This document shows, in pieces, positions 1 through 64,000 of a DNA stretch of 64,000 bases (position 1 is its first letter; every line of letters starts with the position of its first letter). The position numbers were made by a program, and so were the translations under genes. The notes under the pieces are model-generated. The model searched no databases and was not told the origin of the DNA. It saw only the letters and a program-made list of their open reading frames with translations. The DNA is from a virus, in IMG/VR virus record IMGVR_UViG_3300045988_165974, positions 74,244 to 138,243 of that record; one strand, 5' to 3'.

Positions 1-334
1 GCCTTATATGAATATAAATTCAAATATACTTTGTAGCACTAGTGAAGATGAAATTCACAAACTAGATAGATATGAAATTGCAGAAATACTTGATGTAAAA
101 GACGATAAGAGAAATTTATCTAAAATGATAAGAACTCTTTTAAATCTTAAAGTTGATTTTGAAAATTATAAATTGCAGGTATTTAAATTAGTAAAAGTAT
201 ATGACACCAATTTTGTTGAAGAATATTTTGTAGTCAATCCAATTTTAGCATATAAAGGAGATGACTATTATAAGATGCAAGAAATCCTAAAAACATATTT
301 CTTTGATGAAGATGATATTAAAGTAATAAGATAA
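1..334 (+). CDS. Rep/wHTH-like protein, C-terminal part (5' end probably outside the window)
   Basis: The frame is open to base 1. The tail ...EEYFVVNPILAYKGDDYY... aligns with ...VDYFITNPLLIWKGSDVD... of 8267..9202 and with the relic at 44341..44484. Confidence 0.6.
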   Translation, partial: PYMNINSNILCSTSEDEIHKLDRYEIAEILDVKDDKRNLSKMIRTLLNLKVDFENYKLQVFKLVKVYDTNFVEEYFVVNPILAYKGDDYYKMQEILKTYFFDEDDIKVIR

Positions 335-353
335 ATAGATTCGCTCTGATTAA

Positions 354-782
354 TTTCAGGGCGATTTTTAATATTTTTGAACATTGGTGTATTTGAGGAC
401 GATTTTAAAAAATAAAAAACCACTCAAATGCCGATAAGAGTGGTTTAAACTAAAAAACTTTTCATCTTAAGGAACTATCACTCTACGACCAAATAGATTA
501 CAGTTCTCTTATTTTTATTATATCATGTATAGAAAAATTTTGCAAGAATTTATTTTTTAAACAACTTCATGTTTTTGAACATCGGTGTATTTGAGGCAGA
601 CTTTTTATATAAAATCCATGTTTTTAAACATTAGTGTATTTGAGGACGATTTTAGAAAAAAACACATTAAAAACATTGATATTTCAACGATTGCATAGCA
701 ATAGGATTTGATTAGGTTAAATTTAATGGTCTACTTTGAGGCAGAAAAAAACAACGATTTTGACACTTTGAGGCAGATTTTT
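354..782 (+). repeat. Iteron array: six same-orientation copies of TTTGAGG(A/C)(C/A)GA(Y)TTTT, three of them inside a longer ~33-nt repeat
   Basis: Core copies lie at 354-368, 392-406, 590-606, 639-653, 735-748 and 767-782. The long form TTTTTGAACATYGGTGTATTTGAGG... lies at 374-406, 572-606 and 621-653. Confidence 0.75.
411..446 (-). terminator. Intrinsic terminator (reads as hairpin plus T-run on the - strand)
   Basis: Stem CCACTC (420-425) pairs with GAGTGG (438-443). The A-run 412-419 is a T-run on the - strand. Confidence 0.45.
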
Positions 783-811
783 AAAATGGCAGAGAATGTT
801 GATATTTCAAC
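676..811. repeat. Two copies of the partial palindrome TTGATATTTCAAC (candidate operator or partition-type site)
   Basis: Identical 13-mers at 676-688 and 799-811, with GTTGA/TCAAC arms, interleaved with the iterons. Confidence 0.5.
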
Positions 812-1067
812 AATAACTCCAATTTTAGGTAGTTGCATCATTATTATTATTCTCTCTATATAGCTAACGCCAAATTCTTTTCCGATAAACGAGAAATATT
901 CTTTAAATTTTCCCAAGTGATTAATTAGTTTTCGTGATATAAAAACACATGGAAAATTCTGTTCAGATTTATTTTTATCTTCCCTCACTTCATAACAAAT
1001 AGATAAGATAGAAACAACTAGATGTTCAGTCCAGCTAAAAAAACATCTGAACTTTTACAAATTATTC

Positions 1068-1096
1068 TTGACATTTTTATATTAAAATACTATAAT
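1068..1096 (+). promoter_or_regulatory. Sigma-A type promoter
   Basis: TTGACA (1068-1073), a 17-nt spacer, then TATAAT (1091-1096). Confidence 0.6.
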
Positions 1097-1208
1097 CTAC
1101 TTATAAACAGTAAAGGAGAGATTCAATCATGAAAAATAACTCTTCATTTTATAGGAAATAAGGGTTTTATACTTGTTGTATAATTCCCAAATAAAAAGGA
1201 GAAGGAAA

Positions 1209-2126
1209 ATGAAAGAAATCAATATTTATAACGAAAAAAAAGTAGAAGAAGTTATGTCAACATGGAAACCAACTGCAAGAAATTCTGCTAAAGGTGGTTA
1301 TAAAAAATTACTTTTTTACTTAAAAAGAGAAGGTTCTTTAAAAGTAAAAGGGAAAAACTATTATACAACAAAAGACATGTTAGACAGATATTTAGAAGAG
1401 ACAACAAATAAGAGTTCGTATCAGGCTATGAGTATTATTAAAACTTATATGAACAAACTGTTTAGAGAGTTGGAAATTGATTATCAATTCGAAGCAATAT
1501 CTAGTAAGCAATACATTAGAAATACAGACTTTTACAACAAAGAAGAAGTAAAACAAATAGCTCTATTAACTAGAAATGCACAGGATAGATTTATAATCTA
1601 CGGACTGTTTAGCGGTCTAAAAGGCAGCAAGTTTTGTGAGTTATTAGATTTAAAAACGAAAGACATAGATTTTAAGCACAATCTAATTAAAATAAACAAT
1701 AGAAAAATAGAAATGGATGAATTCATGACTATGATAGCTAAAGATACAGTTAATCAAGAAATTTATTATAAGAAAGGGGAGAAAGAAAACACTAGTAAGT
1801 CATCTATGTTTTATGAACTTAATATGCATAGTGAATATGTTTTAAAACCAAAGCCATACGCTAAAAACAATAAAGGTTTAAAGCCATTTAGTTTATGTGG
1901 ATTTAAAACAAAGCTAGAAAAAATAAGTGCAGATTTAGAGGGTTCTAGTTTTTATCCAGTTTTAGCAGACAAACTGTATAAGTCAGGAATCTTATATCAA
2001 ATGAAAAAAATAGAAGAAGAAACAGGTATAGTATGGAAAAATAAAAATCTTGATGACTGGAAAAAAACAGAAGGCTTAATTTTTGGTACTTCTGAAATTC
2101 TAAATATCTATAGACAAATGAATTAA
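1209..2126 (+). CDS. Tyrosine-recombinase-like (degenerate) protein, function unknown
   Basis: ATG 1209 follows an AAGGAGAAGG RBS. The segment ...LFSGLKGSKFCELLDLKTKDIDF... resembles recombinase box I, but no HxxR or catalytic Tyr motif is recognisable. Confidence 0.55.
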   Translation: MKEINIYNEKKVEEVMSTWKPTARNSAKGGYKKLLFYLKREGSLKVKGKNYYTTKDMLDRYLEETTNKSSYQAMSIIKTYMNKLFRELEIDYQFEAISSKQYIRNTDFYNKEEVKQIALLTRNAQDRFIIYGLFSGLKGSKFCELLDLKTKDIDFKHNLIKINNRKIEMDEFMTMIAKDTVNQEIYYKKGEKENTSKSSMFYELNMHSEYVLKPKPYAKNNKGLKPFSLCGFKTKLEKISADLEGSSFYPVLADKLYKSGILYQMKKIEEETGIVWKNKNLDDWKKTEGLIFGTSEILNIYRQMN

Positions 2127-2149
2127 CATTTCGGAAAGGGTTTTGTTGT

Positions 2150-2491
2150 ATGTTAAGAAATATTGAGGGAAATAATGTTTTAGATATGCTAAAAACATTA
2201 GAAAGAGTAGAAAAAAATAAAACAAATGAGGAATATTATATTCCTAAGTTTGAGCAACTAAAAGGGTTTTTATACAGAAAAGAAATATTTAAAGCAATAG
2301 AAGTATTTGAAGAACTTTTTAGTGAAAAAATCAATATCTGTTTTAGAGACATACTAACACAATATTTAAGAAACAAAACTAAGGCAGATATTGACAAAGA
2401 CATTCAAAGATGGATGACAGAATACAAAAATAGAGCCGAATGGGGTTTCATAACCTGTATAGGAGCAGAAATGCATAAAAACATAGGCTAG
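2150..2491 (+). CDS. Hypothetical protein
   Basis: 113-aa ORF with a GGAAAGGG RBS, followed by the hairpin CTAGGG-TTCT-CCCTAG. Confidence 0.6.
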   Translation: MLRNIEGNNVLDMLKTLERVEKNKTNEEYYIPKFEQLKGFLYRKEIFKAIEVFEELFSEKINICFRDILTQYLRNKTKADIDKDIQRWMTEYKNRAEWGFITCIGAEMHKNIG

Positions 2492-2559
2492 GGTTCTCCC
2501 TAGTCTTTAGGAGGTAATTATAAGAACTTTTAAATTTAGTAAGAAATGGAGATGATTAG

Positions 2560-3480
2560 ATGAATAATTACAGTACAGAAGTTAAGAAAAGATTTTGTAA
2601 AGACTTTGACATTCCAATTAAGATATATAGCGAGCCTTACTGGAGTTACTTGACAAACTTATATGAAAACTATTTTGGATTGTCAGATAAGTTTATTTTA
2701 CTAGATGAAGAAATCAGTAAATGCAATTCAGAGCAAGAGTTTTTAGATAAAATGTTTCATCTTAGAGACGATATTATAACAAAAACAAAAGAGACGGATG
2801 CTTATAAACATTTTTTAGAAATGGATATGAATAAATATGGGGTTAAATCAAAATTTTCAAGTAAGCACATTTATAATAATCAAAATGTTGGAAAAGTCTT
2901 TATATCAATTGACTTGATAAAAGCAAACTTTCAAGCATTAAAATATATTGATAAAGACCTCGTATTTGGCTCTGAGACATACGGAGAGTACCTTGACGGG
3001 TTTACCGATAGTAAGTATCTAAAAGAGAGTAAAAGGCTAAGACAGGTCATTTTTGGGAATATGAATCCTAAGCGACAAGTTACAGTAGAAAAATTTCTAA
3101 TGAATCAAGTCCTAGGCTTATTGGAAAGAAAATATGAATTAGGGACAATAGTTTCTTTTTCCAATGATGAAATCATATATCAAGCAGATGATTTTGTTGC
3201 AGAATATTTAACTAATTTTCTTCCTGAAAATATAAAAAACATAGTAAAGGCAAATTTAGGATTAGATGTTCGTGTTGAAATATTTAAACTTTGCAAAATA
3301 GAAAATTCAGACTTCTATGTAAAAGAGGATTTAAATACAAATGGATATAAATTGATGTGTGTTCCAGCGAATTACTTTTCTCAAGCATATAAAAAATATA
3401 ACGGATTACAAATTGTTGATATGGATTTAACTTTCTGGTATGAAAATCAATTGTGTAAATTTATAAATCCATTGTTTTAG
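2560..3480 (+). CDS. Hypothetical protein
   Basis: 306-aa ORF with a GGAGATG RBS region. No motif recognised. Confidence 0.65.
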   Translation: MNNYSTEVKKRFCKDFDIPIKIYSEPYWSYLTNLYENYFGLSDKFILLDEEISKCNSEQEFLDKMFHLRDDIITKTKETDAYKHFLEMDMNKYGVKSKFSSKHIYNNQNVGKVFISIDLIKANFQALKYIDKDLVFGSETYGEYLDGFTDSKYLKESKRLRQVIFGNMNPKRQVTVEKFLMNQVLGLLERKYELGTIVSFSNDEIIYQADDFVAEYLTNFLPENIKNIVKANLGLDVRVEIFKLCKIENSDFYVKEDLNTNGYKLMCVPANYFSQAYKKYNGLQIVDMDLTFWYENQLCKFINPLF

Positions 3481-3490
3481 GAGGAAGAAA

Positions 3491-4660
3491 TTGCTAAAGA
3501 GTTACAAAACGGAAATAAACCCAACACAGGAACAAATACAAAAGATAAATAAAACAATTGGAACTTGTAGATTTATTTATAATTTTTACATCGCTCATAA
3601 TAAAGAACTCTATAACAAGGGCGAAAAATTTATGACGGCAAAATCATTCAGTGTTTGGTTAAATAATGAATTTCTACCAAATAATCCGAATTATTCATGG
3701 ATAAAAGAAGTAAGTTCTAAATCAGTTAAAAAATCTATGGAAAATGCTTATACTGCTTTTAATAAGTTTTTTAAGAAACAAAGTAAGTTTCCTAGATTTA
3801 AGAAAAAGAATAAATCTGATGTAAAAATGTACTTTGTAAAAAATAATCCAAAAGATTGTTTCTGTGAAAGACATAGAATTAATATTCCTACTCTTGGATG
3901 GATTAAATTAAAAGAAAAGGGATATATTCCTACTACTAAAGACGGATATGTAATTAAAAGTGGTACGGTTTCTTGCAAAGCTGGAAGATATTATGTATCA
4001 GTTTTAATTGATACTTCTGATACAGAAAAACCACAATTAAATGACTTTGGATTAGGAATTGATTTAGGTGTTAAAGAATTTGCGGTAATTAGTAATGGAA
4101 CTATAAAGAAAAATATAAATAAAACTGCTAAATTAAAAAAAATAGAAAAACAATTAAAAAGAGAACAGCGTTGCCTATCGAGAAAATACGAAGGATTAAA
4201 GAAACGCAACAATAAAATGAAAGGAGAAGCCACTAGGCAAAATATTAAAAAACAAGTCTTAAAGGTACAGAAACTTCATCAAAGAATGGATAATATTCGT
4301 ACTGATTATATCAATAAATGTGTAAATGAGATAGTGAAAACCAAGCCATCTTATATTACCATTGAAGATTTGAATGTAAAAGGAATGATGAAGAATAAAC
4401 ATCTCTCTAAGGCAGTTGCTTCACAGAAATTCTATGAATTTAGAACTAAACTTGAAACAAAATGCAAAGAATTAGGAATTGAATTAAGAATTGTAAATAG
4501 GTGGTATCCATCGAGTAAATTGTGTCATGAATGTGGTTGTATCAATAAAGATTTAAAACTTTCTGACAGAGAATATATTTGTGGATGTGGATACCATGCT
4601 GATAGAGATTATAATGCAAGTCTTAATTTGAGAGATGCAATATCCTACAAAATAGCATAA
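3491..4660 (+). CDS. tnpB: TnpB (OrfB) RNA-guided endonuclease
   Basis: RuvC triad is present in GIDLGVKEFAV (D), ITIEDLNVKGM (E) and HADRDYNASLNL (D). A Zn finger reads CHECG...CGCGYH. The N-terminus YKTEINPTQEQ...CRFIYN is typical. TTG start after an AGGAGG RBS. Confidence 0.9.
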   Translation: MLKSYKTEINPTQEQIQKINKTIGTCRFIYNFYIAHNKELYNKGEKFMTAKSFSVWLNNEFLPNNPNYSWIKEVSSKSVKKSMENAYTAFNKFFKKQSKFPRFKKKNKSDVKMYFVKNNPKDCFCERHRINIPTLGWIKLKEKGYIPTTKDGYVIKSGTVSCKAGRYYVSVLIDTSDTEKPQLNDFGLGIDLGVKEFAVISNGTIKKNINKTAKLKKIEKQLKREQRCLSRKYEGLKKRNNKMKGEATRQNIKKQVLKVQKLHQRMDNIRTDYINKCVNEIVKTKPSYITIEDLNVKGMMKNKHLSKAVASQKFYEFRTKLETKCKELGIELRIVNRWYPSSKLCHECGCINKDLKLSDREYICGCGYHADRDYNASLNLRDAISYKIA

Positions 4661-4846
4661 ACAAGCATTTGTAGGTATGTACCGATGGCTTTAGTCGGGA
4701 ATTTACGACTGTGGACTGTACAAGAACTTGTGAGTAGTGTATTACTTTGTAATCACAAAAGCATACAGGATGAAACAGTAAGAAAAGTTTGTGAAAACTT
4801 TCAATATCTCGATATGGGTATATTTGTCCATATTTTGAGTGGCAGG
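4661..4846 (+). ncRNA. Putative TnpB omega (right-end) RNA scaffold
   Basis: Lies immediately 3' of tnpB. A 170-nt block (4677-4846) recurs at 24942-25111. Hairpins AAAGTTT-GTGA-AAACTTT (4784-4801) and ATATGG...CCATAT (4812-4833) are present. Confidence 0.55.
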
Positions 4847-4851
4847 AAGAC

Positions 4852-5106
4852 ATGCAGCTATATAGAACAAAGAGAAATGAGTTAAATGATAAGTTAAGAA
4901 ATACAAAAACTATGGACCAGTTGTTATCTCTTGAAGGAGAAACTCTGTGTCATGGGTTTGGTTTCTATTCAAAACGTTGCCAAGATAGACAAATAAGTAA
5001 TTTCAGAAATGGAGTTGACGGCAAAGTCCAATATCTATATGTTGATGACAAGAAGTTAGGATATTCTCAAATAAAAAATCTATATAAATATTTTGAAATC
5101 AGATAA
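4852..5106 (+). CDS. Hypothetical protein
   Basis: 84-aa ORF directly upstream of the sigma factor gene. The RBS is weak and the start abuts the omega-RNA-like module. Confidence 0.4.
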   Translation: MQLYRTKRNELNDKLRNTKTMDQLLSLEGETLCHGFGFYSKRCQDRQISNFRNGVDGKVQYLYVDDKKLGYSQIKNLYKYFEIR

Positions 5107-5117
5107 AGGAGGCTATT

Positions 5118-5816
5118 ATGAATTTTAAAACAGATGAAGAAAGAAATAACTTTGTAACAGATAATATGAGCCTTGTACCATTTTTAGTAAATAGATATTT
5201 CATGAATTATGTTGGAATAGATTCCGCATGGGAATATGAGGATATTTTACAGCTTGGATATATTTCATTAATAAAAGCTACAAATAAATTTGATGAAAAT
5301 GTAAATATAAAATTTTCATATTGGCTAAGACTTTTCATGAAAAGAGAATTTCAAAACACTTTTAGAGAAGTCAGATGTGGAATTAGATATAAGAGAGACA
5401 TACCTAAGAAAAGAGATATGGTAATTAAATTAGCAAATAATGGTTTTACAGATAAAGAAATATCTAAAAAGACAGGAATGTCTTTAAAAGATATAGATAG
5501 CATGAAACAAATCTCATATAATGGCATTAGTTTAGATGCATTAGACGATGACGGAGAAGAAACAGATTTTACATCTATTGATAGACTTATGTACAAATCT
5601 AAGAATTATTCTACTTTGGATATAGAAGAGGATATTTTAGAAGGCTTTTCAGAAAGAGATAAAGACATTTTTAAATTAGCTAAAATAGGTGGGTTTACAC
5701 ATAAAGAAATTGCTAAAAAATATAATATGTCTGCCAAGAATGTTGGAAGAATAATATGTGATATAAAAAAAGGAATGAAAGAAAAGGCAAATCCAGATAT
5801 GAAAAAAGTTAGCTAA
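5118..5816 (+). CDS. Phage-encoded sigma-70 family sigma factor
   Basis: Region 2-like ...LQLGYISLIKATNKFDENVNIKFSYWLRLFMKREF... and region 4 HTH ...GFTHKEIAKKYNMSAKNVGRII... A GGAGG RBS precedes the start. Confidence 0.8.
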   Translation: MNFKTDEERNNFVTDNMSLVPFLVNRYFMNYVGIDSAWEYEDILQLGYISLIKATNKFDENVNIKFSYWLRLFMKREFQNTFREVRCGIRYKRDIPKKRDMVIKLANNGFTDKEISKKTGMSLKDIDSMKQISYNGISLDALDDDGEETDFTSIDRLMYKSKNYSTLDIEEDILEGFSERDKDIFKLAKIGGFTHKEIAKKYNMSAKNVGRIICDIKKGMKEKANPDMKKVS

Positions 5817-5831
5817 ATTTAAAAAATAATG

Positions 5832-5860
5832 TTGACAAACTAGTATAAAAAACATATAAT
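5832..5860 (+). promoter_or_regulatory. Sigma-A type promoter (conserved family)
   Basis: TTGACA (5832-5837), a 17-nt spacer, then TATAAT (5855-5860). Confidence 0.65.
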
Positions 5861-5927
5861 ATAATTAAGTTAAATACTTAATAGAATTTAACAAATAACA
5901 AATTTCCTCATATATCTTATCTATCTC

Positions 5928-5962
5928 GGCTCAAGATTATCCCCCTTGAGCCTATTTTTTTT
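5928..5962 (+). terminator. Promoter-proximal intrinsic terminator or attenuator in the leader of the antirepressor gene
   Basis: GGCTCAAG (5928-5935) pairs with CTTGAGCC (5945-5952), followed by a T8 run. It lies about 95 nt after the predicted start site and 40 nt before the ATG. Confidence 0.6.
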
Positions 5963-6001
5963 AAGTATTTGACTAAACTATAAAGATTGGAGAAGACAAA
6001 A

Positions 6002-6835
6002 ATGAATGAATTAATAAAAGTATTTAATTTTGAAGGAAAAGAATTAGAAGTATTAATGTATAACAATGAAGCTCTATTTAATCCAAGAGATGTTGGAAGA
6101 TGCTTAGAAATCTCTGATGTAACAGTTAGAAGACATATGCAAAATATGAATCAAAAACAATTTATTAAGCTTACAAATTCAGATGTTCAAGATATGAACT
6201 TCCGAAAATTAAATAATGCAGGAGAAAACTTCTTAACAGAATCTGGTGTTTATAAGCTTATTTTTAAGTCCCATAAAGAATCCGCAGAGAAATTTCAAGA
6301 CTGGATAACAGATGAAGTTCTTCCAAGTATAAGAAAACATGGAACATATATGACGGATAATGTATTAGAACAAGCAATATCAAACCCAGATTTTTTAATA
6401 GGATTACTACAAAATTTAAAGGAAGAACAACAACAAAGAAAAATAGCAGAAGAAAAAGCTAAAGTATTAGAAATTGAAGTAGACCATAAAGAGGATGTTA
6501 TTGTTGGTCTTTGTCAAGATATATCTTTAGCAGAAAAAAGACAAAGAATAAAACAAATTATAAATCATAATTCAAACGGTAGATATTCAGACAGATATAA
6601 TCTTTTATATAAAGAATTCCAAGACAAATACCACATAGATTTAAAAAGACGTATGAATAATCTTGAAGTCAAATCAATTAATGAAAATAGACATCATGAA
6701 TATATTAAAATTACATCAAAAATTAAAACTAATAAAATGGAATATATAGATAAAATATTATGCATGATTCCTGAACTGTACGAAATCAGCTGCAAGATAT
6801 TTGAAAACGATGTCGCAGAACTAATGAAAGAATAG
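6002..6835 (+). CDS. BRO-N / ANT-type phage antirepressor
   Basis: ...FNFEGKELEVLMYNNEALFNPRDVGRCLEI...TESGVYKLIFKSHKESAEKFQDWITDEVLPSIRKHGTY... is the Bro-N signature. ATG 6002 follows a TTGGAGAAG RBS. Confidence 0.8.
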   Translation: MNELIKVFNFEGKELEVLMYNNEALFNPRDVGRCLEISDVTVRRHMQNMNQKQFIKLTNSDVQDMNFRKLNNAGENFLTESGVYKLIFKSHKESAEKFQDWITDEVLPSIRKHGTYMTDNVLEQAISNPDFLIGLLQNLKEEQQQRKIAEEKAKVLEIEVDHKEDVIVGLCQDISLAEKRQRIKQIINHNSNGRYSDRYNLLYKEFQDKYHIDLKRRMNNLEVKSINENRHHEYIKITSKIKTNKMEYIDKILCMIPELYEISCKIFENDVAELMKE

Positions 6836-6866
6836 GAAACAACAATAATATAAATTGGAGGACAAA

Positions 6867-7193
6867 ATGAGAAAAGAAATAACTAAAGAAGAATGGTTTC
6901 AATATGAATTAAAGGTACATTTTTCGGATGGAGCATACAGAAAAAGAACCTTAGAAAGATACAGCCCGTTAGACGAAGAGAATTTTTTATATTACCAAAT
7001 GAAATTACCAATTTGGAAAATGGACACAGGAGAATATTACAATACGAATTTTATTACATCTATAGAAATTGGAATTAAAGATATTCAAAATGTAATTGGA
7101 GATTCAGAATTGGGCCTTGGATTATATGCAACGTTAGAAGGAATAGAGAAATATAACGAGGAGGTTTTGAAAAAGAAAAAATGGCAATTTTAA
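6867..7193 (+). CDS. Hypothetical protein
   Basis: ORF with ATG 6867 after a TTGGAGG RBS. Confidence 0.6.
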   Translation: MRKEITKEEWFQYELKVHFSDGAYRKRTLERYSPLDEENFLYYQMKLPIWKMDTGEYYNTNFITSIEIGIKDIQNVIGDSELGLGLYATLEGIEKYNEEVLKKKKWQF

Positions 7194-8119
7194 CGATAAC
7201 TCAAAAAGATTACGATTTAATTAAGATTAAAAAGGGGAAAAGAGGTTATACAACACTTGAAGATTTTTTAGATTATGGAAAAGAAAAATTTAATTTAGAA
7301 GAAGAAAGAATTAAAGGAATATTTTTTGAAAACATTCAAGCAAAAATTTCAGATTTAATTTATTTAGATAATGAGAATAAATCAATTTGTGAAATTCATA
7401 TAACTCATTGTGAAATAGAGAATATAAAATTAGAAGGAATCAAACATTTAAGAATAAAAAAATCTAAAATAGGAACAGTTTGTGCAGAAGAAATAAAAAC
7501 AATAGGTCTTCTTAATTCAACAATTTTCTTTTTACAATTGTCTGAAAGTATTGTGAACATAACTCTTTCAGATACTACAAATATAGGAACATTACATTTA
7601 TTTTGTTGTATTTATAAAATTTTTACTGATTCTCCCTTCTGTACGCTAGAAAAGATTCATGTAGAAAATAGTTATGTTACAAATATATGTAGGAACACTT
7701 CTTTATTAATGAAGGAAAGTAAGAAAATAACTAATTGTGGAAACAATCTATATCCTATAGTTCCAGAAACGGGTTCTTTTATTGGATACAAAAAAGCACT
7801 TAGTTGTATTACTCCAGGAAGACATTTTCCTGTAATTATAAAGCTGGAAATACAAGAAGATAGTTTAAGAAATTCTGCTTGTGGTAGAAAATGCAGAGCA
7901 AGTAAGGTAAAGGTTTTAGATATTTATAGTATTAAAGATAAAAATATAAAATACGAAATTGCTTATAGTAAATTTGGTTTATGTTCCGAAAATTCATTAA
8001 AATATGAAATTGGGAAAATAGTTGAGCCAAATTCTTTTGAAGAAGACAGATGGATTGAGTGTGCTCCAGGTATTCATTTCTTTATAACAGAAGAAGAAGC
8101 AATAAATTATGATTTTTAG
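7181..8119 (+). CDS. Hypothetical protein
   Basis: 312-aa ORF overlapping the upstream stop. The C-terminal ...GYKKAL...CAPGIHFFITEEEAINY resembles a domain seen in phage and giant-virus repeat proteins, which is a weak recollection only. Confidence 0.6.
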   Translation: MAILTITQKDYDLIKIKKGKRGYTTLEDFLDYGKEKFNLEEERIKGIFFENIQAKISDLIYLDNENKSICEIHITHCEIENIKLEGIKHLRIKKSKIGTVCAEEIKTIGLLNSTIFFLQLSESIVNITLSDTTNIGTLHLFCCIYKIFTDSPFCTLEKIHVENSYVTNICRNTSLLMKESKKITNCGNNLYPIVPETGSFIGYKKALSCITPGRHFPVIIKLEIQEDSLRNSACGRKCRASKVKVLDIYSIKDKNIKYEIAYSKFGLCSENSLKYEIGKIVEPNSFEEDRWIECAPGIHFFITEEEAINYDF

Positions 8120-8148
8120 TTGACAAACTTAAATAAAAAATATATAAT
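8120..8148 (+). promoter_or_regulatory. Sigma-A type promoter (conserved family)
   Basis: TTGACA (8120-8125), a 17-nt spacer, then TATAAT (8143-8148). Confidence 0.65.
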
Positions 8149-8220
8149 GTATATATATTCAATTAAATACTCTCCCCAGTATTTAGTTATCAATAATATA
8201 TATCATTAATATATTCCTCA

Positions 8221-8252
8221 GACCCAAGAATTCCCCTTGGGTCCATTTTTTT
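8221..8252 (+). terminator. Promoter-proximal intrinsic terminator or attenuator in the leader of the Rep-like gene
   Basis: GACCCAAG (8221-8228) pairs with CTTGGGTC (8236-8243), followed by a T7 run. The layout matches 5928-5962. Confidence 0.6.
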
Positions 8253-8266
8253 AAGGAGATGAACAG

Positions 8267-9202
8267 ATGCCAAACTACAAAAGAATTTACAAAGAAAATG
8301 AAACAGGAGGGCAAGATGTTATTGGTTATATAAAACCCAATGAAACAGTAAGAGTTGTAAAGAATCTAACTCCTCAACAAATAGCTATTATAAATCAAAA
8401 AGACGAACTTAAAGAGCATTGTAGAGAATTAGGTGGATTTATTCATGTTTGTTATGTAAAAAATGAATTGCTATTTAATAATTTAAATTTAACAAGACCC
8501 ACAATCACGAGACTAATTTACTTAGCTACATATATTGATTATAATAACAGGGATTCAAATTTATTAGTAAAATACGGAAAGAATCACAAATTAGAACCAT
8601 TGAAGAAAAAAGATATAGAAAATCTAATGAGACTTTCAAACCCATCTTTTCTTAAATTTTTTAATGAAATAAAAGAAAAGGGAATATTATTTGAAGACAA
8701 TAAGAAATATTATTTATCAAATAAATATTTTTCTAAAGGGCAAAGTATTTATAAAAAGAAAGAATATACTAGAATTTTTATTGACTCTACCAGATTTTTC
8801 TATCAAAATTCAACTAGTAGGCAACACACACAATTGTCATATGTTTTTCAATTAATTCCATTTTTGCATTACGAAACAAATATTTTATGTAGAAATCCAG
8901 ATGAACTAGATATAGATAATTTAGATATATTATCTTTGAGGGATATATGTGAATTACTTAAAATTAAAACAAGCTACGAACAAATGAGTAGAGTTGAAAA
9001 TTCTTTATTAAAATTCAAGTTAATATTTAACGATAAAAAATACCATTTATTTAAAAGAATAATAGTCAAAGGAGAAGATGAAAAAGTAGATTATTTTATA
9101 ACTAATCCGCTATTGATTTGGAAAGGAAGTGATGTGGATAAAAACAAAGAAACTATTGAAAAATTGTATTTTTCTAACAAAAAGAACAAGGTTTCACACT
9201 AA
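8267..9202 (+). CDS. Rep/wHTH-like protein (putative replication initiator or regulator)
   Basis: 311-aa ORF with a AAGGAG RBS. It is a paralog of 1..334 and of the relic at 44341..44484. The central ...LTRPTITRLIYLATYI... looks wHTH-like. Function is an inference from the iteron context of its paralog. Confidence 0.6.
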   Translation: MPNYKRIYKENETGGQDVIGYIKPNETVRVVKNLTPQQIAIINQKDELKEHCRELGGFIHVCYVKNELLFNNLNLTRPTITRLIYLATYIDYNNRDSNLLVKYGKNHKLEPLKKKDIENLMRLSNPSFLKFFNEIKEKGILFEDNKKYYLSNKYFSKGQSIYKKKEYTRIFIDSTRFFYQNSTSRQHTQLSYVFQLIPFLHYETNILCRNPDELDIDNLDILSLRDICELLKIKTSYEQMSRVENSLLKFKLIFNDKKYHLFKRIIVKGEDEKVDYFITNPLLIWKGSDVDKNKETIEKLYFSNKKNKVSH

Positions 9203-9370
9203 GTTTTGAAAAATAGCCTAAAACCTCACACTAAATTTTATGTTAAAAACAGTTAATTAGATAGAAAAATATAACCAGATAGTATATTTTTTATTGCTCG
9301 ACTGTTATTATTATTAGACTACATACTACTAAACCATTCATACAGTATAATATTTTTAAGGAGGAAAATT

Positions 9371-10336
9371 ATGAATAAATTTTTAAAAGAAATTGAGAAA
9401 ACAAATAAAATAGCCTTATTAACTTACGGAGGTAGCTATGCATATGGAACAAATGTAGAGGGCTCTGACATTGATTTAAGGGGCATATTTTTACCATCTA
9501 AATTAGAAATACTATCTATGACTTGCTGCGACAAGGCTCTTACGGATAATGAAACAGATACTGTTATGTATCCCTTAAAACAAATGATTCAATTATTATG
9601 TAATGCAAATCCTAATACAATTGAAATATTAGGGACTAGAGAACAGGATATATTTAAGATATCTAAAGAGGGACAAATGCTTAAAGATAATGTAGATTTA
9701 TTTTTAACAAAAGGAAAAGTTCATTCTGCACTCTTAGGATATGCTCAAAATCAATTGAGAAGATTAAAAAATGCAATAGCTCGAGATGATTTAGAACAGA
9801 CAGAAAAAGAGAAACATATTTTACAGTCTGTTGAAAAGAGAATGTCTACTTTCGAGCAATCATATGCTCCAATAACAAACGGAGAATTAAAGCTGCACAT
9901 AGAAAAATCAAATAAAGAAGATTTAGAAGAGGAAATTATGATAGACATGTGCTTAAAAAATTATCCATTACGAGACTGTAAAAAAATGTTAGATGAAATG
10001 GCAATAACCTTAAAACAATATGGAAAATTAAATCACAGAAATAAAAAGAAAGACGAACAACATCTTCTGAAACATTCTATGCACCTTGTGAGACTTTATT
10101 TAATGGGAATTGATATATTACAAGGAAATGGAATTAAAACTTACAGAGAGGACGACAGGGAGTTATTATTAGATATTAGAAATGGCAAATATTCTTATGA
10201 ACAAATTTATAATATGGCAGAAAAATTAGAAGAAGAATTTAAAGATGCATTACAGACAAGCAGCTTACCTGAGAAATTAGATTATGATAAAATAAATAAT
10301 TTAGTTGCAGAAATAAACAAACAAATATTGAAATAA
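9371..10336 (+). CDS. Pol-beta superfamily nucleotidyltransferase (RlaP/DUF4037-like)
   Basis: The N-terminus ...LLTYGGSYAYGTNVEGSDIDLRGIF... has the GS...D-x-D NTase motif. An AAGGAGG RBS precedes the start. Confidence 0.7.
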   Translation: MNKFLKEIEKTNKIALLTYGGSYAYGTNVEGSDIDLRGIFLPSKLEILSMTCCDKALTDNETDTVMYPLKQMIQLLCNANPNTIEILGTREQDIFKISKEGQMLKDNVDLFLTKGKVHSALLGYAQNQLRRLKNAIARDDLEQTEKEKHILQSVEKRMSTFEQSYAPITNGELKLHIEKSNKEDLEEEIMIDMCLKNYPLRDCKKMLDEMAITLKQYGKLNHRNKKKDEQHLLKHSMHLVRLYLMGIDILQGNGIKTYREDDRELLLDIRNGKYSYEQIYNMAEKLEEEFKDALQTSSLPEKLDYDKINNLVAEINKQILK

Positions 10337-10361
10337 AAATATTATTTTTTTAGAAATCCAC

Positions 10362-10390
10362 TTGATAGTTTAATATAAAAATGCTATTAT
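10362..10390 (+). promoter_or_regulatory. Sigma-A type promoter
   Basis: TTGATA (10362-10367), a 17-nt spacer, then TATTAT (10385-10390). Confidence 0.5.
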
Positions 10391-10415
10391 TTATGTATGT
10401 AGAGGGGGTTATAAA

Positions 10416-10673
10416 ATGAGAATGACAAGTAGAAGATTCAATAATATGGTTAAGAAAGTCATCGAAAGAAAAAAAGATAAATTAAAGGACTACAGAGTTG
10501 ACGATGTTGCTTTTTATAATGTAAACATCAGAAAACAATATAAAAAAGACGAATATGAAATTATCGTATCTGTTGATGAAATAGAAGTACCAAATATACT
10601 TATTCGTGATATCGTAGAAGAAACAGCAGAAATATTAGGGATTAAGGTATATCGAATATTAGTAGAATTATAA
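10416..10673 (+). CDS. Hypothetical protein
   Basis: 85-aa ORF with a GAGGGGG RBS. Confidence 0.6.
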   Translation: MRMTSRRFNNMVKKVIERKKDKLKDYRVDDVAFYNVNIRKQYKKDEYEIIVSVDEIEVPNILIRDIVEETAEILGIKVYRILVEL

Positions 10674-10680
10674 AAGTAAG

Positions 10681-10703
10681 GAGGAGATTTTCTCCTCTTT
10701 ATT
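10681..10703 (+). terminator. Intrinsic terminator
   Basis: GAGGAGA-TTT-TCTCCTC followed by TTTATT. Confidence 0.6.
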
Positions 10704-10714
10704 AAAAAAAGAAG

Positions 10715-10743
10715 TTGACATATTATTATAAAAATGCTAATAT
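10715..10743 (+). promoter_or_regulatory. Sigma-A type promoter (conserved family)
   Basis: TTGACA (10715-10720), a 17-nt spacer, then TAATAT (10738-10743). Confidence 0.6.
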
Positions 10744-10767
10744 ATAAATATACAAGGGAGGTTGAAA

Positions 10768-11718
10768 ATGCTAAAACTTATAACTCATAATGATTTAGAT
10801 GGAGTTGGGTGTGGGATTATTGCAAGCTACATACTAGGGAATGGAATAGACATAAGTTATTGCAGTAATCATCAGGTCGATAAAGTTTTTTCAGATACAT
10901 TATCTAGTGGAGAATATGAAATGATAATTTTAACAGATGTAAGTATCAATAAAGAAAATGCAGAAAAAGTTAAAGAATCAGATATGAATGTTCTTTTATT
11001 AGACCATCATCCAACTGCACTTTGGTTAAATGAATATCCGTTTGCTAAAGTTCTTATAGGAGATACAGATGGAACAAAGACTTGTGGAACTCAATTATTT
11101 GCAAGTTTCCTTTATCAATCAATGGAGGAAGATAAAGATTTCCACAAAGGTAGAAAAATGTTTGAAATGGTTACAAATAAAGTTCTTTGGAAATTTGTAA
11201 AACTAGTAACCTATTGGGACACATGGCAATGGAAAGAAGAAAATATATTAGAAGCAAAAGAGCTTAATATGTTATTTGACATTTATGGACTTGAAGAATT
11301 TTCAAAGTTAATTAAAAAGAAATTTGAAAACTATGAACTATATGGAGACGATTCTAGTTTCTTTGGAATGGCAGAAAGGCATGTATTAAAATTAAGACAA
11401 AGAGAAATAGATGATTTGTTCAAAAAGAAAAACAAATCACTAAAGAAAACTAAATTCGAAGGTTATAATGTTGGAGTTATATTCTGTGATAGATTTTATT
11501 CAGAAATAGGAAATAGAATTTGTGAAGAGAATTCTGACATAGATTTTGTAGTTATGTTACAAGACCATACTACAAGCCTTAGAGGTATAGATAAAGTTAA
11601 TTTAGGAGATATCGCCAAAAAATATGGTGGTGGAGGACATAATAATGCCGCAGGATTCCCAATTGGTGCGGTAAATTTTATAGATGAAATATTGGGTGAT
11701 ATGAATGATTTCTTATAA
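10768..11718 (+). CDS. DHH/DHHA1 family phosphoesterase (NrnA/RecJ-core-like)
   Basis: Motifs ITHNDLDGVGCG, LLLDHHP and YGGGGHNNAAGF (DHHA1 GGGH). ATG 10768 follows a GGGAGG RBS. Confidence 0.8.
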   Translation: MLKLITHNDLDGVGCGIIASYILGNGIDISYCSNHQVDKVFSDTLSSGEYEMIILTDVSINKENAEKVKESDMNVLLLDHHPTALWLNEYPFAKVLIGDTDGTKTCGTQLFASFLYQSMEEDKDFHKGRKMFEMVTNKVLWKFVKLVTYWDTWQWKEENILEAKELNMLFDIYGLEEFSKLIKKKFENYELYGDDSSFFGMAERHVLKLRQREIDDLFKKKNKSLKKTKFEGYNVGVIFCDRFYSEIGNRICEENSDIDFVVMLQDHTTSLRGIDKVNLGDIAKKYGGGGHNNAAGFPIGAVNFIDEILGDMNDFL

Positions 11719-12271
11719 GGTTGCATTTACTGGACATAGACCAAATGGTTTATATGGGTATGATATGAATGCCTATAAATATATTGAATTAGAACTTAAA
11801 ATTGAGCAAATTATCAGATGGTTAATTCAAAAGTATGGTTCTAATGATTTTTATACAGGTGGAGCTTTAGGATTTGATACACTTGTAGCAAAAATCTTAA
11901 TAAACTTTAGAAAAAATGAATATCCAAATATTCAAGATTATGTATGTGTTCCTTTTAAAGAGCAATATAAGGCTTGGAGTAAAGAACAAATAAAAGAATG
12001 GTTATATATTGTAAATAATTGTTATAAATCATTTGCAATTGATACAATAGAAGGTTATACTTGTAATAAGGCAGAAATTGGAAAATATCATCCATATAAA
12101 ATGGAATTAAGAAACCAATATATGGTAGATAATTGCGATATTCTTATTGCTTGTTGGAATGAGGAGAAACATGGAGGAACTTACAACTGTGTTAGATATG
12201 CTTTAGAGAATAATAAAAAAGTTTTAGTCATAAACCCTCAAACCTTAAAAACAAATAAAATTAACTTTTAG
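11705..12271 (+). CDS. SLOG-fold DUF1273 (YpsA-like) protein
   Basis: ...VAFTGHRPNGLYGYD...YTGGALGFDTLVAKIL...DILIACWNEEKHGGTYNCVRYA... matches the DUF1273 pattern. Confidence 0.65.
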   Translation: MISYKVAFTGHRPNGLYGYDMNAYKYIELELKIEQIIRWLIQKYGSNDFYTGGALGFDTLVAKILINFRKNEYPNIQDYVCVPFKEQYKAWSKEQIKEWLYIVNNCYKSFAIDTIEGYTCNKAEIGKYHPYKMELRNQYMVDNCDILIACWNEEKHGGTYNCVRYALENNKKVLVINPQTLKTNKINF

Positions 12272-12285
12272 GAGGAGACAAAGAA

Positions 12286-12792
12286 ATGGAAGTTTACAAA
12301 TTATTAGAAAAAGGAATTGGAAGTTTCCCAGGAGATAATGGGACAGAATGGATGAATAAAGAATTCGCCCTTATACACAAAGGAGCTATAGCTACTACAT
12401 TATTTGGGCCACTAGAGTCATCTGATGCAGAATTATTTGGAATTTCAGAACTTACATTCAAAAATCACTTTGTAAGAACTGGAGAAACAAATAATCCAAT
12501 AGTAGAAAAAATAGCAACAATGTATAAAGAAATTTCAACAGATATAGAAAAAGATATATTGTCTGATATGTTAAAAACAAAATTAGAAATATCTGATAAA
12601 GAAGAAAAGAAAAAGGAAACAGTAAATAAGAGTTTAGATTTCTTAGACTTTTTAAATAAAATATTTGATGTAGATACTGATTCAGATGAAGAATGTGATG
12701 TAGATATAGAAGAAAGATTAGACAGAATGGAGCAAAAATTAGATAGAATAGAATCTGTAATAGATAGAATTGCAGCTTTCTGTAAGCTATAA
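12286..12792 (+). CDS. Hypothetical acidic protein
   Basis: 168-aa ORF with a AGGAGGAG RBS and an acidic coiled C-terminus. Confidence 0.6.
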   Translation: MEVYKLLEKGIGSFPGDNGTEWMNKEFALIHKGAIATTLFGPLESSDAELFGISELTFKNHFVRTGETNNPIVEKIATMYKEISTDIEKDILSDMLKTKLEISDKEEKKKETVNKSLDFLDFLNKIFDVDTDSDEECDVDIEERLDRMEQKLDRIESVIDRIAAFCKL

Positions 12793-12803
12793 GATGTTTT
12801 CTA

Positions 12804-12833
12804 GGTAACTAAAATTTTAGTTACCATTTTTTT
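12804..12833 (+). terminator. Intrinsic terminator
   Basis: GGTAACTA (12804-12811) pairs with TAGTTACC (12818-12825), followed by a T7 run. Confidence 0.7.
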
Positions 12834-12843
12834 ATAAATTAAG

Positions 12844-12872
12844 TTGACATACTGATATAAAAAATATATAAT
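12844..12872 (+). promoter_or_regulatory. Sigma-A type promoter (conserved family)
   Basis: TTGACA (12844-12849), a 17-nt spacer, then TATAAT (12867-12872). Confidence 0.65.
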
Positions 12873-12902
12873 TAATATATAAAGATTGGAAGGAGGGCAA
12901 AA

Positions 12903-13700
12903 ATGTTAAAAGTTTTATATTGTAATGAAAACTTAATAATAGATTCTTTAGCAGAAAGCTTAGTCATAGGGGGATTGCCTATGTATGATAAAGTTCCTAC
13001 TAAAGAAGGACTAGAAGATGAAATACAATCTTTAAAATGGAAATTAAAAGTTATATGGAAAAATAAAGTATATTTTACTTTCAATAAGGAAGTAAAACAA
13101 ATAAGACTTAATAAATCTATTTTAGATATGGATTTAAATTATTTATCTAATGAATTTGGGATTGTAGGAATAAATTTAGAACAAAAAATGGACAAAATAA
13201 ATTCAATATGTGAATCCTTAGATGTATATTGTAAAAGAGGTAGAACATTAGGTAATGTTTCAGTAGGAAGTGGGCATAATTCTTTATTTAAAGGGGTTCA
13301 ATTTAACATGATTATTAACTTCCCATTATATTGGCTAAAGGAACTACAGAGGTATCATTTTACAGATATAATATCAAGCCAATCTACTATGCATAAAGTT
13401 TTAAAATTTAATTTAAACGATATGTTTAGTGATGAAGTTGACCCAAGATGTATTGCAGTTATTGAAGATTTAAAAGAAAAATATAATATGGAATCAGATA
13501 AAGATAAGAAAAAACAAATATGGAGAAGAATTATTAACAGTTTGCCAGATGGGTTTAGTATGGCAATGGGCATCACAATGAATTATTTACAATTAACAAC
13601 TATGATTCCCCAAAGAGAAAAACATAAGCTAAGTGAATGGTCCGAAGATTTAATTCCTTTCTTTAAATCTTTACCATATTATGATTTCTTTATACAATAA
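12903..13700 (+). CDS. Hypothetical protein
   Basis: 265-aa ORF with a GGAAGGAGGG RBS. See the rejected ThyX idea. Confidence 0.6.
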   Translation: MLKVLYCNENLIIDSLAESLVIGGLPMYDKVPTKEGLEDEIQSLKWKLKVIWKNKVYFTFNKEVKQIRLNKSILDMDLNYLSNEFGIVGINLEQKMDKINSICESLDVYCKRGRTLGNVSVGSGHNSLFKGVQFNMIINFPLYWLKELQRYHFTDIISSQSTMHKVLKFNLNDMFSDEVDPRCIAVIEDLKEKYNMESDKDKKKQIWRRIINSLPDGFSMAMGITMNYLQLTTMIPQREKHKLSEWSEDLIPFFKSLPYYDFFIQ

Positions 13701-13737
13701 ATAAAAAATATTTAGAAAGAAATTAGGAGGTAAAAAA

Positions 13738-14601
13738 ATGGCAAAAGTAAACATGAAGTCAACAAAAGCAGAAATATTTGAAAAATTACAAGAAGTTGAA
13801 AAGCAACTTGAAGTAGAAAGAAACTCTAAGAAAACAGCAGTAGATGTAGCTCAAGAAAAAGTTGCTACAGAAAGAAAAGTAAAAGCGAATAACCTAGTAG
13901 GGAAAGAAATTCTTTCACAAGAAATAATAGACGGATATAATGCTTTAAAAGAAGAAGAAGTGTCTATAAAGAAAAGAATAAAAGATTTATATGACATAGA
14001 AGTTAATTTAAATACTTTAGATGCTTTAAAAATAGTACATAAAGAAGAACTAGAAAAACATAAAGCAGAATTAGAATCTATTAACGAAGAAATAAAAACT
14101 TCAAAACTTGAAACTCAAAGAGAAAGAGAAGAGGAAGAAAAAGAATATATATTCCAAAGAGATAAAAAGAGAAAAGCAGAACAAAGAGAATATGAAACTC
14201 AAAAGACAGAAAGAGAAATTGCTATCAGAGAAAAAGAAAGAGCAGTTGAAGTTAGGGAAAATGACATAGCAAATAAAGAAGAAGAAATTTCTAATTTATA
14301 TAAAGAAATAACAGAGTTAAAACTTCTTGCAGAAGAAAAATACAAAGAAGGTTTAGAAAAAGGTAAGAAAGACGAATCTAAATCAAATGTGTTTGAAAAG
14401 AGAACTTTAGAAAATAAACATAGTGCTGAAATAGAAAAAATGCAAAATAAAATAGAAATCTTAGAAGATAGCTTATCAACTGAAAAACAAAGAAATGTAG
14501 ATTTATCTTCTAAGTTAGATAAAGCTTATGAAAAAATAAATAATACTGCTTTAGAAGTCGCTAAAAACTCAGGGACTAAAATCTTAAATGACAATAAATA
14601 A
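13738..14601 (+). CDS. Lys/Glu-rich coiled-coil protein
   Basis: 287-aa ORF with an AGGAGG RBS and a long E/K heptad-like composition. Confidence 0.65.
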   Translation: MAKVNMKSTKAEIFEKLQEVEKQLEVERNSKKTAVDVAQEKVATERKVKANNLVGKEILSQEIIDGYNALKEEEVSIKKRIKDLYDIEVNLNTLDALKIVHKEELEKHKAELESINEEIKTSKLETQREREEEEKEYIFQRDKKRKAEQREYETQKTEREIAIREKERAVEVRENDIANKEEEISNLYKEITELKLLAEEKYKEGLEKGKKDESKSNVFEKRTLENKHSAEIEKMQNKIEILEDSLSTEKQRNVDLSSKLDKAYEKINNTALEVAKNSGTKILNDNK

Positions 14602-14624
14602 TATTTAGATGGGAGCTGATATAT

Positions 14625-15572
14625 TTGGCTAAAATAAAATTTAATGAAGTAGTTATATCTGGGGAAGTTCTTGATTTATTTAATCCAAGAATAACTCCAA
14701 TTAAATCTAAAGATGCAGATGGAGTTGAATTTGACAATGAAATGTTATCATATCAAATTCAAGTAGAAACAGGAAAAGACGAAAGTAAAGTTGTTGATAT
14801 TAATTCAAGAAAATTTAACTTTGACGGAACACCTTCTCAAGATTATATGAGAAAGAAAACTTTAGGGAATGACCTAGAAACTAGAGCAGAAAATGAAGAA
14901 GGTGGAGAATTAGTTAGATGTACAGGTTCTTTAATAGGAAATGTTTACTACAATAAAGAGGGCGAATTAGTGCAAGGATATAGAATAGACTGCCAATTCT
15001 GTAATAGAAAATCAGACAGTAAATTCAATATCTATAAAACTCAAAACTGGAAAGCATATGCTCTTATAAAAGAAATTGTAGAAATGGAAGATTCTCTAAA
15101 CGGACAACCTTATTTATTAGTTACTTTAGCTATAAACAAATGGGTTAAAAAAGACAGAACAAATGCTGCTTGGAGTATAGTTAAAGCTAGAACTTATGAC
15201 AATATAGAAGTATTCAAAAAAATGTATAAAGTTGGAGATGTAGCTTTCTTTAAAGGAAAATTTAGTTCTCATATGGTAGAAGAAACAGGTGCATTTGGTG
15301 AATGTAACACTAGGAAAACAGAATCCTTTTTAGAAATAAAAGGAGGGAAACCACCTGTACAAGAAACTCTTGAAAATGGAGAATTTTCTATATTAGATAA
15401 AGAAATATGTTCAGATGAAAAATATCCTTTTACAAAAGAACTTGTTGAAATACAAGAAAAAGCCTATGAAGAAGAATTAGCTAGAGCTAAAGAGAAATGG
15501 GTTAAGAAGAAACAAGAAGAAGTAGACACATCATCACAAATGGAAATAACTGACGATGACATACCATTCTAG
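14625..15572 (+). CDS. ssb: Single-stranded DNA-binding protein (divergent, long)
   Basis: The C-terminus ends ...EITDDDIPF, the canonical SSB acidic tip. It sits next to an ERF recombinase. TTG start after a GGGAG RBS. Confidence 0.65.
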   Translation: MAKIKFNEVVISGEVLDLFNPRITPIKSKDADGVEFDNEMLSYQIQVETGKDESKVVDINSRKFNFDGTPSQDYMRKKTLGNDLETRAENEEGGELVRCTGSLIGNVYYNKEGELVQGYRIDCQFCNRKSDSKFNIYKTQNWKAYALIKEIVEMEDSLNGQPYLLVTLAINKWVKKDRTNAAWSIVKARTYDNIEVFKKMYKVGDVAFFKGKFSSHMVEETGAFGECNTRKTESFLEIKGGKPPVQETLENGEFSILDKEICSDEKYPFTKELVEIQEKAYEEELARAKEKWVKKKQEEVDTSSQMEITDDDIPF

Positions 15573-15668
15573 GAAGGGTTTTAACAGTTAAATAAAATAT
15601 ATAAATATCTATAAATATATTGTAAAATTTTATAGATTTCGATATAATACTATTGAGGTGATAAATAA

Positions 15669-16295
15669 ATGAAATATTACTCAATAGGAGAATTTGCGAA
15701 CCAAATAGGCAAGACGGTTCAAACACTTAGAAATTGGGATAATAAAGGAACTTTAAAACCGCATCATGTAACAGTAGGCGGAACAAGGTATTATTCTCAA
15801 GAACAACTTAATCATTTCTTAGGACTTAAAAATATGGAATCTAAAAATAAAAAAATTATTGGTTATTGCAGAGTTAGTTCTTATAAACAAAAAGACGACC
15901 TTGAAAGGCAAATTGAAAATGTAAAAACATATATGTATGCAAAAGGTTATCAATTCGAGATTATTTCTGATATTGGAAGTGGAATAAACTATAATAAAAA
16001 AGGATTAAATCAATTAATAGATATGATTACTAATTCAGAAATAGATAAGATAGTAGTCCTTCATAAAGATAGATTAATTAGATTTGGATATGAATTAATA
16101 AAAAATCTTTGTGATAAGTATGGGACTACTATTGAAATTATAGATAATACCGAGAGGACAGAAGAACAAGAATTAGTTGAAGATTTAATTCAGATAATCA
16201 CTGTATTTAGCTGTAGACTTCAAGGTAAAAGAGCTAATAAAGCTAAGAAAATGATTAAGGAGTTGATAGAAGATGATACTTGCAAAGAAAGTTAG
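15669..16295 (+). CDS. tnpA: IS607-type TnpA: MerR-like HTH plus serine recombinase
   Basis: The N-terminus reads ...YSIGEFANQIGKTVQTLRNWDNKG... The catalytic region reads ...IIGYCRVSSYKQKDDLERQ... Confidence 0.85.
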   Translation: MKYYSIGEFANQIGKTVQTLRNWDNKGTLKPHHVTVGGTRYYSQEQLNHFLGLKNMESKNKKIIGYCRVSSYKQKDDLERQIENVKTYMYAKGYQFEIISDIGSGINYNKKGLNQLIDMITNSEIDKIVVLHKDRLIRFGYELIKNLCDKYGTTIEIIDNTERTEEQELVEDLIQIITVFSCRLQGKRANKAKKMIKELIEDDTCKES

Positions 16296-17388
16296 ATTGT
16301 GCCCAAGTGAACTACAAGAAGAAAAAATATGGCAATCAGTAGGGACTGCAAGATTTATTTATAATTGGACTTTAAATAGGCAAGATGAAAATTATAAAGG
16401 TGGTGGTAAATTCATACCTGATAGTGTTCTTAGAAAAGAAATAACTCAATTAAAGAAAACTGACTTAAGTTGGTTAAATGAAGTATCTAATAATGTTGCA
16501 AAACAAGCTGTAAAAGATGCCTGTGATTCATATAAAAGATTCTTTAAAGGATTGTCAGGTAAACCTAGATTTAAAAGTAGAAAAAGAAGTAAGAAGTCTT
16601 TTTATCATGACAATGTTAAACTTAAAGTCAAGGATAATAAATTAGTTAAGATTGAAAAGATAGGTTGGATTAAAACTAATGAGCAACTATCTATTGGAGC
16701 TAAATATAGCAATCCAAGAATAAGTTATGATAACAAATATTGGTATTTATCAGTAGGTATAGAACAGGAAGAAATCCAAGAAGAATTAACAGATGCATCA
16801 TTAGGAATAGATTTAGGATTGAAAAACTTAGCAATCTGTTCTGATGGCACAGTATATAAAAATATAAATAAAACTTGTACAGTCAAAAAAATCGAAAAGA
16901 AACTAAAAAGATTACAAAGACAAATAAGTAGAAAGTATGAAAAAAATAAAAAAGGAAAGGAGTATGTCAAAACTAAAAATATTATAAAACTTGAAAAGCA
17001 GATACAACAGACACATAGAAGATTAGCTAATATTAGAAATAACTATCTTCATCAAACTACTACAAGTATAGTGAAAACCAAACCATACAGAGTTGTAATA
17101 GAAGATTTAGCAGTTTCTGATATGATGAAAAATAAACATTTATCTGATGCTATAAGAAAACAAGGATTCTATGAATTTAGAAGACAACTTGAATACAAGT
17201 GCAATTTTAGAGGAATTAAGTTAGTCGTAGCAGATAGATTTTATCCATCGTCAAAAATTTGTAGCCAATGTGGAGAGATTAAGAAGGATTTAAAGATATC
17301 CGATAGAGTATACAAGTGTAATTGTGGGCTTGTGATTGATAGAGATTTAAATGCAAGTATTAATCTTTCTAAATATAAATTAGCATAA
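16273..17388 (+). CDS. tnpB: TnpB RNA-guided endonuclease
   Basis: GIDLGLKNLAI (D), VVIEDLAVSDM (E), a Zn finger CSQCG...CNCG, and IDRDLNASINL (D). Confidence 0.9.
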   Translation: MILAKKVRLCPSELQEEKIWQSVGTARFIYNWTLNRQDENYKGGGKFIPDSVLRKEITQLKKTDLSWLNEVSNNVAKQAVKDACDSYKRFFKGLSGKPRFKSRKRSKKSFYHDNVKLKVKDNKLVKIEKIGWIKTNEQLSIGAKYSNPRISYDNKYWYLSVGIEQEEIQEELTDASLGIDLGLKNLAICSDGTVYKNINKTCTVKKIEKKLKRLQRQISRKYEKNKKGKEYVKTKNIIKLEKQIQQTHRRLANIRNNYLHQTTTSIVKTKPYRVVIEDLAVSDMMKNKHLSDAIRKQGFYEFRRQLEYKCNFRGIKLVVADRFYPSSKICSQCGEIKKDLKISDRVYKCNCGLVIDRDLNASINLSKYKLA

Positions 17389-17556
17389 TATCATTAATAA
17401 GATAATGCTAATATGTAGGATGCGTTGTATCCAAATTTACGCCCTTGGAGAGTTATATCAAACGAAAGTAGGTTGTTATTTATAATTTCCAAAATCGAAT
17501 TCGTAGAACAGGGAATTAAACAAGATTTATAGATATTTATAGATTTTTGGCAACGG
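17389..17556 (+). ncRNA. Putative omega RNA scaffold of the IS607 TnpB
   Basis: Lies 3' of tnpB. It shares TGTAGG...stem...AATTTACG(N)C..TGGA architecture with 4671-4720. Confidence 0.4.
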
Positions 17557-17563
17557 AGTAAAT

Positions 17564-18181
17564 ATGGAAGAAATAAAAGAAACACAAGTTGTTAATGAAG
17601 AATTAGAAAGCCTAAAAAAAGAAAAAGAAGCAACACTTAAAAGATTGACTGTTTTATCACAAGAAAATGAAATGTTGAGTTCTATAATAGAAGATTATCA
17701 AAAAGAATCGGGAGTTAAATTCAATCTTAACAAAGGAAAATTACTTCCTGCTTTGGTAGCTACACAAATGGAATTAAAAGAGGTTGAAAAAAGTAGTGAA
17801 AACCCTTTCTTCAATTCTAGTTATGCAGATTTATCTACGATAATAAAAGAGACAAGACCAATCCTAGCAAAACATGGCTTAGTAGTCGTACAAGCTCCGA
17901 TTAATGGTAAAATGGGATTAGATAAGAAACCAACACTTACAGTAAAAACAATTCTTTTCCATGAGGATGGAGAATTTATAGAATATGATTCAACTACCTT
18001 TGCTCCAAAAAACCCAGCAGATATACAGGCTTGGGGTTCTGCTATGACTTATTTAAAACGTTATACTTTGCAATCATTATTATGCATTTCTTTCAAAGTA
18101 GAGGACGATGACGGAAATTCAAATAGTGGAAAATCACCAGTTAAAGCTACTCCAACAAAGACAAAAGGTAATAGACTATAG
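17564..18181 (+). CDS. erf: ERF-family single-strand annealing recombinase
   Basis: ...NPFFNSSYADLSTIIKETRPILAKHGLVVVQ...AWGSAMTYLKRYTLQSLL... is the ERF signature. Confidence 0.8.
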   Translation: MEEIKETQVVNEELESLKKEKEATLKRLTVLSQENEMLSSIIEDYQKESGVKFNLNKGKLLPALVATQMELKEVEKSSENPFFNSSYADLSTIIKETRPILAKHGLVVVQAPINGKMGLDKKPTLTVKTILFHEDGEFIEYDSTTFAPKNPADIQAWGSAMTYLKRYTLQSLLCISFKVEDDDGNSNSGKSPVKATPTKTKGNRL

Positions 18182-18190
18182 AAAAGGAAT

Positions 18191-18219
18191 AGGTGAGCTT
18201 TCGGGTTCGCCTATTTTTT
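18191..18219 (+). terminator. Intrinsic terminator
   Basis: AGGTGAGC (18191-18198) pairs with GTTCGCCT (18205-18212), including G-U pairs, followed by a T6 run. Confidence 0.5.
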
Positions 18220-18756
18220 ATGGCTAGAACTGTTAAATGTAAATATTGTAATAAAAAAATTTTAAATACAGAGGCTTTTAAGCAAGAAGTTTCTGTAGGG
18301 AGTAAAACTCAAAACTGGTATTTTTGCAATAAAGAAGAGGCAAGACAGTATAGAATAGATTTAGACACATGGAAAACTATCATGTTTGCACTTGATGTCT
18401 TAGCAAAAGACAAAATAGCACATAGCAGTAAAGCAAAGAAAATGAATGATATTTTGAATCAAGGTTACACAAAAACAGATATATATTGTTGTTTAGTTGA
18501 AATGGTTAATGATATTTATCTTGAAAGTAAAATGAAGTATGACATAGAGACACCTTATCAAAAATTGTGTTATCTTAGTGCAGTAATAGAAAACAACATA
18601 GCTAGGATTCACAAAGATAATACTAGAGCAGATATGGAGCAGCAATATACTCCAACTGTAGAAGTTTTTAAAGAGCAAACAAAGGTAAAAAATAATAGAA
18701 GAAAAACATTGAGGGATAAAATAAATGAAAAACTTCAAGATAATAACAAAGAATAG
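18220..18756 (+). CDS. Hypothetical Zn-ribbon protein (possible helicase loader or replisome organiser by position)
   Basis: The N-terminus has CKYCNKK...YFCNKEE. It lies directly upstream of and overlaps the helicase gene. The start is ambiguous between GTG 18193 and ATG 18220. Confidence 0.5.
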   Translation: MARTVKCKYCNKKILNTEAFKQEVSVGSKTQNWYFCNKEEARQYRIDLDTWKTIMFALDVLAKDKIAHSSKAKKMNDILNQGYTKTDIYCCLVEMVNDIYLESKMKYDIETPYQKLCYLSAVIENNIARIHKDNTRADMEQQYTPTVEVFKEQTKVKNNRRKTLRDKINEKLQDNNKE

Positions 18757-20305
18757 AAAACAAATAGAATCTCTTGTCTTAGGAGGTTTCTTAAGCAACT
18801 TAGATTTTTATGGAACTTACAATAAAATAAGTGACAAAGATTTTAGAATTGAAGAAATTAAATTCTTTTTTAACATAGCAAAAACTATCAGTAAAAAATA
18901 TAAAGAATTAGATGAATTTAGCATCATGGAATTAATTTCAGGGAACAAAGAATCTAAGATTAAATATGAAAAATATGGTGGTTGGGATGCAATAGAAGAA
19001 TATATAGATAACTCAAATCCAAACAATATAGATGCATATATAGATAATTTAGCAAAAAATAATTATTTATTATATTTAGATGAAAAAGGCATTGATTTAG
19101 TTGAAGAAATTGAAATAGAGGGAACTATGATTTCTCCTTTAGATTTATTTTCTACATGGACTTGTGCAGAAGTTGGAGCTTTTTACGAAGGAATAGTTGC
19201 AAAAGGAGAAGTTCAATCTATTAATAAAAAATACAAAAGAGAAAGTCTTCTGTTTAGTGATGAAGAAATAATAAACTTGCAAGATAAAGTCGAAGCAGGA
19301 ACTCCATACAATGTCATATTTGAATATACAGACAAAGAAATCGGGATGGGAGATTCAGAAGAGCCAAGATATATTTATGGACTTCCTCTTACTTCTAATA
19401 AAACATCAGGAATGGGCAAAGGTGGAGGAGTTTCTTTTATAGCTGGTTATTCAGGTATAGGGAAATCAACTTTAACTTTCATTGATATTATTCTACCGCT
19501 TATCTATCAAGGAGAGAAAATAGTTATGTTCTCCAATGAACAAGGCTCTTTATATTTTAAGACTATCTTATATTCATTTGTAGCTTATAATGTATTTGGA
19601 TATAAAAACCTAAGAAGAAGTGACATTGTTAATGGAGAATTTGATGCCGAAAGTCTTGAAATTATGAAAAAAGTTAAAAAATTCCTTCAAGATAGAGAAT
19701 ATGACGAACTATTGACTTTTTATGAGTTAGAAGACTTTGACATTAGTGAAATTCTAAAAGTAGCAACAAGTTTAGTAACTCATGAAGGATATACTGGAAT
19801 ACTGGTAGATACTTTCAAAAGTGAAGATATGGCAGATGCACAATATGTTGGAAAAATATTAGAAAATGCGAAACAAATAGATAAATTTGGAAATAAATAT
19901 AAAATATTAACTTTTTTAACTATGCAATTAACTCCCGCTACTACTGATAAAAACGCTTATTTGACCGTAGGAGAGCTTTCTGAATGTAAGGCAATAGTTA
20001 CTGTGGCAGATTTATTATTTCTCGTTAGAAGGGTAATAAACGACTTAGAACTAGATGAAAAAAATAAAAAATATTATTTAAATCCATATAGGCTTAAATA
20101 CAACGAAGCAACAGAAGAATATGAAAGAGAATATATACAATTTGATGAAGAAGATTTAAAGAAAGACTATAGACTTGTATTTCTTACAAAATCACGAAGA
20201 GGGGGAGATGGAATGATTATTTTATTAAGATTCAATGGGACAACAGGCTGGTTTAAAGAAATTGGCTATGTTAGTCATGTATATAGAGGGCCACTTAGTT
20301 ATTGA
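18725..20305 (+). CDS. DnaB-like replicative helicase
   Basis: Walker A ...IAGYSGIGKSTLTF... and Walker B-like ...GILVDTFK... The size and the position before the primase fit. Confidence 0.7.
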   Translation: MKNFKIITKNRKQIESLVLGGFLSNLDFYGTYNKISDKDFRIEEIKFFFNIAKTISKKYKELDEFSIMELISGNKESKIKYEKYGGWDAIEEYIDNSNPNNIDAYIDNLAKNNYLLYLDEKGIDLVEEIEIEGTMISPLDLFSTWTCAEVGAFYEGIVAKGEVQSINKKYKRESLLFSDEEIINLQDKVEAGTPYNVIFEYTDKEIGMGDSEEPRYIYGLPLTSNKTSGMGKGGGVSFIAGYSGIGKSTLTFIDIILPLIYQGEKIVMFSNEQGSLYFKTILYSFVAYNVFGYKNLRRSDIVNGEFDAESLEIMKKVKKFLQDREYDELLTFYELEDFDISEILKVATSLVTHEGYTGILVDTFKSEDMADAQYVGKILENAKQIDKFGNKYKILTFLTMQLTPATTDKNAYLTVGELSECKAIVTVADLLFLVRRVINDLELDEKNKKYYLNPYRLKYNEATEEYEREYIQFDEEDLKKDYRLVFLTKSRRGGDGMIILLRFNGTTGWFKEIGYVSHVYRGPLSY

Positions 20306-21378
20306 TTGAACAAATAATAAATTCCTTCTCAAGTAACGATATCGTTAACTTCATGAAAATAGTCTTTGATGCCGACATTTTATTTGAAAATAACGAGAGA
20401 TTAGTCTTTTCTACAGAAGTTTGTCATGGTGGAGATAGCCATAACTTAGTTTATTTTAAAAGTAATCATCTTTTCTTTTGTAGGACTCATTGTAATAATA
20501 TCGGGTCACTTCTTGATTTAGTTATGAAAAATAAAAACTGTAATGAATCTGCTGCTACTGATATTATATTAGAATTTGTAAATCTTAGAAGAGAAGGTTA
20601 TGAGTTTGATTTTGATTCAAGTATAGAGAATGTTGAAAAACAAACTGTAGACGACATTGAGATAGAATTTTTACCTACAATAGATAAACCATTCCTTCAT
20701 AGAATATTTAGTAACAGAACTATTAAGTGTTGGGAATCTGAATTCATTACAAAAGAAACTATGCAAAAATATGAAATAAGATATGACATAGAACGTAATC
20801 AAATTATAATTCCACACTTTTGTTGGAACTCTCGACATAGAGTGGTAGGGATTAGAGTTCGAAATTTAGATTCTAAGGTATCTGAAAAATATGGAAAGTA
20901 TATTCCTTTGACTTATCATGGAGTATCTTATAATCATGCATTATCAAAGAATTTATATGGATTTAATTTTAATAAAAAGTTCATTAAAAAAAAGAAAAAG
21001 GTAATTATTTTTGAAGGTGAGAAATCTGTTTTACAGATGGATTCATTTTATAGAGATAAAAATTTAGCAGTAGCAGTTTGTGGAAGTGCTTTAAATATTT
21101 TTCAAAAGAAAATTCTTATAGACAATGGAGTTAAAGATATTACAATAGCTTTTGATAAGCAATTTCAAAAAACGGGGGACGAAGAATATTATATTTGGAA
21201 AGAAAAAATAAAGAAAATTACAATGGACTTAAGAGGGATTGTTGATGTTTATGTTATTTGGGATACCAATAATATCCTCGATTATAAGGATAGTCCATCA
21301 GATAAAGGTAAGAAAATATTTGAACAATTGTACAAAGAAAGAATCAGATTGGAGGATTTTTATGAGCAAGAGCTTTAA
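20302..21378 (+). CDS. DnaG-like primase (Zn-binding N-terminus plus TOPRIM)
   Basis: ...VCHGGDSHNLVYFKSNHLFFCRTHC... is the Zn motif. ...VIIFEGEKSVLQ...AVCGSAL...AFDKQ is TOPRIM-like. Confidence 0.6.
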   Translation: MIEQIINSFSSNDIVNFMKIVFDADILFENNERLVFSTEVCHGGDSHNLVYFKSNHLFFCRTHCNNIGSLLDLVMKNKNCNESAATDIILEFVNLRREGYEFDFDSSIENVEKQTVDDIEIEFLPTIDKPFLHRIFSNRTIKCWESEFITKETMQKYEIRYDIERNQIIIPHFCWNSRHRVVGIRVRNLDSKVSEKYGKYIPLTYHGVSYNHALSKNLYGFNFNKKFIKKKKKVIIFEGEKSVLQMDSFYRDKNLAVAVCGSALNIFQKKILIDNGVKDITIAFDKQFQKTGDEEYYIWKEKIKKITMDLRGIVDVYVIWDTNNILDYKDSPSDKGKKIFEQLYKERIRLEDFYEQEL

Positions 21379-21682
21379 GAAAATACCAATTTGTCTTGAT
21401 AAAACAGGAAAGAAATATAAAAAATTAAGTAATAAAATCATTAGACGATATAATAGAGAGCTTGTACAAAATCTCCACTTAAACAACTATGATACAGATG
21501 ATTATATTGGATTTTATGTAAAGGAAATTCCAAACGGAAATACATATAAACATGTGTTTCAAAGTTGGGATATTTGTGATTGGAAGATTGAAATATCTTT
21601 TGAGGAATATCTTGATTTTTGGAATATAGAATCCAATAAAGAGTCTTATAGGGATTGGTATACGAGATATATCATGAAATAG
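21362..21682 (+). CDS. Hypothetical protein
   Basis: ATG 21362 overlaps the primase stop. The upstream part of the tracked ORF lies inside the primase gene and is ignored. Confidence 0.55.
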   Translation: MSKSFKKIPICLDKTGKKYKKLSNKIIRRYNRELVQNLHLNNYDTDDYIGFYVKEIPNGNTYKHVFQSWDICDWKIEISFEEYLDFWNIESNKESYRDWYTRYIMK

Positions 21683-21713
21683 TTGACAAACTTAAACGGA
21701 AAGGAAATAAAAA

Positions 21714-22373
21714 ATGTATAATTATAAGTATGCTAGAATTATAGATTCTCTATGTACAAGACCAACATATACTGAATTTATTAGTAAATATTTTAAAGAA
21801 TGGCTTCCTTCATTCTCTTATGATAAATTACCTGAAAACGGAGAAAAAGTTGTTGTCTTAGGGAGTCAAGTAGAGGAAAATACAGAAGAATTGATTTATT
21901 TAGTTAGAAGTATTTTTACAGGGAATGTTTATCTAATAGACGATGAAGGAATTGACTTTACAAATATAAAAGATTTCTTATGTCCAGGAATGAATATACA
22001 GTTAAAAAATGGAATTTGGTATTTCATTTCGCACAATAAAGAATCTCTTATAAAAGAGAAAAATTATAGAATCCCATTAAAGTCATATGATTCAAATTTA
22101 AGCCATATAGAAGGAATGGAACAATGGGATATATCATCTGTAGTTATTAATTTAAATGGCACTACATGGCGAATATGGGAACGAAAAAAGGTAGATTGGA
22201 GTAAAGTTCCAAAAGACACAAGAGTATTTGTAAGAGATTCTACAGATAAAGAATGGAAGAAAGCTCATTTTGCTCTTTATGATAAAGGAACTTTTTATGT
22301 TTATCAAGAAGGAATGTCTTCTTGGACGACAGAGAAAATTCATCCATACAGATATTGCGAGTTAGCAAAATAA
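21714..22373 (+). CDS. Hypothetical protein with a C-terminal domain shared with 28213..28557
   Basis: ...VDWSKVPKDTRVFVRDSTDKEWKKAHFALYDKGTFYVYQEGMSSWTT... aligns with ...IDWTKVPVDAKILVREFHNDRWLKRRFAKFENGKVYAFQLGMDSWTT... Confidence 0.65.
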   Translation: MYNYKYARIIDSLCTRPTYTEFISKYFKEWLPSFSYDKLPENGEKVVVLGSQVEENTEELIYLVRSIFTGNVYLIDDEGIDFTNIKDFLCPGMNIQLKNGIWYFISHNKESLIKEKNYRIPLKSYDSNLSHIEGMEQWDISSVVINLNGTTWRIWERKKVDWSKVPKDTRVFVRDSTDKEWKKAHFALYDKGTFYVYQEGMSSWTTEKIHPYRYCELAK

Positions 22374-22380
22374 TGCAATC

Positions 22381-22418
22381 AAGACTATTGGATTATTTCT
22401 AATAGTCTTATTTTATTT
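22381..22418 (+). terminator. Intrinsic terminator
   Basis: AAGACTATT (22381-22389) pairs with AATAGTCTT (22401-22409), followed by a T-rich tail. Confidence 0.6.
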
Positions 22419-22429
22419 CCAAAAATTAG

Positions 22430-22458
22430 TTGACATACTAATATAAAAAATATATAAT
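22430..22458 (+). promoter_or_regulatory. Sigma-A type promoter (conserved family)
   Basis: TTGACA (22430-22435), a 17-nt spacer, then TATAAT (22453-22458). The ATG 22465 lies 7 nt after the -10 box. Confidence 0.65.
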
Positions 22459-22464
22459 TAAGAT

Positions 22465-24147
22465 ATGAAGATAAAGTTAAATAAAACAACAGAGGACATT
22501 AAAACAAACATGTTGACTAATCGAGGATTGACTGTAGAAGAAGTAAATAATCTTTTAAATCCAACTAAAAAAATGGTAGAAAGTATTTCTCATTATAATG
22601 TTGAAAAAGGGATTGATATGTATTTAAATTCAATAAAAAATAATGAATTAATTGCCACTTTAGTAGATGTAGATGCAGATGGTTATTGTTCTTCTTCTAT
22701 AGTATATCAAGTTACAACAGACGAATTTGGATATGAAAATATTGTTTATATACTTCAAGACGGCAAAACTCATGGACTTACAAGAAAGGTTGTAGATAAA
22801 CTTCTAAATTCAGATGTAAAATTACTGATAATTCCAGATGCGGGTTCAGATAATATTAAATTATTAAAAGAAATTTCAACGCATGGTATTAGTGTACTGA
22901 TACTGGACCATCATATAATTGAATTGCCAATGGATGAATTAAATAGTTTACATAATATTGTTCTAGTAAACTGTCAGAATGGAATTGTAGAAAATAAATA
23001 TCTATCAGGAACTGGAGTCACATATAAATTTTTTAGTGAAGTGGCTAAAAAACAAGGAATAAAGCTAAGAAGTAAATATTTAGACTTAGTTGCTCTTAGT
23101 CTTATTACAGATGTGTGTGATATGAAATTTAGTTTTGAAAATAGATATTATCTTTCTCAAGGTTCAAAAATAAGCAAAATAACTAATCCATTAATTGAAC
23201 TTTTCAAAGAAAAACTTAAAAAGAAAAGCAAAGATAAGTTTTCTATTACAGAGTTTGGATTTGAAATAGGCCCAAAGATAAATGCAATTATACGATATGG
23301 GACATTAGAAGAAAAAGAAATTCTTTTTAATGCAATGATTGGAGTTGAAGAATTACTACCAAATAAAAAGACATATCAACAAGAAACTTACACTATTGGT
23401 AGTAGATACCAAAGAATTCAAAGAGAATCCAGTAAAGAAATTATTCCATTACTCAATGACATTGTAGAAGAGACAAAAGCAAATGAGAAACCTGTAATTT
23501 TTATAGATGGGACAGACATTGTTCCAAAGGAAATAAAAGGATTATTATGTAATAAAATGCTTGATATATATAAAAAGCCAATTATGATTTCCACTTTAGA
23601 TAATGGAATTTATAGTGGTAGCAGCAGAAGTATAAAAACAGAACAATTATCTGATTTTAAATCTTTTTGTGAAAAAAGTCAATTGTTTGAATGGGTTCGT
23701 GGACATAATAATGCACATGGACATAAGATTAAAAAAGAAAACATACCTAAATTTTTAGAATACTGTGACAATAATTTAGATATGCAAGAGTATCAAGAGG
23801 AAGTAGAAAATATTTATGTAAATGAAATACCTCTTGAAGATGTAGTAGAAATAGCTAATTATGAAGAATTATGGTGCAATCAAATAGAACCACCAAAATA
23901 CCTTCTTAAAGGAGTTTGTTTAACTCCTGAAAGCATAGTTAGAGCAGGAAGTTCAACTTATAACATAATAATAGGAGATGTTAAATTTACTAAAGAATTT
24001 GGTTCTTTAGCTTGGTATAATGAAGTTTTAGATGAAATTTCAAAAACAGGATTATTAAATGTTGAACTTATTGTTGAATTTAGACAACAAAAGAATAAAC
24101 AACCTTATGCAAAAATTATTGAATTGAGGTGGGAACATGAAAGTTAG
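22465..24147 (+). CDS. RecJ-like DHH family ssDNA exonuclease
   Basis: ...LVDVDADGYCSS..., ...LILDHH..., ...RGHNNAHGH... The 560-aa size fits. Confidence 0.7.
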   Translation: MKIKLNKTTEDIKTNMLTNRGLTVEEVNNLLNPTKKMVESISHYNVEKGIDMYLNSIKNNELIATLVDVDADGYCSSSIVYQVTTDEFGYENIVYILQDGKTHGLTRKVVDKLLNSDVKLLIIPDAGSDNIKLLKEISTHGISVLILDHHIIELPMDELNSLHNIVLVNCQNGIVENKYLSGTGVTYKFFSEVAKKQGIKLRSKYLDLVALSLITDVCDMKFSFENRYYLSQGSKISKITNPLIELFKEKLKKKSKDKFSITEFGFEIGPKINAIIRYGTLEEKEILFNAMIGVEELLPNKKTYQQETYTIGSRYQRIQRESSKEIIPLLNDIVEETKANEKPVIFIDGTDIVPKEIKGLLCNKMLDIYKKPIMISTLDNGIYSGSSRSIKTEQLSDFKSFCEKSQLFEWVRGHNNAHGHKIKKENIPKFLEYCDNNLDMQEYQEEVENIYVNEIPLEDVVEIANYEELWCNQIEPPKYLLKGVCLTPESIVRAGSSTYNIIIGDVKFTKEFGSLAWYNEVLDEISKTGLLNVELIVEFRQQKNKQPYAKIIELRWEHES

Positions 24148-24559
24148 AGCAATACAAAATGTTGCTTTTATCAAAAAAGGCGAAATATACGATGCAACAG
24201 TCAATCATTGGGGAAATTATAGTATTTCTATAGATGGAGTGAGTCGTAGTTTCTCTCCTAAGTGGTTTGAGAAAATAACAAGAAAGGAACAAAAGCAAAT
24301 GAAAAATAATAACACTATTTATGAAATGCCGTCATATGTAACACTTCTTAGTGAAGGAGATGTAACTAAAGTTATATTTAACGAAGAAAAAGGAGTTACA
24401 GTTGTAAAACTTAATGATGGAACAAAAGCAACTGCAAGATGTAGTGAACATGATATATTTTGTAGAGAAACAGGTTTTAGAGTTGCTTATGCAAAGGCAG
24501 AAATAAAACAACTTAAAAAAATGATAAAAGACAGAGAAGAATTTATAGCAAGAGTTTAA
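24137..24559 (+). CDS. Hypothetical protein
   Basis: 140-aa ORF overlapping the upstream stop. Confidence 0.6.
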   Translation: MKVRAIQNVAFIKKGEIYDATVNHWGNYSISIDGVSRSFSPKWFEKITRKEQKQMKNNNTIYEMPSYVTLLSEGDVTKVIFNEEKGVTVVKLNDGTKATARCSEHDIFCRETGFRVAYAKAEIKQLKKMIKDREEFIARV

Positions 24560-24654
24560 AACTCAATAGAAAAATAAAAGTTGCCAACTGTCTATTGAGT
24601 TAATATAAAAAAGGTATGTGGATGTTTTAAATAGCTACATACCTTTAATCGTAA

Positions 24655-25111
24655 AAGGAGGAATGTTAAGTAACTAAAAACATAATCAAATGTGAGTCAA
24701 TGTACTCAAAGATACTCAAAATCCAGAGTATTAGCTGGTGACTTAAAACCGCTGAAATCTTAGGAAAGATAAGCCAGTACAAGTTGAAACAGTCTTGTTA
24801 ACTATGGGGCAGAACCCTGATGGTAAAGATTGAGCAATGGTAGAAGTCTACGAAAACCAAGTAGCAGAACATAAAATATTAGGAAAGGAAAAGCTATTTA
24901 GATGAAACCTGTATCTAATCAATAGAAAGGAATTTACAGGCATGTACCGATGGCTTAGTCGGGAATTTACGACTGTGGAGTGTACACGAACCTGCGAGTA
25001 GCGTATTACTTTGTAATCACAAAAGCATGCACATTGAAGCAGTAACTGCAAGTCGTGAGACTGCAGCGAATCATCTAGCATATACACATTTGTATATGTT
25101 CTTAGTAGCAG
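24655..25111 (+). mobile_element. tnpB-less relic of an IS605-family element that keeps the omega-RNA-like right end
   Basis: AAAGGAGGAATGTTAAGTAAC (24655-) resembles the RBS and start of tnpB at 3481-3505. CTGATGGTAAAGATTGAGCAATGG (about 24818) resembles the HADRDYNAS codons of tnpB. The 3' 170 nt match 4677-4846. Confidence 0.5.
24942..25111 (+). ncRNA. Orphan omega-RNA-like structured RNA (second copy of 4677-4846)
   Basis: The first ~95 nt are near-identical to copy 1. Distal hairpins CTGCAAGTC-GTGA-GACTGCAG (25046-25066) and CATATACA-CATT-TGTATATG (25079-25098) replace the copy-1 stems with different but still complementary sequence. Confidence 0.55.
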
Positions 25112-25125
25112 ATGAATTATGAATT

Positions 25126-25338
25126 ATGAAATGTTTTAGAGGAATAAGTGGTTGTGTGGGATATTCAAATGGAGAATGTCATAGTATAGAGAATTGTAAG
25201 TATCAAGATTATTTTTATAATAGCACAACAAATGACAACAGTTCAAAATCTACTAACGAATGCAGTAAGAAAGGATTTTGCCCATATAAATCAGGTGATT
25301 GGTGTACAGTGGTAAAAAATTGTGCTTATAAAGGTTGA
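25126..25338 (+). CDS. Small Cys-rich protein
   Basis: 70-aa ORF with 8 Cys. No clear RBS. Confidence 0.45.
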   Translation: MKCFRGISGCVGYSNGECHSIENCKYQDYFYNSTTNDNSSKSTNECSKKGFCPYKSGDWCTVVKNCAYKG

Positions 25339-25359
25339 GAATAATTGTGAGGGTAGACT

Positions 25360-26028
25360 ATGAAAATAGGAATAACTGGAGATGTTCATGGAGATAGGGA
25401 TTTTAGACAAATATATAATGCCAAAAAGCTTGGAATTACCCATTTAATTATATGTGGAGATTTTGGACATATTTGGGATGGCTCATATAAAGAGCAAAAA
25501 AGACTTAATTACATGAACAAAATAGGAATAAAGATATTATTTGTCGATGGAAACCATGAAAATTTTGATTTGTTATATAAATATCCTGTATCAGAAATGT
25601 ATAGTGGGAAAGTTCAAGTCATAAGAGAAAATATTATACATCTTATGAGAGGAGAAATTTATACAATTAACAACAAGAAGTTCTTTGCTTTTGGTGGAGC
25701 AGCATCAACTGACAAAGAGTTTCGTACAGAAGGAAAAAGTTGGTGGAAACAAGAACTTCCTAGCATCGAAGAATATCAAAATGCAATACTTAATTTACAA
25801 AAACATAATTTTAATGTTGATTATATAGTAACACATACAAGCTTTCCAAAAGCTTTGATTGAATTAGGTGGAGATTATAGAGTTGACGATATGTCTAATT
25901 TTTTGAATTACGTGAAAACACAAACAAATTATAAATATTGGTTCTTTGGACATATGCATACAAATACAGATATAAAAGACTTAAATGCTATGTGTTTATA
26001 TAAAAATATATATGTATTGGAGGAATAA
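25360..26028 (+). CDS. Calcineurin-like metallophosphoesterase
   Basis: GDVHGD, GDFGH, VDGNHEN and FGHMH motifs appear in the canonical order. Confidence 0.8.
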   Translation: MKIGITGDVHGDRDFRQIYNAKKLGITHLIICGDFGHIWDGSYKEQKRLNYMNKIGIKILFVDGNHENFDLLYKYPVSEMYSGKVQVIRENIIHLMRGEIYTINNKKFFAFGGAASTDKEFRTEGKSWWKQELPSIEEYQNAILNLQKHNFNVDYIVTHTSFPKALIELGGDYRVDDMSNFLNYVKTQTNYKYWFFGHMHTNTDIKDLNAMCLYKNIYVLEE

Positions 26029-26436
26029 ATGGGCAGAAAATATCTTAAAGAAATAGGTATAGAATTAAAGGACACTCCTTGGGGCTGGAACGGAAACGAC
26101 AAGAGAAAAGAAAAATGGAGAAAAGAAAGAAAAGAAATAGGTTTTGATGAAAGAGAAACATGGTCTTTAGACCGTACTATGGAACTATTGTTATATGAAA
26201 GATTGTGCAGATACAAAGAAATAGCAGAAAAAGTAATTGATTTAGACTTTCATGTATTTGAATATAATAATGAAGAATTAACACAAAGACAATGTATAGA
26301 CAGAATGATTGAAGGTTTGAAATTAGAATTAACATTAGACCTATTTGACGAAAAAAGAGAAGACGAATACGTTAAAGAAAAAATAGAAAATATATGGAAA
26401 ATATATGATTTATGTAAAAATACATTATGGTGGTAA
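26029..26436 (+). CDS. Hypothetical protein
   Basis: 135-aa ORF abutting the upstream stop. Confidence 0.6.
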   Translation: MGRKYLKEIGIELKDTPWGWNGNDKRKEKWRKERKEIGFDERETWSLDRTMELLLYERLCRYKEIAEKVIDLDFHVFEYNNEELTQRQCIDRMIEGLKLELTLDLFDEKREDEYVKEKIENIWKIYDLCKNTLWW

Positions 26437-26447
26437 GAGGGATTCAT

Positions 26448-26759
26448 ATGAATAGTATATTAGATTTAGGTTCAGTTTATGAAATAAGAAATATAAATTA
26501 TGTAATAATAGAAGTTTATAAATTAGAGGACCATGATTGTGGTGGATGGGGTAATGGAGGCTGGATAACGTATTATTATAAAGCGATTCCATTAAGTATT
26601 ATTAAAGCAGATACATATAATCTATTAGATTTAGATAATAGGATTATCGAATTTAATTCTGATGATAAAGAAATAATGGAAAGTATTAAAAAAGTAAGTG
26701 GTATTAATTATGATGTTAAAAGTTGGACTATAAGTGGTTTTATTTTAAATAAAAAATAA
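26448..26759 (+). CDS. Hypothetical protein
   Basis: ATG 26448 follows an AGAGGGA RBS. Confidence 0.55.
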   Translation: MNSILDLGSVYEIRNINYVIIEVYKLEDHDCGGWGNGGWITYYYKAIPLSIIKADTYNLLDLDNRIIEFNSDDKEIMESIKKVSGINYDVKSWTISGFILNKK

Positions 26760-26954
26760 TTGACAATAATTATCAGTAAGACGACCTCGTGAGAGCCTGT
26801 GAGAGCCATTTTAAAAATATGGTCGAGTGTTTATACCTTGAGATTCTTAGAATTGAAATTAGAAAAAATCAAAACTTCAAACTTTCCGTTTACAATAAAA
26901 AATGTGTGAATAACACCATATTTTATATATTTAATTAAAAACATAATAAAATCC

Positions 26955-26984
26955 TTGCTAATAACCCCGTAATCTCTATATAAT
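26955..26984 (+). promoter_or_regulatory. Sigma-A type promoter
   Basis: TTGCTA (26955-26960), an 18-nt spacer, then TATAAT (26979-26984). Confidence 0.45.
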
Positions 26985-27013
26985 ATGGGTAATAGGGTAA
27001 AAGGAGATTTATT

Positions 27014-27604
27014 ATGGAAAGAAAAATTAAATCAAGAAAGATACCAGAGGTTCTTACTGATTATGAACAAAGACAATTAATTAATGTTTTTAATACAAGA
27101 TATTTTTATCCGTACAGAAATCAAACTATGATTGAATTATTTTTATGTACTGGATTAAGACTTTCAGAAATGACACATTTAAAATGGAAAGATATAAATT
27201 TAATGACTGGGCAGCTTAAAGTTGTTCAAGGTAAGAATTCAAAAGATAGAATATTGTGGATTAGTGAAAATATGTTAAACAAACTTCAAATTTGGAAATC
27301 AAAAGAATTCGAAAGATTTGGAAAGTGTGAATTGGTTTTCTGTACTAGTAATCATAATCCAATAGATAGCAAGACTATGGATACTATGATAAAAACTTAT
27401 TCAAAAAAAGCAGGAATAACTAAACATATTTCATGTCACACACTTAGACATACTTTTGCTACAGACTTACTTAAAGCGACTAAAAATATACGATTAGTTC
27501 AAAAAGCATTGGGGCATTCAGATATATCAATTACTATGATTTATACTCATATTGTAGATGACGAATTGGAAGATGCTTTAAAAAACTTTAGAAGGGAGTT
27601 ATAA
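27014..27604 (+). CDS. Short tyrosine recombinase (Xer-like catalytic domain only)
   Basis: ...TGLRLSEMTHLKWKDINL..., ...HTLRHTFATDL..., ...LGHSDISITMIYTH... give the R...HxxR...H...Y set. At 196 aa it has no N-terminal core-binding domain. Confidence 0.8.
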   Translation: MERKIKSRKIPEVLTDYEQRQLINVFNTRYFYPYRNQTMIELFLCTGLRLSEMTHLKWKDINLMTGQLKVVQGKNSKDRILWISENMLNKLQIWKSKEFERFGKCELVFCTSNHNPIDSKTMDTMIKTYSKKAGITKHISCHTLRHTFATDLLKATKNIRLVQKALGHSDISITMIYTHIVDDELEDALKNFRREL

Positions 27605-27705
27605 ATTGTGATTGCAAAAGGTGATTTGAGAATAGAAAATCCTAAAGTATCAAGTAGATGTGGATTTATTGAGTTGCCAATAAGAGTAATTAAGGAGGAA
27701 TAAAT

Positions 27706-28113
27706 ATGGCAGAAGTAGATTATAAATTTCAACGTTGTGATAGAGATGAAAATGGCAATTTTAAATTAACAACTATTAAACCATTAGAAGATATCTTTAA
27801 AGATTTAGAAAATTACAATAAATATTTGGAAGATGTAATTGTTGATTTACGAAAAGAAGTAAAAAAATTAAAAAACTTTAATAAAGACGAAGAAATTGAA
27901 AAGCTTAAAAAAGAAATAGAAAATTTGGAAGAACAATCAGTTTATGTCTTAACTAAATCTCAAAAAGAAAAAATGGAAAAATTCAGACACGAACACTATA
28001 AAATGACAGGTCATAGTTATTATCAAATTGTATTAAGCCCCAACGAGATATTTACAAAGGTTGTAATACAATGTGATAAATGTGATGAAGAATTAGATTT
28101 GACTATATATTAA
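27706..28113 (+). CDS. Hypothetical coiled-coil protein
   Basis: 135-aa ORF with an AAGGAGG RBS. Confidence 0.6.
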   Translation: MAEVDYKFQRCDRDENGNFKLTTIKPLEDIFKDLENYNKYLEDVIVDLRKEVKKLKNFNKDEEIEKLKKEIENLEEQSVYVLTKSQKEKMEKFRHEHYKMTGHSYYQIVLSPNEIFTKVVIQCDKCDEELDLTIY

Positions 28114-28128
28114 GTGGAGAAAATATAA

Positions 28129-28197
28129 TGTATTTATTGTGTTTTTTGTTTGGAATAGTAATTGGAATGGCTATTTTAAGTATTTTAGAAAAATAGA
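28129..28197 (+). CDS. Possible 22-aa hydrophobic peptide
   Basis: MYLLCFLFGIVIGMAILSILEK follows a GTGGAGAAAA RBS-like sequence. It is below the ORF-track cutoff. Confidence 0.25.
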
Positions 28198-28212
28198 AAT
28201 TGAGGTGAGAAT

Positions 28213-28557
28213 ATGAATAGAACACAATTAAATGACAGATTTGATAAATATTGTGAACAAAAAGATTGTGAGAGAATCTGTACATTAGAAAACTATAGAG
28301 ATTGTTTTATTGGTTATTTATTAGATAATTATGATTTAAAATTAAAAGAAGAACCAAAAATTGACTGGACAAAAGTTCCAGTCGATGCTAAAATATTGGT
28401 AAGAGAATTTCATAATGATAGATGGCTTAAAAGACGATTTGCAAAATTCGAAAATGGAAAAGTATATGCTTTTCAACTTGGAATGGATTCTTGGACAACA
28501 GGAATTAAATCTCCGATAAGTTGGAATTTTGCAAAATTAGTTGACGAACCTAAATAA
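28213..28557 (+). CDS. Hypothetical protein, paralogous domain to the 21714..22373 C-terminus
   Basis: See the alignment under 21714..22373. A GAGGTGAG RBS precedes the start. Confidence 0.65.
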   Translation: MNRTQLNDRFDKYCEQKDCERICTLENYRDCFIGYLLDNYDLKLKEEPKIDWTKVPVDAKILVREFHNDRWLKRRFAKFENGKVYAFQLGMDSWTTGIKSPISWNFAKLVDEPK

Positions 28558-28594
28558 AAACATTATTAATAAAACATGAAGTGGAGTTGATAGA

Positions 28595-29389
28595 ATGGGA
28601 TTATTTAACAAATTATTTGGGAAACAAGAAAACAAAGAAGAAACTTTGAAAGTGGGAACACAAAATATAATGCCACAAGGTATTACAGATGTTGAATTCA
28701 AAATGCCAACTACTAGTGAGCAAATGAGAAAAATTAATCTTAGAAAAGAAACATTAAATAAAGTATGTTTAACTAAAACACCTTTAAATAATTTAACTGC
28801 TAGAGTTGTTGTAGCACTTGATTATTCTGGGTCAATGAGAAGTTTATATAGAAATGGGTCTGTTCAAGAAGTTCTTAATAGATTATTACCTTTAGGTTTA
28901 AAATTTGATGATAATGGAGAAGTTGAATTACATTTATTTTCAAATGATTCTTGGCAAATTCCTTCATTAAATATAAATAATTTTCATGATTATGTAAGAA
29001 GTAGTAAGATATTAAGAAAATATGAAATGGGAGGAACTAATTATGCTCCTGTCATGGAATCAATAATTAAAGAACATTCGTCACATAAAGACAAAGTACC
29101 AACTTTTGTTATTTTTATTACAGATGGAGATGCATGGGATAAATCTAAATCAGAAAAAGTTATTAAAGATGCATCAAAATTAGGAATCTTTTGGCAATTT
29201 GTTGGAATTGGATATGAAGATTTTGATTTCTTAGAAAAACTAGATGACATGACTGGAAGAGTTGTTGATAATGCAGATTTTTTAAATGTAAATAAAATAG
29301 CAAACCTATCTGATGAAGAACTATATGCTAAATTATTAGGAGAATTTCCAAACTGGATTCAAGCTGCTAAAAATAAAAACATAATTTAA
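28595..29389 (+). CDS. vWA domain protein of the TerF-C-terminal (vWA-TerF-like) type
   Basis: MIDAS-like ...VVVALDYSGSM... and ...FVIFITDGD..., with the tail ...FWQFVGIGYEDFDFLEKLDDM...VDNADF... Confidence 0.7.
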   Translation: MGLFNKLFGKQENKEETLKVGTQNIMPQGITDVEFKMPTTSEQMRKINLRKETLNKVCLTKTPLNNLTARVVVALDYSGSMRSLYRNGSVQEVLNRLLPLGLKFDDNGEVELHLFSNDSWQIPSLNINNFHDYVRSSKILRKYEMGGTNYAPVMESIIKEHSSHKDKVPTFVIFITDGDAWDKSKSEKVIKDASKLGIFWQFVGIGYEDFDFLEKLDDMTGRVVDNADFLNVNKIANLSDEELYAKLLGEFPNWIQAAKNKNII

Positions 29390-29395
29390 CAGACG

Positions 29396-29424
29396 GTGAG
29401 AGAGTAATTTACTCTCTCATTTTA
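29396..29424 (+). terminator. Intrinsic terminator
   Basis: TGAGAGAG (29397-29404) pairs with CTCTCTCA (29412-29419), followed by TTTT. Confidence 0.6.
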
Positions 29425-29442
29425 CTAGAAAGGAATAATTTC

Positions 29443-30672
29443 ATGAAAACATATGTTAATTATCATAAACACACATTTTATAGCAATATTATGACTCCTG
29501 ATTGTACTGTTTCTGTTGAACAATATTTAAATAGAATACAAGAACTTGGATATGGAGTTTATAGTACTGTAGAACATGGATATGGAGGAGAAAATTTCGA
29601 AACTTATCTTAAAGTAGAAAAGTTCAATAAAAAAAGAGAAAAAAAGGGACTTTCTCCAATAAAAATAATTTTTGGAATGGAATTATATTGGGTTCAGGAT
29701 AGACATAAAAAGGATAAATCAAACTGTCATATAGTTGTACTTGCAAGAAATAATAATGGAAGAAAAGCTCTAAATAAGATTATGAGCAGAGGAAATATAG
29801 ATGGGTACTACTATAAGCCTAGAGTGGATTTAGAACTCCTTATGAGCCTTCCTCCAGACGATATAATGATAACTACTGCCTGCATAGCTTTTAATAGATA
29901 TGAGGATATAGACGATATAATACTTATGCTAAATGATAGATTTCCACATTTTTATTTAGAAGTTCAAGCACATAATGTAGAAATTCAGAAAAAATGGAAT
30001 CAACATCTTTTAGATTTAAGCTATGAACATGACTTAAAAATAATTGCAGGAGTAGATAGTCATATGATATATGAATCTCAAGAAATAGAAAGAGATGAAT
30101 ATTTAAAAAGCAAAAATATGATATATGAAGAAGAAGACGGGTTTTACTTAGATTATCCAGATTATGAGACATTATATGATAGATTTAAGACCCAAGGAAT
30201 ATTATCTGATGAAGAAATAACTTTAGCTTTAGAAAATACAAATAAAATATTAGAATTTGAAGATATAAAATTAGATAAATCCATGAAATTACCTAATATA
30301 TATAAAACTTTAACTCAAGAAGAGAGAAATCAAAAACTTCACGATATTGTATTTGAAAACTGGAGAAAAGAAAAAAATAATGTTCCAAAAGATAAATGGT
30401 CTTATTATGAAAAACAAATTAATTATGAACTTTCTGAAATATTTGGATGCGGAATGGCAGATTATTTCTTGTTTAATGAAAAAACAATAGATTTAGGAAT
30501 AAACAAATATGGAGGAGTTTTAACACATAGCGGAAGGGGAAGTGCAGTTAGTTTTTATACAAATAAATTACTTGGATTTACAAATGTAGATAGAATCGCT
30601 TCAAAAATAACTATGTACCCTGAACGTTTTATGACTAAAGACAGAATACTAAAATCTCATACCCCACCTGAT
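29443..30672 (+). CDS. dnaE: DNA polymerase III alpha subunit (DnaE-type), exon 1 (PHP domain)
   Basis: The PHP motif reads ...VNYHKHTFYSN...STVEHGY... The exon ends ...KSHTPPD at a T (30672). Exon 2 continues IDFNV... and restores the PD-x-D-F polymerase motif. Confidence 0.75.
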
Positions 30673-31928
30673 TGGAAAATATTTATAAAATATGCTTATT
30701 AAAAAATATGAAAACTGATTATTATGTTTACGAATGGTACAATATTGAAACCAAAGAAGTTTTTTATGTTGGAAAAGGGAGAAAACATCGTTTTAAATGT
30801 GTTAGTGCTAAAAAAAAGAAGTAAAGAATTTATCAGTTATTATAATTCTCATAAATGTGACGTTAGAAAAATTAAAACAAATTTAACAGAAAAAGAAACT
30901 TATGAATTAGAAATTAAAATTATACAATATTATTTAGAAAATACTTCATATCCTCTTACAAATAAAACTAAAGGAGGAGATGGAGGCAGAGGAGAATTAA
31001 TAACAAATGAATTTAGGACTAAAATGAGCAAAATTGTAAGAGGAGAAAATAATCCAAATTACGGTCACTATTGGACAGAAGAACAAAGAGAAAAGTTAAG
31101 AGAAAAAATGATTGATAGATACAATGGAGAAAATAACCCTAATTACGGAAACCGTTGGAATAACCAACAAAGGGAAAGAATGAGTATTCAAAGAAAAAAT
31201 AATCCAAAATATTCAAATGGAAATCACGGAAGAGCTAAAAGGGTTATCGTGTTAGAAACTGGCGAAAAATTTGATTGTGTGAAATTAGCAAAAGCAAAAA
31301 GAGATGAATTAAATAAATCTTCTTTAGAATATAATATTGTAGAATTAACAGAAGAAAATGAAAAATATTTAGACGATGAAATAAATAGAATCAAAGAGAT
31401 AAAGAAAATTTTAAAATTAAAAACAAAGCTGTTTTTCTTTATAAGAGATGATAATAAAATAATATATTCACTCAAATCTCTAATGGAAGAAACAGGATTT
31501 GGAAAGAAAAAAATAAAATCCATGATAGAAAAAGAAGGAAGTGTAAAAACAAATAAGCATATTTATTATAAAATATAACAGTCGTCTTATAAGGAAACTT
31601 ATAGGATTACCATATCGCAAATTGTCTGGAACAAAGACTCTATATTTAACCTTTATAGAGTCACCCTAAAGCCTCATTTACTACAACATAAGAATGAAAT
31701 AAATCTAAGTGTGAATGTTGCGAAAGCAGAAAAAAATAATGAGGATGCCATAAGCTGAGATAAAAGCATACATAGGGTTATTGTATGTGCTAAGTGGTGT
31801 AAGAATGGGAAATCAGCAGCCGTGCCTCGAATAGAGGAGGGTTCAACGACTAAGCTCGATACACCTGTAAAATGGTGAAGATATAGTCTACTCCCCTAAG
31901 AAATATCGGGAAACCGAGGGTATTAAGG
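30673..31928 (+). mobile_element. Group I self-splicing intron carrying a homing endonuclease ORF
   Basis: Conserved core elements appear in order: P-like AAATTGTCTGGAA (about 31619-31631), Q-like AAATCAGCAGCC (31810-31821), R GTTCAACGACTA (31841-31852) and S AAGATATAGTCTA (31878-31890). P7 pairs GACTA with TAGTC. The 5' exon ends in T and the intron ends in G (31928). Confidence 0.75.
30708..31578 (+). pseudogene. GIY-YIG homing endonuclease with NUMOD3-like repeats, frameshifted in an A8 run
   Basis: Frame 0 reads MKTDYYVYEWYNIETKEVFYVGKGRKHRF...SAKKKK*. The +1 frame continues KKRSKEFISYYN...ETYELEIKIIQYY...LTNKTKGGDG, then GENNPNYG repeats. The frames join if A8 (30810-30817) were A7. Confidence 0.75.
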
Positions 31929-33971
31929 ATAGATTTTAATGTAAGTGACAGAGAGCCATTCCTAAAGGCTCAAAAGGAATTATTAGGAGAAACTTGTTGT
32001 TATGATTTATTAGCTTTTGGTACATTAAAACTTAAAGCTGCTTGGAAAATGTATGCTAGAGCTTGTGACATAAATCCAACTAAAGCTAATGAAATATCTC
32101 AACAAATAACTGCATATGAAACTAGATTAAAATATGCAAAAAGAGATGAAAATGGAGAACTTTTAGACGAAATAAATGTAGAAGATTTCGTAGAATCTAA
32201 ATATCTTCCATTAATTGACGAATGCAAAAAATATTTAGGAATAATAGATAATGGGAAAGCACATCCGTGTGGCTGTCTAGTCGGCTCATTTGATATAGAA
32301 GAAGAAGTTGGAGTTATCTTATGTAAATCAGAAACCACAAAAAAACAAGTTTTGACTGCTTGTATTCAAAGTGGAGTAATAGATTACTTTTCCTTCTTAA
32401 AAAATGATTTCCTAATCGTTTCGGTAGTAAAAACAACAAATGAAATTTACAATCGTTTAGGAATAAAACAATACTCCGAAAAAGAATTACTTGAATTAGT
32501 TGAAAATAATCAAAAGGTTTGGGATATATATAAGAATGGACTAACATTATGTATTAATCAAATAGAAAAACCAGGAACTCGTAAAAAAGTTATGAAGTAT
32601 AAGCCTAAAAATATAGTTGAACTAACTGCTTTTATTGCTGCAATAAGACCTTCATTTAAATCTTTAGTAAAACAATTTTTATCTAGGGAAGATTTTCATT
32701 ATGATGTAAAAGAATTTGATGAATTATTGCAAACAGAAGAAATGCCATATTCTTATATATTTTATCAAGAACAACTAATGAAAATATTAGGATTTGCTAA
32801 CTTTGACATAAAAGAAACATATGACATAGTAAAATCAATTTCTAAGAAAAAAACATATTGTAAAGAATGTGGAAATACGGGAAATGACGGAATGAAAACC
32901 TGTCCCGTATGTGGAAGTACAAAAATTGCTGCATTGGTTGATAAATTTGAAGAACAATTCTTAGATGGATTTACTAATAAGATAAGTACTCATGATGTAG
33001 AAATAACAAAAAAAATTTGGAGGGTCTTATTAGATTTTGCTAAATATGGATTCAATGCCTCTCATGCTTATTGTATGGCTTTAGATAGTGTCGAACAGGC
33101 ATATCTTAAAGCTTATCATACGGGAGTATTCTATGAGGTCATGTTAAGCATCTATACAAAAAAAGGAGAAAAAGATAAAGTATCAGAACTAAAACAAGAA
33201 ATGAAAAACTTTGGCATCAAATTAGGTAAAATAGCTTTTGGAGAAAATAATTATGAGTTTAAATACATTCCTGAAAAGAATGAAATAACTCAAAATATAA
33301 CTTCTTTTAAAAATATAAATCAACAATGTGCGATAGAGTTATATAAACTTTCTCAAGCTAAACGCTATAATAATTTTTTAGAACTATTAAAAGATATAAA
33401 AGAAAAAACTTCAATCTCAAAAAGACAATTAGACCCACTTATAGATATGGGGTATTTTGCAGAATTTGGAAACACACAATATATTAGAAAATGTTATGAA
33501 GTATTTGAAATGTTTTATAAAAAAGTACAATTTAGTAATGCAAATCCATATTCTTATATTATTGAAAAATACGCTAATAAAAAAACTCCTAAGCAATACA
33601 GAGAAGTAGATACAGATAAAGTAATGTTAGATATCATGAGTAATTATGATAAAGCTGTGAGCGACATTGAAAAGGTTATATACGATTTTAAAAAATACAA
33701 TGAAACAAGTCACATAACAGAAAATAAATATTATGTCGTTATGGATTTAGATACAAAATATTCTCCAAAACTTACTTTGTATAATACTAAAAATAAAAAC
33801 AAACAGGTAGTAAAAATAAGTAAATCTTTGTTTAATAAAATACCATTATCAGAGTACGATGCAATTAAAATAAAAAAAGTAGTTCCAAAACCTAGAAAGA
33901 AAAAAATTGACGGAGAATGGACTAATTTATCTGTAACAGATTATTGGATAATAGACTATGAAAAAGTATAG
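31929..33971 (+). CDS. dnaE: DNA polymerase III alpha subunit, exon 2
   Basis: In frame from 31929 (IDFNVSDREPFLKAQKELLGE...). ...FAKYGFNASHAYCMALDSVEQAYLKAYH... matches the DnaE fingers motif FA-YGFNKSHA. The tracked ORF starts at an internal ATG (32049). Confidence 0.75.
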   Translation: MDFNVSDREPFLKAQKELLGETCCYDLLAFGTLKLKAAWKMYARACDINPTKANEISQQITAYETRLKYAKRDENGELLDEINVEDFVESKYLPLIDECKKYLGIIDNGKAHPCGCLVGSFDIEEEVGVILCKSETTKKQVLTACIQSGVIDYFSFLKNDFLIVSVVKTTNEIYNRLGIKQYSEKELLELVENNQKVWDIYKNGLTLCINQIEKPGTRKKVMKYKPKNIVELTAFIAAIRPSFKSLVKQFLSREDFHYDVKEFDELLQTEEMPYSYIFYQEQLMKILGFANFDIKETYDIVKSISKKKTYCKECGNTGNDGMKTCPVCGSTKIAALVDKFEEQFLDGFTNKISTHDVEITKKIWRVLLDFAKYGFNASHAYCMALDSVEQAYLKAYHTGVFYEVMLSIYTKKGEKDKVSELKQEMKNFGIKLGKIAFGENNYEFKYIPEKNEITQNITSFKNINQQCAIELYKLSQAKRYNNFLELLKDIKEKTSISKRQLDPLIDMGYFAEFGNTQYIRKCYEVFEMFYKKVQFSNANPYSYIIEKYANKKTPKQYREVDTDKVMLDIMSNYDKAVSDIEKVIYDFKKYNETSHITENKYYVVMDLDTKYSPKLTLYNTKNKNKQVVKISKSLFNKIPLSEYDAIKIKKVVPKPRKKKIDGEWTNLSVTDYWIIDYEKV

Positions 33972-33980
33972 TTTTCTTAG

Positions 33981-34009
33981 TTGACATACCGAAATAAAAA
34001 TACTATAAT
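33981..34009 (+). promoter_or_regulatory. Sigma-A type promoter (conserved family)
   Basis: TTGACA (33981-33986), a 17-nt spacer, then TATAAT (34004-34009). Confidence 0.65.
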
Positions 34010-34132
34010 TAACTTATAAAATACATAAGCAAATAAATAATTAATATGCCACCTATTAATGCAGAATGTGTTTTAATTAGGGTAATATGTTTTATTTTTC
34101 TTGTGATTAGGTGGCATATGGAAAGGATGTAA

Positions 34133-34387
34133 ATGACAAAAGAAAAACCTATAAGAGTTCTTTTTGGAAATGAAAGTGGTAGAATCCTCGTAGATAAAGA
34201 CTACTTAGAAATTGAAAATGGATTATATAAAGTTTCTTCAAATGCAGAAGATGTAACAGGTGATGCAATATTTGCAGTCGCCAAATTCTTAGAACAAGGA
34301 AAATGGAAATTTGAATTTGAAGAAGACGGGAAAATCTATCAGTTGAAATTAAAGACAAAGAAAAAAATCAGAAAGAGAAATGATTAG
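34133..34387 (+). CDS. Hypothetical protein
   Basis: 84-aa ORF with a GGAAAGGATG RBS region. Confidence 0.55.
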   Translation: MTKEKPIRVLFGNESGRILVDKDYLEIENGLYKVSSNAEDVTGDAIFAVAKFLEQGKWKFEFEEDGKIYQLKLKTKKKIRKRND

Positions 34388-34389
34388 AC

Positions 34390-35847
34390 ATGAAAAAGAA
34401 AAACAATGATGTTATCATTGAGTTTTTAGGGACTAGTAGAGACGAAGTTACTGGCTCATGTGTGCTAGTTTCATATGTAAATTCAGATGACGAAAGGGAA
34501 AATATCCTAATCGAATGTGGAATGAATCAAGGGGGTCCTACTATATTATCTGACTATAATACAAATAAAAGAATGGTTGAGAAAGTTCCGTTTTCAAACA
34601 TTAAATATATATTTGTTAATCATGTCCATGTAGACCATATAGGAAACCTTCCTACTGCCTTCAACAGAGGATTTACAGGAGAGGTAATAACAACAGAAGA
34701 CAATAGAGAATTAATGATTCCCTTACTTAATGACACATATACAATACATTTAAAAAATGTAAAAAAAATAAATGAAAAAGGAAAGAATTTAGATTTACTC
34801 TTTAATAAAATAGATGTACATACTACTATTCATAAAACTAGAATCTTTGAAAAAAATATTATTCATAAATTAAACGAAACTCTTTCTTTTAGATTCTTGC
34901 CAAATAATCATTGCGTAGGAGCTTGTCAATTAGAATTGTTTATTAAGAAACCAAGTGGGAAAATTGCTAAAATATTTTATTCATCAGATTTAGGCTCTAA
35001 TTACAATTCTAAGCACTCTCCTTTCTTGGATGATATAGTATATTCAACTACTTCTGACATAGCTATATTCGAAGCGACATATGGCAATAAAGACAGAAAT
35101 TTTGCTAAGAAAAACGTAATCAACGAAAGAAAAGATTTAATTACACAAATAAAAAAATATACTAGTATGAATCATCGAGTTTTAATACCTTCTTTTTCAT
35201 TTAGTAGAAGTCAAATGCTTATGTCATTTTTATATGATAATTTAAAAGACGATAAAGATTTTGACAACATTTCAGTTATAGTCGATTCTAAACTATTAAA
35301 TGACATTAATGGAGTTTATAGCAAAATACTTAAAGGAGAAAATAAAGAATATTGGGAACAGGTTTTAAGTTGGAGCAATTTTCATTTTGTTAAGGAATTT
35401 AAAGATACCGAAACCATTATTAAGAAGAAAGATATCCCAATGGTGATAATTTCAAGCGCTGGAATGTGTAATGCAGGTCATGTAGTAAGTTATGCTAAAT
35501 CTATATTGCTAAATCCTAATGACTGCATGATATTTGTTGGTTATTGTGGCTTAAACACTTTAGGAAGTATGATTCAGAATAATAGACTAAATAGCGTTAC
35601 AATAAACAGAGAAATATACGAAAAAAAATGCGATATCATTTCTTACAAAACTTTTTCTTCTCATATACAACAAGCAGAACTTATTGATTATATGAAAAAA
35701 ATCAATACAGGAAAAATTTTATTACATCATGGTAGTACTAGTAGTAAAGAGGAACTTAAATTAGCAGCTAAAGAAGAATTGTTCAAGGCAAATAAAACAA
35801 CTCCTATTGAAATAGTAACAAATAAGAACAAGGAGTTTAGAGTTTAA
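34390..35847 (+). CDS. Metallo-beta-lactamase / beta-CASP family nuclease
   Basis: HxHxDH motif ...VNHVHVDHIGN... The 485-aa size and the late ...LLHHGS... histidine are typical of beta-CASP enzymes. Confidence 0.7.
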   Translation: MKKKNNDVIIEFLGTSRDEVTGSCVLVSYVNSDDERENILIECGMNQGGPTILSDYNTNKRMVEKVPFSNIKYIFVNHVHVDHIGNLPTAFNRGFTGEVITTEDNRELMIPLLNDTYTIHLKNVKKINEKGKNLDLLFNKIDVHTTIHKTRIFEKNIIHKLNETLSFRFLPNNHCVGACQLELFIKKPSGKIAKIFYSSDLGSNYNSKHSPFLDDIVYSTTSDIAIFEATYGNKDRNFAKKNVINERKDLITQIKKYTSMNHRVLIPSFSFSRSQMLMSFLYDNLKDDKDFDNISVIVDSKLLNDINGVYSKILKGENKEYWEQVLSWSNFHFVKEFKDTETIIKKKDIPMVIISSAGMCNAGHVVSYAKSILLNPNDCMIFVGYCGLNTLGSMIQNNRLNSVTINREIYEKKCDIISYKTFSSHIQQAELIDYMKKINTGKILLHHGSTSSKEELKLAAKEELFKANKTTPIEIVTNKNKEFRV

Positions 35848-36050
35848 TGTATGACTTAGAATTTTATGACATTTTAGAACAAAGAAACGACTTATTACGA
35901 GAAGTCGAAGAACTTAAAGATGAAATTCGTTTTCTTACAGAAGAAATAGAAGATTATCAGGAAGCTCTTGAACAACGGAATAACTTTAGAGACGAAATAC
36001 AAAAAGAAAAAAAGTTTAAATCTCTTTACGAAAAAATAAAAGATTTCTAA
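35847..36050 (+). CDS. Hypothetical acidic coiled-coil protein
   Basis: 67-aa ORF coupled to the upstream stop. Confidence 0.5.
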   Translation: MYDLEFYDILEQRNDLLREVEELKDEIRFLTEEIEDYQEALEQRNNFRDEIQKEKKFKSLYEKIKDF

Positions 36051-36059
36051 GGAGAAACT

Positions 36060-36218
36060 ATGGAAAGCAAAATAAAGACTTATATTGGAGAAGATATAAG
36101 ATTTAAAAATAAAAAAGTAACAATAAAATCAACTAGAGGAAATAAAAAATGTATATTTATTAATGATGAAATATATGGGAAAATTTATGCAACAGTTGAT
36201 AAAAAATATTTGAAATAG
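36060..36218 (+). CDS. Hypothetical 52-aa protein (not in the ORF track)
   Basis: The ATG follows a AAGGAGAAAC RBS. Reads MESKIKTYIGEDIRFKNKKVTIKSTRGNKKCIFINDEIYGKIYATVDKKYLK. Confidence 0.45.
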   Translation: MESKIKTYIGEDIRFKNKKVTIKSTRGNKKCIFINDEIYGKIYATVDKKYLK

Positions 36219-36226
36219 GAGAAGTT

Positions 36227-36709
36227 ATGAGCTTTGACAAAGACATTATACTCGGAAACGTTGGAGAAGAATTAACTTTAAAATTACTTAAACAGGATAA
36301 AACTATAACAAAAATTAAAGATGTTAGAACAGAGAGAAAATTTCAAAAATGGGATATTGATTTTATCATATATAAAGGAGATAAAAAAATAAAACTAGAA
36401 GTCAAAACAGACAGATTGGCTTTTGAAACAGGAAATATTATATATGAAAAATATAGTAATATAAAATACAATTCAATCGGTTGTTTTGAGAAGACTAGAG
36501 CAAATTATATTCTTTATTATATTTTATATACAAATGTTTTGTATATCATTAATGTATTAGAATTTAATTTTTGGGTTAATAGTCATAAACCTAATGAGTT
36601 AGAAGTTATTAGAATGGGCGATAATGCAATAGGCTATTTATTTTCATTAGAAGAATTAGAAGAACATTCTTTTATTGAGAAAGTATATTTAAGGGAGCGA
36701 TTGATATGA
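36227..36709 (+). CDS. PD-(D/E)xK-like nuclease fold protein
   Basis: ...KWDIDFIIYKGDKKIKLEVKTD... has the D...ExK arrangement. Confidence 0.5.
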   Translation: MSFDKDIILGNVGEELTLKLLKQDKTITKIKDVRTERKFQKWDIDFIIYKGDKKIKLEVKTDRLAFETGNIIYEKYSNIKYNSIGCFEKTRANYILYYILYTNVLYIINVLEFNFWVNSHKPNELEVIRMGDNAIGYLFSLEELEEHSFIEKVYLRERLI

Positions 36710-37026
36710 ATAATTGTGCAACATGTTCAATGAGAGCAAAGCCTTATATTTCAAAAGAAATTGACTCACAATTAATGGATAAAGGCTTTAAATTTGACGA
36801 TGGAGCTATCTATTATGATGATTCCGAAAACAATATTCATTTTACTATTTCAGTCTTTAGAAAAGATATAATAATAGGAAATGATTTAGACGATGGATAT
36901 TCTGTACAATGTATAGTAGAAAAAGAAAAAATTACAAGTATTGATAAAATATTTGAAATATTTGAAACAATTAAAAAAAGCAAATTTAAATTAAAAGATG
37001 ATTTTAATGACGAAATTTTTAAATAG
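36706..37026 (+). CDS. Hypothetical protein
   Basis: 106-aa ORF overlapping the upstream stop. Confidence 0.55.
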   Translation: MNNCATCSMRAKPYISKEIDSQLMDKGFKFDDGAIYYDDSENNIHFTISVFRKDIIIGNDLDDGYSVQCIVEKEKITSIDKIFEIFETIKKSKFKLKDDFNDEIFK

Positions 37027-37040
37027 AAAGAAGGAGTTAA

Positions 37041-39296
37041 ATGGAAAATTGGAATTTAACAGAATTACAACAAGACATTTGGAAACAAAAATATCAATAT
37101 AAAGAAGAGTCTTTTGAAGAATGGTTAGATAGAGTGTCTAATAAAAATGAAAGATTAAAAAAATTAATTCGTGATAAAAAATTCATTTTTGGAGGAAGAA
37201 TTTTAGCTAATCGTGGACTTCATAAAAAAGGAAAAAAAATTACTTATAGTAATTGTTACGTTGTTCCAGCTCCAGAAGATTCTATAGAAGGAATTTTTGA
37301 TTGTGCGAAACAATTAGCTAGAACTTTTTCATATGGTGGAGGGGTCGGAATTGATATATCAAAGCTAAGACCAAATGGAGCTATAGTAAATAATGCCGCT
37401 AAAACAACGACTGGTTCAGTTTCTTTTATGGAACTATATTCTATGGTTACAGACCTTATAGGGCAAAGTGGAAGGCGCGGAGCATTGATGATTTCATTAA
37501 ATGTCAATCATCCTGATATTGAAGATTTTATAAATATAAAAACCGATTTAACAAAAGTAACAAAAGCAAATATATCTGTAATGATTACAGATGATTTTAT
37601 GAAGTCAGTTAAAAATAATGAGATGTACGATTGTAAGTTTTTTGTTAAAGATAATTCTCAACAAATTATTAAAAAGATAAATGCAAGAGAATTGTTTTTA
37701 AAACTTTGTTATAACAATTGGAATTTTGCAGAACCAGGTATTTTATATAAAGACAGAATAGATAATTATAATTTATTACAATATGATGAAGATTTTGAAT
37801 ATGCAGGAGTAAATCCTTGTGCGGAAGAACCACTACCCGCAGGAGGTAGTTGTTTATTAGGCTCTTTTAATTTAGCTGCTTATGTAAACTCTGGAATATT
37901 TAAAATTGATGAATTTAAAAAAGATATTTTTGTTGTAGTAGAAGCTATGAATGAAGTTTTAGATGAAGGACTTCCGTTACACCCTCTTAAAATACAAAGA
38001 GAGACAGTTAAAAATTATAGACAAATTGGAATTGGAGTTATGGGAATAGCGGATATGCTTATTAATATGGGAATTAAATATGGGTCAAAAGAATCTCTTG
38101 ATATATGTGATAAAATAGGAGAAACTTTAGCGAACAATGCTTTAAGATGTTCTGCATTATTAGCAAGAGATTACGGACCTTATCCAAAATATAAAGATTG
38201 TATACTAAAAAGTGATTTTCTAAAAGAAAATGCAGACAAAAAAACTATTAATTTAATTAAAAAATATGGATTAAGAAATAGTCAAATACTTACAATCGCA
38301 CCGACAGGGAGTATATCTACGATGTTAGGAATAAGTGGAGGAATAGAACCAATTTTTGCTTTTTCATATACTAGAAAAACAGAATCTTTATACGATAAAG
38401 ATAAATATTACAAAGTTTACACTCCTATTGTTCAAAAGTTTTTAGATGAAAATAATGTAAAAGAAGAAGAACTTCCTGACTACTTCATATCTTCTGCGGA
38501 AATCAATCCAATAGACAGAGTTAAAATGCAAGGAGTTTGGCAAAAACATATAGATGCAAGTATATCGTCTACTGTTAATCTTCCTAATTCTGCAACTATA
38601 GATGATGTATACAATATTTATACTCAAGCTTGGGAACAAGGCTTAAAAGGTATTACGATTTATCGCTCTGGATGTGCTAGAGAAGGAATTTTGACAACAA
38701 ATGATAAAAATAAAGAAAATGAATTAGTCAGAGGAGAATGGTCCCCTATTCCTCAAGATACTATATATGTAAAACGTAAAATATATACTGGCTGTGGAAA
38801 ACTAGTTTTATTTGTTGGATATAGCAAATCAGAAAATAAAATAACGGATTTTTACATTAAGAGAAGTGCATCTGGAGGTTGTGTTCATAATATAGATGCA
38901 GTAGTGATAAGTATGAGTGGAATGTTAAGACTAGGTGGTAATTTAAATAATATCGAAAAAGCATACAGAGGTTGTGGAACATGTTCTTCTTTTACTTCTG
39001 CTAGAGCTAAAGGAGAAAAATTATCAAAAGGGAAATCTTGTCCAACTGCTATTTTAAATGCAATTAAAGAAGTTGAAAAGGAATTAATTGAAATAGAAAA
39101 TGTAAGTGAAAATATTAAAGTTTCATTACAAAATTCAAAACAACTATTTTCAGACAATGAAAAAACATTTATAGAAAAAAATGGAGACAGAGCTTATGCT
39201 CAAGTAACAAATAAATGTCCTATTTGTAATAATGAATTAGAAAATAGTGGAGGTTGTCAAGTTTGTCCAAGTTGTGGTTGGAGTAAATGCATGTAA
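37041..39296 (+). CDS. nrdJ: Class II (adenosylcobalamin-dependent) ribonucleotide reductase
   Basis: ...GVNPCAEEPLPAGGSCLLGSFNL... is the active-site loop. ...GISGGIEP... follows. The C-terminal Zn ribbon reads CPICNNEL...CQVCPSCGWSKC. Confidence 0.85.
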   Translation: MENWNLTELQQDIWKQKYQYKEESFEEWLDRVSNKNERLKKLIRDKKFIFGGRILANRGLHKKGKKITYSNCYVVPAPEDSIEGIFDCAKQLARTFSYGGGVGIDISKLRPNGAIVNNAAKTTTGSVSFMELYSMVTDLIGQSGRRGALMISLNVNHPDIEDFINIKTDLTKVTKANISVMITDDFMKSVKNNEMYDCKFFVKDNSQQIIKKINARELFLKLCYNNWNFAEPGILYKDRIDNYNLLQYDEDFEYAGVNPCAEEPLPAGGSCLLGSFNLAAYVNSGIFKIDEFKKDIFVVVEAMNEVLDEGLPLHPLKIQRETVKNYRQIGIGVMGIADMLINMGIKYGSKESLDICDKIGETLANNALRCSALLARDYGPYPKYKDCILKSDFLKENADKKTINLIKKYGLRNSQILTIAPTGSISTMLGISGGIEPIFAFSYTRKTESLYDKDKYYKVYTPIVQKFLDENNVKEEELPDYFISSAEINPIDRVKMQGVWQKHIDASISSTVNLPNSATIDDVYNIYTQAWEQGLKGITIYRSGCAREGILTTNDKNKENELVRGEWSPIPQDTIYVKRKIYTGCGKLVLFVGYSKSENKITDFYIKRSASGGCVHNIDAVVISMSGMLRLGGNLNNIEKAYRGCGTCSSFTSARAKGEKLSKGKSCPTAILNAIKEVEKELIEIENVSENIKVSLQNSKQLFSDNEKTFIEKNGDRAYAQVTNKCPICNNELENSGGCQVCPSCGWSKCM

Positions 39297-39324
39297 TATA
39301 AATTTATTCAAAAGGAGTAACAAT

Positions 39325-39474
39325 ATGCAAAATAAAGAACTTATTAAATATTTATTAAAGAATTTTGAAGAACAAATTAAAATATGTAATTTTACAGATT
39401 CAGAAGGCCATCCATTAGAATTAAATATTCCTTTTTTGCAATTAATAAAAGAATTACACAAGGAAGTAGATTAA
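39325..39474 (+). CDS. Hypothetical 49-aa protein
   Basis: ATG 39325 follows a AAAGGAG RBS. The upstream part of the tracked ORF overlaps nrdJ. Confidence 0.5.
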   Translation: MQNKELIKYLLKNFEEQIKICNFTDSEGHPLELNIPFLQLIKELHKEVD

Positions 39475-39962
39475 TGGATAAAATTAATTTTATGAATAGA
39501 AAATTATATATTGAAGATTTAATAATATATGCTCTAAGAGGAATTGATTATATAGAAACCAAGAAAGGAGGCGAATTAATGCGAAAATTAGATACAATAC
39601 AAACTAAAGAAAACTTAAACGACATCTATGCAATAGATAATATTGGGCCAGGTGGAGCAAATCATCAATATATGATTGTTCCAAATGGAACTCAAGTAAC
39701 AGAAGAAACACTCAACTATGGATATTTAAATAAAATCCAAATGCAATGCGGCCCAAGAAATGAGACAAATCTAGAAAATGGATTACTCCCTAATGATTTA
39801 TTAGAGATAGCTAGAGATATACTAAAAGGTTTTCAATCAGGTGACTTTGCAAATATATATAATGAAAAAGCATTAGGACACATTGAAATAGCTTTACTAT
39901 ATCTTAATAAAAGAGTAGAAGACAGAATAAAAAGACAGGTGTTAGGCAAATATGAAAAATAA
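39474..39962 (+). CDS. Hypothetical protein
   Basis: 162-aa ORF. An internal AAGGAGG precedes Met-37 (MRKLD...), so the start is uncertain. Confidence 0.55.
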   Translation: MDKINFMNRKLYIEDLIIYALRGIDYIETKKGGELMRKLDTIQTKENLNDIYAIDNIGPGGANHQYMIVPNGTQVTEETLNYGYLNKIQMQCGPRNETNLENGLLPNDLLEIARDILKGFQSGDFANIYNEKALGHIEIALLYLNKRVEDRIKRQVLGKYEK

Positions 39963-40164
39963 TCATGAAACATCTAAATATATAATATCAATTCTTGCAG
40001 TAGTTGGAATTATGTCTATTACTGTAGTAACAATTGCATATATATGTGTAATATTTAATCTTGACGTAAACAACTATGAATCATTTGTTAAAGTATTACT
40101 TATAACAATTTTAATAGGCGGAACTTTATTTATAGTCAATGAAATAGACAAAATATCAAAATAG
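39952..40164 (+). CDS. Small membrane protein
   Basis: 70 aa with two hydrophobic helices. Confidence 0.55.
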   Translation: MKNNHETSKYIISILAVVGIMSITVVTIAYICVIFNLDVNNYESFVKVLLITILIGGTLFIVNEIDKISK

Positions 40165-40205
40165 AAAAGTGGGAACAAAGAAAAATAATAATTAGGAGTG
40201 ATAAT

Positions 40206-40442
40206 ATGAAAATATATCCAAAAACTTTTAAGGTACTTGATGTAGTTAAAGGTAAATATAATCATATCACTGCATTAAAAGGAGCTACATTACAAATAGT
40301 TTCTTTTGGAAAACTAAGTTATCTATTATTTGATAATAAAATATGGATAAAAGAATTTAACAAACAAATAACTTATTTAGAATCTAAAAACGTATATCAC
40401 CTAGAGTCTAAAGTAGGATTATTTGTATTAGCAGAAGTTTAG
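40206..40442 (+). CDS. Hypothetical protein
   Basis: 78-aa ORF with a TAGGAGTG RBS. Confidence 0.55.
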   Translation: MKIYPKTFKVLDVVKGKYNHITALKGATLQIVSFGKLSYLLFDNKIWIKEFNKQITYLESKNVYHLESKVGLFVLAEV

Positions 40443-40450
40443 GAGGTAGT

Positions 40451-41014
40451 ATGAATCTATTTTTAATATGCGGAAAATCAAATAGCGGTAAAGATAGTTT
40501 AGTAAATGCTTTAATACAAAATCCTTTTTGTCATGTAGAAAAAGCAATAAACTTTACCACTAGACCAAAAAGAGAAGGAGAAGTTGACGGACTTACATAT
40601 AATTTCATTACAGAACAAGATTTTGAAGAAAAACTTAGAAATGGAGAAATATTAGAATATGAGTCATATCAAATAGATTCTGAAAATACAAACTGGTTAT
40701 ATGGCTCTACAAGGAGTGAGTTGACTAAATCAGATAATGTAGTAGCAATAGTAAATCCAAAAGGCTTAAAATCCATTCTAGCAACTAATTTAGTCCCTTA
40801 TATAACCACAATACTAATAGAATGTGATGACAGGATTCGCCTACAAAGAGCTTTAATCAGAGATTCTAATGTTAAAGAAATTATTGATAGATATTTGCGT
40901 GATGAAAAAGACTTTGAACATACAGATTTATATGACTATAAAATAAATAATAAAGACTTTTGTAAAGCTTATAATGAGCTTTTAGCAATAATAAAATCTA
41001 AACAAGGAGAATAA
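40451..41014 (+). CDS. gmk: Guanylate kinase-like nucleoside monophosphate kinase
   Basis: P-loop ...ICGKSNSGKDSL... and ...TTRPKREGEVDGLTYNFI... Confidence 0.75.
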   Translation: MNLFLICGKSNSGKDSLVNALIQNPFCHVEKAINFTTRPKREGEVDGLTYNFITEQDFEEKLRNGEILEYESYQIDSENTNWLYGSTRSELTKSDNVVAIVNPKGLKSILATNLVPYITTILIECDDRIRLQRALIRDSNVKEIIDRYLRDEKDFEHTDLYDYKINNKDFCKAYNELLAIIKSKQGE

Positions 41015-41015
41015 T

Positions 41016-41258
41016 ATGGATATTAAAGATTTAGAAAAAAGAATAAGTACTGAAATAGAATATATTAAATCGCTCCTTAATGAAAGACTTGATGAAGTGA
41101 ATGTTTTAATAAAAAAAGAATCAAATTATTTACAACCTAAAACAATAGAACAACTAAATTTAGAAAAGAAAATAGTAAGTAAAGAATTAATTGTATTACA
41201 AGAGTTAGAACGTAGAGTTATGGGAAGTTTTAAAGAGTTTAAAAAAGGTAGAGTATAG
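41016..41258 (+). CDS. Hypothetical coiled-coil protein
   Basis: 80-aa ORF. Confidence 0.5.
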   Translation: MDIKDLEKRISTEIEYIKSLLNERLDEVNVLIKKESNYLQPKTIEQLNLEKKIVSKELIVLQELERRVMGSFKEFKKGRV

Positions 41259-41260
41259 GA

Positions 41261-41761
41261 GTGATTGACATAAAAATATTAGGACTAGATGCATCTCTAT
41301 CTTGTACAGGGCGGTGTATATTAGAAAACAATAAAGTAATTTCATATGGTAAAATTCAAACAAAGAAATCAGACTTTGATAATGACTTACAGAGATTAAA
41401 ACATATTACAGATGAAATTGAAAAAATAGCTATACAAAATAAAATTAAAATAGTAGCTCTTGAAGACAGTATCCCAGTTAAAAGTAGTAGAAGTGTTATG
41501 CAGCTTAATATATTAAAAGGAGAGCTTATAAGAGCCTTACAGATGAATCAGATTGACATCGACCTAATATTCCCTTCTTCTGTTAAAAAGCTTGTAACAG
41601 GCAATGGGAGAGCCACAAAGGAAATTGTAGCTAAATACATTCAAGAAAACTACATTGACATAGGTGAATATAGCGATAAGCAAGGAAAGAATAAAACATC
41701 TGATATATACGATGCAATAAGTATAGCAATAGCACATAATAATAAAATGTTAAAAGAGTAG
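41261..41761 (+). CDS. ruvC: RuvC-like Holliday junction resolvase
   Basis: ...ILGLDASLSCTG..., ...VALEDS..., ...SDIYDAISIAIAH... GTG start after a GGAG RBS. Confidence 0.75.
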   Translation: MIDIKILGLDASLSCTGRCILENNKVISYGKIQTKKSDFDNDLQRLKHITDEIEKIAIQNKIKIVALEDSIPVKSSRSVMQLNILKGELIRALQMNQIDIDLIFPSSVKKLVTGNGRATKEIVAKYIQENYIDIGEYSDKQGKNKTSDIYDAISIAIAHNNKMLKE

Positions 41762-41779
41762 GATTTTTCCTACTTTTTT
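41758..41779 (+). terminator. Intrinsic terminator
   Basis: GTAGGA-TTTT-TCCTAC followed by a T6 run. Confidence 0.65.
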
Positions 41780-41780
41780 G

Positions 41781-41809
41781 TTGACATACTGTTACAAAAA
41801 TATTATAAT
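41781..41809 (+). promoter_or_regulatory. Sigma-A type promoter (conserved family)
   Basis: TTGACA (41781-41786), a 17-nt spacer, then TATAAT (41804-41809). Confidence 0.65.
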
Positions 41810-41841
41810 AAAATCATAGAAATAAAAAAGGAGGAATCGAA

Positions 41842-42411
41842 ATGAGCGAATTTCAAGATTTAGTAAAAGGTCAAAAAGTTGACTTAACAAAAGGAAATCC
41901 AGGATTAACTAAAATTCAAGTTGGACTTGGTTGGGATGTAAAAGCAGGAAATGGAGCAGACTTTGATTTAGATGCAGTTGCTTTATGTTTAACAAATGAT
42001 AAACTAGTAGATAAATCAGATATGGTGTTTTATGGAAATCTTACACACAACAGCGGAGCAATAAAACATAGTGGAGATAACCTTACAGGAGCAGGAGAAG
42101 GTGTTGACGAGGCTATAAATATAGATTTATCTAAAGTCCCTGATGCAATAGACAAAATAATATTTGCCGTATGTATTTATCAAGCCAACTCAAGAAGACA
42201 AAATTTTGGACAAGTTAATAATGCTTTTATTCAATTAATTAATTCTGAATCTAATGAAAAATTAGTTAAATTTGATTTATCAGAAGATTATTCAGTTGAG
42301 ACTTCTATGATGTTAGGTGAAATATACAGACATAATGGTGAATGGAAATTTAGTGCTAAAGGAGAAGGAATAGAAGGAGAGCTTGGAGATGTTAGAGCTA
42401 GATATTTATAA
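41842..42411 (+). CDS. terD: TerD-family stress protein
   Basis: ...LVKGQKVDLTKG...IQVGLGWD...GADFDLDAVALCL...GDNLTGAGEGVDEAINIDLSKVP... is the TerD signature. Confidence 0.85.
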   Translation: MSEFQDLVKGQKVDLTKGNPGLTKIQVGLGWDVKAGNGADFDLDAVALCLTNDKLVDKSDMVFYGNLTHNSGAIKHSGDNLTGAGEGVDEAINIDLSKVPDAIDKIIFAVCIYQANSRRQNFGQVNNAFIQLINSESNEKLVKFDLSEDYSVETSMMLGEIYRHNGEWKFSAKGEGIEGELGDVRARYL

Positions 42412-42763
42412 CAAAAACTTTATGAGAAATTCTGAAAAAAGACGAGTATATGTTTCTGGTAAATATGGTGGGAAACAAGAAAATAAAGATATTATAGAAC
42501 AAAAAATTAAGGAATTAATTGCATATGATAAAAGAATGGGAATAGAAAATGTGGTATATATATCTCCTGTTCATTGTTTTGGATTTTTATATGATGAAGT
42601 TTCATATGAAAAAGGCATTGAGATGTGCTTAGAACTATTAAAGACATGCGATGAAATAATATTTTTAGATTCTTGGCAAGATAGCCGTGGAGCTAATATA
42701 GAATATGGATTTGCAGAAGCCATGAAAATACCAATGTATTATGCAAAACGAGACAATAAATAA
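42389..42763 (+). CDS. DUF4406/DUF1937-type (nucleoside 2-deoxyribosyltransferase-like fold) protein
   Basis: ...RVYVSGKYGG... and ...DSWQDSRGANIEYGFAEAMKIPMY... ATG 42389 follows a GAAGGAGAG RBS and overlaps the terD end. Confidence 0.55.
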   Translation: MLELDIYNKNFMRNSEKRRVYVSGKYGGKQENKDIIEQKIKELIAYDKRMGIENVVYISPVHCFGFLYDEVSYEKGIEMCLELLKTCDEIIFLDSWQDSRGANIEYGFAEAMKIPMYYAKRDNK

Positions 42764-42823
42764 GACAATTGGGACAATATAGGGACTGGAGATTTTCTAG
42801 TCCCTATGTAATAGGAGGAGTTT

Positions 42824-43324
42824 ATGAAAGTTAAAATTAAAAAAACACACAAAGATAGTAAAATACCAGAATATAAAAATGGAAATTGGATGGATGCTTA
42901 TGTTGCAGATGTAGCAATTGTATCTAATAATCAAGATTTCAAAATGAGTAATTTAGAATGGACAAGTGAAATATGTGAAGATGCAAAAACAATATATATT
43001 CCTAGTGATTCAATAGTTATTATAAATCTTGGATTTGCAATACAATTACCAGAAGGTAGAGAAATGCATTTACTTCCTAGGAGTGGGACATTTCGTAAAT
43101 ATGGATTATTGTTAACAAATAGTCAAGGGATAATAGATACAAATTACTGTGGAGATACAGACGTTGTAATGGCTATGTTTTATTCAACTAGACCAACAAG
43201 AATATCAATTGGAGAAAGACTTGTACAACTTAAGATAGAAAAAGTAATGGAGCAATACGAGTTTGAAGTAGTGGATACACTTGGTAGTGAGGCTCGTGGT
43301 GGCTTTGGGAGTAGTGGACGATGA
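42824..43324 (+). CDS. dut: dUTP diphosphatase
   Basis: ...LLPRSGTFRKYGLLL..., ...GIIDTNYCGD... and the C-terminal ...RGGFGSSGR. Confidence 0.8.
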   Translation: MKVKIKKTHKDSKIPEYKNGNWMDAYVADVAIVSNNQDFKMSNLEWTSEICEDAKTIYIPSDSIVIINLGFAIQLPEGREMHLLPRSGTFRKYGLLLTNSQGIIDTNYCGDTDVVMAMFYSTRPTRISIGERLVQLKIEKVMEQYEFEVVDTLGSEARGGFGSSGR

Positions 43325-43357
43325 AAAGCTCAATAAAAAAATACAGAACTGCTTAGA

Positions 43358-43684
43358 ATGGTAAATACAAGACTCTCTCAAATAACTAAATTCTTTTCTG
43401 ACTTTAATGTTGATTACATTGAATGTGATGAAAAAGTTTTAGAATCTAATTGTGACTATTGTTATCAGCTAATAAGCCGTTGGGACACTTCTACAATAGA
43501 ATTACAAGATGCTCTATTAGGTATTTATTTAAAATTAATTACAAAAGAAGTAATTCCTAAATATGGGAATAAAGACTTTGGAAATCGAGATTTTAAATAT
43601 TTAATTGGAAATGTGCAGCTTGATTTAGATTTTGAGAGCAGATTTATGACAATTAAGTTACCAATAAAATTTGAGGAGGTGTAA
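43358..43684 (+). CDS. Hypothetical protein
   Basis: 108-aa ORF. Confidence 0.55.
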   Translation: MVNTRLSQITKFFSDFNVDYIECDEKVLESNCDYCYQLISRWDTSTIELQDALLGIYLKLITKEVIPKYGNKDFGNRDFKYLIGNVQLDLDFESRFMTIKLPIKFEEV

Positions 43685-43686
43685 TT

Positions 43687-44337
43687 ATGCCAACATTAGG
43701 AATTGGGTATCAAAACAAATGGACTTCTATATGTGTAACTTACAATGGCAAGGTAGTGGAATTAACTAGTTTTTACGACAAAGATTTTAGTGATATTGCT
43801 TATCGCATAAATCAATATACTGAATTATATGATGTAAATTATATACTTTTAGATGAAAAAGAAAAAACTTTATATGAAGAATTATGTAAAGAGATTAATA
43901 TCTCGAAAATATATCAATATAATAAAGATAAACAAATGGGATATGAGTTATTGGATATACTCAATAACAGTTCTTTTGTTGAAGAATTAGGATATAAGAT
44001 TTACAGAAAACAACCAGATTTTTTAGGGGACAAACAACTAGATAAAAGTAAATATACTGATTCAGAAATAGCCATTTTAGATGCTATAGGTTGGGCATTT
44101 TATCAAAAAGAAGAAACACATAAAGCTCCTAAGCCATATAATTATAGCTATTTTGTTTCTTATCATTATAAAGTAGATGAAGGATTTGCAATTGGAAATA
44201 CTATTATAGGGAGAAAAACAGAAATAAAAACAGTAGCAGACTTTAGAGATGTAGAAAAAGAAATTCTTGATTATGTGATAGGAGAGGATTGTGAAGTAGA
44301 TAAAATAATTATCTTAAATTTCCAAAGAATGGAGTAA
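43687..44337 (+). CDS. Hypothetical protein
   Basis: 216-aa ORF with a GAGGAGGTG RBS. Confidence 0.6.
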   Translation: MPTLGIGYQNKWTSICVTYNGKVVELTSFYDKDFSDIAYRINQYTELYDVNYILLDEKEKTLYEELCKEINISKIYQYNKDKQMGYELLDILNNSSFVEELGYKIYRKQPDFLGDKQLDKSKYTDSEIAILDAIGWAFYQKEETHKAPKPYNYSYFVSYHYKVDEGFAIGNTIIGRKTEIKTVADFRDVEKEILDYVIGEDCEVDKIIILNFQRME

Positions 44338-44340
44338 TTA

Positions 44341-44484
44341 AGTGACAAAATACAAAAGAATTATTGAAGAAGGTGTAATTGGTAGAAATGATTTCTTTGC
44401 AATCAATCCTTGTGTAATTTGGAAAGGTTCTGATTTAAATACTAGTGATTTTTATTTACTTAATACTCTAATAACCCTTTGTTG
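44341..44484 (+). pseudogene. Internally deleted relic of the Rep/wHTH-like family
   Basis: The 47 codons read VTKYKRIIEEG...FFAINPCVIWKGSDLN... This joins an N-terminus like MPNYKRIYKEN and a C-terminus like YFITNPLLIWKGSDVD of 8267..9202. The downstream GACTGTTATTATTAGAC matches 9300-9320. Confidence 0.55.
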
Positions 44485-44574
44485 ACTGTTATTATTAGAC
44501 ACACTACAGGTTAAGTCATTTAAAAATAGATTAGGTTGCTCTAATTATAGGGCGACCTATAGAAAGGAGAAAAT

Positions 44575-44937
44575 ATGGCGAACGAAATAATAAAAGTTTT
44601 AGATAATCTTGGTGAGAAATTTGGTATAGCTATAGACTGGTCGTCTGCAAATGTTGTACCATATCTTCAAGATTTGATGACAAGAATTGTAAAATATGAA
44701 ACATACACTAGCATAGCTTGGATTATATTATTTATCTTAGGAATATTAATATTATTTGCTATAAAAAAACTTATAAAAGATGAAGAAATTAAAGAATATA
44801 TAAGCATGGGGTTAGTGATATGGATAGTATTGTCGGCTTTAGTATTTTCAAAACAAGTGCTTGATATTATAGAAGTAAATACAATTCCTGAAAAATATGT
44901 TATTCATATGATAAATAATGAATTAGATAATGAATAA
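44575..44937 (+). CDS. Membrane protein
   Basis: 120 aa with two TM helices and an AAGGAG RBS. Confidence 0.6.
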   Translation: MANEIIKVLDNLGEKFGIAIDWSSANVVPYLQDLMTRIVKYETYTSIAWIILFILGILILFAIKKLIKDEEIKEYISMGLVIWIVLSALVFSKQVLDIIEVNTIPEKYVIHMINNELDNE

Positions 44938-44984
44938 CCAGACAAAGAAAGAAACAGGTTGATTTTACATAAGGAGGGTATAGC

Positions 44985-45332
44985 ATGAAATTAATGAGTT
45001 GTTTTGATAATTTTCAAGCAGATAGAACTTGTGAATTATGTAAGATTGCAAATCATATGCAATATAGATATTGTAAACAATTAATGCAACTAAAGAAAGA
45101 AATTGAAAAATGTTGTCGTATTTCAGAATGTGAATATGCAAAAGAAAGATATGAAGAATGGCAACCTTATACCGAATGTGTATATTTTAAATGTGATTGT
45201 AAACCTAGAGAACTTTGTATGAAATCAGAATACGATAAAGCCGTTAGTGAATATAATACACTTAAAGAAGGGGCTCTAAAATCAATTAGAAATCAAATAG
45301 GAACATATGTTCTTAATGACGAAGGGAAATAA
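44985..45332 (+). CDS. Cys-rich hypothetical protein
   Basis: 115 aa with about 11 Cys and an AAGGAGGG RBS. Confidence 0.6.
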   Translation: MKLMSCFDNFQADRTCELCKIANHMQYRYCKQLMQLKKEIEKCCRISECEYAKERYEEWQPYTECVYFKCDCKPRELCMKSEYDKAVSEYNTLKEGALKSIRNQIGTYVLNDEGK

Positions 45333-45335
45333 CTT

Positions 45336-45752
45336 ATGAAGTTACCAAAGTTTAGAGCATGGGATAAAAATACAAATACAATATATGAAAATATAAGTAT
45401 ATTGCCAAGTATGGAGTGTATAGCTATAAATGTGGATTATGACCATGATTTTCAAGAGTACTGTATAGATGAAAGTTATGTAGTAGAACTTAAAGATGTT
45501 GAATTGTTAGAATACACAGGGATAAAGGACTATGAAGGTAAAGAAATATATGAAGGAGATATAGTCAAAAAAGAATTTATGGAGCAATGGTTAGAAGATA
45601 CAAAGTTTATAGGCATTGTAAAAATGATAGAAGGTAGTTGGTGTGTAGTAAATGAGAAGAAGAAAAAATGTAAATACCTATGGAGTGAAACCGATGTTAA
45701 CCATGTAATAGGTAATATATATGAGAATAAAAACTTATTGGAGGAAAAATAA
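45336..45752 (+). CDS. YopX family protein
   Basis: ...KFRAWDKNTN...LEYTGIKDYEGKEIYEGDIV...IGNIYENKNLL. Confidence 0.75.
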   Translation: MKLPKFRAWDKNTNTIYENISILPSMECIAINVDYDHDFQEYCIDESYVVELKDVELLEYTGIKDYEGKEIYEGDIVKKEFMEQWLEDTKFIGIVKMIEGSWCVVNEKKKKCKYLWSETDVNHVIGNIYENKNLLEEK

Positions 45753-46153
45753 TGGAAGAAGTAAAAATCAGAGTATGGGACAAAGAAGAAAATAAAATGA
45801 TAAGTGGTGATAATTTTGCTTTTGAAGAATATGCACCTTTAAATGATTTATTTCATAACAATTCTAAAAGATTTGACTTTATGTTATACATAGGTTGTAA
45901 AGATATAAATGCTAAAGAAATATATGAAGGAGATATAGTTGAAATAGTTGGAAATCCAAGCATGCATCCGAACCTTTGTTACATAGGAACTAAATTTAAA
46001 GTCTTCTACAATAAAAAAAGTTGCAGCTTTATGATGCAAGATATCTCTAATAAAAATAATGTACAATACTTCGATTTAGATTTAGGAGGGATATCTTCAA
46101 AAGATTTACTTGTTATTGGAAATATTTATAAAGATAAAAGGGATTGGAGGTGA
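45752..46153 (+). CDS. YopX family protein (tandem paralog)
   Basis: ...IRVWDKEENKM...DINAKEIYEGDIVEI...IGNIYKDK. Confidence 0.75.
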   Translation: MEEVKIRVWDKEENKMISGDNFAFEEYAPLNDLFHNNSKRFDFMLYIGCKDINAKEIYEGDIVEIVGNPSMHPNLCYIGTKFKVFYNKKSCSFMMQDISNKNNVQYFDLDLGGISSKDLLVIGNIYKDKRDWR

Positions 46154-46157
46154 ATTT

Positions 46158-46310
46158 ATGACTTTATCAGGAGTTATTACAGTAGTGTTACTTGTATTAA
46201 AAGTGTTAAACATAATTAATATTTCATGGTGGATTGTGTTTGCTCCAGTTATAATAGTGATGTTAATAAAGATATTATTCTTTGTAACTATACATATATT
46301 CTTAAAATAA
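46158..46310 (+). CDS. Small membrane protein
   Basis: ATG 46158 follows a GGAGGTG RBS. 50 aa, hydrophobic. Confidence 0.5.
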   Translation: MTLSGVITVVLLVLKVLNIINISWWIVFAPVIIVMLIKILFFVTIHIFLK

Positions 46311-46324
46311 AAAGGAGAGTAAAT

Positions 46325-46501
46325 ATGAATTTGTATGAAATAGAATGGAAATATAAAAAACATAATGTTATTAACACATGTTTAATAGATGGGAAGAATG
46401 AGAAAAAGGCAGTCAATAACTTCTTGTCTTCTGCTAAATTCGAACTTCCAATAGTAATTATTAACATTAAGAAAGTAAATCTAAATAAAATATATGGATA
46501 G
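46325..46501 (+). CDS. Hypothetical 58-aa protein
   Basis: ATG 46325 follows a AAAGGAGAG RBS. Confidence 0.5.
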   Translation: MNLYEIEWKYKKHNVINTCLIDGKNEKKAVNNFLSSAKFELPIVIINIKKVNLNKIYG

Positions 46502-46709
46502 AGAAAACATGAATAATATATTAAAAGAAATATTAGATATTTTTAAAACAATGATATTAGGAGCTATTGTTTTAAGTTTAAGTATATTTTTATTGATAAT
46601 ACTTATTATAAATTGGAAAGTATATTTAGTAACTATATTAATAGGATTAGTGTGTTATCCAATAGGATATTTTACTAAGAAATTAATTAAAAAGGAGGGG
46701 AATAAATGA
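46494..46709 (+). CDS. Small membrane protein
   Basis: 71 aa with two TM helices. Confidence 0.5.
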   Translation: MDRENMNNILKEILDIFKTMILGAIVLSLSIFLLIILIINWKVYLVTILIGLVCYPIGYFTKKLIKKEGNK

Positions 46710-47143
46710 ATCTAACAATAAAACAAATGGACCTGTTTAAATCTAAAAGAAAAGTATTAGTTCATTGTATTTCACAAGATTGTGCTATGGGTGCAGGAAT
46801 TGCTAAAACATTTGATAGAAAGTTTCCAAACATGAGAAATGCCCTTTTATATGAGTTATCTGAAAACAAAATTAAATATCCAGTTTCCATTCCATATTGT
46901 GAAAAGGATATGGTTATTATAAACATGATAACTAAGCCAAGATACTTTAATAAACCTACATATTCAGAGTTTAGAAAGGCTCTAATAGAGGTTAAATATA
47001 TTTGTCTTATGAATGGTTATAAAGAAATTGGAATGCCTAAGATTGGATGTGGGTTAGATAAACTGTCATGGAAGAAAGTTGAAAAAATGATAAGAGAGAT
47101 ATTTGACGATACAGATATTGATATATTGGTATGTTGGAAGTAG
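46706..47143 (+). CDS. Macro domain protein of the TARG1/OARD1 type (ADP-ribosyl hydrolase)
   Basis: ...VLVHCISQDCAMGAGIAKTF... and ...IGMPKIGCGLDKLSWKKVEKMI... parallel the HCISEDCRMGAGIA / PRIGCGLDRLQW motifs of TARG1. Confidence 0.75.
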   Translation: MNLTIKQMDLFKSKRKVLVHCISQDCAMGAGIAKTFDRKFPNMRNALLYELSENKIKYPVSIPYCEKDMVIINMITKPRYFNKPTYSEFRKALIEVKYICLMNGYKEIGMPKIGCGLDKLSWKKVEKMIREIFDDTDIDILVCWK

Positions 47144-47151
47144 GTGAAATT

Positions 47152-47310
47152 ATGCCAACAATAATAATTGAAGTTGTAACAATAAAAAATACTTTAGAAC
47201 AACACATTTTTATAAACGAAAGTGAAAAGTGTAAAGAATTTATAAAGAACAAAAGTATTGAAGAATATATTTATTCTATAGTAGAAGTCCCTGGTGAAAT
47301 TTATAATTAA
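47152..47310 (+). CDS. Hypothetical 52-aa protein (not in the ORF track)
   Basis: The ATG follows a GTAGGTGAAAT RBS. Last + strand ORF before the strand switch. Confidence 0.4.
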   Translation: MPTIIIEVVTIKNTLEQHIFINESEKCKEFIKNKSIEEYIYSIVEVPGEIYN

Positions 47311-47344
47311 AGTATTGACATATTTTTATAATTATGATATTCTA

Positions 47345-47478
47345 TATGCATAGAAATATTTTTGCTTTGAGTGAATGTTCTCAAAAATATTACTTATTAT
47401 AGAACACTCTTACTGGCATTTGAGTGTTCCTTTCGCAATAAGAAAAAAATTAGGGACGGGAGTTACCCCGTCCCTTTT
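47345..47478 (+). ncRNA. Candidate small RNA (promoter-like box, hairpins, terminator, no ORF)
   Basis: TTGACA at 47315-47320 has a weak -10. The 8-bp hairpin GAACACTC (47402-47409) / GAGTGTTC (47422-47429) has a competing partner GAGTG..TTCT (47369-47381). It ends at the strong terminator. Confidence 0.3.
47453..47478. terminator. Bidirectional intrinsic terminator at the convergence of the early (+) and late (-) blocks
   Basis: GGGACGGG (47453-47460) pairs with CCCGTCCC (47467-47474). TTTT follows on the + strand and a T7 run follows on the - strand. Confidence 0.75.
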
Positions 47479-47505
47479 GCTTTAGTTTTTTATAATATAA
47501 AACAA

Positions 47506-48321
47506 TTATCTTTCAAATACTTCTATATATTTACTTGATGCAGTTACATAAATTCCTGATTTAGTAAGATACATATCAGTTCCAGTTCTTTCTATTTTCT
47601 TTACTATAGTTAATACTGTTCCAACTTCAAGTTTTCCACATACAGAATCTTCATTGAAGTTCGGAGCATTATGCATATTTATTTCCTTAATTACTCTTAA
47701 GTATTTAGTTTTAGTAGTTGTAGTATTTGGAACTTGAGTTACTTTACCTTTCCCATTTGTACAATTTACTATATCGTTGACTTTTATTTTTCCTTTTGTT
47801 AAATTATAACAGTCTAATTTAAACTGTTCGTATTTTTTAGGATTTAAAACCATATATATTGGACATAACTTATAAGCTCTACCAACAACATCTGTATGTC
47901 TTATTATATCCTTTTTACAATTTAGTCCTTTTCTATCACATAGCCATGCACATAATTGAACCATACTTCTATAAGTTGCATCTGTATAATGATTATCTTT
48001 ACCTGTTGTCGCAACTTCAATTCCAACCGCATATGAATTAGCACTATTTGTAGCATAACACATTTCATTAATTGGTATTAGTTGATATATTGCCCCATCA
48101 AGGTCTATTACATAATGAGCAGATGCATAAATATATTTACCATTTACTTTAGTTCCATTTGCAACGACATTGTTAAAGTAAGATACTGTTGCACTTCCTT
48201 TTACATCTGCTTGACCTGTGTAATGAATGGCAACCTTTGTATAATTTAATGATGTTCCAGGTCTGCCATATTTATTTTTCTTTTGCCATTTTTCAATAAC
48301 TTTTGGTTTTTTAACTGACAT
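47506..48321 (-). CDS. Endolysin: N-acetylmuramoyl-L-alanine amidase (Amidase_2/PGRP) plus an SH3-like C-terminal domain
   Basis: ...VAIHYTGQADV...ASAHYVIDLDGAIYQLIP...NSYAVGIEVA...IIRHTDV... Confidence 0.85.
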   Translation of the reverse strand: MSVKKPKVIEKWQKKNKYGRPGTSLNYTKVAIHYTGQADVKGSATVSYFNNVVANGTKVNGKYIYASAHYVIDLDGAIYQLIPINEMCYATNSANSYAVGIEVATTGKDNHYTDATYRSMVQLCAWLCDRKGLNCKKDIIRHTDVVGRAYKLCPIYMVLNPKKYEQFKLDCYNLTKGKIKVNDIVNCTNGKGKVTQVPNTTTTKTKYLRVIKEINMHNAPNFNEDSVCGKLEVGTVLTIVKKIERTGTDMYLTKSGIYVTASSKYIEVFER

Positions 48322-48381
48322 TTAACATCACCTTTCTTTAATTATTTTTATGTAAATTTGTCAACTTATTTTGTTTGATTG

Positions 48382-48789
48382 TTATTTATCTTTATTTTCA
48401 GTTGAATCTCTTAGTTGTTCTAAAACATCTTTTAATGTATCAGGAATAGGAATGAATTCGCTTGCATTCTCTAATAAGCTTATAGATTCATTTGCAATAA
48501 AAAACATTATAACCATTTCTCTTATAGCAATATTACTTGCAGTTACTTTTTGTATTTCGTATGCAACAGCTATCACTATAAATATGAATACTTTTCTAAT
48601 TATTCCCTTATATCCAATTTTGCTAGATAATTTTTTATTATATATAGCTTTTAAAACACCTGCTATATAGTCTAAGACAACTAGAGTTAGCATTGTGCTT
48701 AATAACATATCCCAACCTCCTAAGTGCTGTCCTATGAATCCACCTAATATGGCTGCAAAAATACTTATAGTATTAAAATATTTTTCCAT
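48382..48789 (-). CDS. Holin (phage_holin_4_1 / TcdE-like)
   Basis: ...LTLVVLDYIAGVLKAIYNKKLSSKIGYKGIIRKV... with 3 TM helices, directly upstream of the endolysin. Confidence 0.8.
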   Translation of the reverse strand: MEKYFNTISIFAAILGGFIGQHLGGWDMLLSTMLTLVVLDYIAGVLKAIYNKKLSSKIGYKGIIRKVFIFIVIAVAYEIQKVTASNIAIREMVIMFFIANESISLLENASEFIPIPDTLKDVLEQLRDSTENKDK

Positions 48790-48892
48790 AAAAATCTTCC
48801 TTTCTAATTTTATTACAATAAATTACTGTTTCTTTTTCAAATATCCACCTCCTGTATTATAAAATATCTATATTAAAATCCTAAAATAGGCA

Positions 48893-48918
48893 ATAAAAAA
48901 GCCACCATAAAAGGTGGC
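48893..48918 (-). terminator. Intrinsic terminator (- strand)
   Basis: GCCACC (48901-48906) pairs with GGTGGC (48913-48918). A T6 run follows on the - strand. Confidence 0.6.
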
Positions 48919-49334
48919 AAGCTCCATAAGTATATCTTTCTTTTTTTTGGCAAGTAGGAGCAATATATGTAATAATACCATAATTACCCATGTATTTCAA
49001 TAAAAAAATGCATAAAGCAATTTAGCATTTGGAATTATTTACATATATAAACAAACCCAGATTAATTTCTAGGCTCATTTCTGTATCCTGTATGGTAAAA
49101 GTGTATATTCATATTATATTTGCCTAGATAGATTTTATACTTTAAATCATATGTTAAAATTTTGTAAAATTGGAATATTTTCAAAGACAAAAATCATATG
49201 CTATGATATGTGTAACGATTATATAGGGAGCGATAGCGACCGAGAGTAATCGTGAAACGGTCATATCAAGTTTATAGCAATTTAGGATATCTATGTCTTT
49301 TAAAATCTTTACATAAAATTATATATTTTTCCAG

Positions 49335-49357
49335 AAAAATAAGGAGGTTTCCCTCCT
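49335..49357 (-). terminator. Hairpin immediately 3' of the ATPase gene (- strand)
   Basis: AGGAGG / CCTCCT stem at 49342-49357, T-rich after it on the - strand. Confidence 0.5.
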
Positions 49358-49360
49358 TTT

Positions 49361-51616
49361 TTATTTTGGCAATTTAATTACAAATGCAGAATAAACACTT
49401 TCTTCACTCCTAATTAAACAGAGTGCATGAAATCTTTTCAAATTGACAAAGTCAGATTCTGTATAGCCTTCCTTAATAAATAAGTCCTTGAGTTCATAAA
49501 AATTCCTTATATCGCCTCCTGCAAGGAGAAAGAAATTCAATCCACTGCTTAATATCGCTTCTTTACATTTTTTATTACATTGATTAAGAAAGTGTAGACT
49601 TATAGTAGGAATAAAAGAATATTTTCTACATTCTGTTAAAATATCTTGAAATATAAGTTGAGCAGTTGGAAATAGATTTATTTCATCAATAAATATTTGA
49701 GTTCTAGTCTTTGCATTGAGTTGTTTAGCTAACCACACCTTACTAAGATAAAATGTAGCAATTAAATCTCTTATATTTCTATTAGTGAAATCCTCTTCTC
49801 TGGCTTTTATTAATATAACTTTATTTTCATTAAGAGCTTTAACAAAATTAATATTATCAACTCCTGATTTATTATAAGCAAGTTTTGTATATAAATTAGT
49901 TTTTAATATGCTAATTCTGTCTATAATTCCATCAATTTTTGTGTCATAATTTTCTATATCCCCATTTTTATTTTCTTTATCTAATTCCTTTAAGTCATTT
50001 ATTTCATCATCTAACAAGACCTTCTCATTGCCACTTAGAAGCTCTATTAAATCTCTTCTAGTCTTAGGATTCGTTAAAATTTTTATAACCTCTTTAAAAC
50101 TTGAATTTGAGTTCTTGTAAAAAGAAATTGTACAAGCAGCATTAAAATATCTTAACATTCTTGGAGTTAATTTTGTTTCTGCATTTATCGTATTTAGGAG
50201 CATATAAAGTTGTGATGATTTTTCCATACATTTCGCTAATTTTCTGTATTTATCTGGACTACTACAGATAAGTTCATTAAAACAGAATCCCTGTAATTGA
50301 TTTACATTACTACAATCTATCTCAATGAGCTTATCTTTAGGTGTTATTTTTTTAATACTTTCTGCTAATTCACAACTTTTTATTATATCTAATACTACTA
50401 ATCCGTCTCCTTTTTTAATAATTGATTCGGCTAGTTTAGTCATAAAATGAGTTTTCCCTGAACCCATTCCTCCTATTAAAGCCTTTCCAAGTCTACTAAA
50501 ATTTTTATCAGTAGAATCATAAACAGATTCATTCTTTAAAGAAGTTCCTAAAAATATGTCTCCCTTTTTTAAAGAGTTTGGAATGGATTTATCATATATA
50601 TTATTATGTTCAATGCTTTTATATTGTTTGATAATAGAATCGCCAGGTAGAGCTACAAAATTAGCATCTTCATATATAGAAGTATTAAGAACTTTTACAT
50701 ATGGTAATACTGGTTTAGTGATGTCTATTTCTTTTTTTAATTTTTTATATATAAACTCATTGTCATCAATTATTTCTCCATATGTCCCTACTAGACTCTC
50801 TGTAATCGTTTTAGAACGACTTTGAGAACCTCCCTTTGTAGTTATTAGTATTTGGGTTTTACAAATGTCTGAGGTACTTTTTTTAATGGTGTTATTACTT
50901 AATTTATCAAAGACAACTTTTCTTTCAGTTTGTTTTATATCAAATATAAAATCTAATGTAGAGTTTATAAAATCAATACTATAATCTAATATTTTTATTA
51001 CTATATTAAGGAGTTTATTAGATGTATATTTTACAGAACTTTCTTTATATTCTTTTATGAATTTTTGACAAGAAGCTTTAAAATAGTTTAGCTGCTTTTC
51101 AGAGGTAGGAATAAAATTATATAGAAGGCTAACTTCTTCATCATTTTGTAAAAGTTCTATAATTGTCATATTTGCATTAAGAAGCTCATTGTTTCTCATA
51201 TCTGCATTAGTAGAGAAAAAATCTTTTTTCTTGTACATAAGTTGATATTGAATTCCATTTTCTATTAGTGGAATATTATCAAGTTCTTCTATTTCTACCG
51301 ACTTCCAAACCTCTTTGAATTTAACTTTAAATTTAGAATAAAAGATTTTTGGAACAATGAAATAAAAATTAATTTTTTCTTTAGTAATATAGACATAATA
51401 AGATGCTTTTAATTGAGTTCCTATTACTAATTTCCTATCTTCTATGTGGATTAATTTATTAAGATTTATAAACATTTTATTGACTAATCTTAAAATTTCA
51501 TGAGTTTTATTGTTTTTTATGGATTTTGTAGGAATGAGCTTAAGATAAATATATTCTTGATTTTTAATTTCTATATACTTTGAAATTGGAATACTATGCA
51601 TTTGTAATAACTCCAA
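49361..51616 (-). CDS. FtsK/HerA/VirB4-superfamily P-loop ATPase (VirB4/TraE-like architecture)
   Basis: Walker A ...LIGGMGSGKTHF..., then ...LVVLDIIKSCE..., Walker B ...QIFIDEINLF... followed by ...ECRKYSFIPTISLHFLNQ. About 370 aa of non-ATPase N-terminal domain precede these. Confidence 0.6.
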   Translation of the reverse strand: MELLQMHSIPISKYIEIKNQEYIYLKLIPTKSIKNNKTHEILRLVNKMFINLNKLIHIEDRKLVIGTQLKASYYVYITKEKINFYFIVPKIFYSKFKVKFKEVWKSVEIEELDNIPLIENGIQYQLMYKKKDFFSTNADMRNNELLNANMTIIELLQNDEEVSLLYNFIPTSEKQLNYFKASCQKFIKEYKESSVKYTSNKLLNIVIKILDYSIDFINSTLDFIFDIKQTERKVVFDKLSNNTIKKSTSDICKTQILITTKGGSQSRSKTITESLVGTYGEIIDDNEFIYKKLKKEIDITKPVLPYVKVLNTSIYEDANFVALPGDSIIKQYKSIEHNNIYDKSIPNSLKKGDIFLGTSLKNESVYDSTDKNFSRLGKALIGGMGSGKTHFMTKLAESIIKKGDGLVVLDIIKSCELAESIKKITPKDKLIEIDCSNVNQLQGFCFNELICSSPDKYRKLAKCMEKSSQLYMLLNTINAETKLTPRMLRYFNAACTISFYKNSNSSFKEVIKILTNPKTRRDLIELLSGNEKVLLDDEINDLKELDKENKNGDIENYDTKIDGIIDRISILKTNLYTKLAYNKSGVDNINFVKALNENKVILIKAREEDFTNRNIRDLIATFYLSKVWLAKQLNAKTRTQIFIDEINLFPTAQLIFQDILTECRKYSFIPTISLHFLNQCNKKCKEAILSSGLNFFLLAGGDIRNFYELKDLFIKEGYTESDFVNLKRFHALCLIRSEESVYSAFVIKLPK

Positions 51617-51845
51617 TTATTATATTGAGAATTAGGTATATACAAGGTATCATAAATGCCCATCTTTTACCTTTTTCATGTCCAAATACATACATCAATA
51701 GGGCAATGAATCCTGCGACAAGACAAACATTAAAAGAAAATTTTTCAATAGTAACTAAAAGCTCATATCCAGTTTCTCTTAAAGATTCTATCGGATGTAA
51801 AATAATATCTAATTTATCCATTAATTGTATAAATTTTTCTTCCAT
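51594..51845 (-). CDS. Small membrane protein (VirB3/PrgI-like by position only)
   Basis: 83 aa with two C-terminal TM helices. It overlaps the ATPase start by 23 nt. Confidence 0.55.
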   Translation of the reverse strand: MEEKFIQLMDKLDIILHPIESLRETGYELLVTIEKFSFNVCLVAGFIALLMYVFGHEKGKRWAFMIPCIYLILNIIIGVITNA

Positions 51846-51857
51846 AATTTTACCCTC

Positions 51858-52232
51858 CTATAATTTAATCATTGAAAATAATTTTGGATAAAATGTTAAA
51901 AGTATATATATTAAAAAATATTGGATTCCAGAAGTTGTGGCTTGACGGAAATCTGCTCCTTGTAGTGCATTTTCTATTATGCTTTTTATTCCCATACACA
52001 TACATCCGTATTGAGCAAATATCATTAATAAATCTAATATTTGATTTGCTACATTTGATATTTCTACTTCTGTAGTTGCTCCATATGAGATTAAGCCTTT
52101 GTGCATAAATATAGCTATTAATATAATAAGTCTTTTGTATTCTACTTTACTTAGGCTATTAAGAAACTTTTCAACAATAGTATGTTCACTTTCCATCATT
52201 TGTTTATATTCTGAAAAAGTATAAGATTTCAT
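51858..52232 (-). CDS. Polytopic membrane protein (TrbC/VirB2-like pattern, weak)
   Basis: 124 aa with three hydrophobic segments. Confidence 0.55.
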   Translation of the reverse strand: MKSYTFSEYKQMMESEHTIVEKFLNSLSKVEYKRLIILIAIFMHKGLISYGATTEVEISNVANQILDLLMIFAQYGCMCMGIKSIIENALQGADFRQATTSGIQYFLIYILLTFYPKLFSMIKL

Positions 52233-52313
52233 GAATAATATTCCCCCTTTATGGTTATTTTAAAAATAAAACGAGGTGATAAAACAATGGGTGAAGCTTT
52301 ATTTTGGTTTGGA

Positions 52314-52502
52314 CTATCTTTTGCTTTCAACTGCTTGCGTAGTTTGATTTAGCTCTGAATACATTTTCTCTCTTAAAACATATTTGATATAGGCACTCTT
52401 ATTCCCGTATGCAGAAAATTTTTCTTCTAACCAGGAATATAAAAGAGTGTCTTCCATATTGTTCTTGAAACTTACTTCAAGTGATTTCTTATTTTTTCTC
52501 AT
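52314..52502 (-). CDS. Ribbon-helix-helix (CopG/Arc-like) protein
   Basis: 62 aa. ...KSLEVSFKNNMEDTLLYSWLEEK...NKSAYIKYVLREKM fits a beta-alpha-alpha pattern. A GGGAGGAAAA RBS precedes the start. Confidence 0.5.
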   Translation of the reverse strand: MRKNKKSLEVSFKNNMEDTLLYSWLEEKFSAYGNKSAYIKYVLREKMYSELNQTTQAVESKR

Positions 52503-52562
52503 GAATTTTCCTCCCTTTTACTGTCTTTTAATAGATTATATGTAAAAGTACTGAAAATATTC

Positions 52563-52592
52563 CAAAAAAAATTCCCCTAAATTTTCTAGGGG
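52563..52592 (-). terminator. Intrinsic terminator after the recombinase gene; palindrome CCCCTAAATTTTCTAGGGG
   Basis: 19-nt palindrome at 52574-52592. A T8 run follows on the - strand. Near-identical to 53972-53990. Confidence 0.7.
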
Positions 52593-52657
52593 AAAAGTCT
52601 AAAAAGACTAACATACAAATAGAACAACTACTAATATATTCCCCAATTTTATTATGA

Positions 52658-53641
52658 TTATACAATTGAACATTTTCCATATTGATAATTTACTTTATCC
52701 ATAGACGTTTTAGCATATATTTGAGTTGTAGTAATATTCTCATGACCTAAAAGAAATTGCACAGTTTCAATATCTGCTCCTGCATTAAATAAAGAAGTTG
52801 CAAAAGTATGTCTTAACTTATGAGGAAATATAATTGGAAGAGTATTTTTTCTTTTAGATATATTTGCTAATATCTTTTGAATTGCTCTTACTCTAAGTCT
52901 TTTATAAGGTTTTCTTTCAGATGTAAATAGAGCTTCATTTTTGCCTTTTCTATTATCTAAATATTGTTTTAAGTATAGTTTACATTTATCATTGAATAAT
53001 ATCATTCTTTCTTTATTTCCTTTACCAATAGTTTTTAATCTGTTTAAAGAAAAGTCTAATTCAAAGATATTTGTTTTTTGAATTTCAGAAACTCTCATTC
53101 CTGTTGCTAACATAAATTCAACTAAAGCTCTTTCTCTATCTGTTTTGCAGCACATTCTTAGATTTTCCATTTCTTCTACAGATAAAGGTTCTCTAATTCT
53201 TTGAGGTTCTTTAAGTTTTCTTAATTTCTTTGTTGGGTTTTTCTCTATGTATTCTTCCTCAACTAACCAACTAAAGAAGGATTTAATAACTGAAATTAAT
53301 CCATTTACAGTTGATATTTTTACAGATTTCTTTTTAAAGTTTAAATAAGCTTTTAAATCAACTATTGTAATTTGAGGAATCTCTTTGTTTACATAATCTA
53401 AGAAATATTTTAAAGTATATATTCTGTTTTTAATAGTTCCACTTGCATAGTCTAAAGTTTCCATGTCTTGTTTATATTCCTCTAAAATTTCTTCTGTATT
53501 GTTTTCTTTTTTGTTTATTAACTCAACATCATAGTTTCTTACTACATCATATAATATTTTTTCTAAATCATTTTTTTCTATACTATTATCAACAATTTTA
53601 TTCATTATTTGTTTTATTATTTTTTCATTATCTTTATTCAT
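52658..53641 (-). CDS. Tyrosine recombinase / integrase (XerC/D-like, full length)
   Basis: ...[19 protein letters not shown]..., ...[13 protein letters not shown]..., ...[16 protein letters not shown]... An N-terminal SAM-like core-binding domain is present. Confidence 0.85.
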
Positions 53642-53777
53642 TTTTTATTCCTCCTTTATTTAAATTATATTTACATAATATAACATTTTAGTTATATTTT
53701 CAACAAAAAAAATATATTTTTAATTAAATATTTATATTTTTATTATTTTGATGTATAATATAATAAGGAGGTGAATT

Positions 53778-53978
53778 ATGGATATTTCAACACAAATAAG
53801 AAAAATAATGCTAGATGAAAAAATAAATATTGTAGAATTAGCTAAGAGACTAAATACATCACAACCAAATGTTTCTGCAAAGCTTAAACGAAACAATTTC
53901 AACATTAAAGATTTAGAAAGATTTTGCAATGCTTTAGGTTATAAAGTTGAAATCATATTTAAAAAAGAAAACCCCTAG
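53778..53978 (+). CDS. XRE-family HTH regulator
   Basis: ...INIVELAKRLNTSQPNVSAKLKRNN... It is divergent from the recombinase. An extended -10 (TGTATAAT) and an AAGGAGGTG RBS lie upstream. Confidence 0.75.
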   Translation: MDISTQIRKIMLDEKINIVELAKRLNTSQPNVSAKLKRNNFNIKDLERFCNALGYKVEIIFKKENP

Positions 53979-53996
53979 AATTTCTAGGGGTTTTAT
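53972..53996. terminator. Palindromic hairpin/terminator CCCCTAGAATTTCTAGGGG overlapping the XRE stop
   Basis: 19-nt palindrome at 53972-53990, followed by TTTT. Confidence 0.65.
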
Positions 53997-54007
53997 ATTT
54001 CATAAAT

Positions 54008-54167
54008 TTAGATTTTATTTATGTTCACAATATTTTTAAATTGTGAATCAATTTCTTTAAACTTAGTTGTATTTGATTTTCCATTTTCATCTATAACCAA
54101 ATTTGGTGATGTGTAATGATAGTCAAAACCATAGTTCCCTTTTCTTGTTTTTATTTTTTTTGCCCAT
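54008..54167 (-). pseudogene. Truncated, frameshifted duplicate of the 5' end of the CotH fibre gene
   Basis: The RBS and ATG (54167) are followed by a T8/A8 run (54154-54161) that shifts the frame. In the shifted frame it reads ...KKIKTRKGNYGFDYHYTSPNLVIDENGKSNTTKFKEIDSQFKNIVNINKI*. The CotH gene reads MGKKMKTRKGKDGYDYPYTSPNLVIDENGKSNTTKFTEIDSQFKDIAKK. Confidence 0.75.
54019..54052. repeat. Fibre box a: TTCACAAT-ATTTTTAA-ATTGTGAA (complete inverted repeat)
   Basis: Arms at 54024-54031 and 54040-54047, spacer at 54032-54039. Confidence 0.8.
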
Positions 54168-54249
54168 TATTTGAACCTCCTTTAAATCATACTATTATCC
54201 CCTTATAATTATCTACATTAACTATAAATGATTATAAAGGAATAATCAA

Positions 54250-56649
54250 CTAACTAATAGTTATTCCTTCAAATATTGTAGCATAAGGCGCAGTCCCATT
54301 ACCTTTTGCAAATCCAATTTTCACATAATGTGTATTTGCATCTAATTGATAATTCACATAAGACTTAGCAAAACTTCTCTTTATGAAAATTTTTTTTTCA
54401 TCATATTCAACTAATCTTAAATTATTTATACTATCAGATACATCTCTTGACACATTTATTGTAATTGTTCCTTGTTTTTCTATGTAATTCTTTAATAGCG
54501 CATTATCATTTGACTCTACAAATTCTCCGTTGTCATTTATATAGCCTTTTAAGTAATTAGGCATACCTGTAACTGTTACATTACAAGTTGCCGTTTGACT
54601 ACCACAGATAACAGTTATAACACAGCTACCATTATCAATTGGAGTTACAACTCCTTTTTTTACCGTACATATTCCAGTAGGAGATACACTCATAATAACT
54701 TTATCAGTTGTATTGTATGGAATTAATGTTACTTTTAATGTTTGTGAGTCTGTTGTATTGATTCCTAATGAAGTATCACTTAATGCTAAACCTGTACAAG
54801 CAATAGTATCTTTTGACAATTTATAATATTTATCATTAATGTCTACAATTAAATCATTCAAATCCCCATCATTAATTGCAGATGCTGAACTTAAAATTAA
54901 TTTTATATATTTTGTATTTGTTTGCAAGCTATCAACCCCTGATACTACTTTTTTACCTGGCAAACCACTTCCAATATAGTTATAATTTTCATCATAACAT
55001 CTAATTACATGAGTAATTAGATTATTATTTACATCAGAATTTATAGAAACCGATGTCGTATCTACAGAAATATAATTTGTTCTTACATCCATCGTTGAAA
55101 TTTCTTCAACGCCTGTTTTATAATTTATAGTACCTAATTCATAATATAAACTTTCACCATCCGTAATAATTTCTTGATTTTCCATAACAGTATCCATATA
55201 TACAAATCTTTTATTTGCCCAATCTAATATATAAGTTTTAGGGTCTGTTATTTGGTTGCCATCAAAATTAGTACCAGTATATTTTACTTCATAGTTTTTT
55301 GCTAACCAAACATCAGATACATTACCTAGAACATGATTTATACTATCTTCAACTTGTTCAGCTGTAAATAAAGTTGTTCTTAATTCTTTATATTTAGCAA
55401 TTATTTCAGATTTAAAATTCTTCCATAATTTATCAAATAATCTACTGGTTTTACAGCCAAAAGAACTTAATTCTATATTTGTGCTACTTTTACCAACATT
55501 ATAAGTAGTACCAAATGCATAATCCATATCCCAAAACGTAGCATACCATTTAGCTTTATCTGGGAAATATAACATATTAAAGTTTTTAGCTTTACTATCA
55601 ATCATTGCACAAGTATACATGATTACAAAATAATTTATAAGATATTCTCTATCAAAATATGTTTCTAAGTTAGCTATAAACTCTTCGTCACTTACTTCAC
55701 TCACCCATTGTATTGCGTTATATAATACATCTGGGTGATTAGAAGTTTTATCCCATACTCTATCTTCCCAGTAATAATCAATCTCTGCATGGGCATCTGT
55801 AAAATTTTTGCCTGCATTACTACCACTATTTAAATTTCCATAAATGAATGCTCCAGAATTATCTCCATTATTTGAACCGTTATTAAGTCCAATTTGATAA
55901 CAAAGGTCTGCTTGTTGTGTAACAGAACCATCTTCTCCTAATACTTCTTCATTTAGGTTATATACTTTATCATCTTGTTTCAAGTTCCAGAAGTAAATTC
56001 CTACAAATTCATTATTTACATAAAGAAGTATCGGAAATCCATCAACAGTATATCTAGCGCCTGTTCTAGGCAAAGGTGTTAAATATTGATAAGATTTAGT
56101 AACATAATGCATCATTAAATTGTTCATTATATTAGTCCCTTCACCAAAGTTACATTTTAAATGATAATTATTTGTTTTATGCCAATCTTTAAATTGTCGG
56201 TTATTTTTAGTAGTTCTAGATTCATCTGTAAATAATTTTATTTTATAATTCTTTTTAGGAAATGAAAGTGACCCACTTCCTTGATAAGATATAGTAGCAT
56301 AATCTGTAAAGTTTATATTATTCAATTCATCATTGAAATTACAAGTTACATTTTTATAATTGTCAGCACTAATACCAGTTAAATCACCTACTACATTAAC
56401 AATAGGTAATTTTTCAACTAAATCTGATAAAGTATAACCTAATTTATTTAGTAATTTTAAGAATAAATCATTTTCACCTAAATTAGGATTTACATTCTCT
56501 ATTTTCTTCGCAATATCTTTAAATTGCGAATCAATTTCTGTAAACTTAGTTGTATTTGATTTTCCGTTTTCATCTATAACTAAATTTGGTGAAGTGTATG
56601 GATAATCATATCCATCTTTTCCTTTTCTAGTTTTCATCTTTTTTCCCAT
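54250..56649 (-). CDS. Tail fibre / receptor-binding protein with a CotH kinase-like domain and a Big_2-like Ig domain
   Basis: ...KKNYKIKLF...NYHLKCNFGEGTNIMNNLMMHYV...VDGFPILLYVNNEFVGIYFW...NFNMLYF...WDMDYAFG is the CotH pattern. ...LKVTLIPYNTTDKVIMSVSP...CVITVICGSQTATCNVTV is Ig-like. Confidence 0.75.
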   Translation of the reverse strand: MGKKMKTRKGKDGYDYPYTSPNLVIDENGKSNTTKFTEIDSQFKDIAKKIENVNPNLGENDLFLKLLNKLGYTLSDLVEKLPIVNVVGDLTGISADNYKNVTCNFNDELNNINFTDYATISYQGSGSLSFPKKNYKIKLFTDESRTTKNNRQFKDWHKTNNYHLKCNFGEGTNIMNNLMMHYVTKSYQYLTPLPRTGARYTVDGFPILLYVNNEFVGIYFWNLKQDDKVYNLNEEVLGEDGSVTQQADLCYQIGLNNGSNNGDNSGAFIYGNLNSGSNAGKNFTDAHAEIDYYWEDRVWDKTSNHPDVLYNAIQWVSEVSDEEFIANLETYFDREYLINYFVIMYTCAMIDSKAKNFNMLYFPDKAKWYATFWDMDYAFGTTYNVGKSSTNIELSSFGCKTSRLFDKLWKNFKSEIIAKYKELRTTLFTAEQVEDSINHVLGNVSDVWLAKNYEVKYTGTNFDGNQITDPKTYILDWANKRFVYMDTVMENQEIITDGESLYYELGTINYKTGVEEISTMDVRTNYISVDTTSVSINSDVNNNLITHVIRCYDENYNYIGSGLPGKKVVSGVDSLQTNTKYIKLILSSASAINDGDLNDLIVDINDKYYKLSKDTIACTGLALSDTSLGINTTDSQTLKVTLIPYNTTDKVIMSVSPTGICTVKKGVVTPIDNGSCVITVICGSQTATCNVTVTGMPNYLKGYINDNGEFVESNDNALLKNYIEKQGTITINVSRDVSDSINNLRLVEYDEKKIFIKRSFAKSYVNYQLDANTHYVKIGFAKGNGTAPYATIFEGITIS
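56502..56535. repeat. Fibre box b: TTCGCAAT-ATCTTTAA-ATTGCGAA (complete inverted repeat, inside CotH codons ~39-47)
   Basis: Arms at 56507-56514 and 56523-56530, spacer at 56515-56522. Confidence 0.8.
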
Positions 56650-56669
56650 ATGATTTCCTCCTTTATATT

Positions 56670-56698
56670 AAAGAAAGAGCAGATTGATTTCTGCTCTT
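56670..56698 (-). terminator. Intrinsic terminator between the SGNH and CotH fibre genes
   Basis: AGAGCAG (56676-56682) pairs with CTGCTCT (56691-56697). T-rich downstream on the - strand. Confidence 0.6.
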
Positions 56699-56717
56699 GT
56701 ATTGTTTAAATTTTATT

Positions 56718-56746
56718 TTAATAATATTTTTAAATTGCGAACTTAT
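56718..56746. repeat. Fibre box c: half site, spacer ATTTTTAA plus arm ATTGCGAACTTAT, non-coding
   Basis: Spacer at 56726-56733 and arm at 56734-56746. It lies 8 nt 3' of the SGNH gene stop. Confidence 0.75.
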
Positions 56747-56753
56747 TTATATT

Positions 56754-58442
56754 TTATAACCATGTTAACATCCAATTATAAACAGGTATAGCTATGCCAT
56801 ATAAATGTCCTAAATCATTAGGGTGCACTGCTCCAGTGGCTTCCCCTGTAGCTTCTGTTCCATCTGCATAATATGTAGAAACATTAGTATTATTATAAGG
56901 TCTTAATACTGGATTTTGATGATAAATATCTAAGAATGGTATCCCTAAATCTTCACACACATATTTTTGTGCAGTTACATAATCACTATACCAACCATGA
57001 CCATATGATTTAGGATTGTTAGACCAATACTTTGTTATATCATTATCTCTAGGTGTACTTGAAATCATACCTATTTTTGCTTTAGGATATTTTTCAATTA
57101 AATCTTCCAATAATCTCCTTACTATTCCATATTCAGAAAACACTGTTTTATCATCAGTTTTTTCACCTACAACAGGAGGAACACCATTTTTCGCATTATC
57201 ACCACCATCGGGATAAATATCTATAAATCCACCTCCACCACCTGTTCCATCATTCTGATTTCCCATTATGAGTATAATATCGGGATTGGCAGGGTAAAGA
57301 GTAGACCATTTATTTTCTATACGATAAATAGTAGAACCTCTTTGATAATAATTTTTAGCAAATCCAGTTCCTCCTTGTCCGTCATTGTGGATAGTTAAAC
57401 CTAACCATTCAGCTAAATATTCATGCCATACTTTTGTAGCAGTTGAATTTTTTTCTACAATACTATCTCCACCAACAATCATAACCTTGCTTTTAAATCT
57501 ATTTATATTATCAAAACTTGGTAAATTTAGTGCTTTTTGAAATTTTTCTTTATACCCTGTATTAAAATCAAAACTACCCTCTGATTGTTCATCTGATGAT
57601 AATTCTACTGTTACTGTTTTTGCACAAGCGAATCTGAAATAAGTAGCATTATATGTGTCTAAATTTTCAAATACAGTTGTATTCTTATTATAAGAAGAAT
57701 AATTAATTTGTTGTATAAATGTTTTATTAGCATCAAACAAATTAATACTATTAATTGTATTTGAAGAACAAGTAATTGTTAATTTTGTAAATGAAATAGG
57801 TAAATATTGAGTGACCTTATAATTACCATTCACAAATTCATTACCATTAGAAATAGAATATCCTTCTTTCCATTCTATTTCATCAACCCCCGTACTTGCT
57901 TGCGTTTCTATTAGAAATGATGTTTTATTAGGAGTTACTGTTCCATCCCCTACTGTTAATGCAGATAAAGTTCCATCGTCTATTTTAGATTGAATTATAT
58001 TTGTTAATTGTTCATCTGTAACAACTGCTGTAGGAATTTCAACAGTTGCTATTTGAGTACCATCATTCATAAGTTTAAGTGTTTGCCCACTCATACTCAT
58101 AGTTATTTTGGATAAGTCTACATCACTTCCACCTATTTCGATTCCATCACCTATAAGCGTTCCATCTTGTTTCTTGATATATACTTTTCCGTCAGAATGT
58201 TTTGTAAGAGATAAGTTCGCAATATCTTTAAATTTATCGTTTACTTCATTTATTGCAGGTATTATTTTTTTATTATCTGTTTCTAGCGTATCATGTTCAC
58301 TATCTGATATTCCTTCCATAGAAGTGTCATCTTCAATTAGATTAATCTGATTTTCTTTTACTGTTTCAATATCTGTTCTAGCTTTAGCGTCTTTAAGATT
58401 AATTTCTATTCCATTTATCTCAATTGATTTTGCATCTGCCAA
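56754..58442 (-). CDS. Tail fibre/spike protein with a C-terminal SGNH/GDSL esterase domain
   Basis: ...VMIVGGDSIVE... (GDS), ...GQGGTGF..., ...IMGNQNDG..., ...VHPNDLGH... (DxxH). Confidence 0.75.
   Translation of the reverse strand: MADAKSIEINGIEINLKDAKARTDIETVKENQINLIEDDTSMEGISDSEHDTLETDNKKIIPAINEVNDKFKDIANLSLTKHSDGKVYIKKQDGTLIGDGIEIGGSDVDLSKITMSMSGQTLKLMNDGTQIATVEIPTAVVTDEQLTNIIQSKIDDGTLSALTVGDGTVTPNKTSFLIETQASTGVDEIEWKEGYSISNGNEFVNGNYKVTQYLPISFTKLTITCSSNTINSINLFDANKTFIQQINYSSYNKNTTVFENLDTYNATYFRFACAKTVTVELSSDEQSEGSFDFNTGYKEKFQKALNLPSFDNINRFKSKVMIVGGDSIVEKNSTATKVWHEYLAEWLGLTIHNDGQGGTGFAKNYYQRGSTIYRIENKWSTLYPANPDIILIMGNQNDGTGGGGGFIDIYPDGGDNAKNGVPPVVGEKTDDKTVFSEYGIVRRLLEDLIEKYPKAKIGMISSTPRDNDITKYWSNNPKSYGHGWYSDYVTAQKYVCEDLGIPFLDIYHQNPVLRPYNNTNVSTYYADGTEATGEATGAVHPNDLGHLYGIAIPVYNWMLTWL
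58211..58239. repeat. Fibre box d: half site, arm ATAAGTTCGCAAT plus spacer ATCTTTAA, inside SGNH codons ~70-77
   Basis: Arm at 58211-58223 (the exact reverse complement of 56734-56746) and spacer at 58224-58231. Confidence 0.75.
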
Positions 58443-58946
58443 TTAAATCACTTCCTTTATTTTTTCAGAATTATTATCATAATCTATCTTACCTGTAATA
58501 ATAATTTTTTCTTCATTTGGATTATATTCTAATTTAATACTTCCACTCGGAATATCTGGAGTAGTTCCTTCTGACATGATATCCCTATTCACCTCATATA
58601 AAAATGTATTTAAAGGAACGACTTTTTCAGTTGTTGATTTATCTTCAATAATAATTTGACAAGAATATTTTCCTTCAATATTTTTATATTTATCTTCTAA
58701 ATTACAGTAATATAAATTATTGTTTTTGTCATATTTTGTAAGCTCTTTCTTTAACACATCTCCCTTTGGATTTTTTATATATAAAGTTGTTTTAAAATTT
58801 GTTAAATCAATCTTAAATCCATTTCTTGTAATATTAATATAAAAATCACTTGTTTGATTATCACTTAAAGAGAACTCCATTTTTAAACCATTTTCTTTTC
58901 TTGAGATTAAATCTAAATAAATAGCTTTGTATTTTTTATTTAGCAT
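58443..58946 (-). CDS. Hypothetical tail-associated protein
   Basis: The start is taken at Met-7 (58946), behind an AGAGGTGA RBS. Confidence 0.55.
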   Translation of the reverse strand: MLNKKYKAIYLDLISRKENGLKMEFSLSDNQTSDFYINITRNGFKIDLTNFKTTLYIKNPKGDVLKKELTKYDKNNNLYYCNLEDKYKNIEGKYSCQIIIEDKSTTEKVVPLNTFLYEVNRDIMSEGTTPDIPSGSIKLEYNPNEEKIIITGKIDYDNNSEKIKEVI

Positions 58947-58956
58947 ACAATCACCT

Positions 58957-59382
58957 CTATTCATTTATAGCTTTACTTATTTTTATTTTTTCAGAATCAC
59001 TATCGTAAGTTGCATTGATAGATTGTCCTTTAGGCACAAATGTTTTAGTGGTTTCTCCTATTGTAACAACAAGTTCTCCATCTTCATTAAAAGAAAGAAT
59101 ATTTTTTATTAATTTAGATATGTCAACATTTCCTGCAATTTGCTTTAATATTTCACTATCGTCAATATTATAAAGACAATCTGCATACATTTCTTTTTCT
59201 TCAATTGTCTTTGGAATTGGTAAATTTGTTTTTTTAAGTAAATCTATTAAATCATTATCTGATATTCCATAGGATTTGACTGTTTGATATATTTTATAAA
59301 ATTGTTTATTATTTTTAGGATAATCTAAATTTCCATAACTTTGTCCGTATTTGTCATTAAAATACTTTAATAATTTTATCAC
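58957..59382 (-). CDS. Hypothetical tail-associated protein
   Basis: 141-aa ORF with an AAGGAGG RBS. Confidence 0.55.
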   Translation of the reverse strand: MIKLLKYFNDKYGQSYGNLDYPKNNKQFYKIYQTVKSYGISDNDLIDLLKKTNLPIPKTIEEKEMYADCLYNIDDSEILKQIAGNVDISKLIKNILSFNEDGELVVTIGETTKTFVPKGQSINATYDSDSEKIKISKAINE

Positions 59383-59395
59383 TTAATATCCTCCT

Positions 59396-60871
59396 TTATT
59401 TTGTATTTCTAAAAATTTCTATCCATTTGTCATTAAAAAACATAAATCCGATAGATTCTCCTTTAGATATTGTTACCTCACTACTATCTCTTAGTTGAAT
59501 ATAAGTATTATTTGAAAAAACTTTATTTGCATTTCCGTATATATAAACAATAACGACTTGTCCATTTGTTCCATTTAAAAAATTAGTTATAGATTCACTA
59601 GTCCAACTCATTATTACATTGCAATTTCTAACGTCTGGAGTTGGGTTGTTATTTGCATGTCTATATGCTAAAGATAAAGGATTTAAAGTTGTTACACTAT
59701 TATTCATATTTATATCTTGATTCTTTTTTAAAGGGTGAGATAAGGTATTCCCAAGTAAAGAAAAAGCAGACTCTTCGTGTCCGCCTCCTGCATTTGTTTC
59801 TGTTCCGATAATAATGTCTTCATTAGTATTAATAATTCTATTGCCAGAGATTGTCCCTGACATAATTATTCCTTCAATGCATATGCCATATTCTTGACCC
59901 CATATTAATGAATTCACAATATTTAAACATCTATTATAAGTACCACCACAATAAATCGCATATGTTTGAGATGTTTTATTTGAATTATTTTCAATGTAAC
60001 AGTTGTTGAAAGATATTTCATCAAAATCAAACAATTTCACAGCATATTGTATTGTGATATCTATATTTCTACAATTATTTTCAAAATTACAATTATTAAA
60101 AGATATTGTTTTAAATGTTTCAGCATTCCCTCCATCAAGAAAAATAGCATTAGTTTGTGAGTTTCTTATGTATATATTATTAAATGTTAATAAATTTTTT
60201 GCTCCATTCCCATTTATATTTAATCCACTATAGCAATTTTCTATCCAAAAATTTTCAAATATAGACCAAATACATCTACCTTCCATGTTTATTCCATATT
60301 TAAATCCATTTTGTATAATGATGTTATTAAATGCATGTCTATCATTTTCTTTTTCTCCAATAAAAGAAATTGCATTAACCGAAGAAAAATTTGAATTATT
60401 TCTTAATGTAAAATTTGAAAATAAGTTATTATTTATATTTTCATTTACTGAATTTAATTCTAAACAAAAAGTATTACTCGAAGGAACAAAAATTGTATTC
60501 GCAATGTTCTGTCCTCTAAAAGATATTCCTGATTTATTTATGCTTAAAGTGAATTTATATATTCCGTTTGGGAAATATAAATTTTTATATCCATTATTGA
60601 TTAATTTTAATAAAATTCCAGAATTATCTGTCTCTCCATCATTTTTTACTCCATAATTTAACACATTAATATATTCAAAATCATCTTTTATTTTATCAAT
60701 AATAGATTTTTTAGATATAACAGGAAGAGATATTCCCTTTCCTATTTTATTACCTAAATCATCTATTAAAAACAAATCATTATTATTACTACTTAATTTT
60801 AAATCATTTACAGAATCTTTTATATATTGTTTTCTTCTTGATACATAAATTTCATTGGGCATTTTTTTCAC
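59396..60871 (-). CDS. Tailspike with a right-handed beta-helix (pectate_lyase_3-like) depolymerase domain
   Basis: ...INVLNYGVKNDGETDNSGILLKLINNGYKNLYFPNGIYKF..., followed by repeated N-rich beta-helix rungs. Confidence 0.7.
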   Translation of the reverse strand: MKKMPNEIYVSRRKQYIKDSVNDLKLSSNNNDLFLIDDLGNKIGKGISLPVISKKSIIDKIKDDFEYINVLNYGVKNDGETDNSGILLKLINNGYKNLYFPNGIYKFTLSINKSGISFRGQNIANTIFVPSSNTFCLELNSVNENINNNLFSNFTLRNNSNFSSVNAISFIGEKENDRHAFNNIIIQNGFKYGINMEGRCIWSIFENFWIENCYSGLNINGNGAKNLLTFNNIYIRNSQTNAIFLDGGNAETFKTISFNNCNFENNCRNIDITIQYAVKLFDFDEISFNNCYIENNSNKTSQTYAIYCGGTYNRCLNIVNSLIWGQEYGICIEGIIMSGTISGNRIINTNEDIIIGTETNAGGGHEESAFSLLGNTLSHPLKKNQDINMNNSVTTLNPLSLAYRHANNNPTPDVRNCNVIMSWTSESITNFLNGTNGQVVIVYIYGNANKVFSNNTYIQLRDSSEVTISKGESIGFMFFNDKWIEIFRNTK

Positions 60872-60873
60872 CT

Positions 60874-62304
60874 CTATTCTATCCTTAATAATTTAGGATT
60901 CCAGATATAACCTGTACTATCTTTTATTGTAGATATGTAAATATAAATATAAACATTTTCAAAATTATTCGTAATTTCAAACTCTACTCCATTACCTAAA
61001 TCCCAACCTAATAAAGTTTCATCACTTGCTTTTCTTATTGCTAATCCCCATGTTGTTCCAGTTGTAACATCTGCTCTTAGTGGACATCCACTTAAAGAAT
61101 ACTTTCCTTTCTTAAGAGAAATCGGATAAGACTTATTCGTAATGTAAAAAGTCGTTTCAACAGTTGGAGTTCCTGTTGTTGTAATTTGACCTGTTTCAAA
61201 CACATTAAATGTAACACCGTTTAAAACAGTTTCTCCAACATCTCCACTTCTATATGAATTAGATATTAAGTTTATATTTGAAACTTCTGAAATTGACTCT
61301 CTCGGTCTATAATCGGGTCTGCAACAGAAAACAATATCACTTCTTGAAGTTGATTTAGTTCTAATACAAACTCCTTCATAACTTGTTACATTATAATATT
61401 CAAAATAAGTAACTTTTCCACTAGAATTTCTTTGTATGTAACTTTCTTCTGCAACTATTCCCACATGAGAAATATTTTTAAATCTATTATTTATATGGTA
61501 AGTCCCATCTTCGTTTTTAGCTGCATGAAAAGTTAAATCTCCAGGCATAACTTCTGTTATATCAATTAATCTACCTGAACAATAAAAATACTCTGCCAAG
61601 TCTGCAGCATATCTAATTTTCCCATTTGAGAAATTACTTGCAGATTGATTCATAAGAGACGAAAAATTATAACTATAATCAGTCCTTGGAATAATAGTAG
61701 AGGCATTTATTGATTTATTCCCTTGTCCTGATATTTTATGATAAGGAGAATGTATATAATCAATTCCTAACAAATATAATAATACATATGTAGAGCAATC
61801 TATATAGCAATCTCCATTTGCATTTGTAAGTTTTCCTTCAAATATTGTATCTCCACCACTATAAATAAATTTTACTTTTCCACTTACTCTTGCATCCCAA
61901 TAGCTTCTTGCGACTTTTAAAGCTTCATTTGCATATGCTCCAGTCCAAATTGGTTTTTCATATTTTACTTCAACTATTTTATCTGCCGTTCCTCGAACTC
62001 CAAATATATAATTTCCAACAGTTCTTCCTCTAGCAATATTTTCTGCTTTTAAATTGTTATCTCCTTGCACTGTTATATTCCCATTTAAATAAACTCCTCC
62101 ACTAATAACTTGATTACTAGTTGAAGGAGTTATTGTACTTCCTACCTTAGATTTTATTGGTCCACTTATTGTCCCATTTTCGATATATGCCATTTTTTTT
62201 ATTTCATCTGCAAAATTGTTTCCAACAATAGTTTCTGTTGTTCCCTTAACGCTTCTAATGGCATTTGCTATTTCTTTTAATTTCTCTTTTATTTGTATTA
62301 TCAT
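60874..62304 (-). CDS. Tail protein with an NlpC/P60-type cysteine peptidase domain
   Basis: ...CYIDCSTYVLLYLLG... (Cys) and ...PGDLTFHAAKN...ISHVGIVAEE (His). Confidence 0.65.
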   Translation of the reverse strand: MIIQIKEKLKEIANAIRSVKGTTETIVGNNFADEIKKMAYIENGTISGPIKSKVGSTITPSTSNQVISGGVYLNGNITVQGDNNLKAENIARGRTVGNYIFGVRGTADKIVEVKYEKPIWTGAYANEALKVARSYWDARVSGKVKFIYSGGDTIFEGKLTNANGDCYIDCSTYVLLYLLGIDYIHSPYHKISGQGNKSINASTIIPRTDYSYNFSSLMNQSASNFSNGKIRYAADLAEYFYCSGRLIDITEVMPGDLTFHAAKNEDGTYHINNRFKNISHVGIVAEESYIQRNSSGKVTYFEYYNVTSYEGVCIRTKSTSRSDIVFCCRPDYRPRESISEVSNINLISNSYRSGDVGETVLNGVTFNVFETGQITTTGTPTVETTFYITNKSYPISLKKGKYSLSGCPLRADVTTGTTWGLAIRKASDETLLGWDLGNGVEFEITNNFENVYIYIYISTIKDSTGYIWNPKLLRIE

Positions 62305-62849
62305 TAATATCCCTCTTCCATAATTTTATTTATAGAATTATAGATTTCTATTAATGCATCTTCTGTATTTGTGGCATCAAAGATATTTGCAGTATCTTTT
62401 ATTTTTAACTTAGTAGCATCAGGAAGTTTTTCATCTATTTCTGTTGAAATAAATGATTTTAGATTATTTTGAATATCTATTTTTAAAGCATTTATTTCTT
62501 GAGTAGTATAATAATCTACTCCTTTAATTGGGGTTTTCCCGTCTTCTCCACTTTCACCTTTAGGAATACCAAAGGAAATAATAGGATTTTCCGCAGTTCC
62601 TTCAATTGTAGCATAAGCACTTAAAGTTGGACTTAAAGTTGTAACATTTCCTATTTTGATGTTTGGAGTAACACCATTATCTCCTTTTTTACCATTTGTT
62701 CCGTCTTTTCCTTTAAGTTCTACAAAAGTATAATCGGCATCTCCCTCTTGCTTAATTCCTAAAGCTGTTCCTTGCCACATGAAATATAAAGATTTTCCTA
62801 TTCCTTTGTTTCCTACATCTCTAGGGATAATATAAATTTTATCACTCAT
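62304..62849 (-). CDS. Tail fibre protein with short collagen-like G-x-x stretches
   Basis: ...GKDGTNGKKGDNGVTP... and ...GESGEDGKTPIKGVDYYT... The start is taken at Met-11 (62849), behind an AGGGAGTGA RBS. Confidence 0.6.
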   Translation of the reverse strand: MSDKIYIIPRDVGNKGIGKSLYFMWQGTALGIKQEGDADYTFVELKGKDGTNGKKGDNGVTPNIKIGNVTTLSPTLSAYATIEGTAENPIISFGIPKGESGEDGKTPIKGVDYYTTQEINALKIDIQNNLKSFISTEIDEKLPDATKLKIKDTANIFDATNTEDALIEIYNSINKIMEEGY

Positions 62850-62860
62850 AATATCACTCC

Positions 62861-63676
62861 CTAATATTTTATAATCCAATCTCCAATATAATACAATTCT
62901 ATTGCATAATAACCCTTTTCCAATTTAATCGTATTTATTGAAGATGTTGATTTAAATGAAACTGAGACTGTTTGCAAGCAGTTTAAAAACAATATAAACT
63001 TACTATTATATGTTGCACTCGGTAATTTTATAGTAACTTCATTCTCAACTTCTGCTTGTTGGTATTTTGAACTATCTAAAGTAATAACTCCGTCCACGAT
63101 TGTCTTTACAGATATTTTATTATCAAATAACATATCAAAAGCATTTTCGTATTGATTTAATTTTTCACTAGAGATAACATTTTTATCTCCCCATGTTTTC
63201 TTATTGAAAGTGCCATCATTATTTAAAACACTCATATTTGAGCTATTACCACTCGAGTAGGCACTATTGGATAAACTATTGTCAACTTTGTCAGAACTGC
63301 CTACATTCTTTCCTAGAGGTTCTGATACATAAAATTGATTATGTATAATCGGAATACTAATTTTTGAATCCTCACTATCAAATAAAGAAAATTGGAAAGA
63401 ATATCCTCCAACTTCAATACTTTCATCTATTATGTCTTCAGATATTTTTACAACAATTTCTCCTTCTTCAATTGTTGGATTTAAAAAAACTGTGTCCATA
63501 TTTGGTTTCAATAAAGTCATTTCAACTTTTGTAAAATTAGTTTTACTTTTAAAACCAAATTTATCTATATTAAAAATCAAAGAGACATCTTTATCTCCTC
63601 TAGTTAATAAGATATCTTTATCTAATGTTGCACTTGCTCCACTGATTCTTACTTCATATCTATTATAAATTGCCAT
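62861..63676 (-). CDS. Baseplate/fibre-associated protein (BppU_N-like N-terminus, weak)
   Basis: 271-aa ORF. The N-terminus reads MAIYNRYEVRISGASATLDKDILLTRGDKDVSLIFNI... Confidence 0.5.
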   Translation of the reverse strand: MAIYNRYEVRISGASATLDKDILLTRGDKDVSLIFNIDKFGFKSKTNFTKVEMTLLKPNMDTVFLNPTIEEGEIVVKISEDIIDESIEVGGYSFQFSLFDSEDSKISIPIIHNQFYVSEPLGKNVGSSDKVDNSLSNSAYSSGNSSNMSVLNNDGTFNKKTWGDKNVISSEKLNQYENAFDMLFDNKISVKTIVDGVITLDSSKYQQAEVENEVTIKLPSATYNSKFILFLNCLQTVSVSFKSTSSINTIKLEKGYYAIELYYIGDWIIKY

Positions 63677-63685
63677 ATTCCCACC

Positions 63686-64000
63686 TTACTTTCCTACACA
63701 GAATAAATAAATCGTAACTGTTCCCGACAAATTCTTTCCAGTTATATGTCTCATTCCAAGTCTTATCTTTGAATTTGAGCGAGGATATGCTACTGTATTT
63801 AAGCAATAACAGTCGTTTCCAGTTGTATTTCCACTAGCTACTGCTGTTATGCAAACTTCTGAAAAAGGTTTTGGAAGGTCTATATCTTTAACAAAGTAAT
63901 AATTATCTTTTGGAGCATCTAGCATTACTTGAACTCCTTGCATAACAAGTCCTCCAGGTAATTCTCTATAAAAAGTTGTAGTTGTTAATTCATTTTTATC
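63686..64000 (-). CDS. Hypothetical structural protein, possibly extending beyond the window
   Basis: The frame stays open from 63943 to base 64000 (...DKNELTTTTFYRELPGGLVMQGVQ...). Confidence 0.5.
   Translation of the reverse strand, partial: DKNELTTTTFYRELPGGLVMQGVQVMLDAPKDNYYFVKDIDLPKPFSEVCITAVASGNTTGNDCYCLNTVAYPRSNSKIRLGMRHITGKNLSGTVTIYLFCVGK

Follow-up and report, generated by a model that had tools for sequence, protein, structure and literature searches.

Palindromic boxes delimit mobile receptor-binding cassettes in the tail-fibre genes of gut clostridial phages

The tail-fibre region of the window analyzed here (a stretch of viral DNA of 64,000 nucleotides) carries four copies of a widespread DNA element, a lox/dif-like palindrome of 24–32 bp that recurs across a group of gut clostridial phages. 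Each mobile receptor-binding cassette is bounded by such a box at either end. In such a fibre gene, a short fixed anchor is followed by an in-frame G-core box, the body, the stop codon, and a non-coding A-core box. Recombination within the central TAAARA core swaps bodies between phages, deletes a body to leave anchor, box, and stop, and, at A-core boxes, adds further fibre units or cargo genes of unrelated kinds. We place the probability that these mobile in-frame cassettes are moved by conservative site-specific recombination at roughly 0.55. Since whole bodies are exchanged exactly at the boxes, a single step can alter host range.

Four boxes in a variable fibre region

The fibre genes and all four boxes are read on the minus strand. 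Features of the region, in the direction of the fibre genes, are as follows.

58443–58964, minus strand: BppU_N baseplate protein gene, the constant gene to the left of the variable fibre region
56754–58442, minus strand: SGNH/GDSL tail-fibre gene, 562 aa
58216–58239, minus strand: box d, G-core, in frame in SGNH codons 68–77, with a CTTAT extension (58211–58215)
56507–56746, minus strand: linker unit between the two fibre cassettes, 84% identical to L169 6600–6841 and alike in layout
56718–56741, minus strand: box c, A-core, non-coding, with an ATAAG extension to 56746
54250–56649, minus strand: CotH-domain tail-fibre gene, 799 aa
56507–56530, minus strand: box b, G-core, complete palindrome in CotH codons 40–48
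54007–56525, minus strand: mobile CotH block, matching L169 4123–6636 at 99.56% identity over 2519 nt
54008–54170, minus strand: orphan N_C' anchor fragment (empty dock) that copies the 5' end of the CotH gene at 86% identity
54024–54047, minus strand: box a, A-core, complete palindrome TTCACAAT-TTAAAAAT-ATTGTGAA
53972–53990, no strand assigned: bidirectional terminator hairpin CCCCTAGAATTTCTAGGGG, closing the fibre operon and the HTH gene
53778–53978, plus strand: Cro/CI-type HTH gene, 66 aa, divergent from the recombinase gene
52658–53641, minus strand: armless Xer-like tyrosine recombinase, 327 aa, catalytic R-K-HxxR-H-Y intact

The four boxes and the shared orientation of their spacers, both described in an earlier note on this DNA, were confirmed by coordinates and by a pattern search, in which the full box pattern with at most three mismatches gave three matches where chance would give 0.01, the fourth box being d. 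Boxes c and d had been taken for half sites and are rather full boxes with a decayed outer arm. On the coding strand, box c reads ATAAG-TTCGCAAT-TTAAAAAT-ATTATTAA, with a right arm decayed at two positions and followed by a tail identical to that of box a; its right flank (aataaaatttaaacaa...) matches the flank of box 6600 in the sister locus L169. The left half of box d consists of the decayed arm CGATAAAT (58239–58232) and the spacer TTAAAGAT (58231–58224), and the right half of the arm ATTGCGAA (58223–58216) and the extension. The decayed arm sits within an otherwise conserved anchor of the AINEVN type. The 13-nt inverted arms around the SGNH body (56734–58223) are exact (ATTGCGAACTTAT, 58211–58223; ATAAGTTCGCAAT, 56734–56746), and the SGNH stop lies 7 nt, not 8 nt, from the arm of box c.

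Box d, translated DKFKDIAN(L), forms the joint between the SGNH anchor (aa 1–69) and body (aa 70–562), whose shaft (aa 70–167) is common to other phages. The linker unit runs from A-core box c through a terminator hairpin (56676–56697), a ribosome-binding site, and a 40-aa N_C anchor (56531–56649) to G-core box b, translated (D)SQFKDIAK. The mobile CotH block begins with the spacer and right arm of box b and continues with the CotH body, an 80-nt gap, the orphan N_C' anchor, and the left arm and spacer of box a. The orphan anchor has a +1 frameshift in an A-run and ends in ...DSQFKNIVNINKI and a stop; in L169 its reading frame is unbroken (6481–6672, 63 aa).

As had been claimed, nucleotide similarity ends at the boxes: HSP ends against other phages cluster at 56507, 58234, and 54024. 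The HSPs to L003, L013, L041, L048, and L011 stop at 58234 (box d), homology to L029 breaks off at 54025 (box a), matches to the N_C-type anchors of many loci end at 56507, and a 146-nt copy of the CotH gene 5' end (86% identical) terminates at box a. The terminator hairpin at 53972–53990 is the right-hand edge of the variable region in all sisters, which also keep the 66-aa HTH gene. A full-length tyrosine recombinase gene does lie near box a, its start 383 bp away.

A DNA element with two core classes

The box consensus is TTCGCAAT-TTAAARAT-ATTGCGAA, with inverted arms of 8 nt that are often lengthened to 12 nt, as in the non-coding consensus. The G-core box (TTCGCAAT-TTAAAGAT-ATTGCGAA) lies in frame at the joint of anchor and body and is translated SQFKDIA; the A-core box (TTAG-TTCGCAAT-TTAAAAAT-ATTGYGWA-CTAA) occupies non-coding DNA just 3' of the body. 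Among unique sites, 62 of 63 G-core boxes are coding and all 58 A-core boxes are non-coding (Fisher p = 3e-34), the sole non-coding G-core site being a deletion scar in L070. All copies are in direct orientation. The core TAAARA is present in 54 of 56 sites defined by their arms alone, and only spacer positions 1 and 8 vary. The loxP site has an 8-bp spacer with a 6-bp overlap, and a near-invariant 6-bp core between variable spacer ends is presumably the same pattern. The fixed G of the coding boxes, for its part, could reflect a mere need for Asp, which would speak against a site-specific reading of that base.

Codon usage was counted in 30 unique coding boxes, none of which had been used for finding loci. 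The box fixes codons that are rare elsewhere: serine is TCG in 13 of 13 cases (2.0% of serine codons in the window), alanine GCG in 25 of 25 (5.5%), isoleucine ATT in 29 of 29 (42%), and asparagine AAC in 16 of 17 (16%). Changes within coding boxes are non-synonymous (GTG or ACG), and non-coding boxes are kept while their flanks are unalignable. The fixation of rare codons indicates that the DNA itself is constrained, not the peptide alone. The earlier note had considered that relatives might carry the box only as codons of a conserved helix with free synonymous drift; there is no such drift inside the box, and non-coding boxes are the rule in relatives. Its suggestion of a paired arm change that keeps the palindrome does not hold generally, as relatives show every one of the four R/Y combinations.

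Conservation is stronger in the arms carried along by the cassette than in those of the dock (p = 0.004 and 0.0015). The sites of mobile elements and their target sites show the same kind of arm asymmetry.

Swaps, deletions, and insertions among relatives

In related genomes, the same boxes enclose different bodies: 15 clusters of anchors and 29 clusters of bodies occur in 48 combinations, joined always at the box. Ten sisters have 10.2-kb flanks that are 99.5–100% identical, yet carry eight unrelated bodies. Conversely, unrelated backbones share one cassette at 99.4% identity over 1259 nt, with 200-nt flanks that are essentially dissimilar (a 29-nt match upstream, none downstream). Body swaps span temperate phages of ~40 kb and phages of ~138 kb. 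Loss is represented by L070, which equals L068 minus 2194 nt, an exact box-to-box deletion with the crossover within ATATT that leaves an empty site. These mosaics and the empty site bear out the view of the boxes as exact limits of gain, loss, and swap behind fixed anchors.

In L169, the CotH block of the window occupies a slot other than its own in the window, namely slot 1 behind the long anchor, so that the anchor and decayed arm seen at box d are followed by a CotH body. The same locus accounts for box a, which had been proposed to be a recombinant scar and proves to be a deletion or insertion joint: its left part equals L169 box 6600, and its right part, from spacer position 2, equals L169 site 9872 (100% over 138 nt). 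These two sites have only a 10-nt identical run in common. A-core boxes also contain cargo devoid of flanking homology, joined within the spacer (6-bp core): a 158-aa ORF, o51+o117 in two different cassettes, and a GH16 fibre with RHH and Acb2-like genes.

Recombination mechanism, candidate enzymes, and known systems

Based on these arrangements, the preferred model is conservative site-specific recombination of the Cre/Xer type, in which a simple tyrosine recombinase would bind the inverted arms and carry out strand exchange over the central 6 bp. G and A cores would represent two compatibility classes, such that like-with-like exchange at both ends replaces the cassette, and excision by exchange between its first and second box would be rare.

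The main rival is exchange by short homology, mediated by the Erf-like annealing protein of the phage or by RecA of the host, with the 24–32 bp boxes serving as conserved homology arms on both sides of the body and no dedicated recombinase. We consider this possible but not probable. Exchange at the His boxes and glycine motifs of T-even fibres is a precedent, as is the relaxed recombination of Rad52-like proteins. An Erf-like SSAP (17564–18181) and a RecJ-like exonuclease (22465–24147) are encoded in the window; genes similar to these are reported from big C. difficile phages (PMC5786514). Some mosaic breakpoints lack a box (for example, 57941), right-arm variants are not strictly tied to flank types, the same boxes occur regardless of the phage's integrase, and swap, deletion, and insertion products could in principle all arise at short identical runs. 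However, homology arms need neither a palindrome nor a near-invariant 6-bp core between variable positions, and arms able to form hairpins should impede annealing. Moreover, some partners share only 5–10 identical nt (L169 6600 with 9872; the o51+o117 junctions; the 158-aa ORF junction), the inserted cargo lacks flanking homology, and strong conservation of a non-coding 32-mer would require second-order selection for evolvability.

The predicted RNA folds of the boxes (−8.9 kcal/mol for box b, −7.2 for box a, −14.7 for the 12-bp-stem consensus) and the position of the non-coding copy directly 3' of the stop codon would suit a regulatory RNA or DNA hairpin (a 3' stabiliser, processing site, pause site, or operator) for which the module boundary is secondary. 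This is improbable: no T-run follows the box, separate terminators lie downstream, no Rfam family matches, and the loop (the spacer) is the best-conserved part; pairing is not kept by compensatory change, since all four arm combinations are found; and the exact mosaic joints, empty site, and cargo insertions are left unexplained. An inversion shufflon of the Rin/Min type, with the recombinase next door inverting alternative C-terminal segments while the N-terminus stays constant, is suggested by the armless tyrosine recombinase beside the locus and by one site inside the gene and another just 3', but is contradicted by the examined loci and very improbable. None of about 75 phage loci has boxes in both orientations, which excludes an inversion switch; silent inverted bodies are absent, the opposite strand of either body holds no long ORF, and sisters differ by replacement rather than inversion. 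Equally slight is the chance of coincidence or artefact, that is, a conserved xFKDIAx peptide encoded by a chance palindrome or assembly chimeras at a shared repeat. The motif does lie in a coiled-coil-like region and all sequences are metagenomic assemblies, but the fixed rare codons and 58 non-coding copies already contradict it, arrangements recur across independent samples and assemblers (L029/L076, 100% identical; L069/L077, 97.4%), and some contigs were built with k = 111–119, longer than the box.

Site-specific recombination at the boxes has partial counterparts in known systems. The Rin shufflon, known from Bifidobacterium prophages (PMC6109161), is the work of an armless tyrosine recombinase on a receptor-binding gene. 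As here, the N-terminus of that gene is constant, a first crossover site is internal to it and a second, direct site falls just past its 3' end, and an armless XerD-like recombinase gene flanks the locus. Unlike here, the rix site of Rin is asymmetric and 11 bp long, the Rv segments are silent and inverted, and the outcome is inversion within one genome (PMC6109161). The boxes are 24–32 bp palindromes with an asymmetric core, all direct, and one site common to unrelated phages serves replacement, deletion, and insertion. Gin, Cin, and Min (Mu, P1, p15B) likewise combine a crossover site at the constant/variable fibre joint with an adjacent recombinase gene, but they are serine invertases with a 2-bp core, inverted sites, and two- or few-state inversion, all of them features absent from the box system. 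Short conserved sequences at module borders, such as T-even His boxes and glycine-rich motifs or lambdoid boundary sequences, also allow adhesin swapping between phages; in contrast to the boxes, they are protein motifs with ordinary codon drift, a palindrome and a non-coding partner site 3' of the gene being absent.

In layout, the box resembles Cre/loxP, with inverted arms, an 8-bp asymmetric spacer, and near-invariant central 6 bp. One-base core variants at the left and right cassette ends recall heterospecific lox sites, the layout by which engineers swap cassettes without excision; the G/A split suggests that the boxes may behave in this way, and one G × A deletion product is present (L070). 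Integron cassettes (IntI, attI/attC) are similarly compact, tightly bounded by palindromic sites, inserted and excised at a fixed dock, and prone to pile up unrelated cargo at one site. However, the window recombinase scores 92.6 against an integron-integrase cut-off of 265, the sites are 24–32 bp against attC hairpins of 57–141 nt, and headless bodies are fused in frame where integrons carry promoterless whole ORFs. The box is also readable as an 11-6-11 28-mer like dif, and the recombinase is Xer-like, but the box mismatches the Firmicutes dif consensus; a published survey gives no dif site for C. perfringens. Blocks that have integrated are left with one good site and one half site, as is the case for Xer-exploiting elements (CTX-phi, TLC-phi; PMC9226527).

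The earlier interpretation stands as to DNA-level boundaries of body gain, loss, and swap; its attribution of the process to the adjacent tyrosine recombinase is unsupported as written. In the ten sisters, L029, and L079, the Xer-like gene adjoins the variable region; among own-lineage relatives it is adjacent wherever the contig extends to it (L169 stops at the HTH gene). Identical boxes occur in phages with only lambda-type tyrosine or large serine integrases nearby. In the box-bearing ~136-kb phage group, the one annotated locus (L024) has no integrase, and a tblastn search of all loci with the window's integrase gave no match in that group. The adjacent gene is the obvious candidate for the box enzyme in the window's lineage, but a tentative one. 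Since phages lacking the Xer-like gene carry identical boxes, an enzyme of the host, or a different one acting in trans, is no less likely; a host enzyme would explain one site common to phages with different integrases. Two further points count against the adjacent gene: a 45% homologue holds the usual prophage-integrase position at the end of the lysis module, and the integrase–HTH module is an insertion relative to L019 and L051.

The box and its two core forms

The fibre region of the window is AT-rich (about 27% GC), is encoded on the minus strand and contains four palindromic arm–spacer–arm boxes, a to d, arranged as follows (peptides are those read on the coding strand).

58964-58443, minus strand: BppU_N baseplate protein, first in coding order
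58442-56754, minus strand: SGNH fibre, then box c and a terminator
58211-58239: box d, reading DKFKDIAN
56718-56746: box c, non-coding
56649-54250, minus strand: CotH fibre
56507-56530: box b, reading DSQFKDIAK
54170-54008, minus strand: orphan copy of the CotH 5' end (146 nt, 86% identical, +1 frameshift in an A-run), ending in box a
54024-54047: box a, reading DSQFKNIVN, with a stop four codons on
between the orphan CotH copy and the HTH gene: bidirectional terminator
plus strand: HTH gene, 66 aa
53641-52658, minus strand: tyrosine recombinase, 327 aa

A pattern search confirmed the boxes, which an earlier note had recognized from the sequence alone: with up to three mismatches the full pattern is matched three times against 0.01 expected, box d forms the fourth copy, and the SGNH body is bounded by an exact 13-nt inverted repeat. 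A scan of IMG/VR for the exact pattern returned 64 stretches, and translation around each match separated two classes that correspond to two spacer alleles. All 42 exact boxes with core TTAAAGAT (G-core) lie within long ORFs, with at least 251 open codons past each box except where the ORF is cut by the locus end, and past the exact boxes with core TTAAAAAT (A-core) the reading frame shuts within a few codons in 28/28. For unique sites with up to four arm mismatches, the counts of coding and non-coding sites are 62 and 1 for the G-core and 0 and 58 for the A-core (Fisher p = 3e-34), the sole non-coding G-core site being a deletion scar at a locus designated L070. At almost every locus the G-core box in the fibre ORF has a same-strand A-core partner downstream, either straight past the fibre stop or past the fibre gene and one or two small ORFs; the stop codon is often the final three bases ahead of the A-core box.

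The non-coding consensus, derived from 50 unique sites, is TTAG-TTCGCAAT-TTAAAAAT-ATTG(C/T)G(A/T)A-CTAA, a palindrome with 12-nt arms (TTAGTTCGCAAT / ATTGCGAACTAA) set in otherwise unrelated flanks. Inverted arms of 8 nt are found in all sites, as in the two-armed core site of a tyrosine recombinase. When sites were picked by their arms alone, 54 of 56 had the core TAAARA, in its G and A alleles, with variation at spacer positions 1 and 8 only. Such an asymmetric central region, identical between partners, is likewise characteristic of core sites of the lox/FRT/dif type, and in loxP strand exchange spans 6 bp of an 8-bp spacer. The paired arm change that distinguishes boxes a and b does not extend to a general covariation, since all four arm combinations occur in relatives.

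The constraint in the box acts on the DNA itself and not on the peptide alone. In 30 unique coding boxes, excluding the sites by which the loci were found, serine is encoded by TCG in 13/13 cases, alanine by GCG in 25/25, isoleucine by ATT in 29/29 and asparagine by AAC in 16/17; the corresponding shares in the long ORFs of the window are 2.0%, 5.5%, 42% and 16%. The substitutions seen at the alanine codon, GTG and ACG, alter the amino acid and keep the third base. The free synonymous drift expected of a box that is mere codons is thus not seen: rare codons are fixed, and the A-core sites are non-coding altogether.

Several other readings of the motif were set aside. A Chi-like or general motif does not fit, as the arm 8-mers are rare in the window and two extra copies (47432 and 60498) lack the spacer. 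An in-frame stop past the A-core box, present in 11/28 exact sites, was judged not significant in AT-rich non-coding DNA, and no Rfam family came near any gathering score for the region. The exact box matched only three times in a collection of species-representative genomes. Two of these matches, L065 and L066, are long hairpins in a non-phage context; on these Clostridium contigs the 24-mer core lies inside perfect hairpins with stems of ~20 bp (L066 41-64 and 6248-6271, L065 4823-4846), which are probably unrelated repeat or terminator palindromes. The cultured C. perfringens phages CPQ4 (L167 6008-6031) and CPD1 (L168 6000-6023) carry a degenerate half box, TGAAAGAT-ATTGCGAA-ctaaaaatt, immediately 3' of the stop codon of a fibre-like gene; their mutual similarity begins inside it, and the fibre C-termini differ. 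Targeted full-text literature searches found no earlier description of the element, and one may still exist.

Boxes as the exact ends of swapped, deleted and inserted units

Ten sister loci, from ten samples, were recovered through a look-up of the BppU_N protein. They share the gene order 488 aa–141 aa–BppU_N–variable region–HTH–Xer-like recombinase–62–128–83–746 aa–holin–amidase. The 10.2 kb upstream of the box are 99.5-100% identical among the ten, and a G-core box lies at one shared coordinate in 10/10, behind a 29-aa anchor, the short N-terminal part of the fibre gene. The variable regions hold eight unrelated bodies, the receptor-binding remainder of the gene, among them metallophosphatase fibres (759, 823 and 826 aa), a 1449-aa fibre and a type named NNQPTDLSL. 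Body turnover is therefore far faster than backbone divergence.

The boxes are the exact ends of the units that are swapped, deleted and inserted. L070 is bodiless, and its gene reads LADAKSIEINGIDINIKDAKAREDIEKLDTQFKDIVY followed by a stop. In the box at this locus, TACGCAAT-TTAAAGAT-ATTGTGTA, the left arm and core are those of the coding box of L068, and the right arm and flank those of its non-coding box. Identity between the two loci is 100.0% in the backbone and 99.85% in the 656 nt of variable region that remain, so that L070 corresponds to L068 minus 2194 nt, an exact box-to-box removal whose crossover point falls within ATATT.

A further sister, L169, was recovered through an 827-aa CotH variant; the locus ends at the HTH gene, with the recombinase position beyond its end. 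It has the long anchor and decayed left arm of the SGNH fibre of the window, but the CotH body lies directly behind them. Window 56525-54007 and L169 4123-6636 are 99.56% identical over 2519 nt, a block that contains the box b spacer, the CotH body, the orphan anchor, and the left arm and spacer of box a. On this alignment the CotH block is one mobile unit, in slot 2 in the window and slot 1 in L169. The earlier note's statement that boxes a and b bracket the CotH body hence holds in a strong sense.

The orphan anchor is intact in L169, where it forms a 63-aa ORF ending in a box. The right side of this first box runs into a linker consisting of a terminator, a ribosome-binding site and a new anchor of the 40-aa N_C type of the CotH gene; past the linker follow a G-core box, a GH16 fibre, an RHH gene, an Acb2/Tad1-like gene and the half site TAAATAAA-ATAAAAAT-ATTGTGAA-cataaataaaatc. 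Box a had been suspected to consist of joined halves, and its left half indeed matches the first L169 site and its right half the second, with 100% identity over 138 nt from spacer position 2. The 3.27-kb block found in L169 is thus missing from the window. The two sites have only a 10-nt identical run in common. Box c and its flank are a copy (84%) of the L169 linker unit.

More generally, 67 unique coding sites join 15 anchor clusters upstream to 29 body clusters downstream in 48 combinations, with up to six different anchors before one body type and up to ten different bodies behind one anchor. Different bodies between the same boxes were thus seen on alignment in related phages, as the earlier note had anticipated; besides the sisters, L033 and L052 have identical flanks and different bodies. 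Conversely, the NNQPTDLSL body with two small ORFs is 99.4% identical over 1259 nt between L006, a 33.7-kb phage, and L029/L076 of the 138-kb lineage, and the 200-nt flanks of the cassette share a 29-nt match upstream only and nothing downstream. Left-arm variants and the first spacer base go with the anchor, and right-arm variants of the non-coding box go mostly, not strictly, with the downstream flank. The cassette-borne arms, on the right of the coding box and on the left of the non-coding box, are significantly better conserved than the docking arms, with mean mismatches of 0.33 vs 0.90 (p = 0.004) and 0.51 vs 1.34 (p = 0.0015). Assembly chimeras are an unlikely source of these mosaics: several contig ids give a k-mer longer than the box, and independent samples show the same arrangements again.

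Three unrelated blocks lie inside A-core boxes, their ends formed by one full and one half site, and share flanking homology with the recipient in the box only.

L068 12873-13349, L070 10679-11155, L072 13121-13597: 158-aa ORF, coiled-coil-like; the box is uninterrupted in L071
L076 11867-12377, L029, L057: pair of 51-aa and 117-aa ORFs (o51+o117), inserted behind two different bodies and joined within the AAAAA of the spacer
L169: GH16/RHH/Acb2-like block, with RHH and Acb2/Tad1-like genes at 9153-9777, between the GH16 fibre and the half box

The o51+o117 pair shows 100% protein identity between L076/L029 and L057, in unrelated fibre contexts. Pfam has no family for the 158-aa ORF or for the pair, and PHROGs none for the 158-aa ORF. 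The RHH gene and the Acb2/Tad1-like anti-defence gene of the L169 variable region are absent from the window; their presence in L169 suggests that the box dock also collects anti-defence cargo.

Three further features of the variable region were observed. At window 58362 (SGNH codon ~27), the window and L169 read DIETVKENQINLIED where the ten sisters and L029 have the G-core box, and ~45 more residues of an AINEVN-type anchor follow, a stretch borrowed from the other large-phage lineage. At window 57941 (SGNH protein aa ~167), HSPs from at least six loci all begin; the position, which carries no box or palindrome, is a second mosaic breakpoint, where a shared shaft domain meets the SGNH head. 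An alternative flank past the non-coding box (L071 about 12990-13100; also L070, L073, L074 and L077) encodes a very hydrophobic 25-aa peptide, MFGFYKTLMICMTIIFSVLIIFGTN, in an ORF with a good ribosome-binding site.

The neighbouring recombinase

The recombinase of the window is intact. Pfam assigns it Phage_integrase and SAM-like domains and detected no arm-binding domain, its nearest solved relatives are XerA and XerD, and its best NCBIfam matches are Xer models, all under their cut-offs. By domain content it is an armless Xer-type enzyme. Layout and enzyme type match those of the published Rin shufflon (PMC6109161). No attP was identified next to the gene. Terminator hairpins, CCCCTAnAnTTTCTAGGGG, form a 36-nt direct repeat with 81% identity at window 52557-52592 and 53955-53990, on either side of the module of recombinase and HTH gene. 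In L019 and L051 the fibre, box and terminator are followed directly by the downstream genes that the window has behind the module (62 aa, 124 aa, 83 aa and ~750 aa), with no recombinase. Together, the flanking repeats and the absence of the module from these two loci make it look inserted.

The earlier note had proposed the adjacent recombinase as the driver of exchange. In the lineage of the window the gene does adjoin the fibre region: it borders the variable region in the ten sisters, L029 and L079, and the L079 enzyme is 83% identical, with an A-core box about 355 nt upstream. But boxes also occur beside other integrase families or where none was found. Lambda-type integrases with arm-binding domains are encoded in four box-bearing loci (L010, L011, L047 and L055) and large serine integrases in three (L003, L061 and L002), and a 45% homologue of the recombinase in L034 occupies the usual prophage integrase position behind the lysis genes. 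In a second lineage, of ~136-kb phages, two or three fibres bracketed by boxes lie upstream of the tail genes; the neighbours of the fibre locus are tail genes and a TnpB, and no integrase was found in the annotation of one locus (L024) or by tblastn with the window integrase across all loci. Among the top 80 of a scan of the Xer-like family were three small-phage box-bearing contigs besides that of L029 itself, and none from the second large-phage lineage.

With integrases this heterogeneous, one recombinase common to all box-bearing phages was rejected, and the identical 24-mer cannot be the specific substrate of all of these enzymes. Either one enzyme acts in trans, from the host or the 138-kb phage, or there is no dedicated enzyme. 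The adjacent gene is a doubtful candidate for the box enzyme.

Routes of exchange and genome context

The reading we favor, with a probability of about 0.55, is conservative site-specific recombination with strand exchange in the core. It is suggested by the palindrome, by the way the core is conserved, by half sites where blocks were inserted, by events whose partners have only 5-10 nt in common, by the better-kept cassette-borne arms and by the strict G/A separation. Given this separation, like-with-like exchange at both ends would be the normal event and excision a rare one, with a single G x A product, L070. In four cases (L070, box a compared with L169, the o51+o117 block and the 158-aa ORF) the crossover interval is 5-10 nt, in or beside the spacer, joints that homologous exchange could also give. 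Recombination at short homology is the main rival because the window encodes an Erf-like single-strand annealing protein (17564-18181, plus strand) and a RecJ-like exonuclease (22465-24147, plus strand), which would be the short-homology machinery of the phage itself. Such recombination accounts for swaps between full boxes, but not for the palindrome, the core pattern or the half-site insertions, and we consider it rather unlikely.

Known switching and capture systems fit less well. An inversion switch of the Rin, Min, Gin, Cin or Rci kind was rejected because the boxes never occur in both orientations at any phage locus. The recombinase scores 92.6 bits against the integron integrase model TIGR02249, for which the cut-off is 265, and integrons use attC-type imperfect hairpins and promoterless whole-ORF cassettes, whereas the elements here are 24-32 bp palindromes with perfect arms and in-frame body segments. 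In motif exchange of the His-box type the protein is conserved and synonymous sites are free; here synonymous positions are fixed on rare codons. Mimicry of dif is not convincing, with 16/28 positions in common with B. subtilis dif in a hand comparison; for the likeliest hosts no published dif was found, that of C. perfringens being listed as N.D. in the Kono 2011 supplement.

A more specific extension of site-specific recombination, which we advance tentatively, is a natural in-frame cassette exchange for receptor-binding proteins. Heterospecific lox/dif-like sites, with the G-core inside the gene and the A-core past it, would be served by a simple tyrosine recombinase, which the host or the 138-kb phage may supply in trans. 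Fibre bodies would be swapped between unrelated co-resident phages, and extra fibres and anti-defence cargo would be loaded at the same dock. Such a system would be a phage 'integron' whose units are protein domains, or nature's version of the recombinase-mediated cassette exchange used by engineers.

Phage use is limited above all by host range, and fibre swapping is usually described as rare, untargeted recombination. The joint is a defined and portable piece of DNA, fixed at the nucleotide level, in frame at the border of anchor and body, and repeated past the stop codon. If a recombinase acts on it, the joint would provide a plug-and-play tool for retargeting clostridial phages and would put site-specific recombination to a new use, that of exchanging cassettes of protein domains. 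Under homologous exchange it would be, to our knowledge, the clearest case of a nucleotide-level 'linker' of the kind predicted by the modular theory of phage evolution.

The metagenomic contig that holds the window (138,243 bp) also encodes ribonucleotide reductase and DNA polymerase III alpha, as identified by exact protein look-ups. By their names, the source samples appear to be gut assemblies from humans, mostly infants. In DNA and protein searches a phage collection yielded no cultured relatives of the region; the useful links were only the half box of CPQ4/CPD1 and the replicative helicase, with 52% identity to its counterpart in phiCD211-type big C. difficile phages. The plasmid collection held no match to the region. 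Some related big C. difficile phages are described (PMC5786514) as extrachromosomal, with tyrosine recombinases and an ERF-like protein, and no contig above 200 kb in 175 index blocks carries the BppU_N protein found beside the variable region. The phage may therefore have a plasmid-like lifestyle in which the recombinase resolves multimers.

Two minor observations concern possible inserted elements. The DNA polymerase III alpha of the window (29443-33971, plus strand) appears to be in two pieces, ORFs of 419 aa and 640 aa that are separated by one of 284 aa. A single 1090-aa protein is among its cluster relatives, and an intervening element may be present. An IS607-like pair at window 15669-17388 (plus strand) encodes a 208-aa MerR-HTH serine recombinase (TnpA) and a 371-aa TnpB; TnpA was rejected as the box enzyme, as no box lies at the ends of the element. 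ORFs of 208 and 371 aa also start ~300 nt past the non-coding A-core box in L035 and L052, both 40-kb phages, and a 412-aa TnpB adjoins the fibre locus of the 136-kb phage L024, upstream of its first fibre. These placements may mark nothing more than intergenic spots open to insertion.
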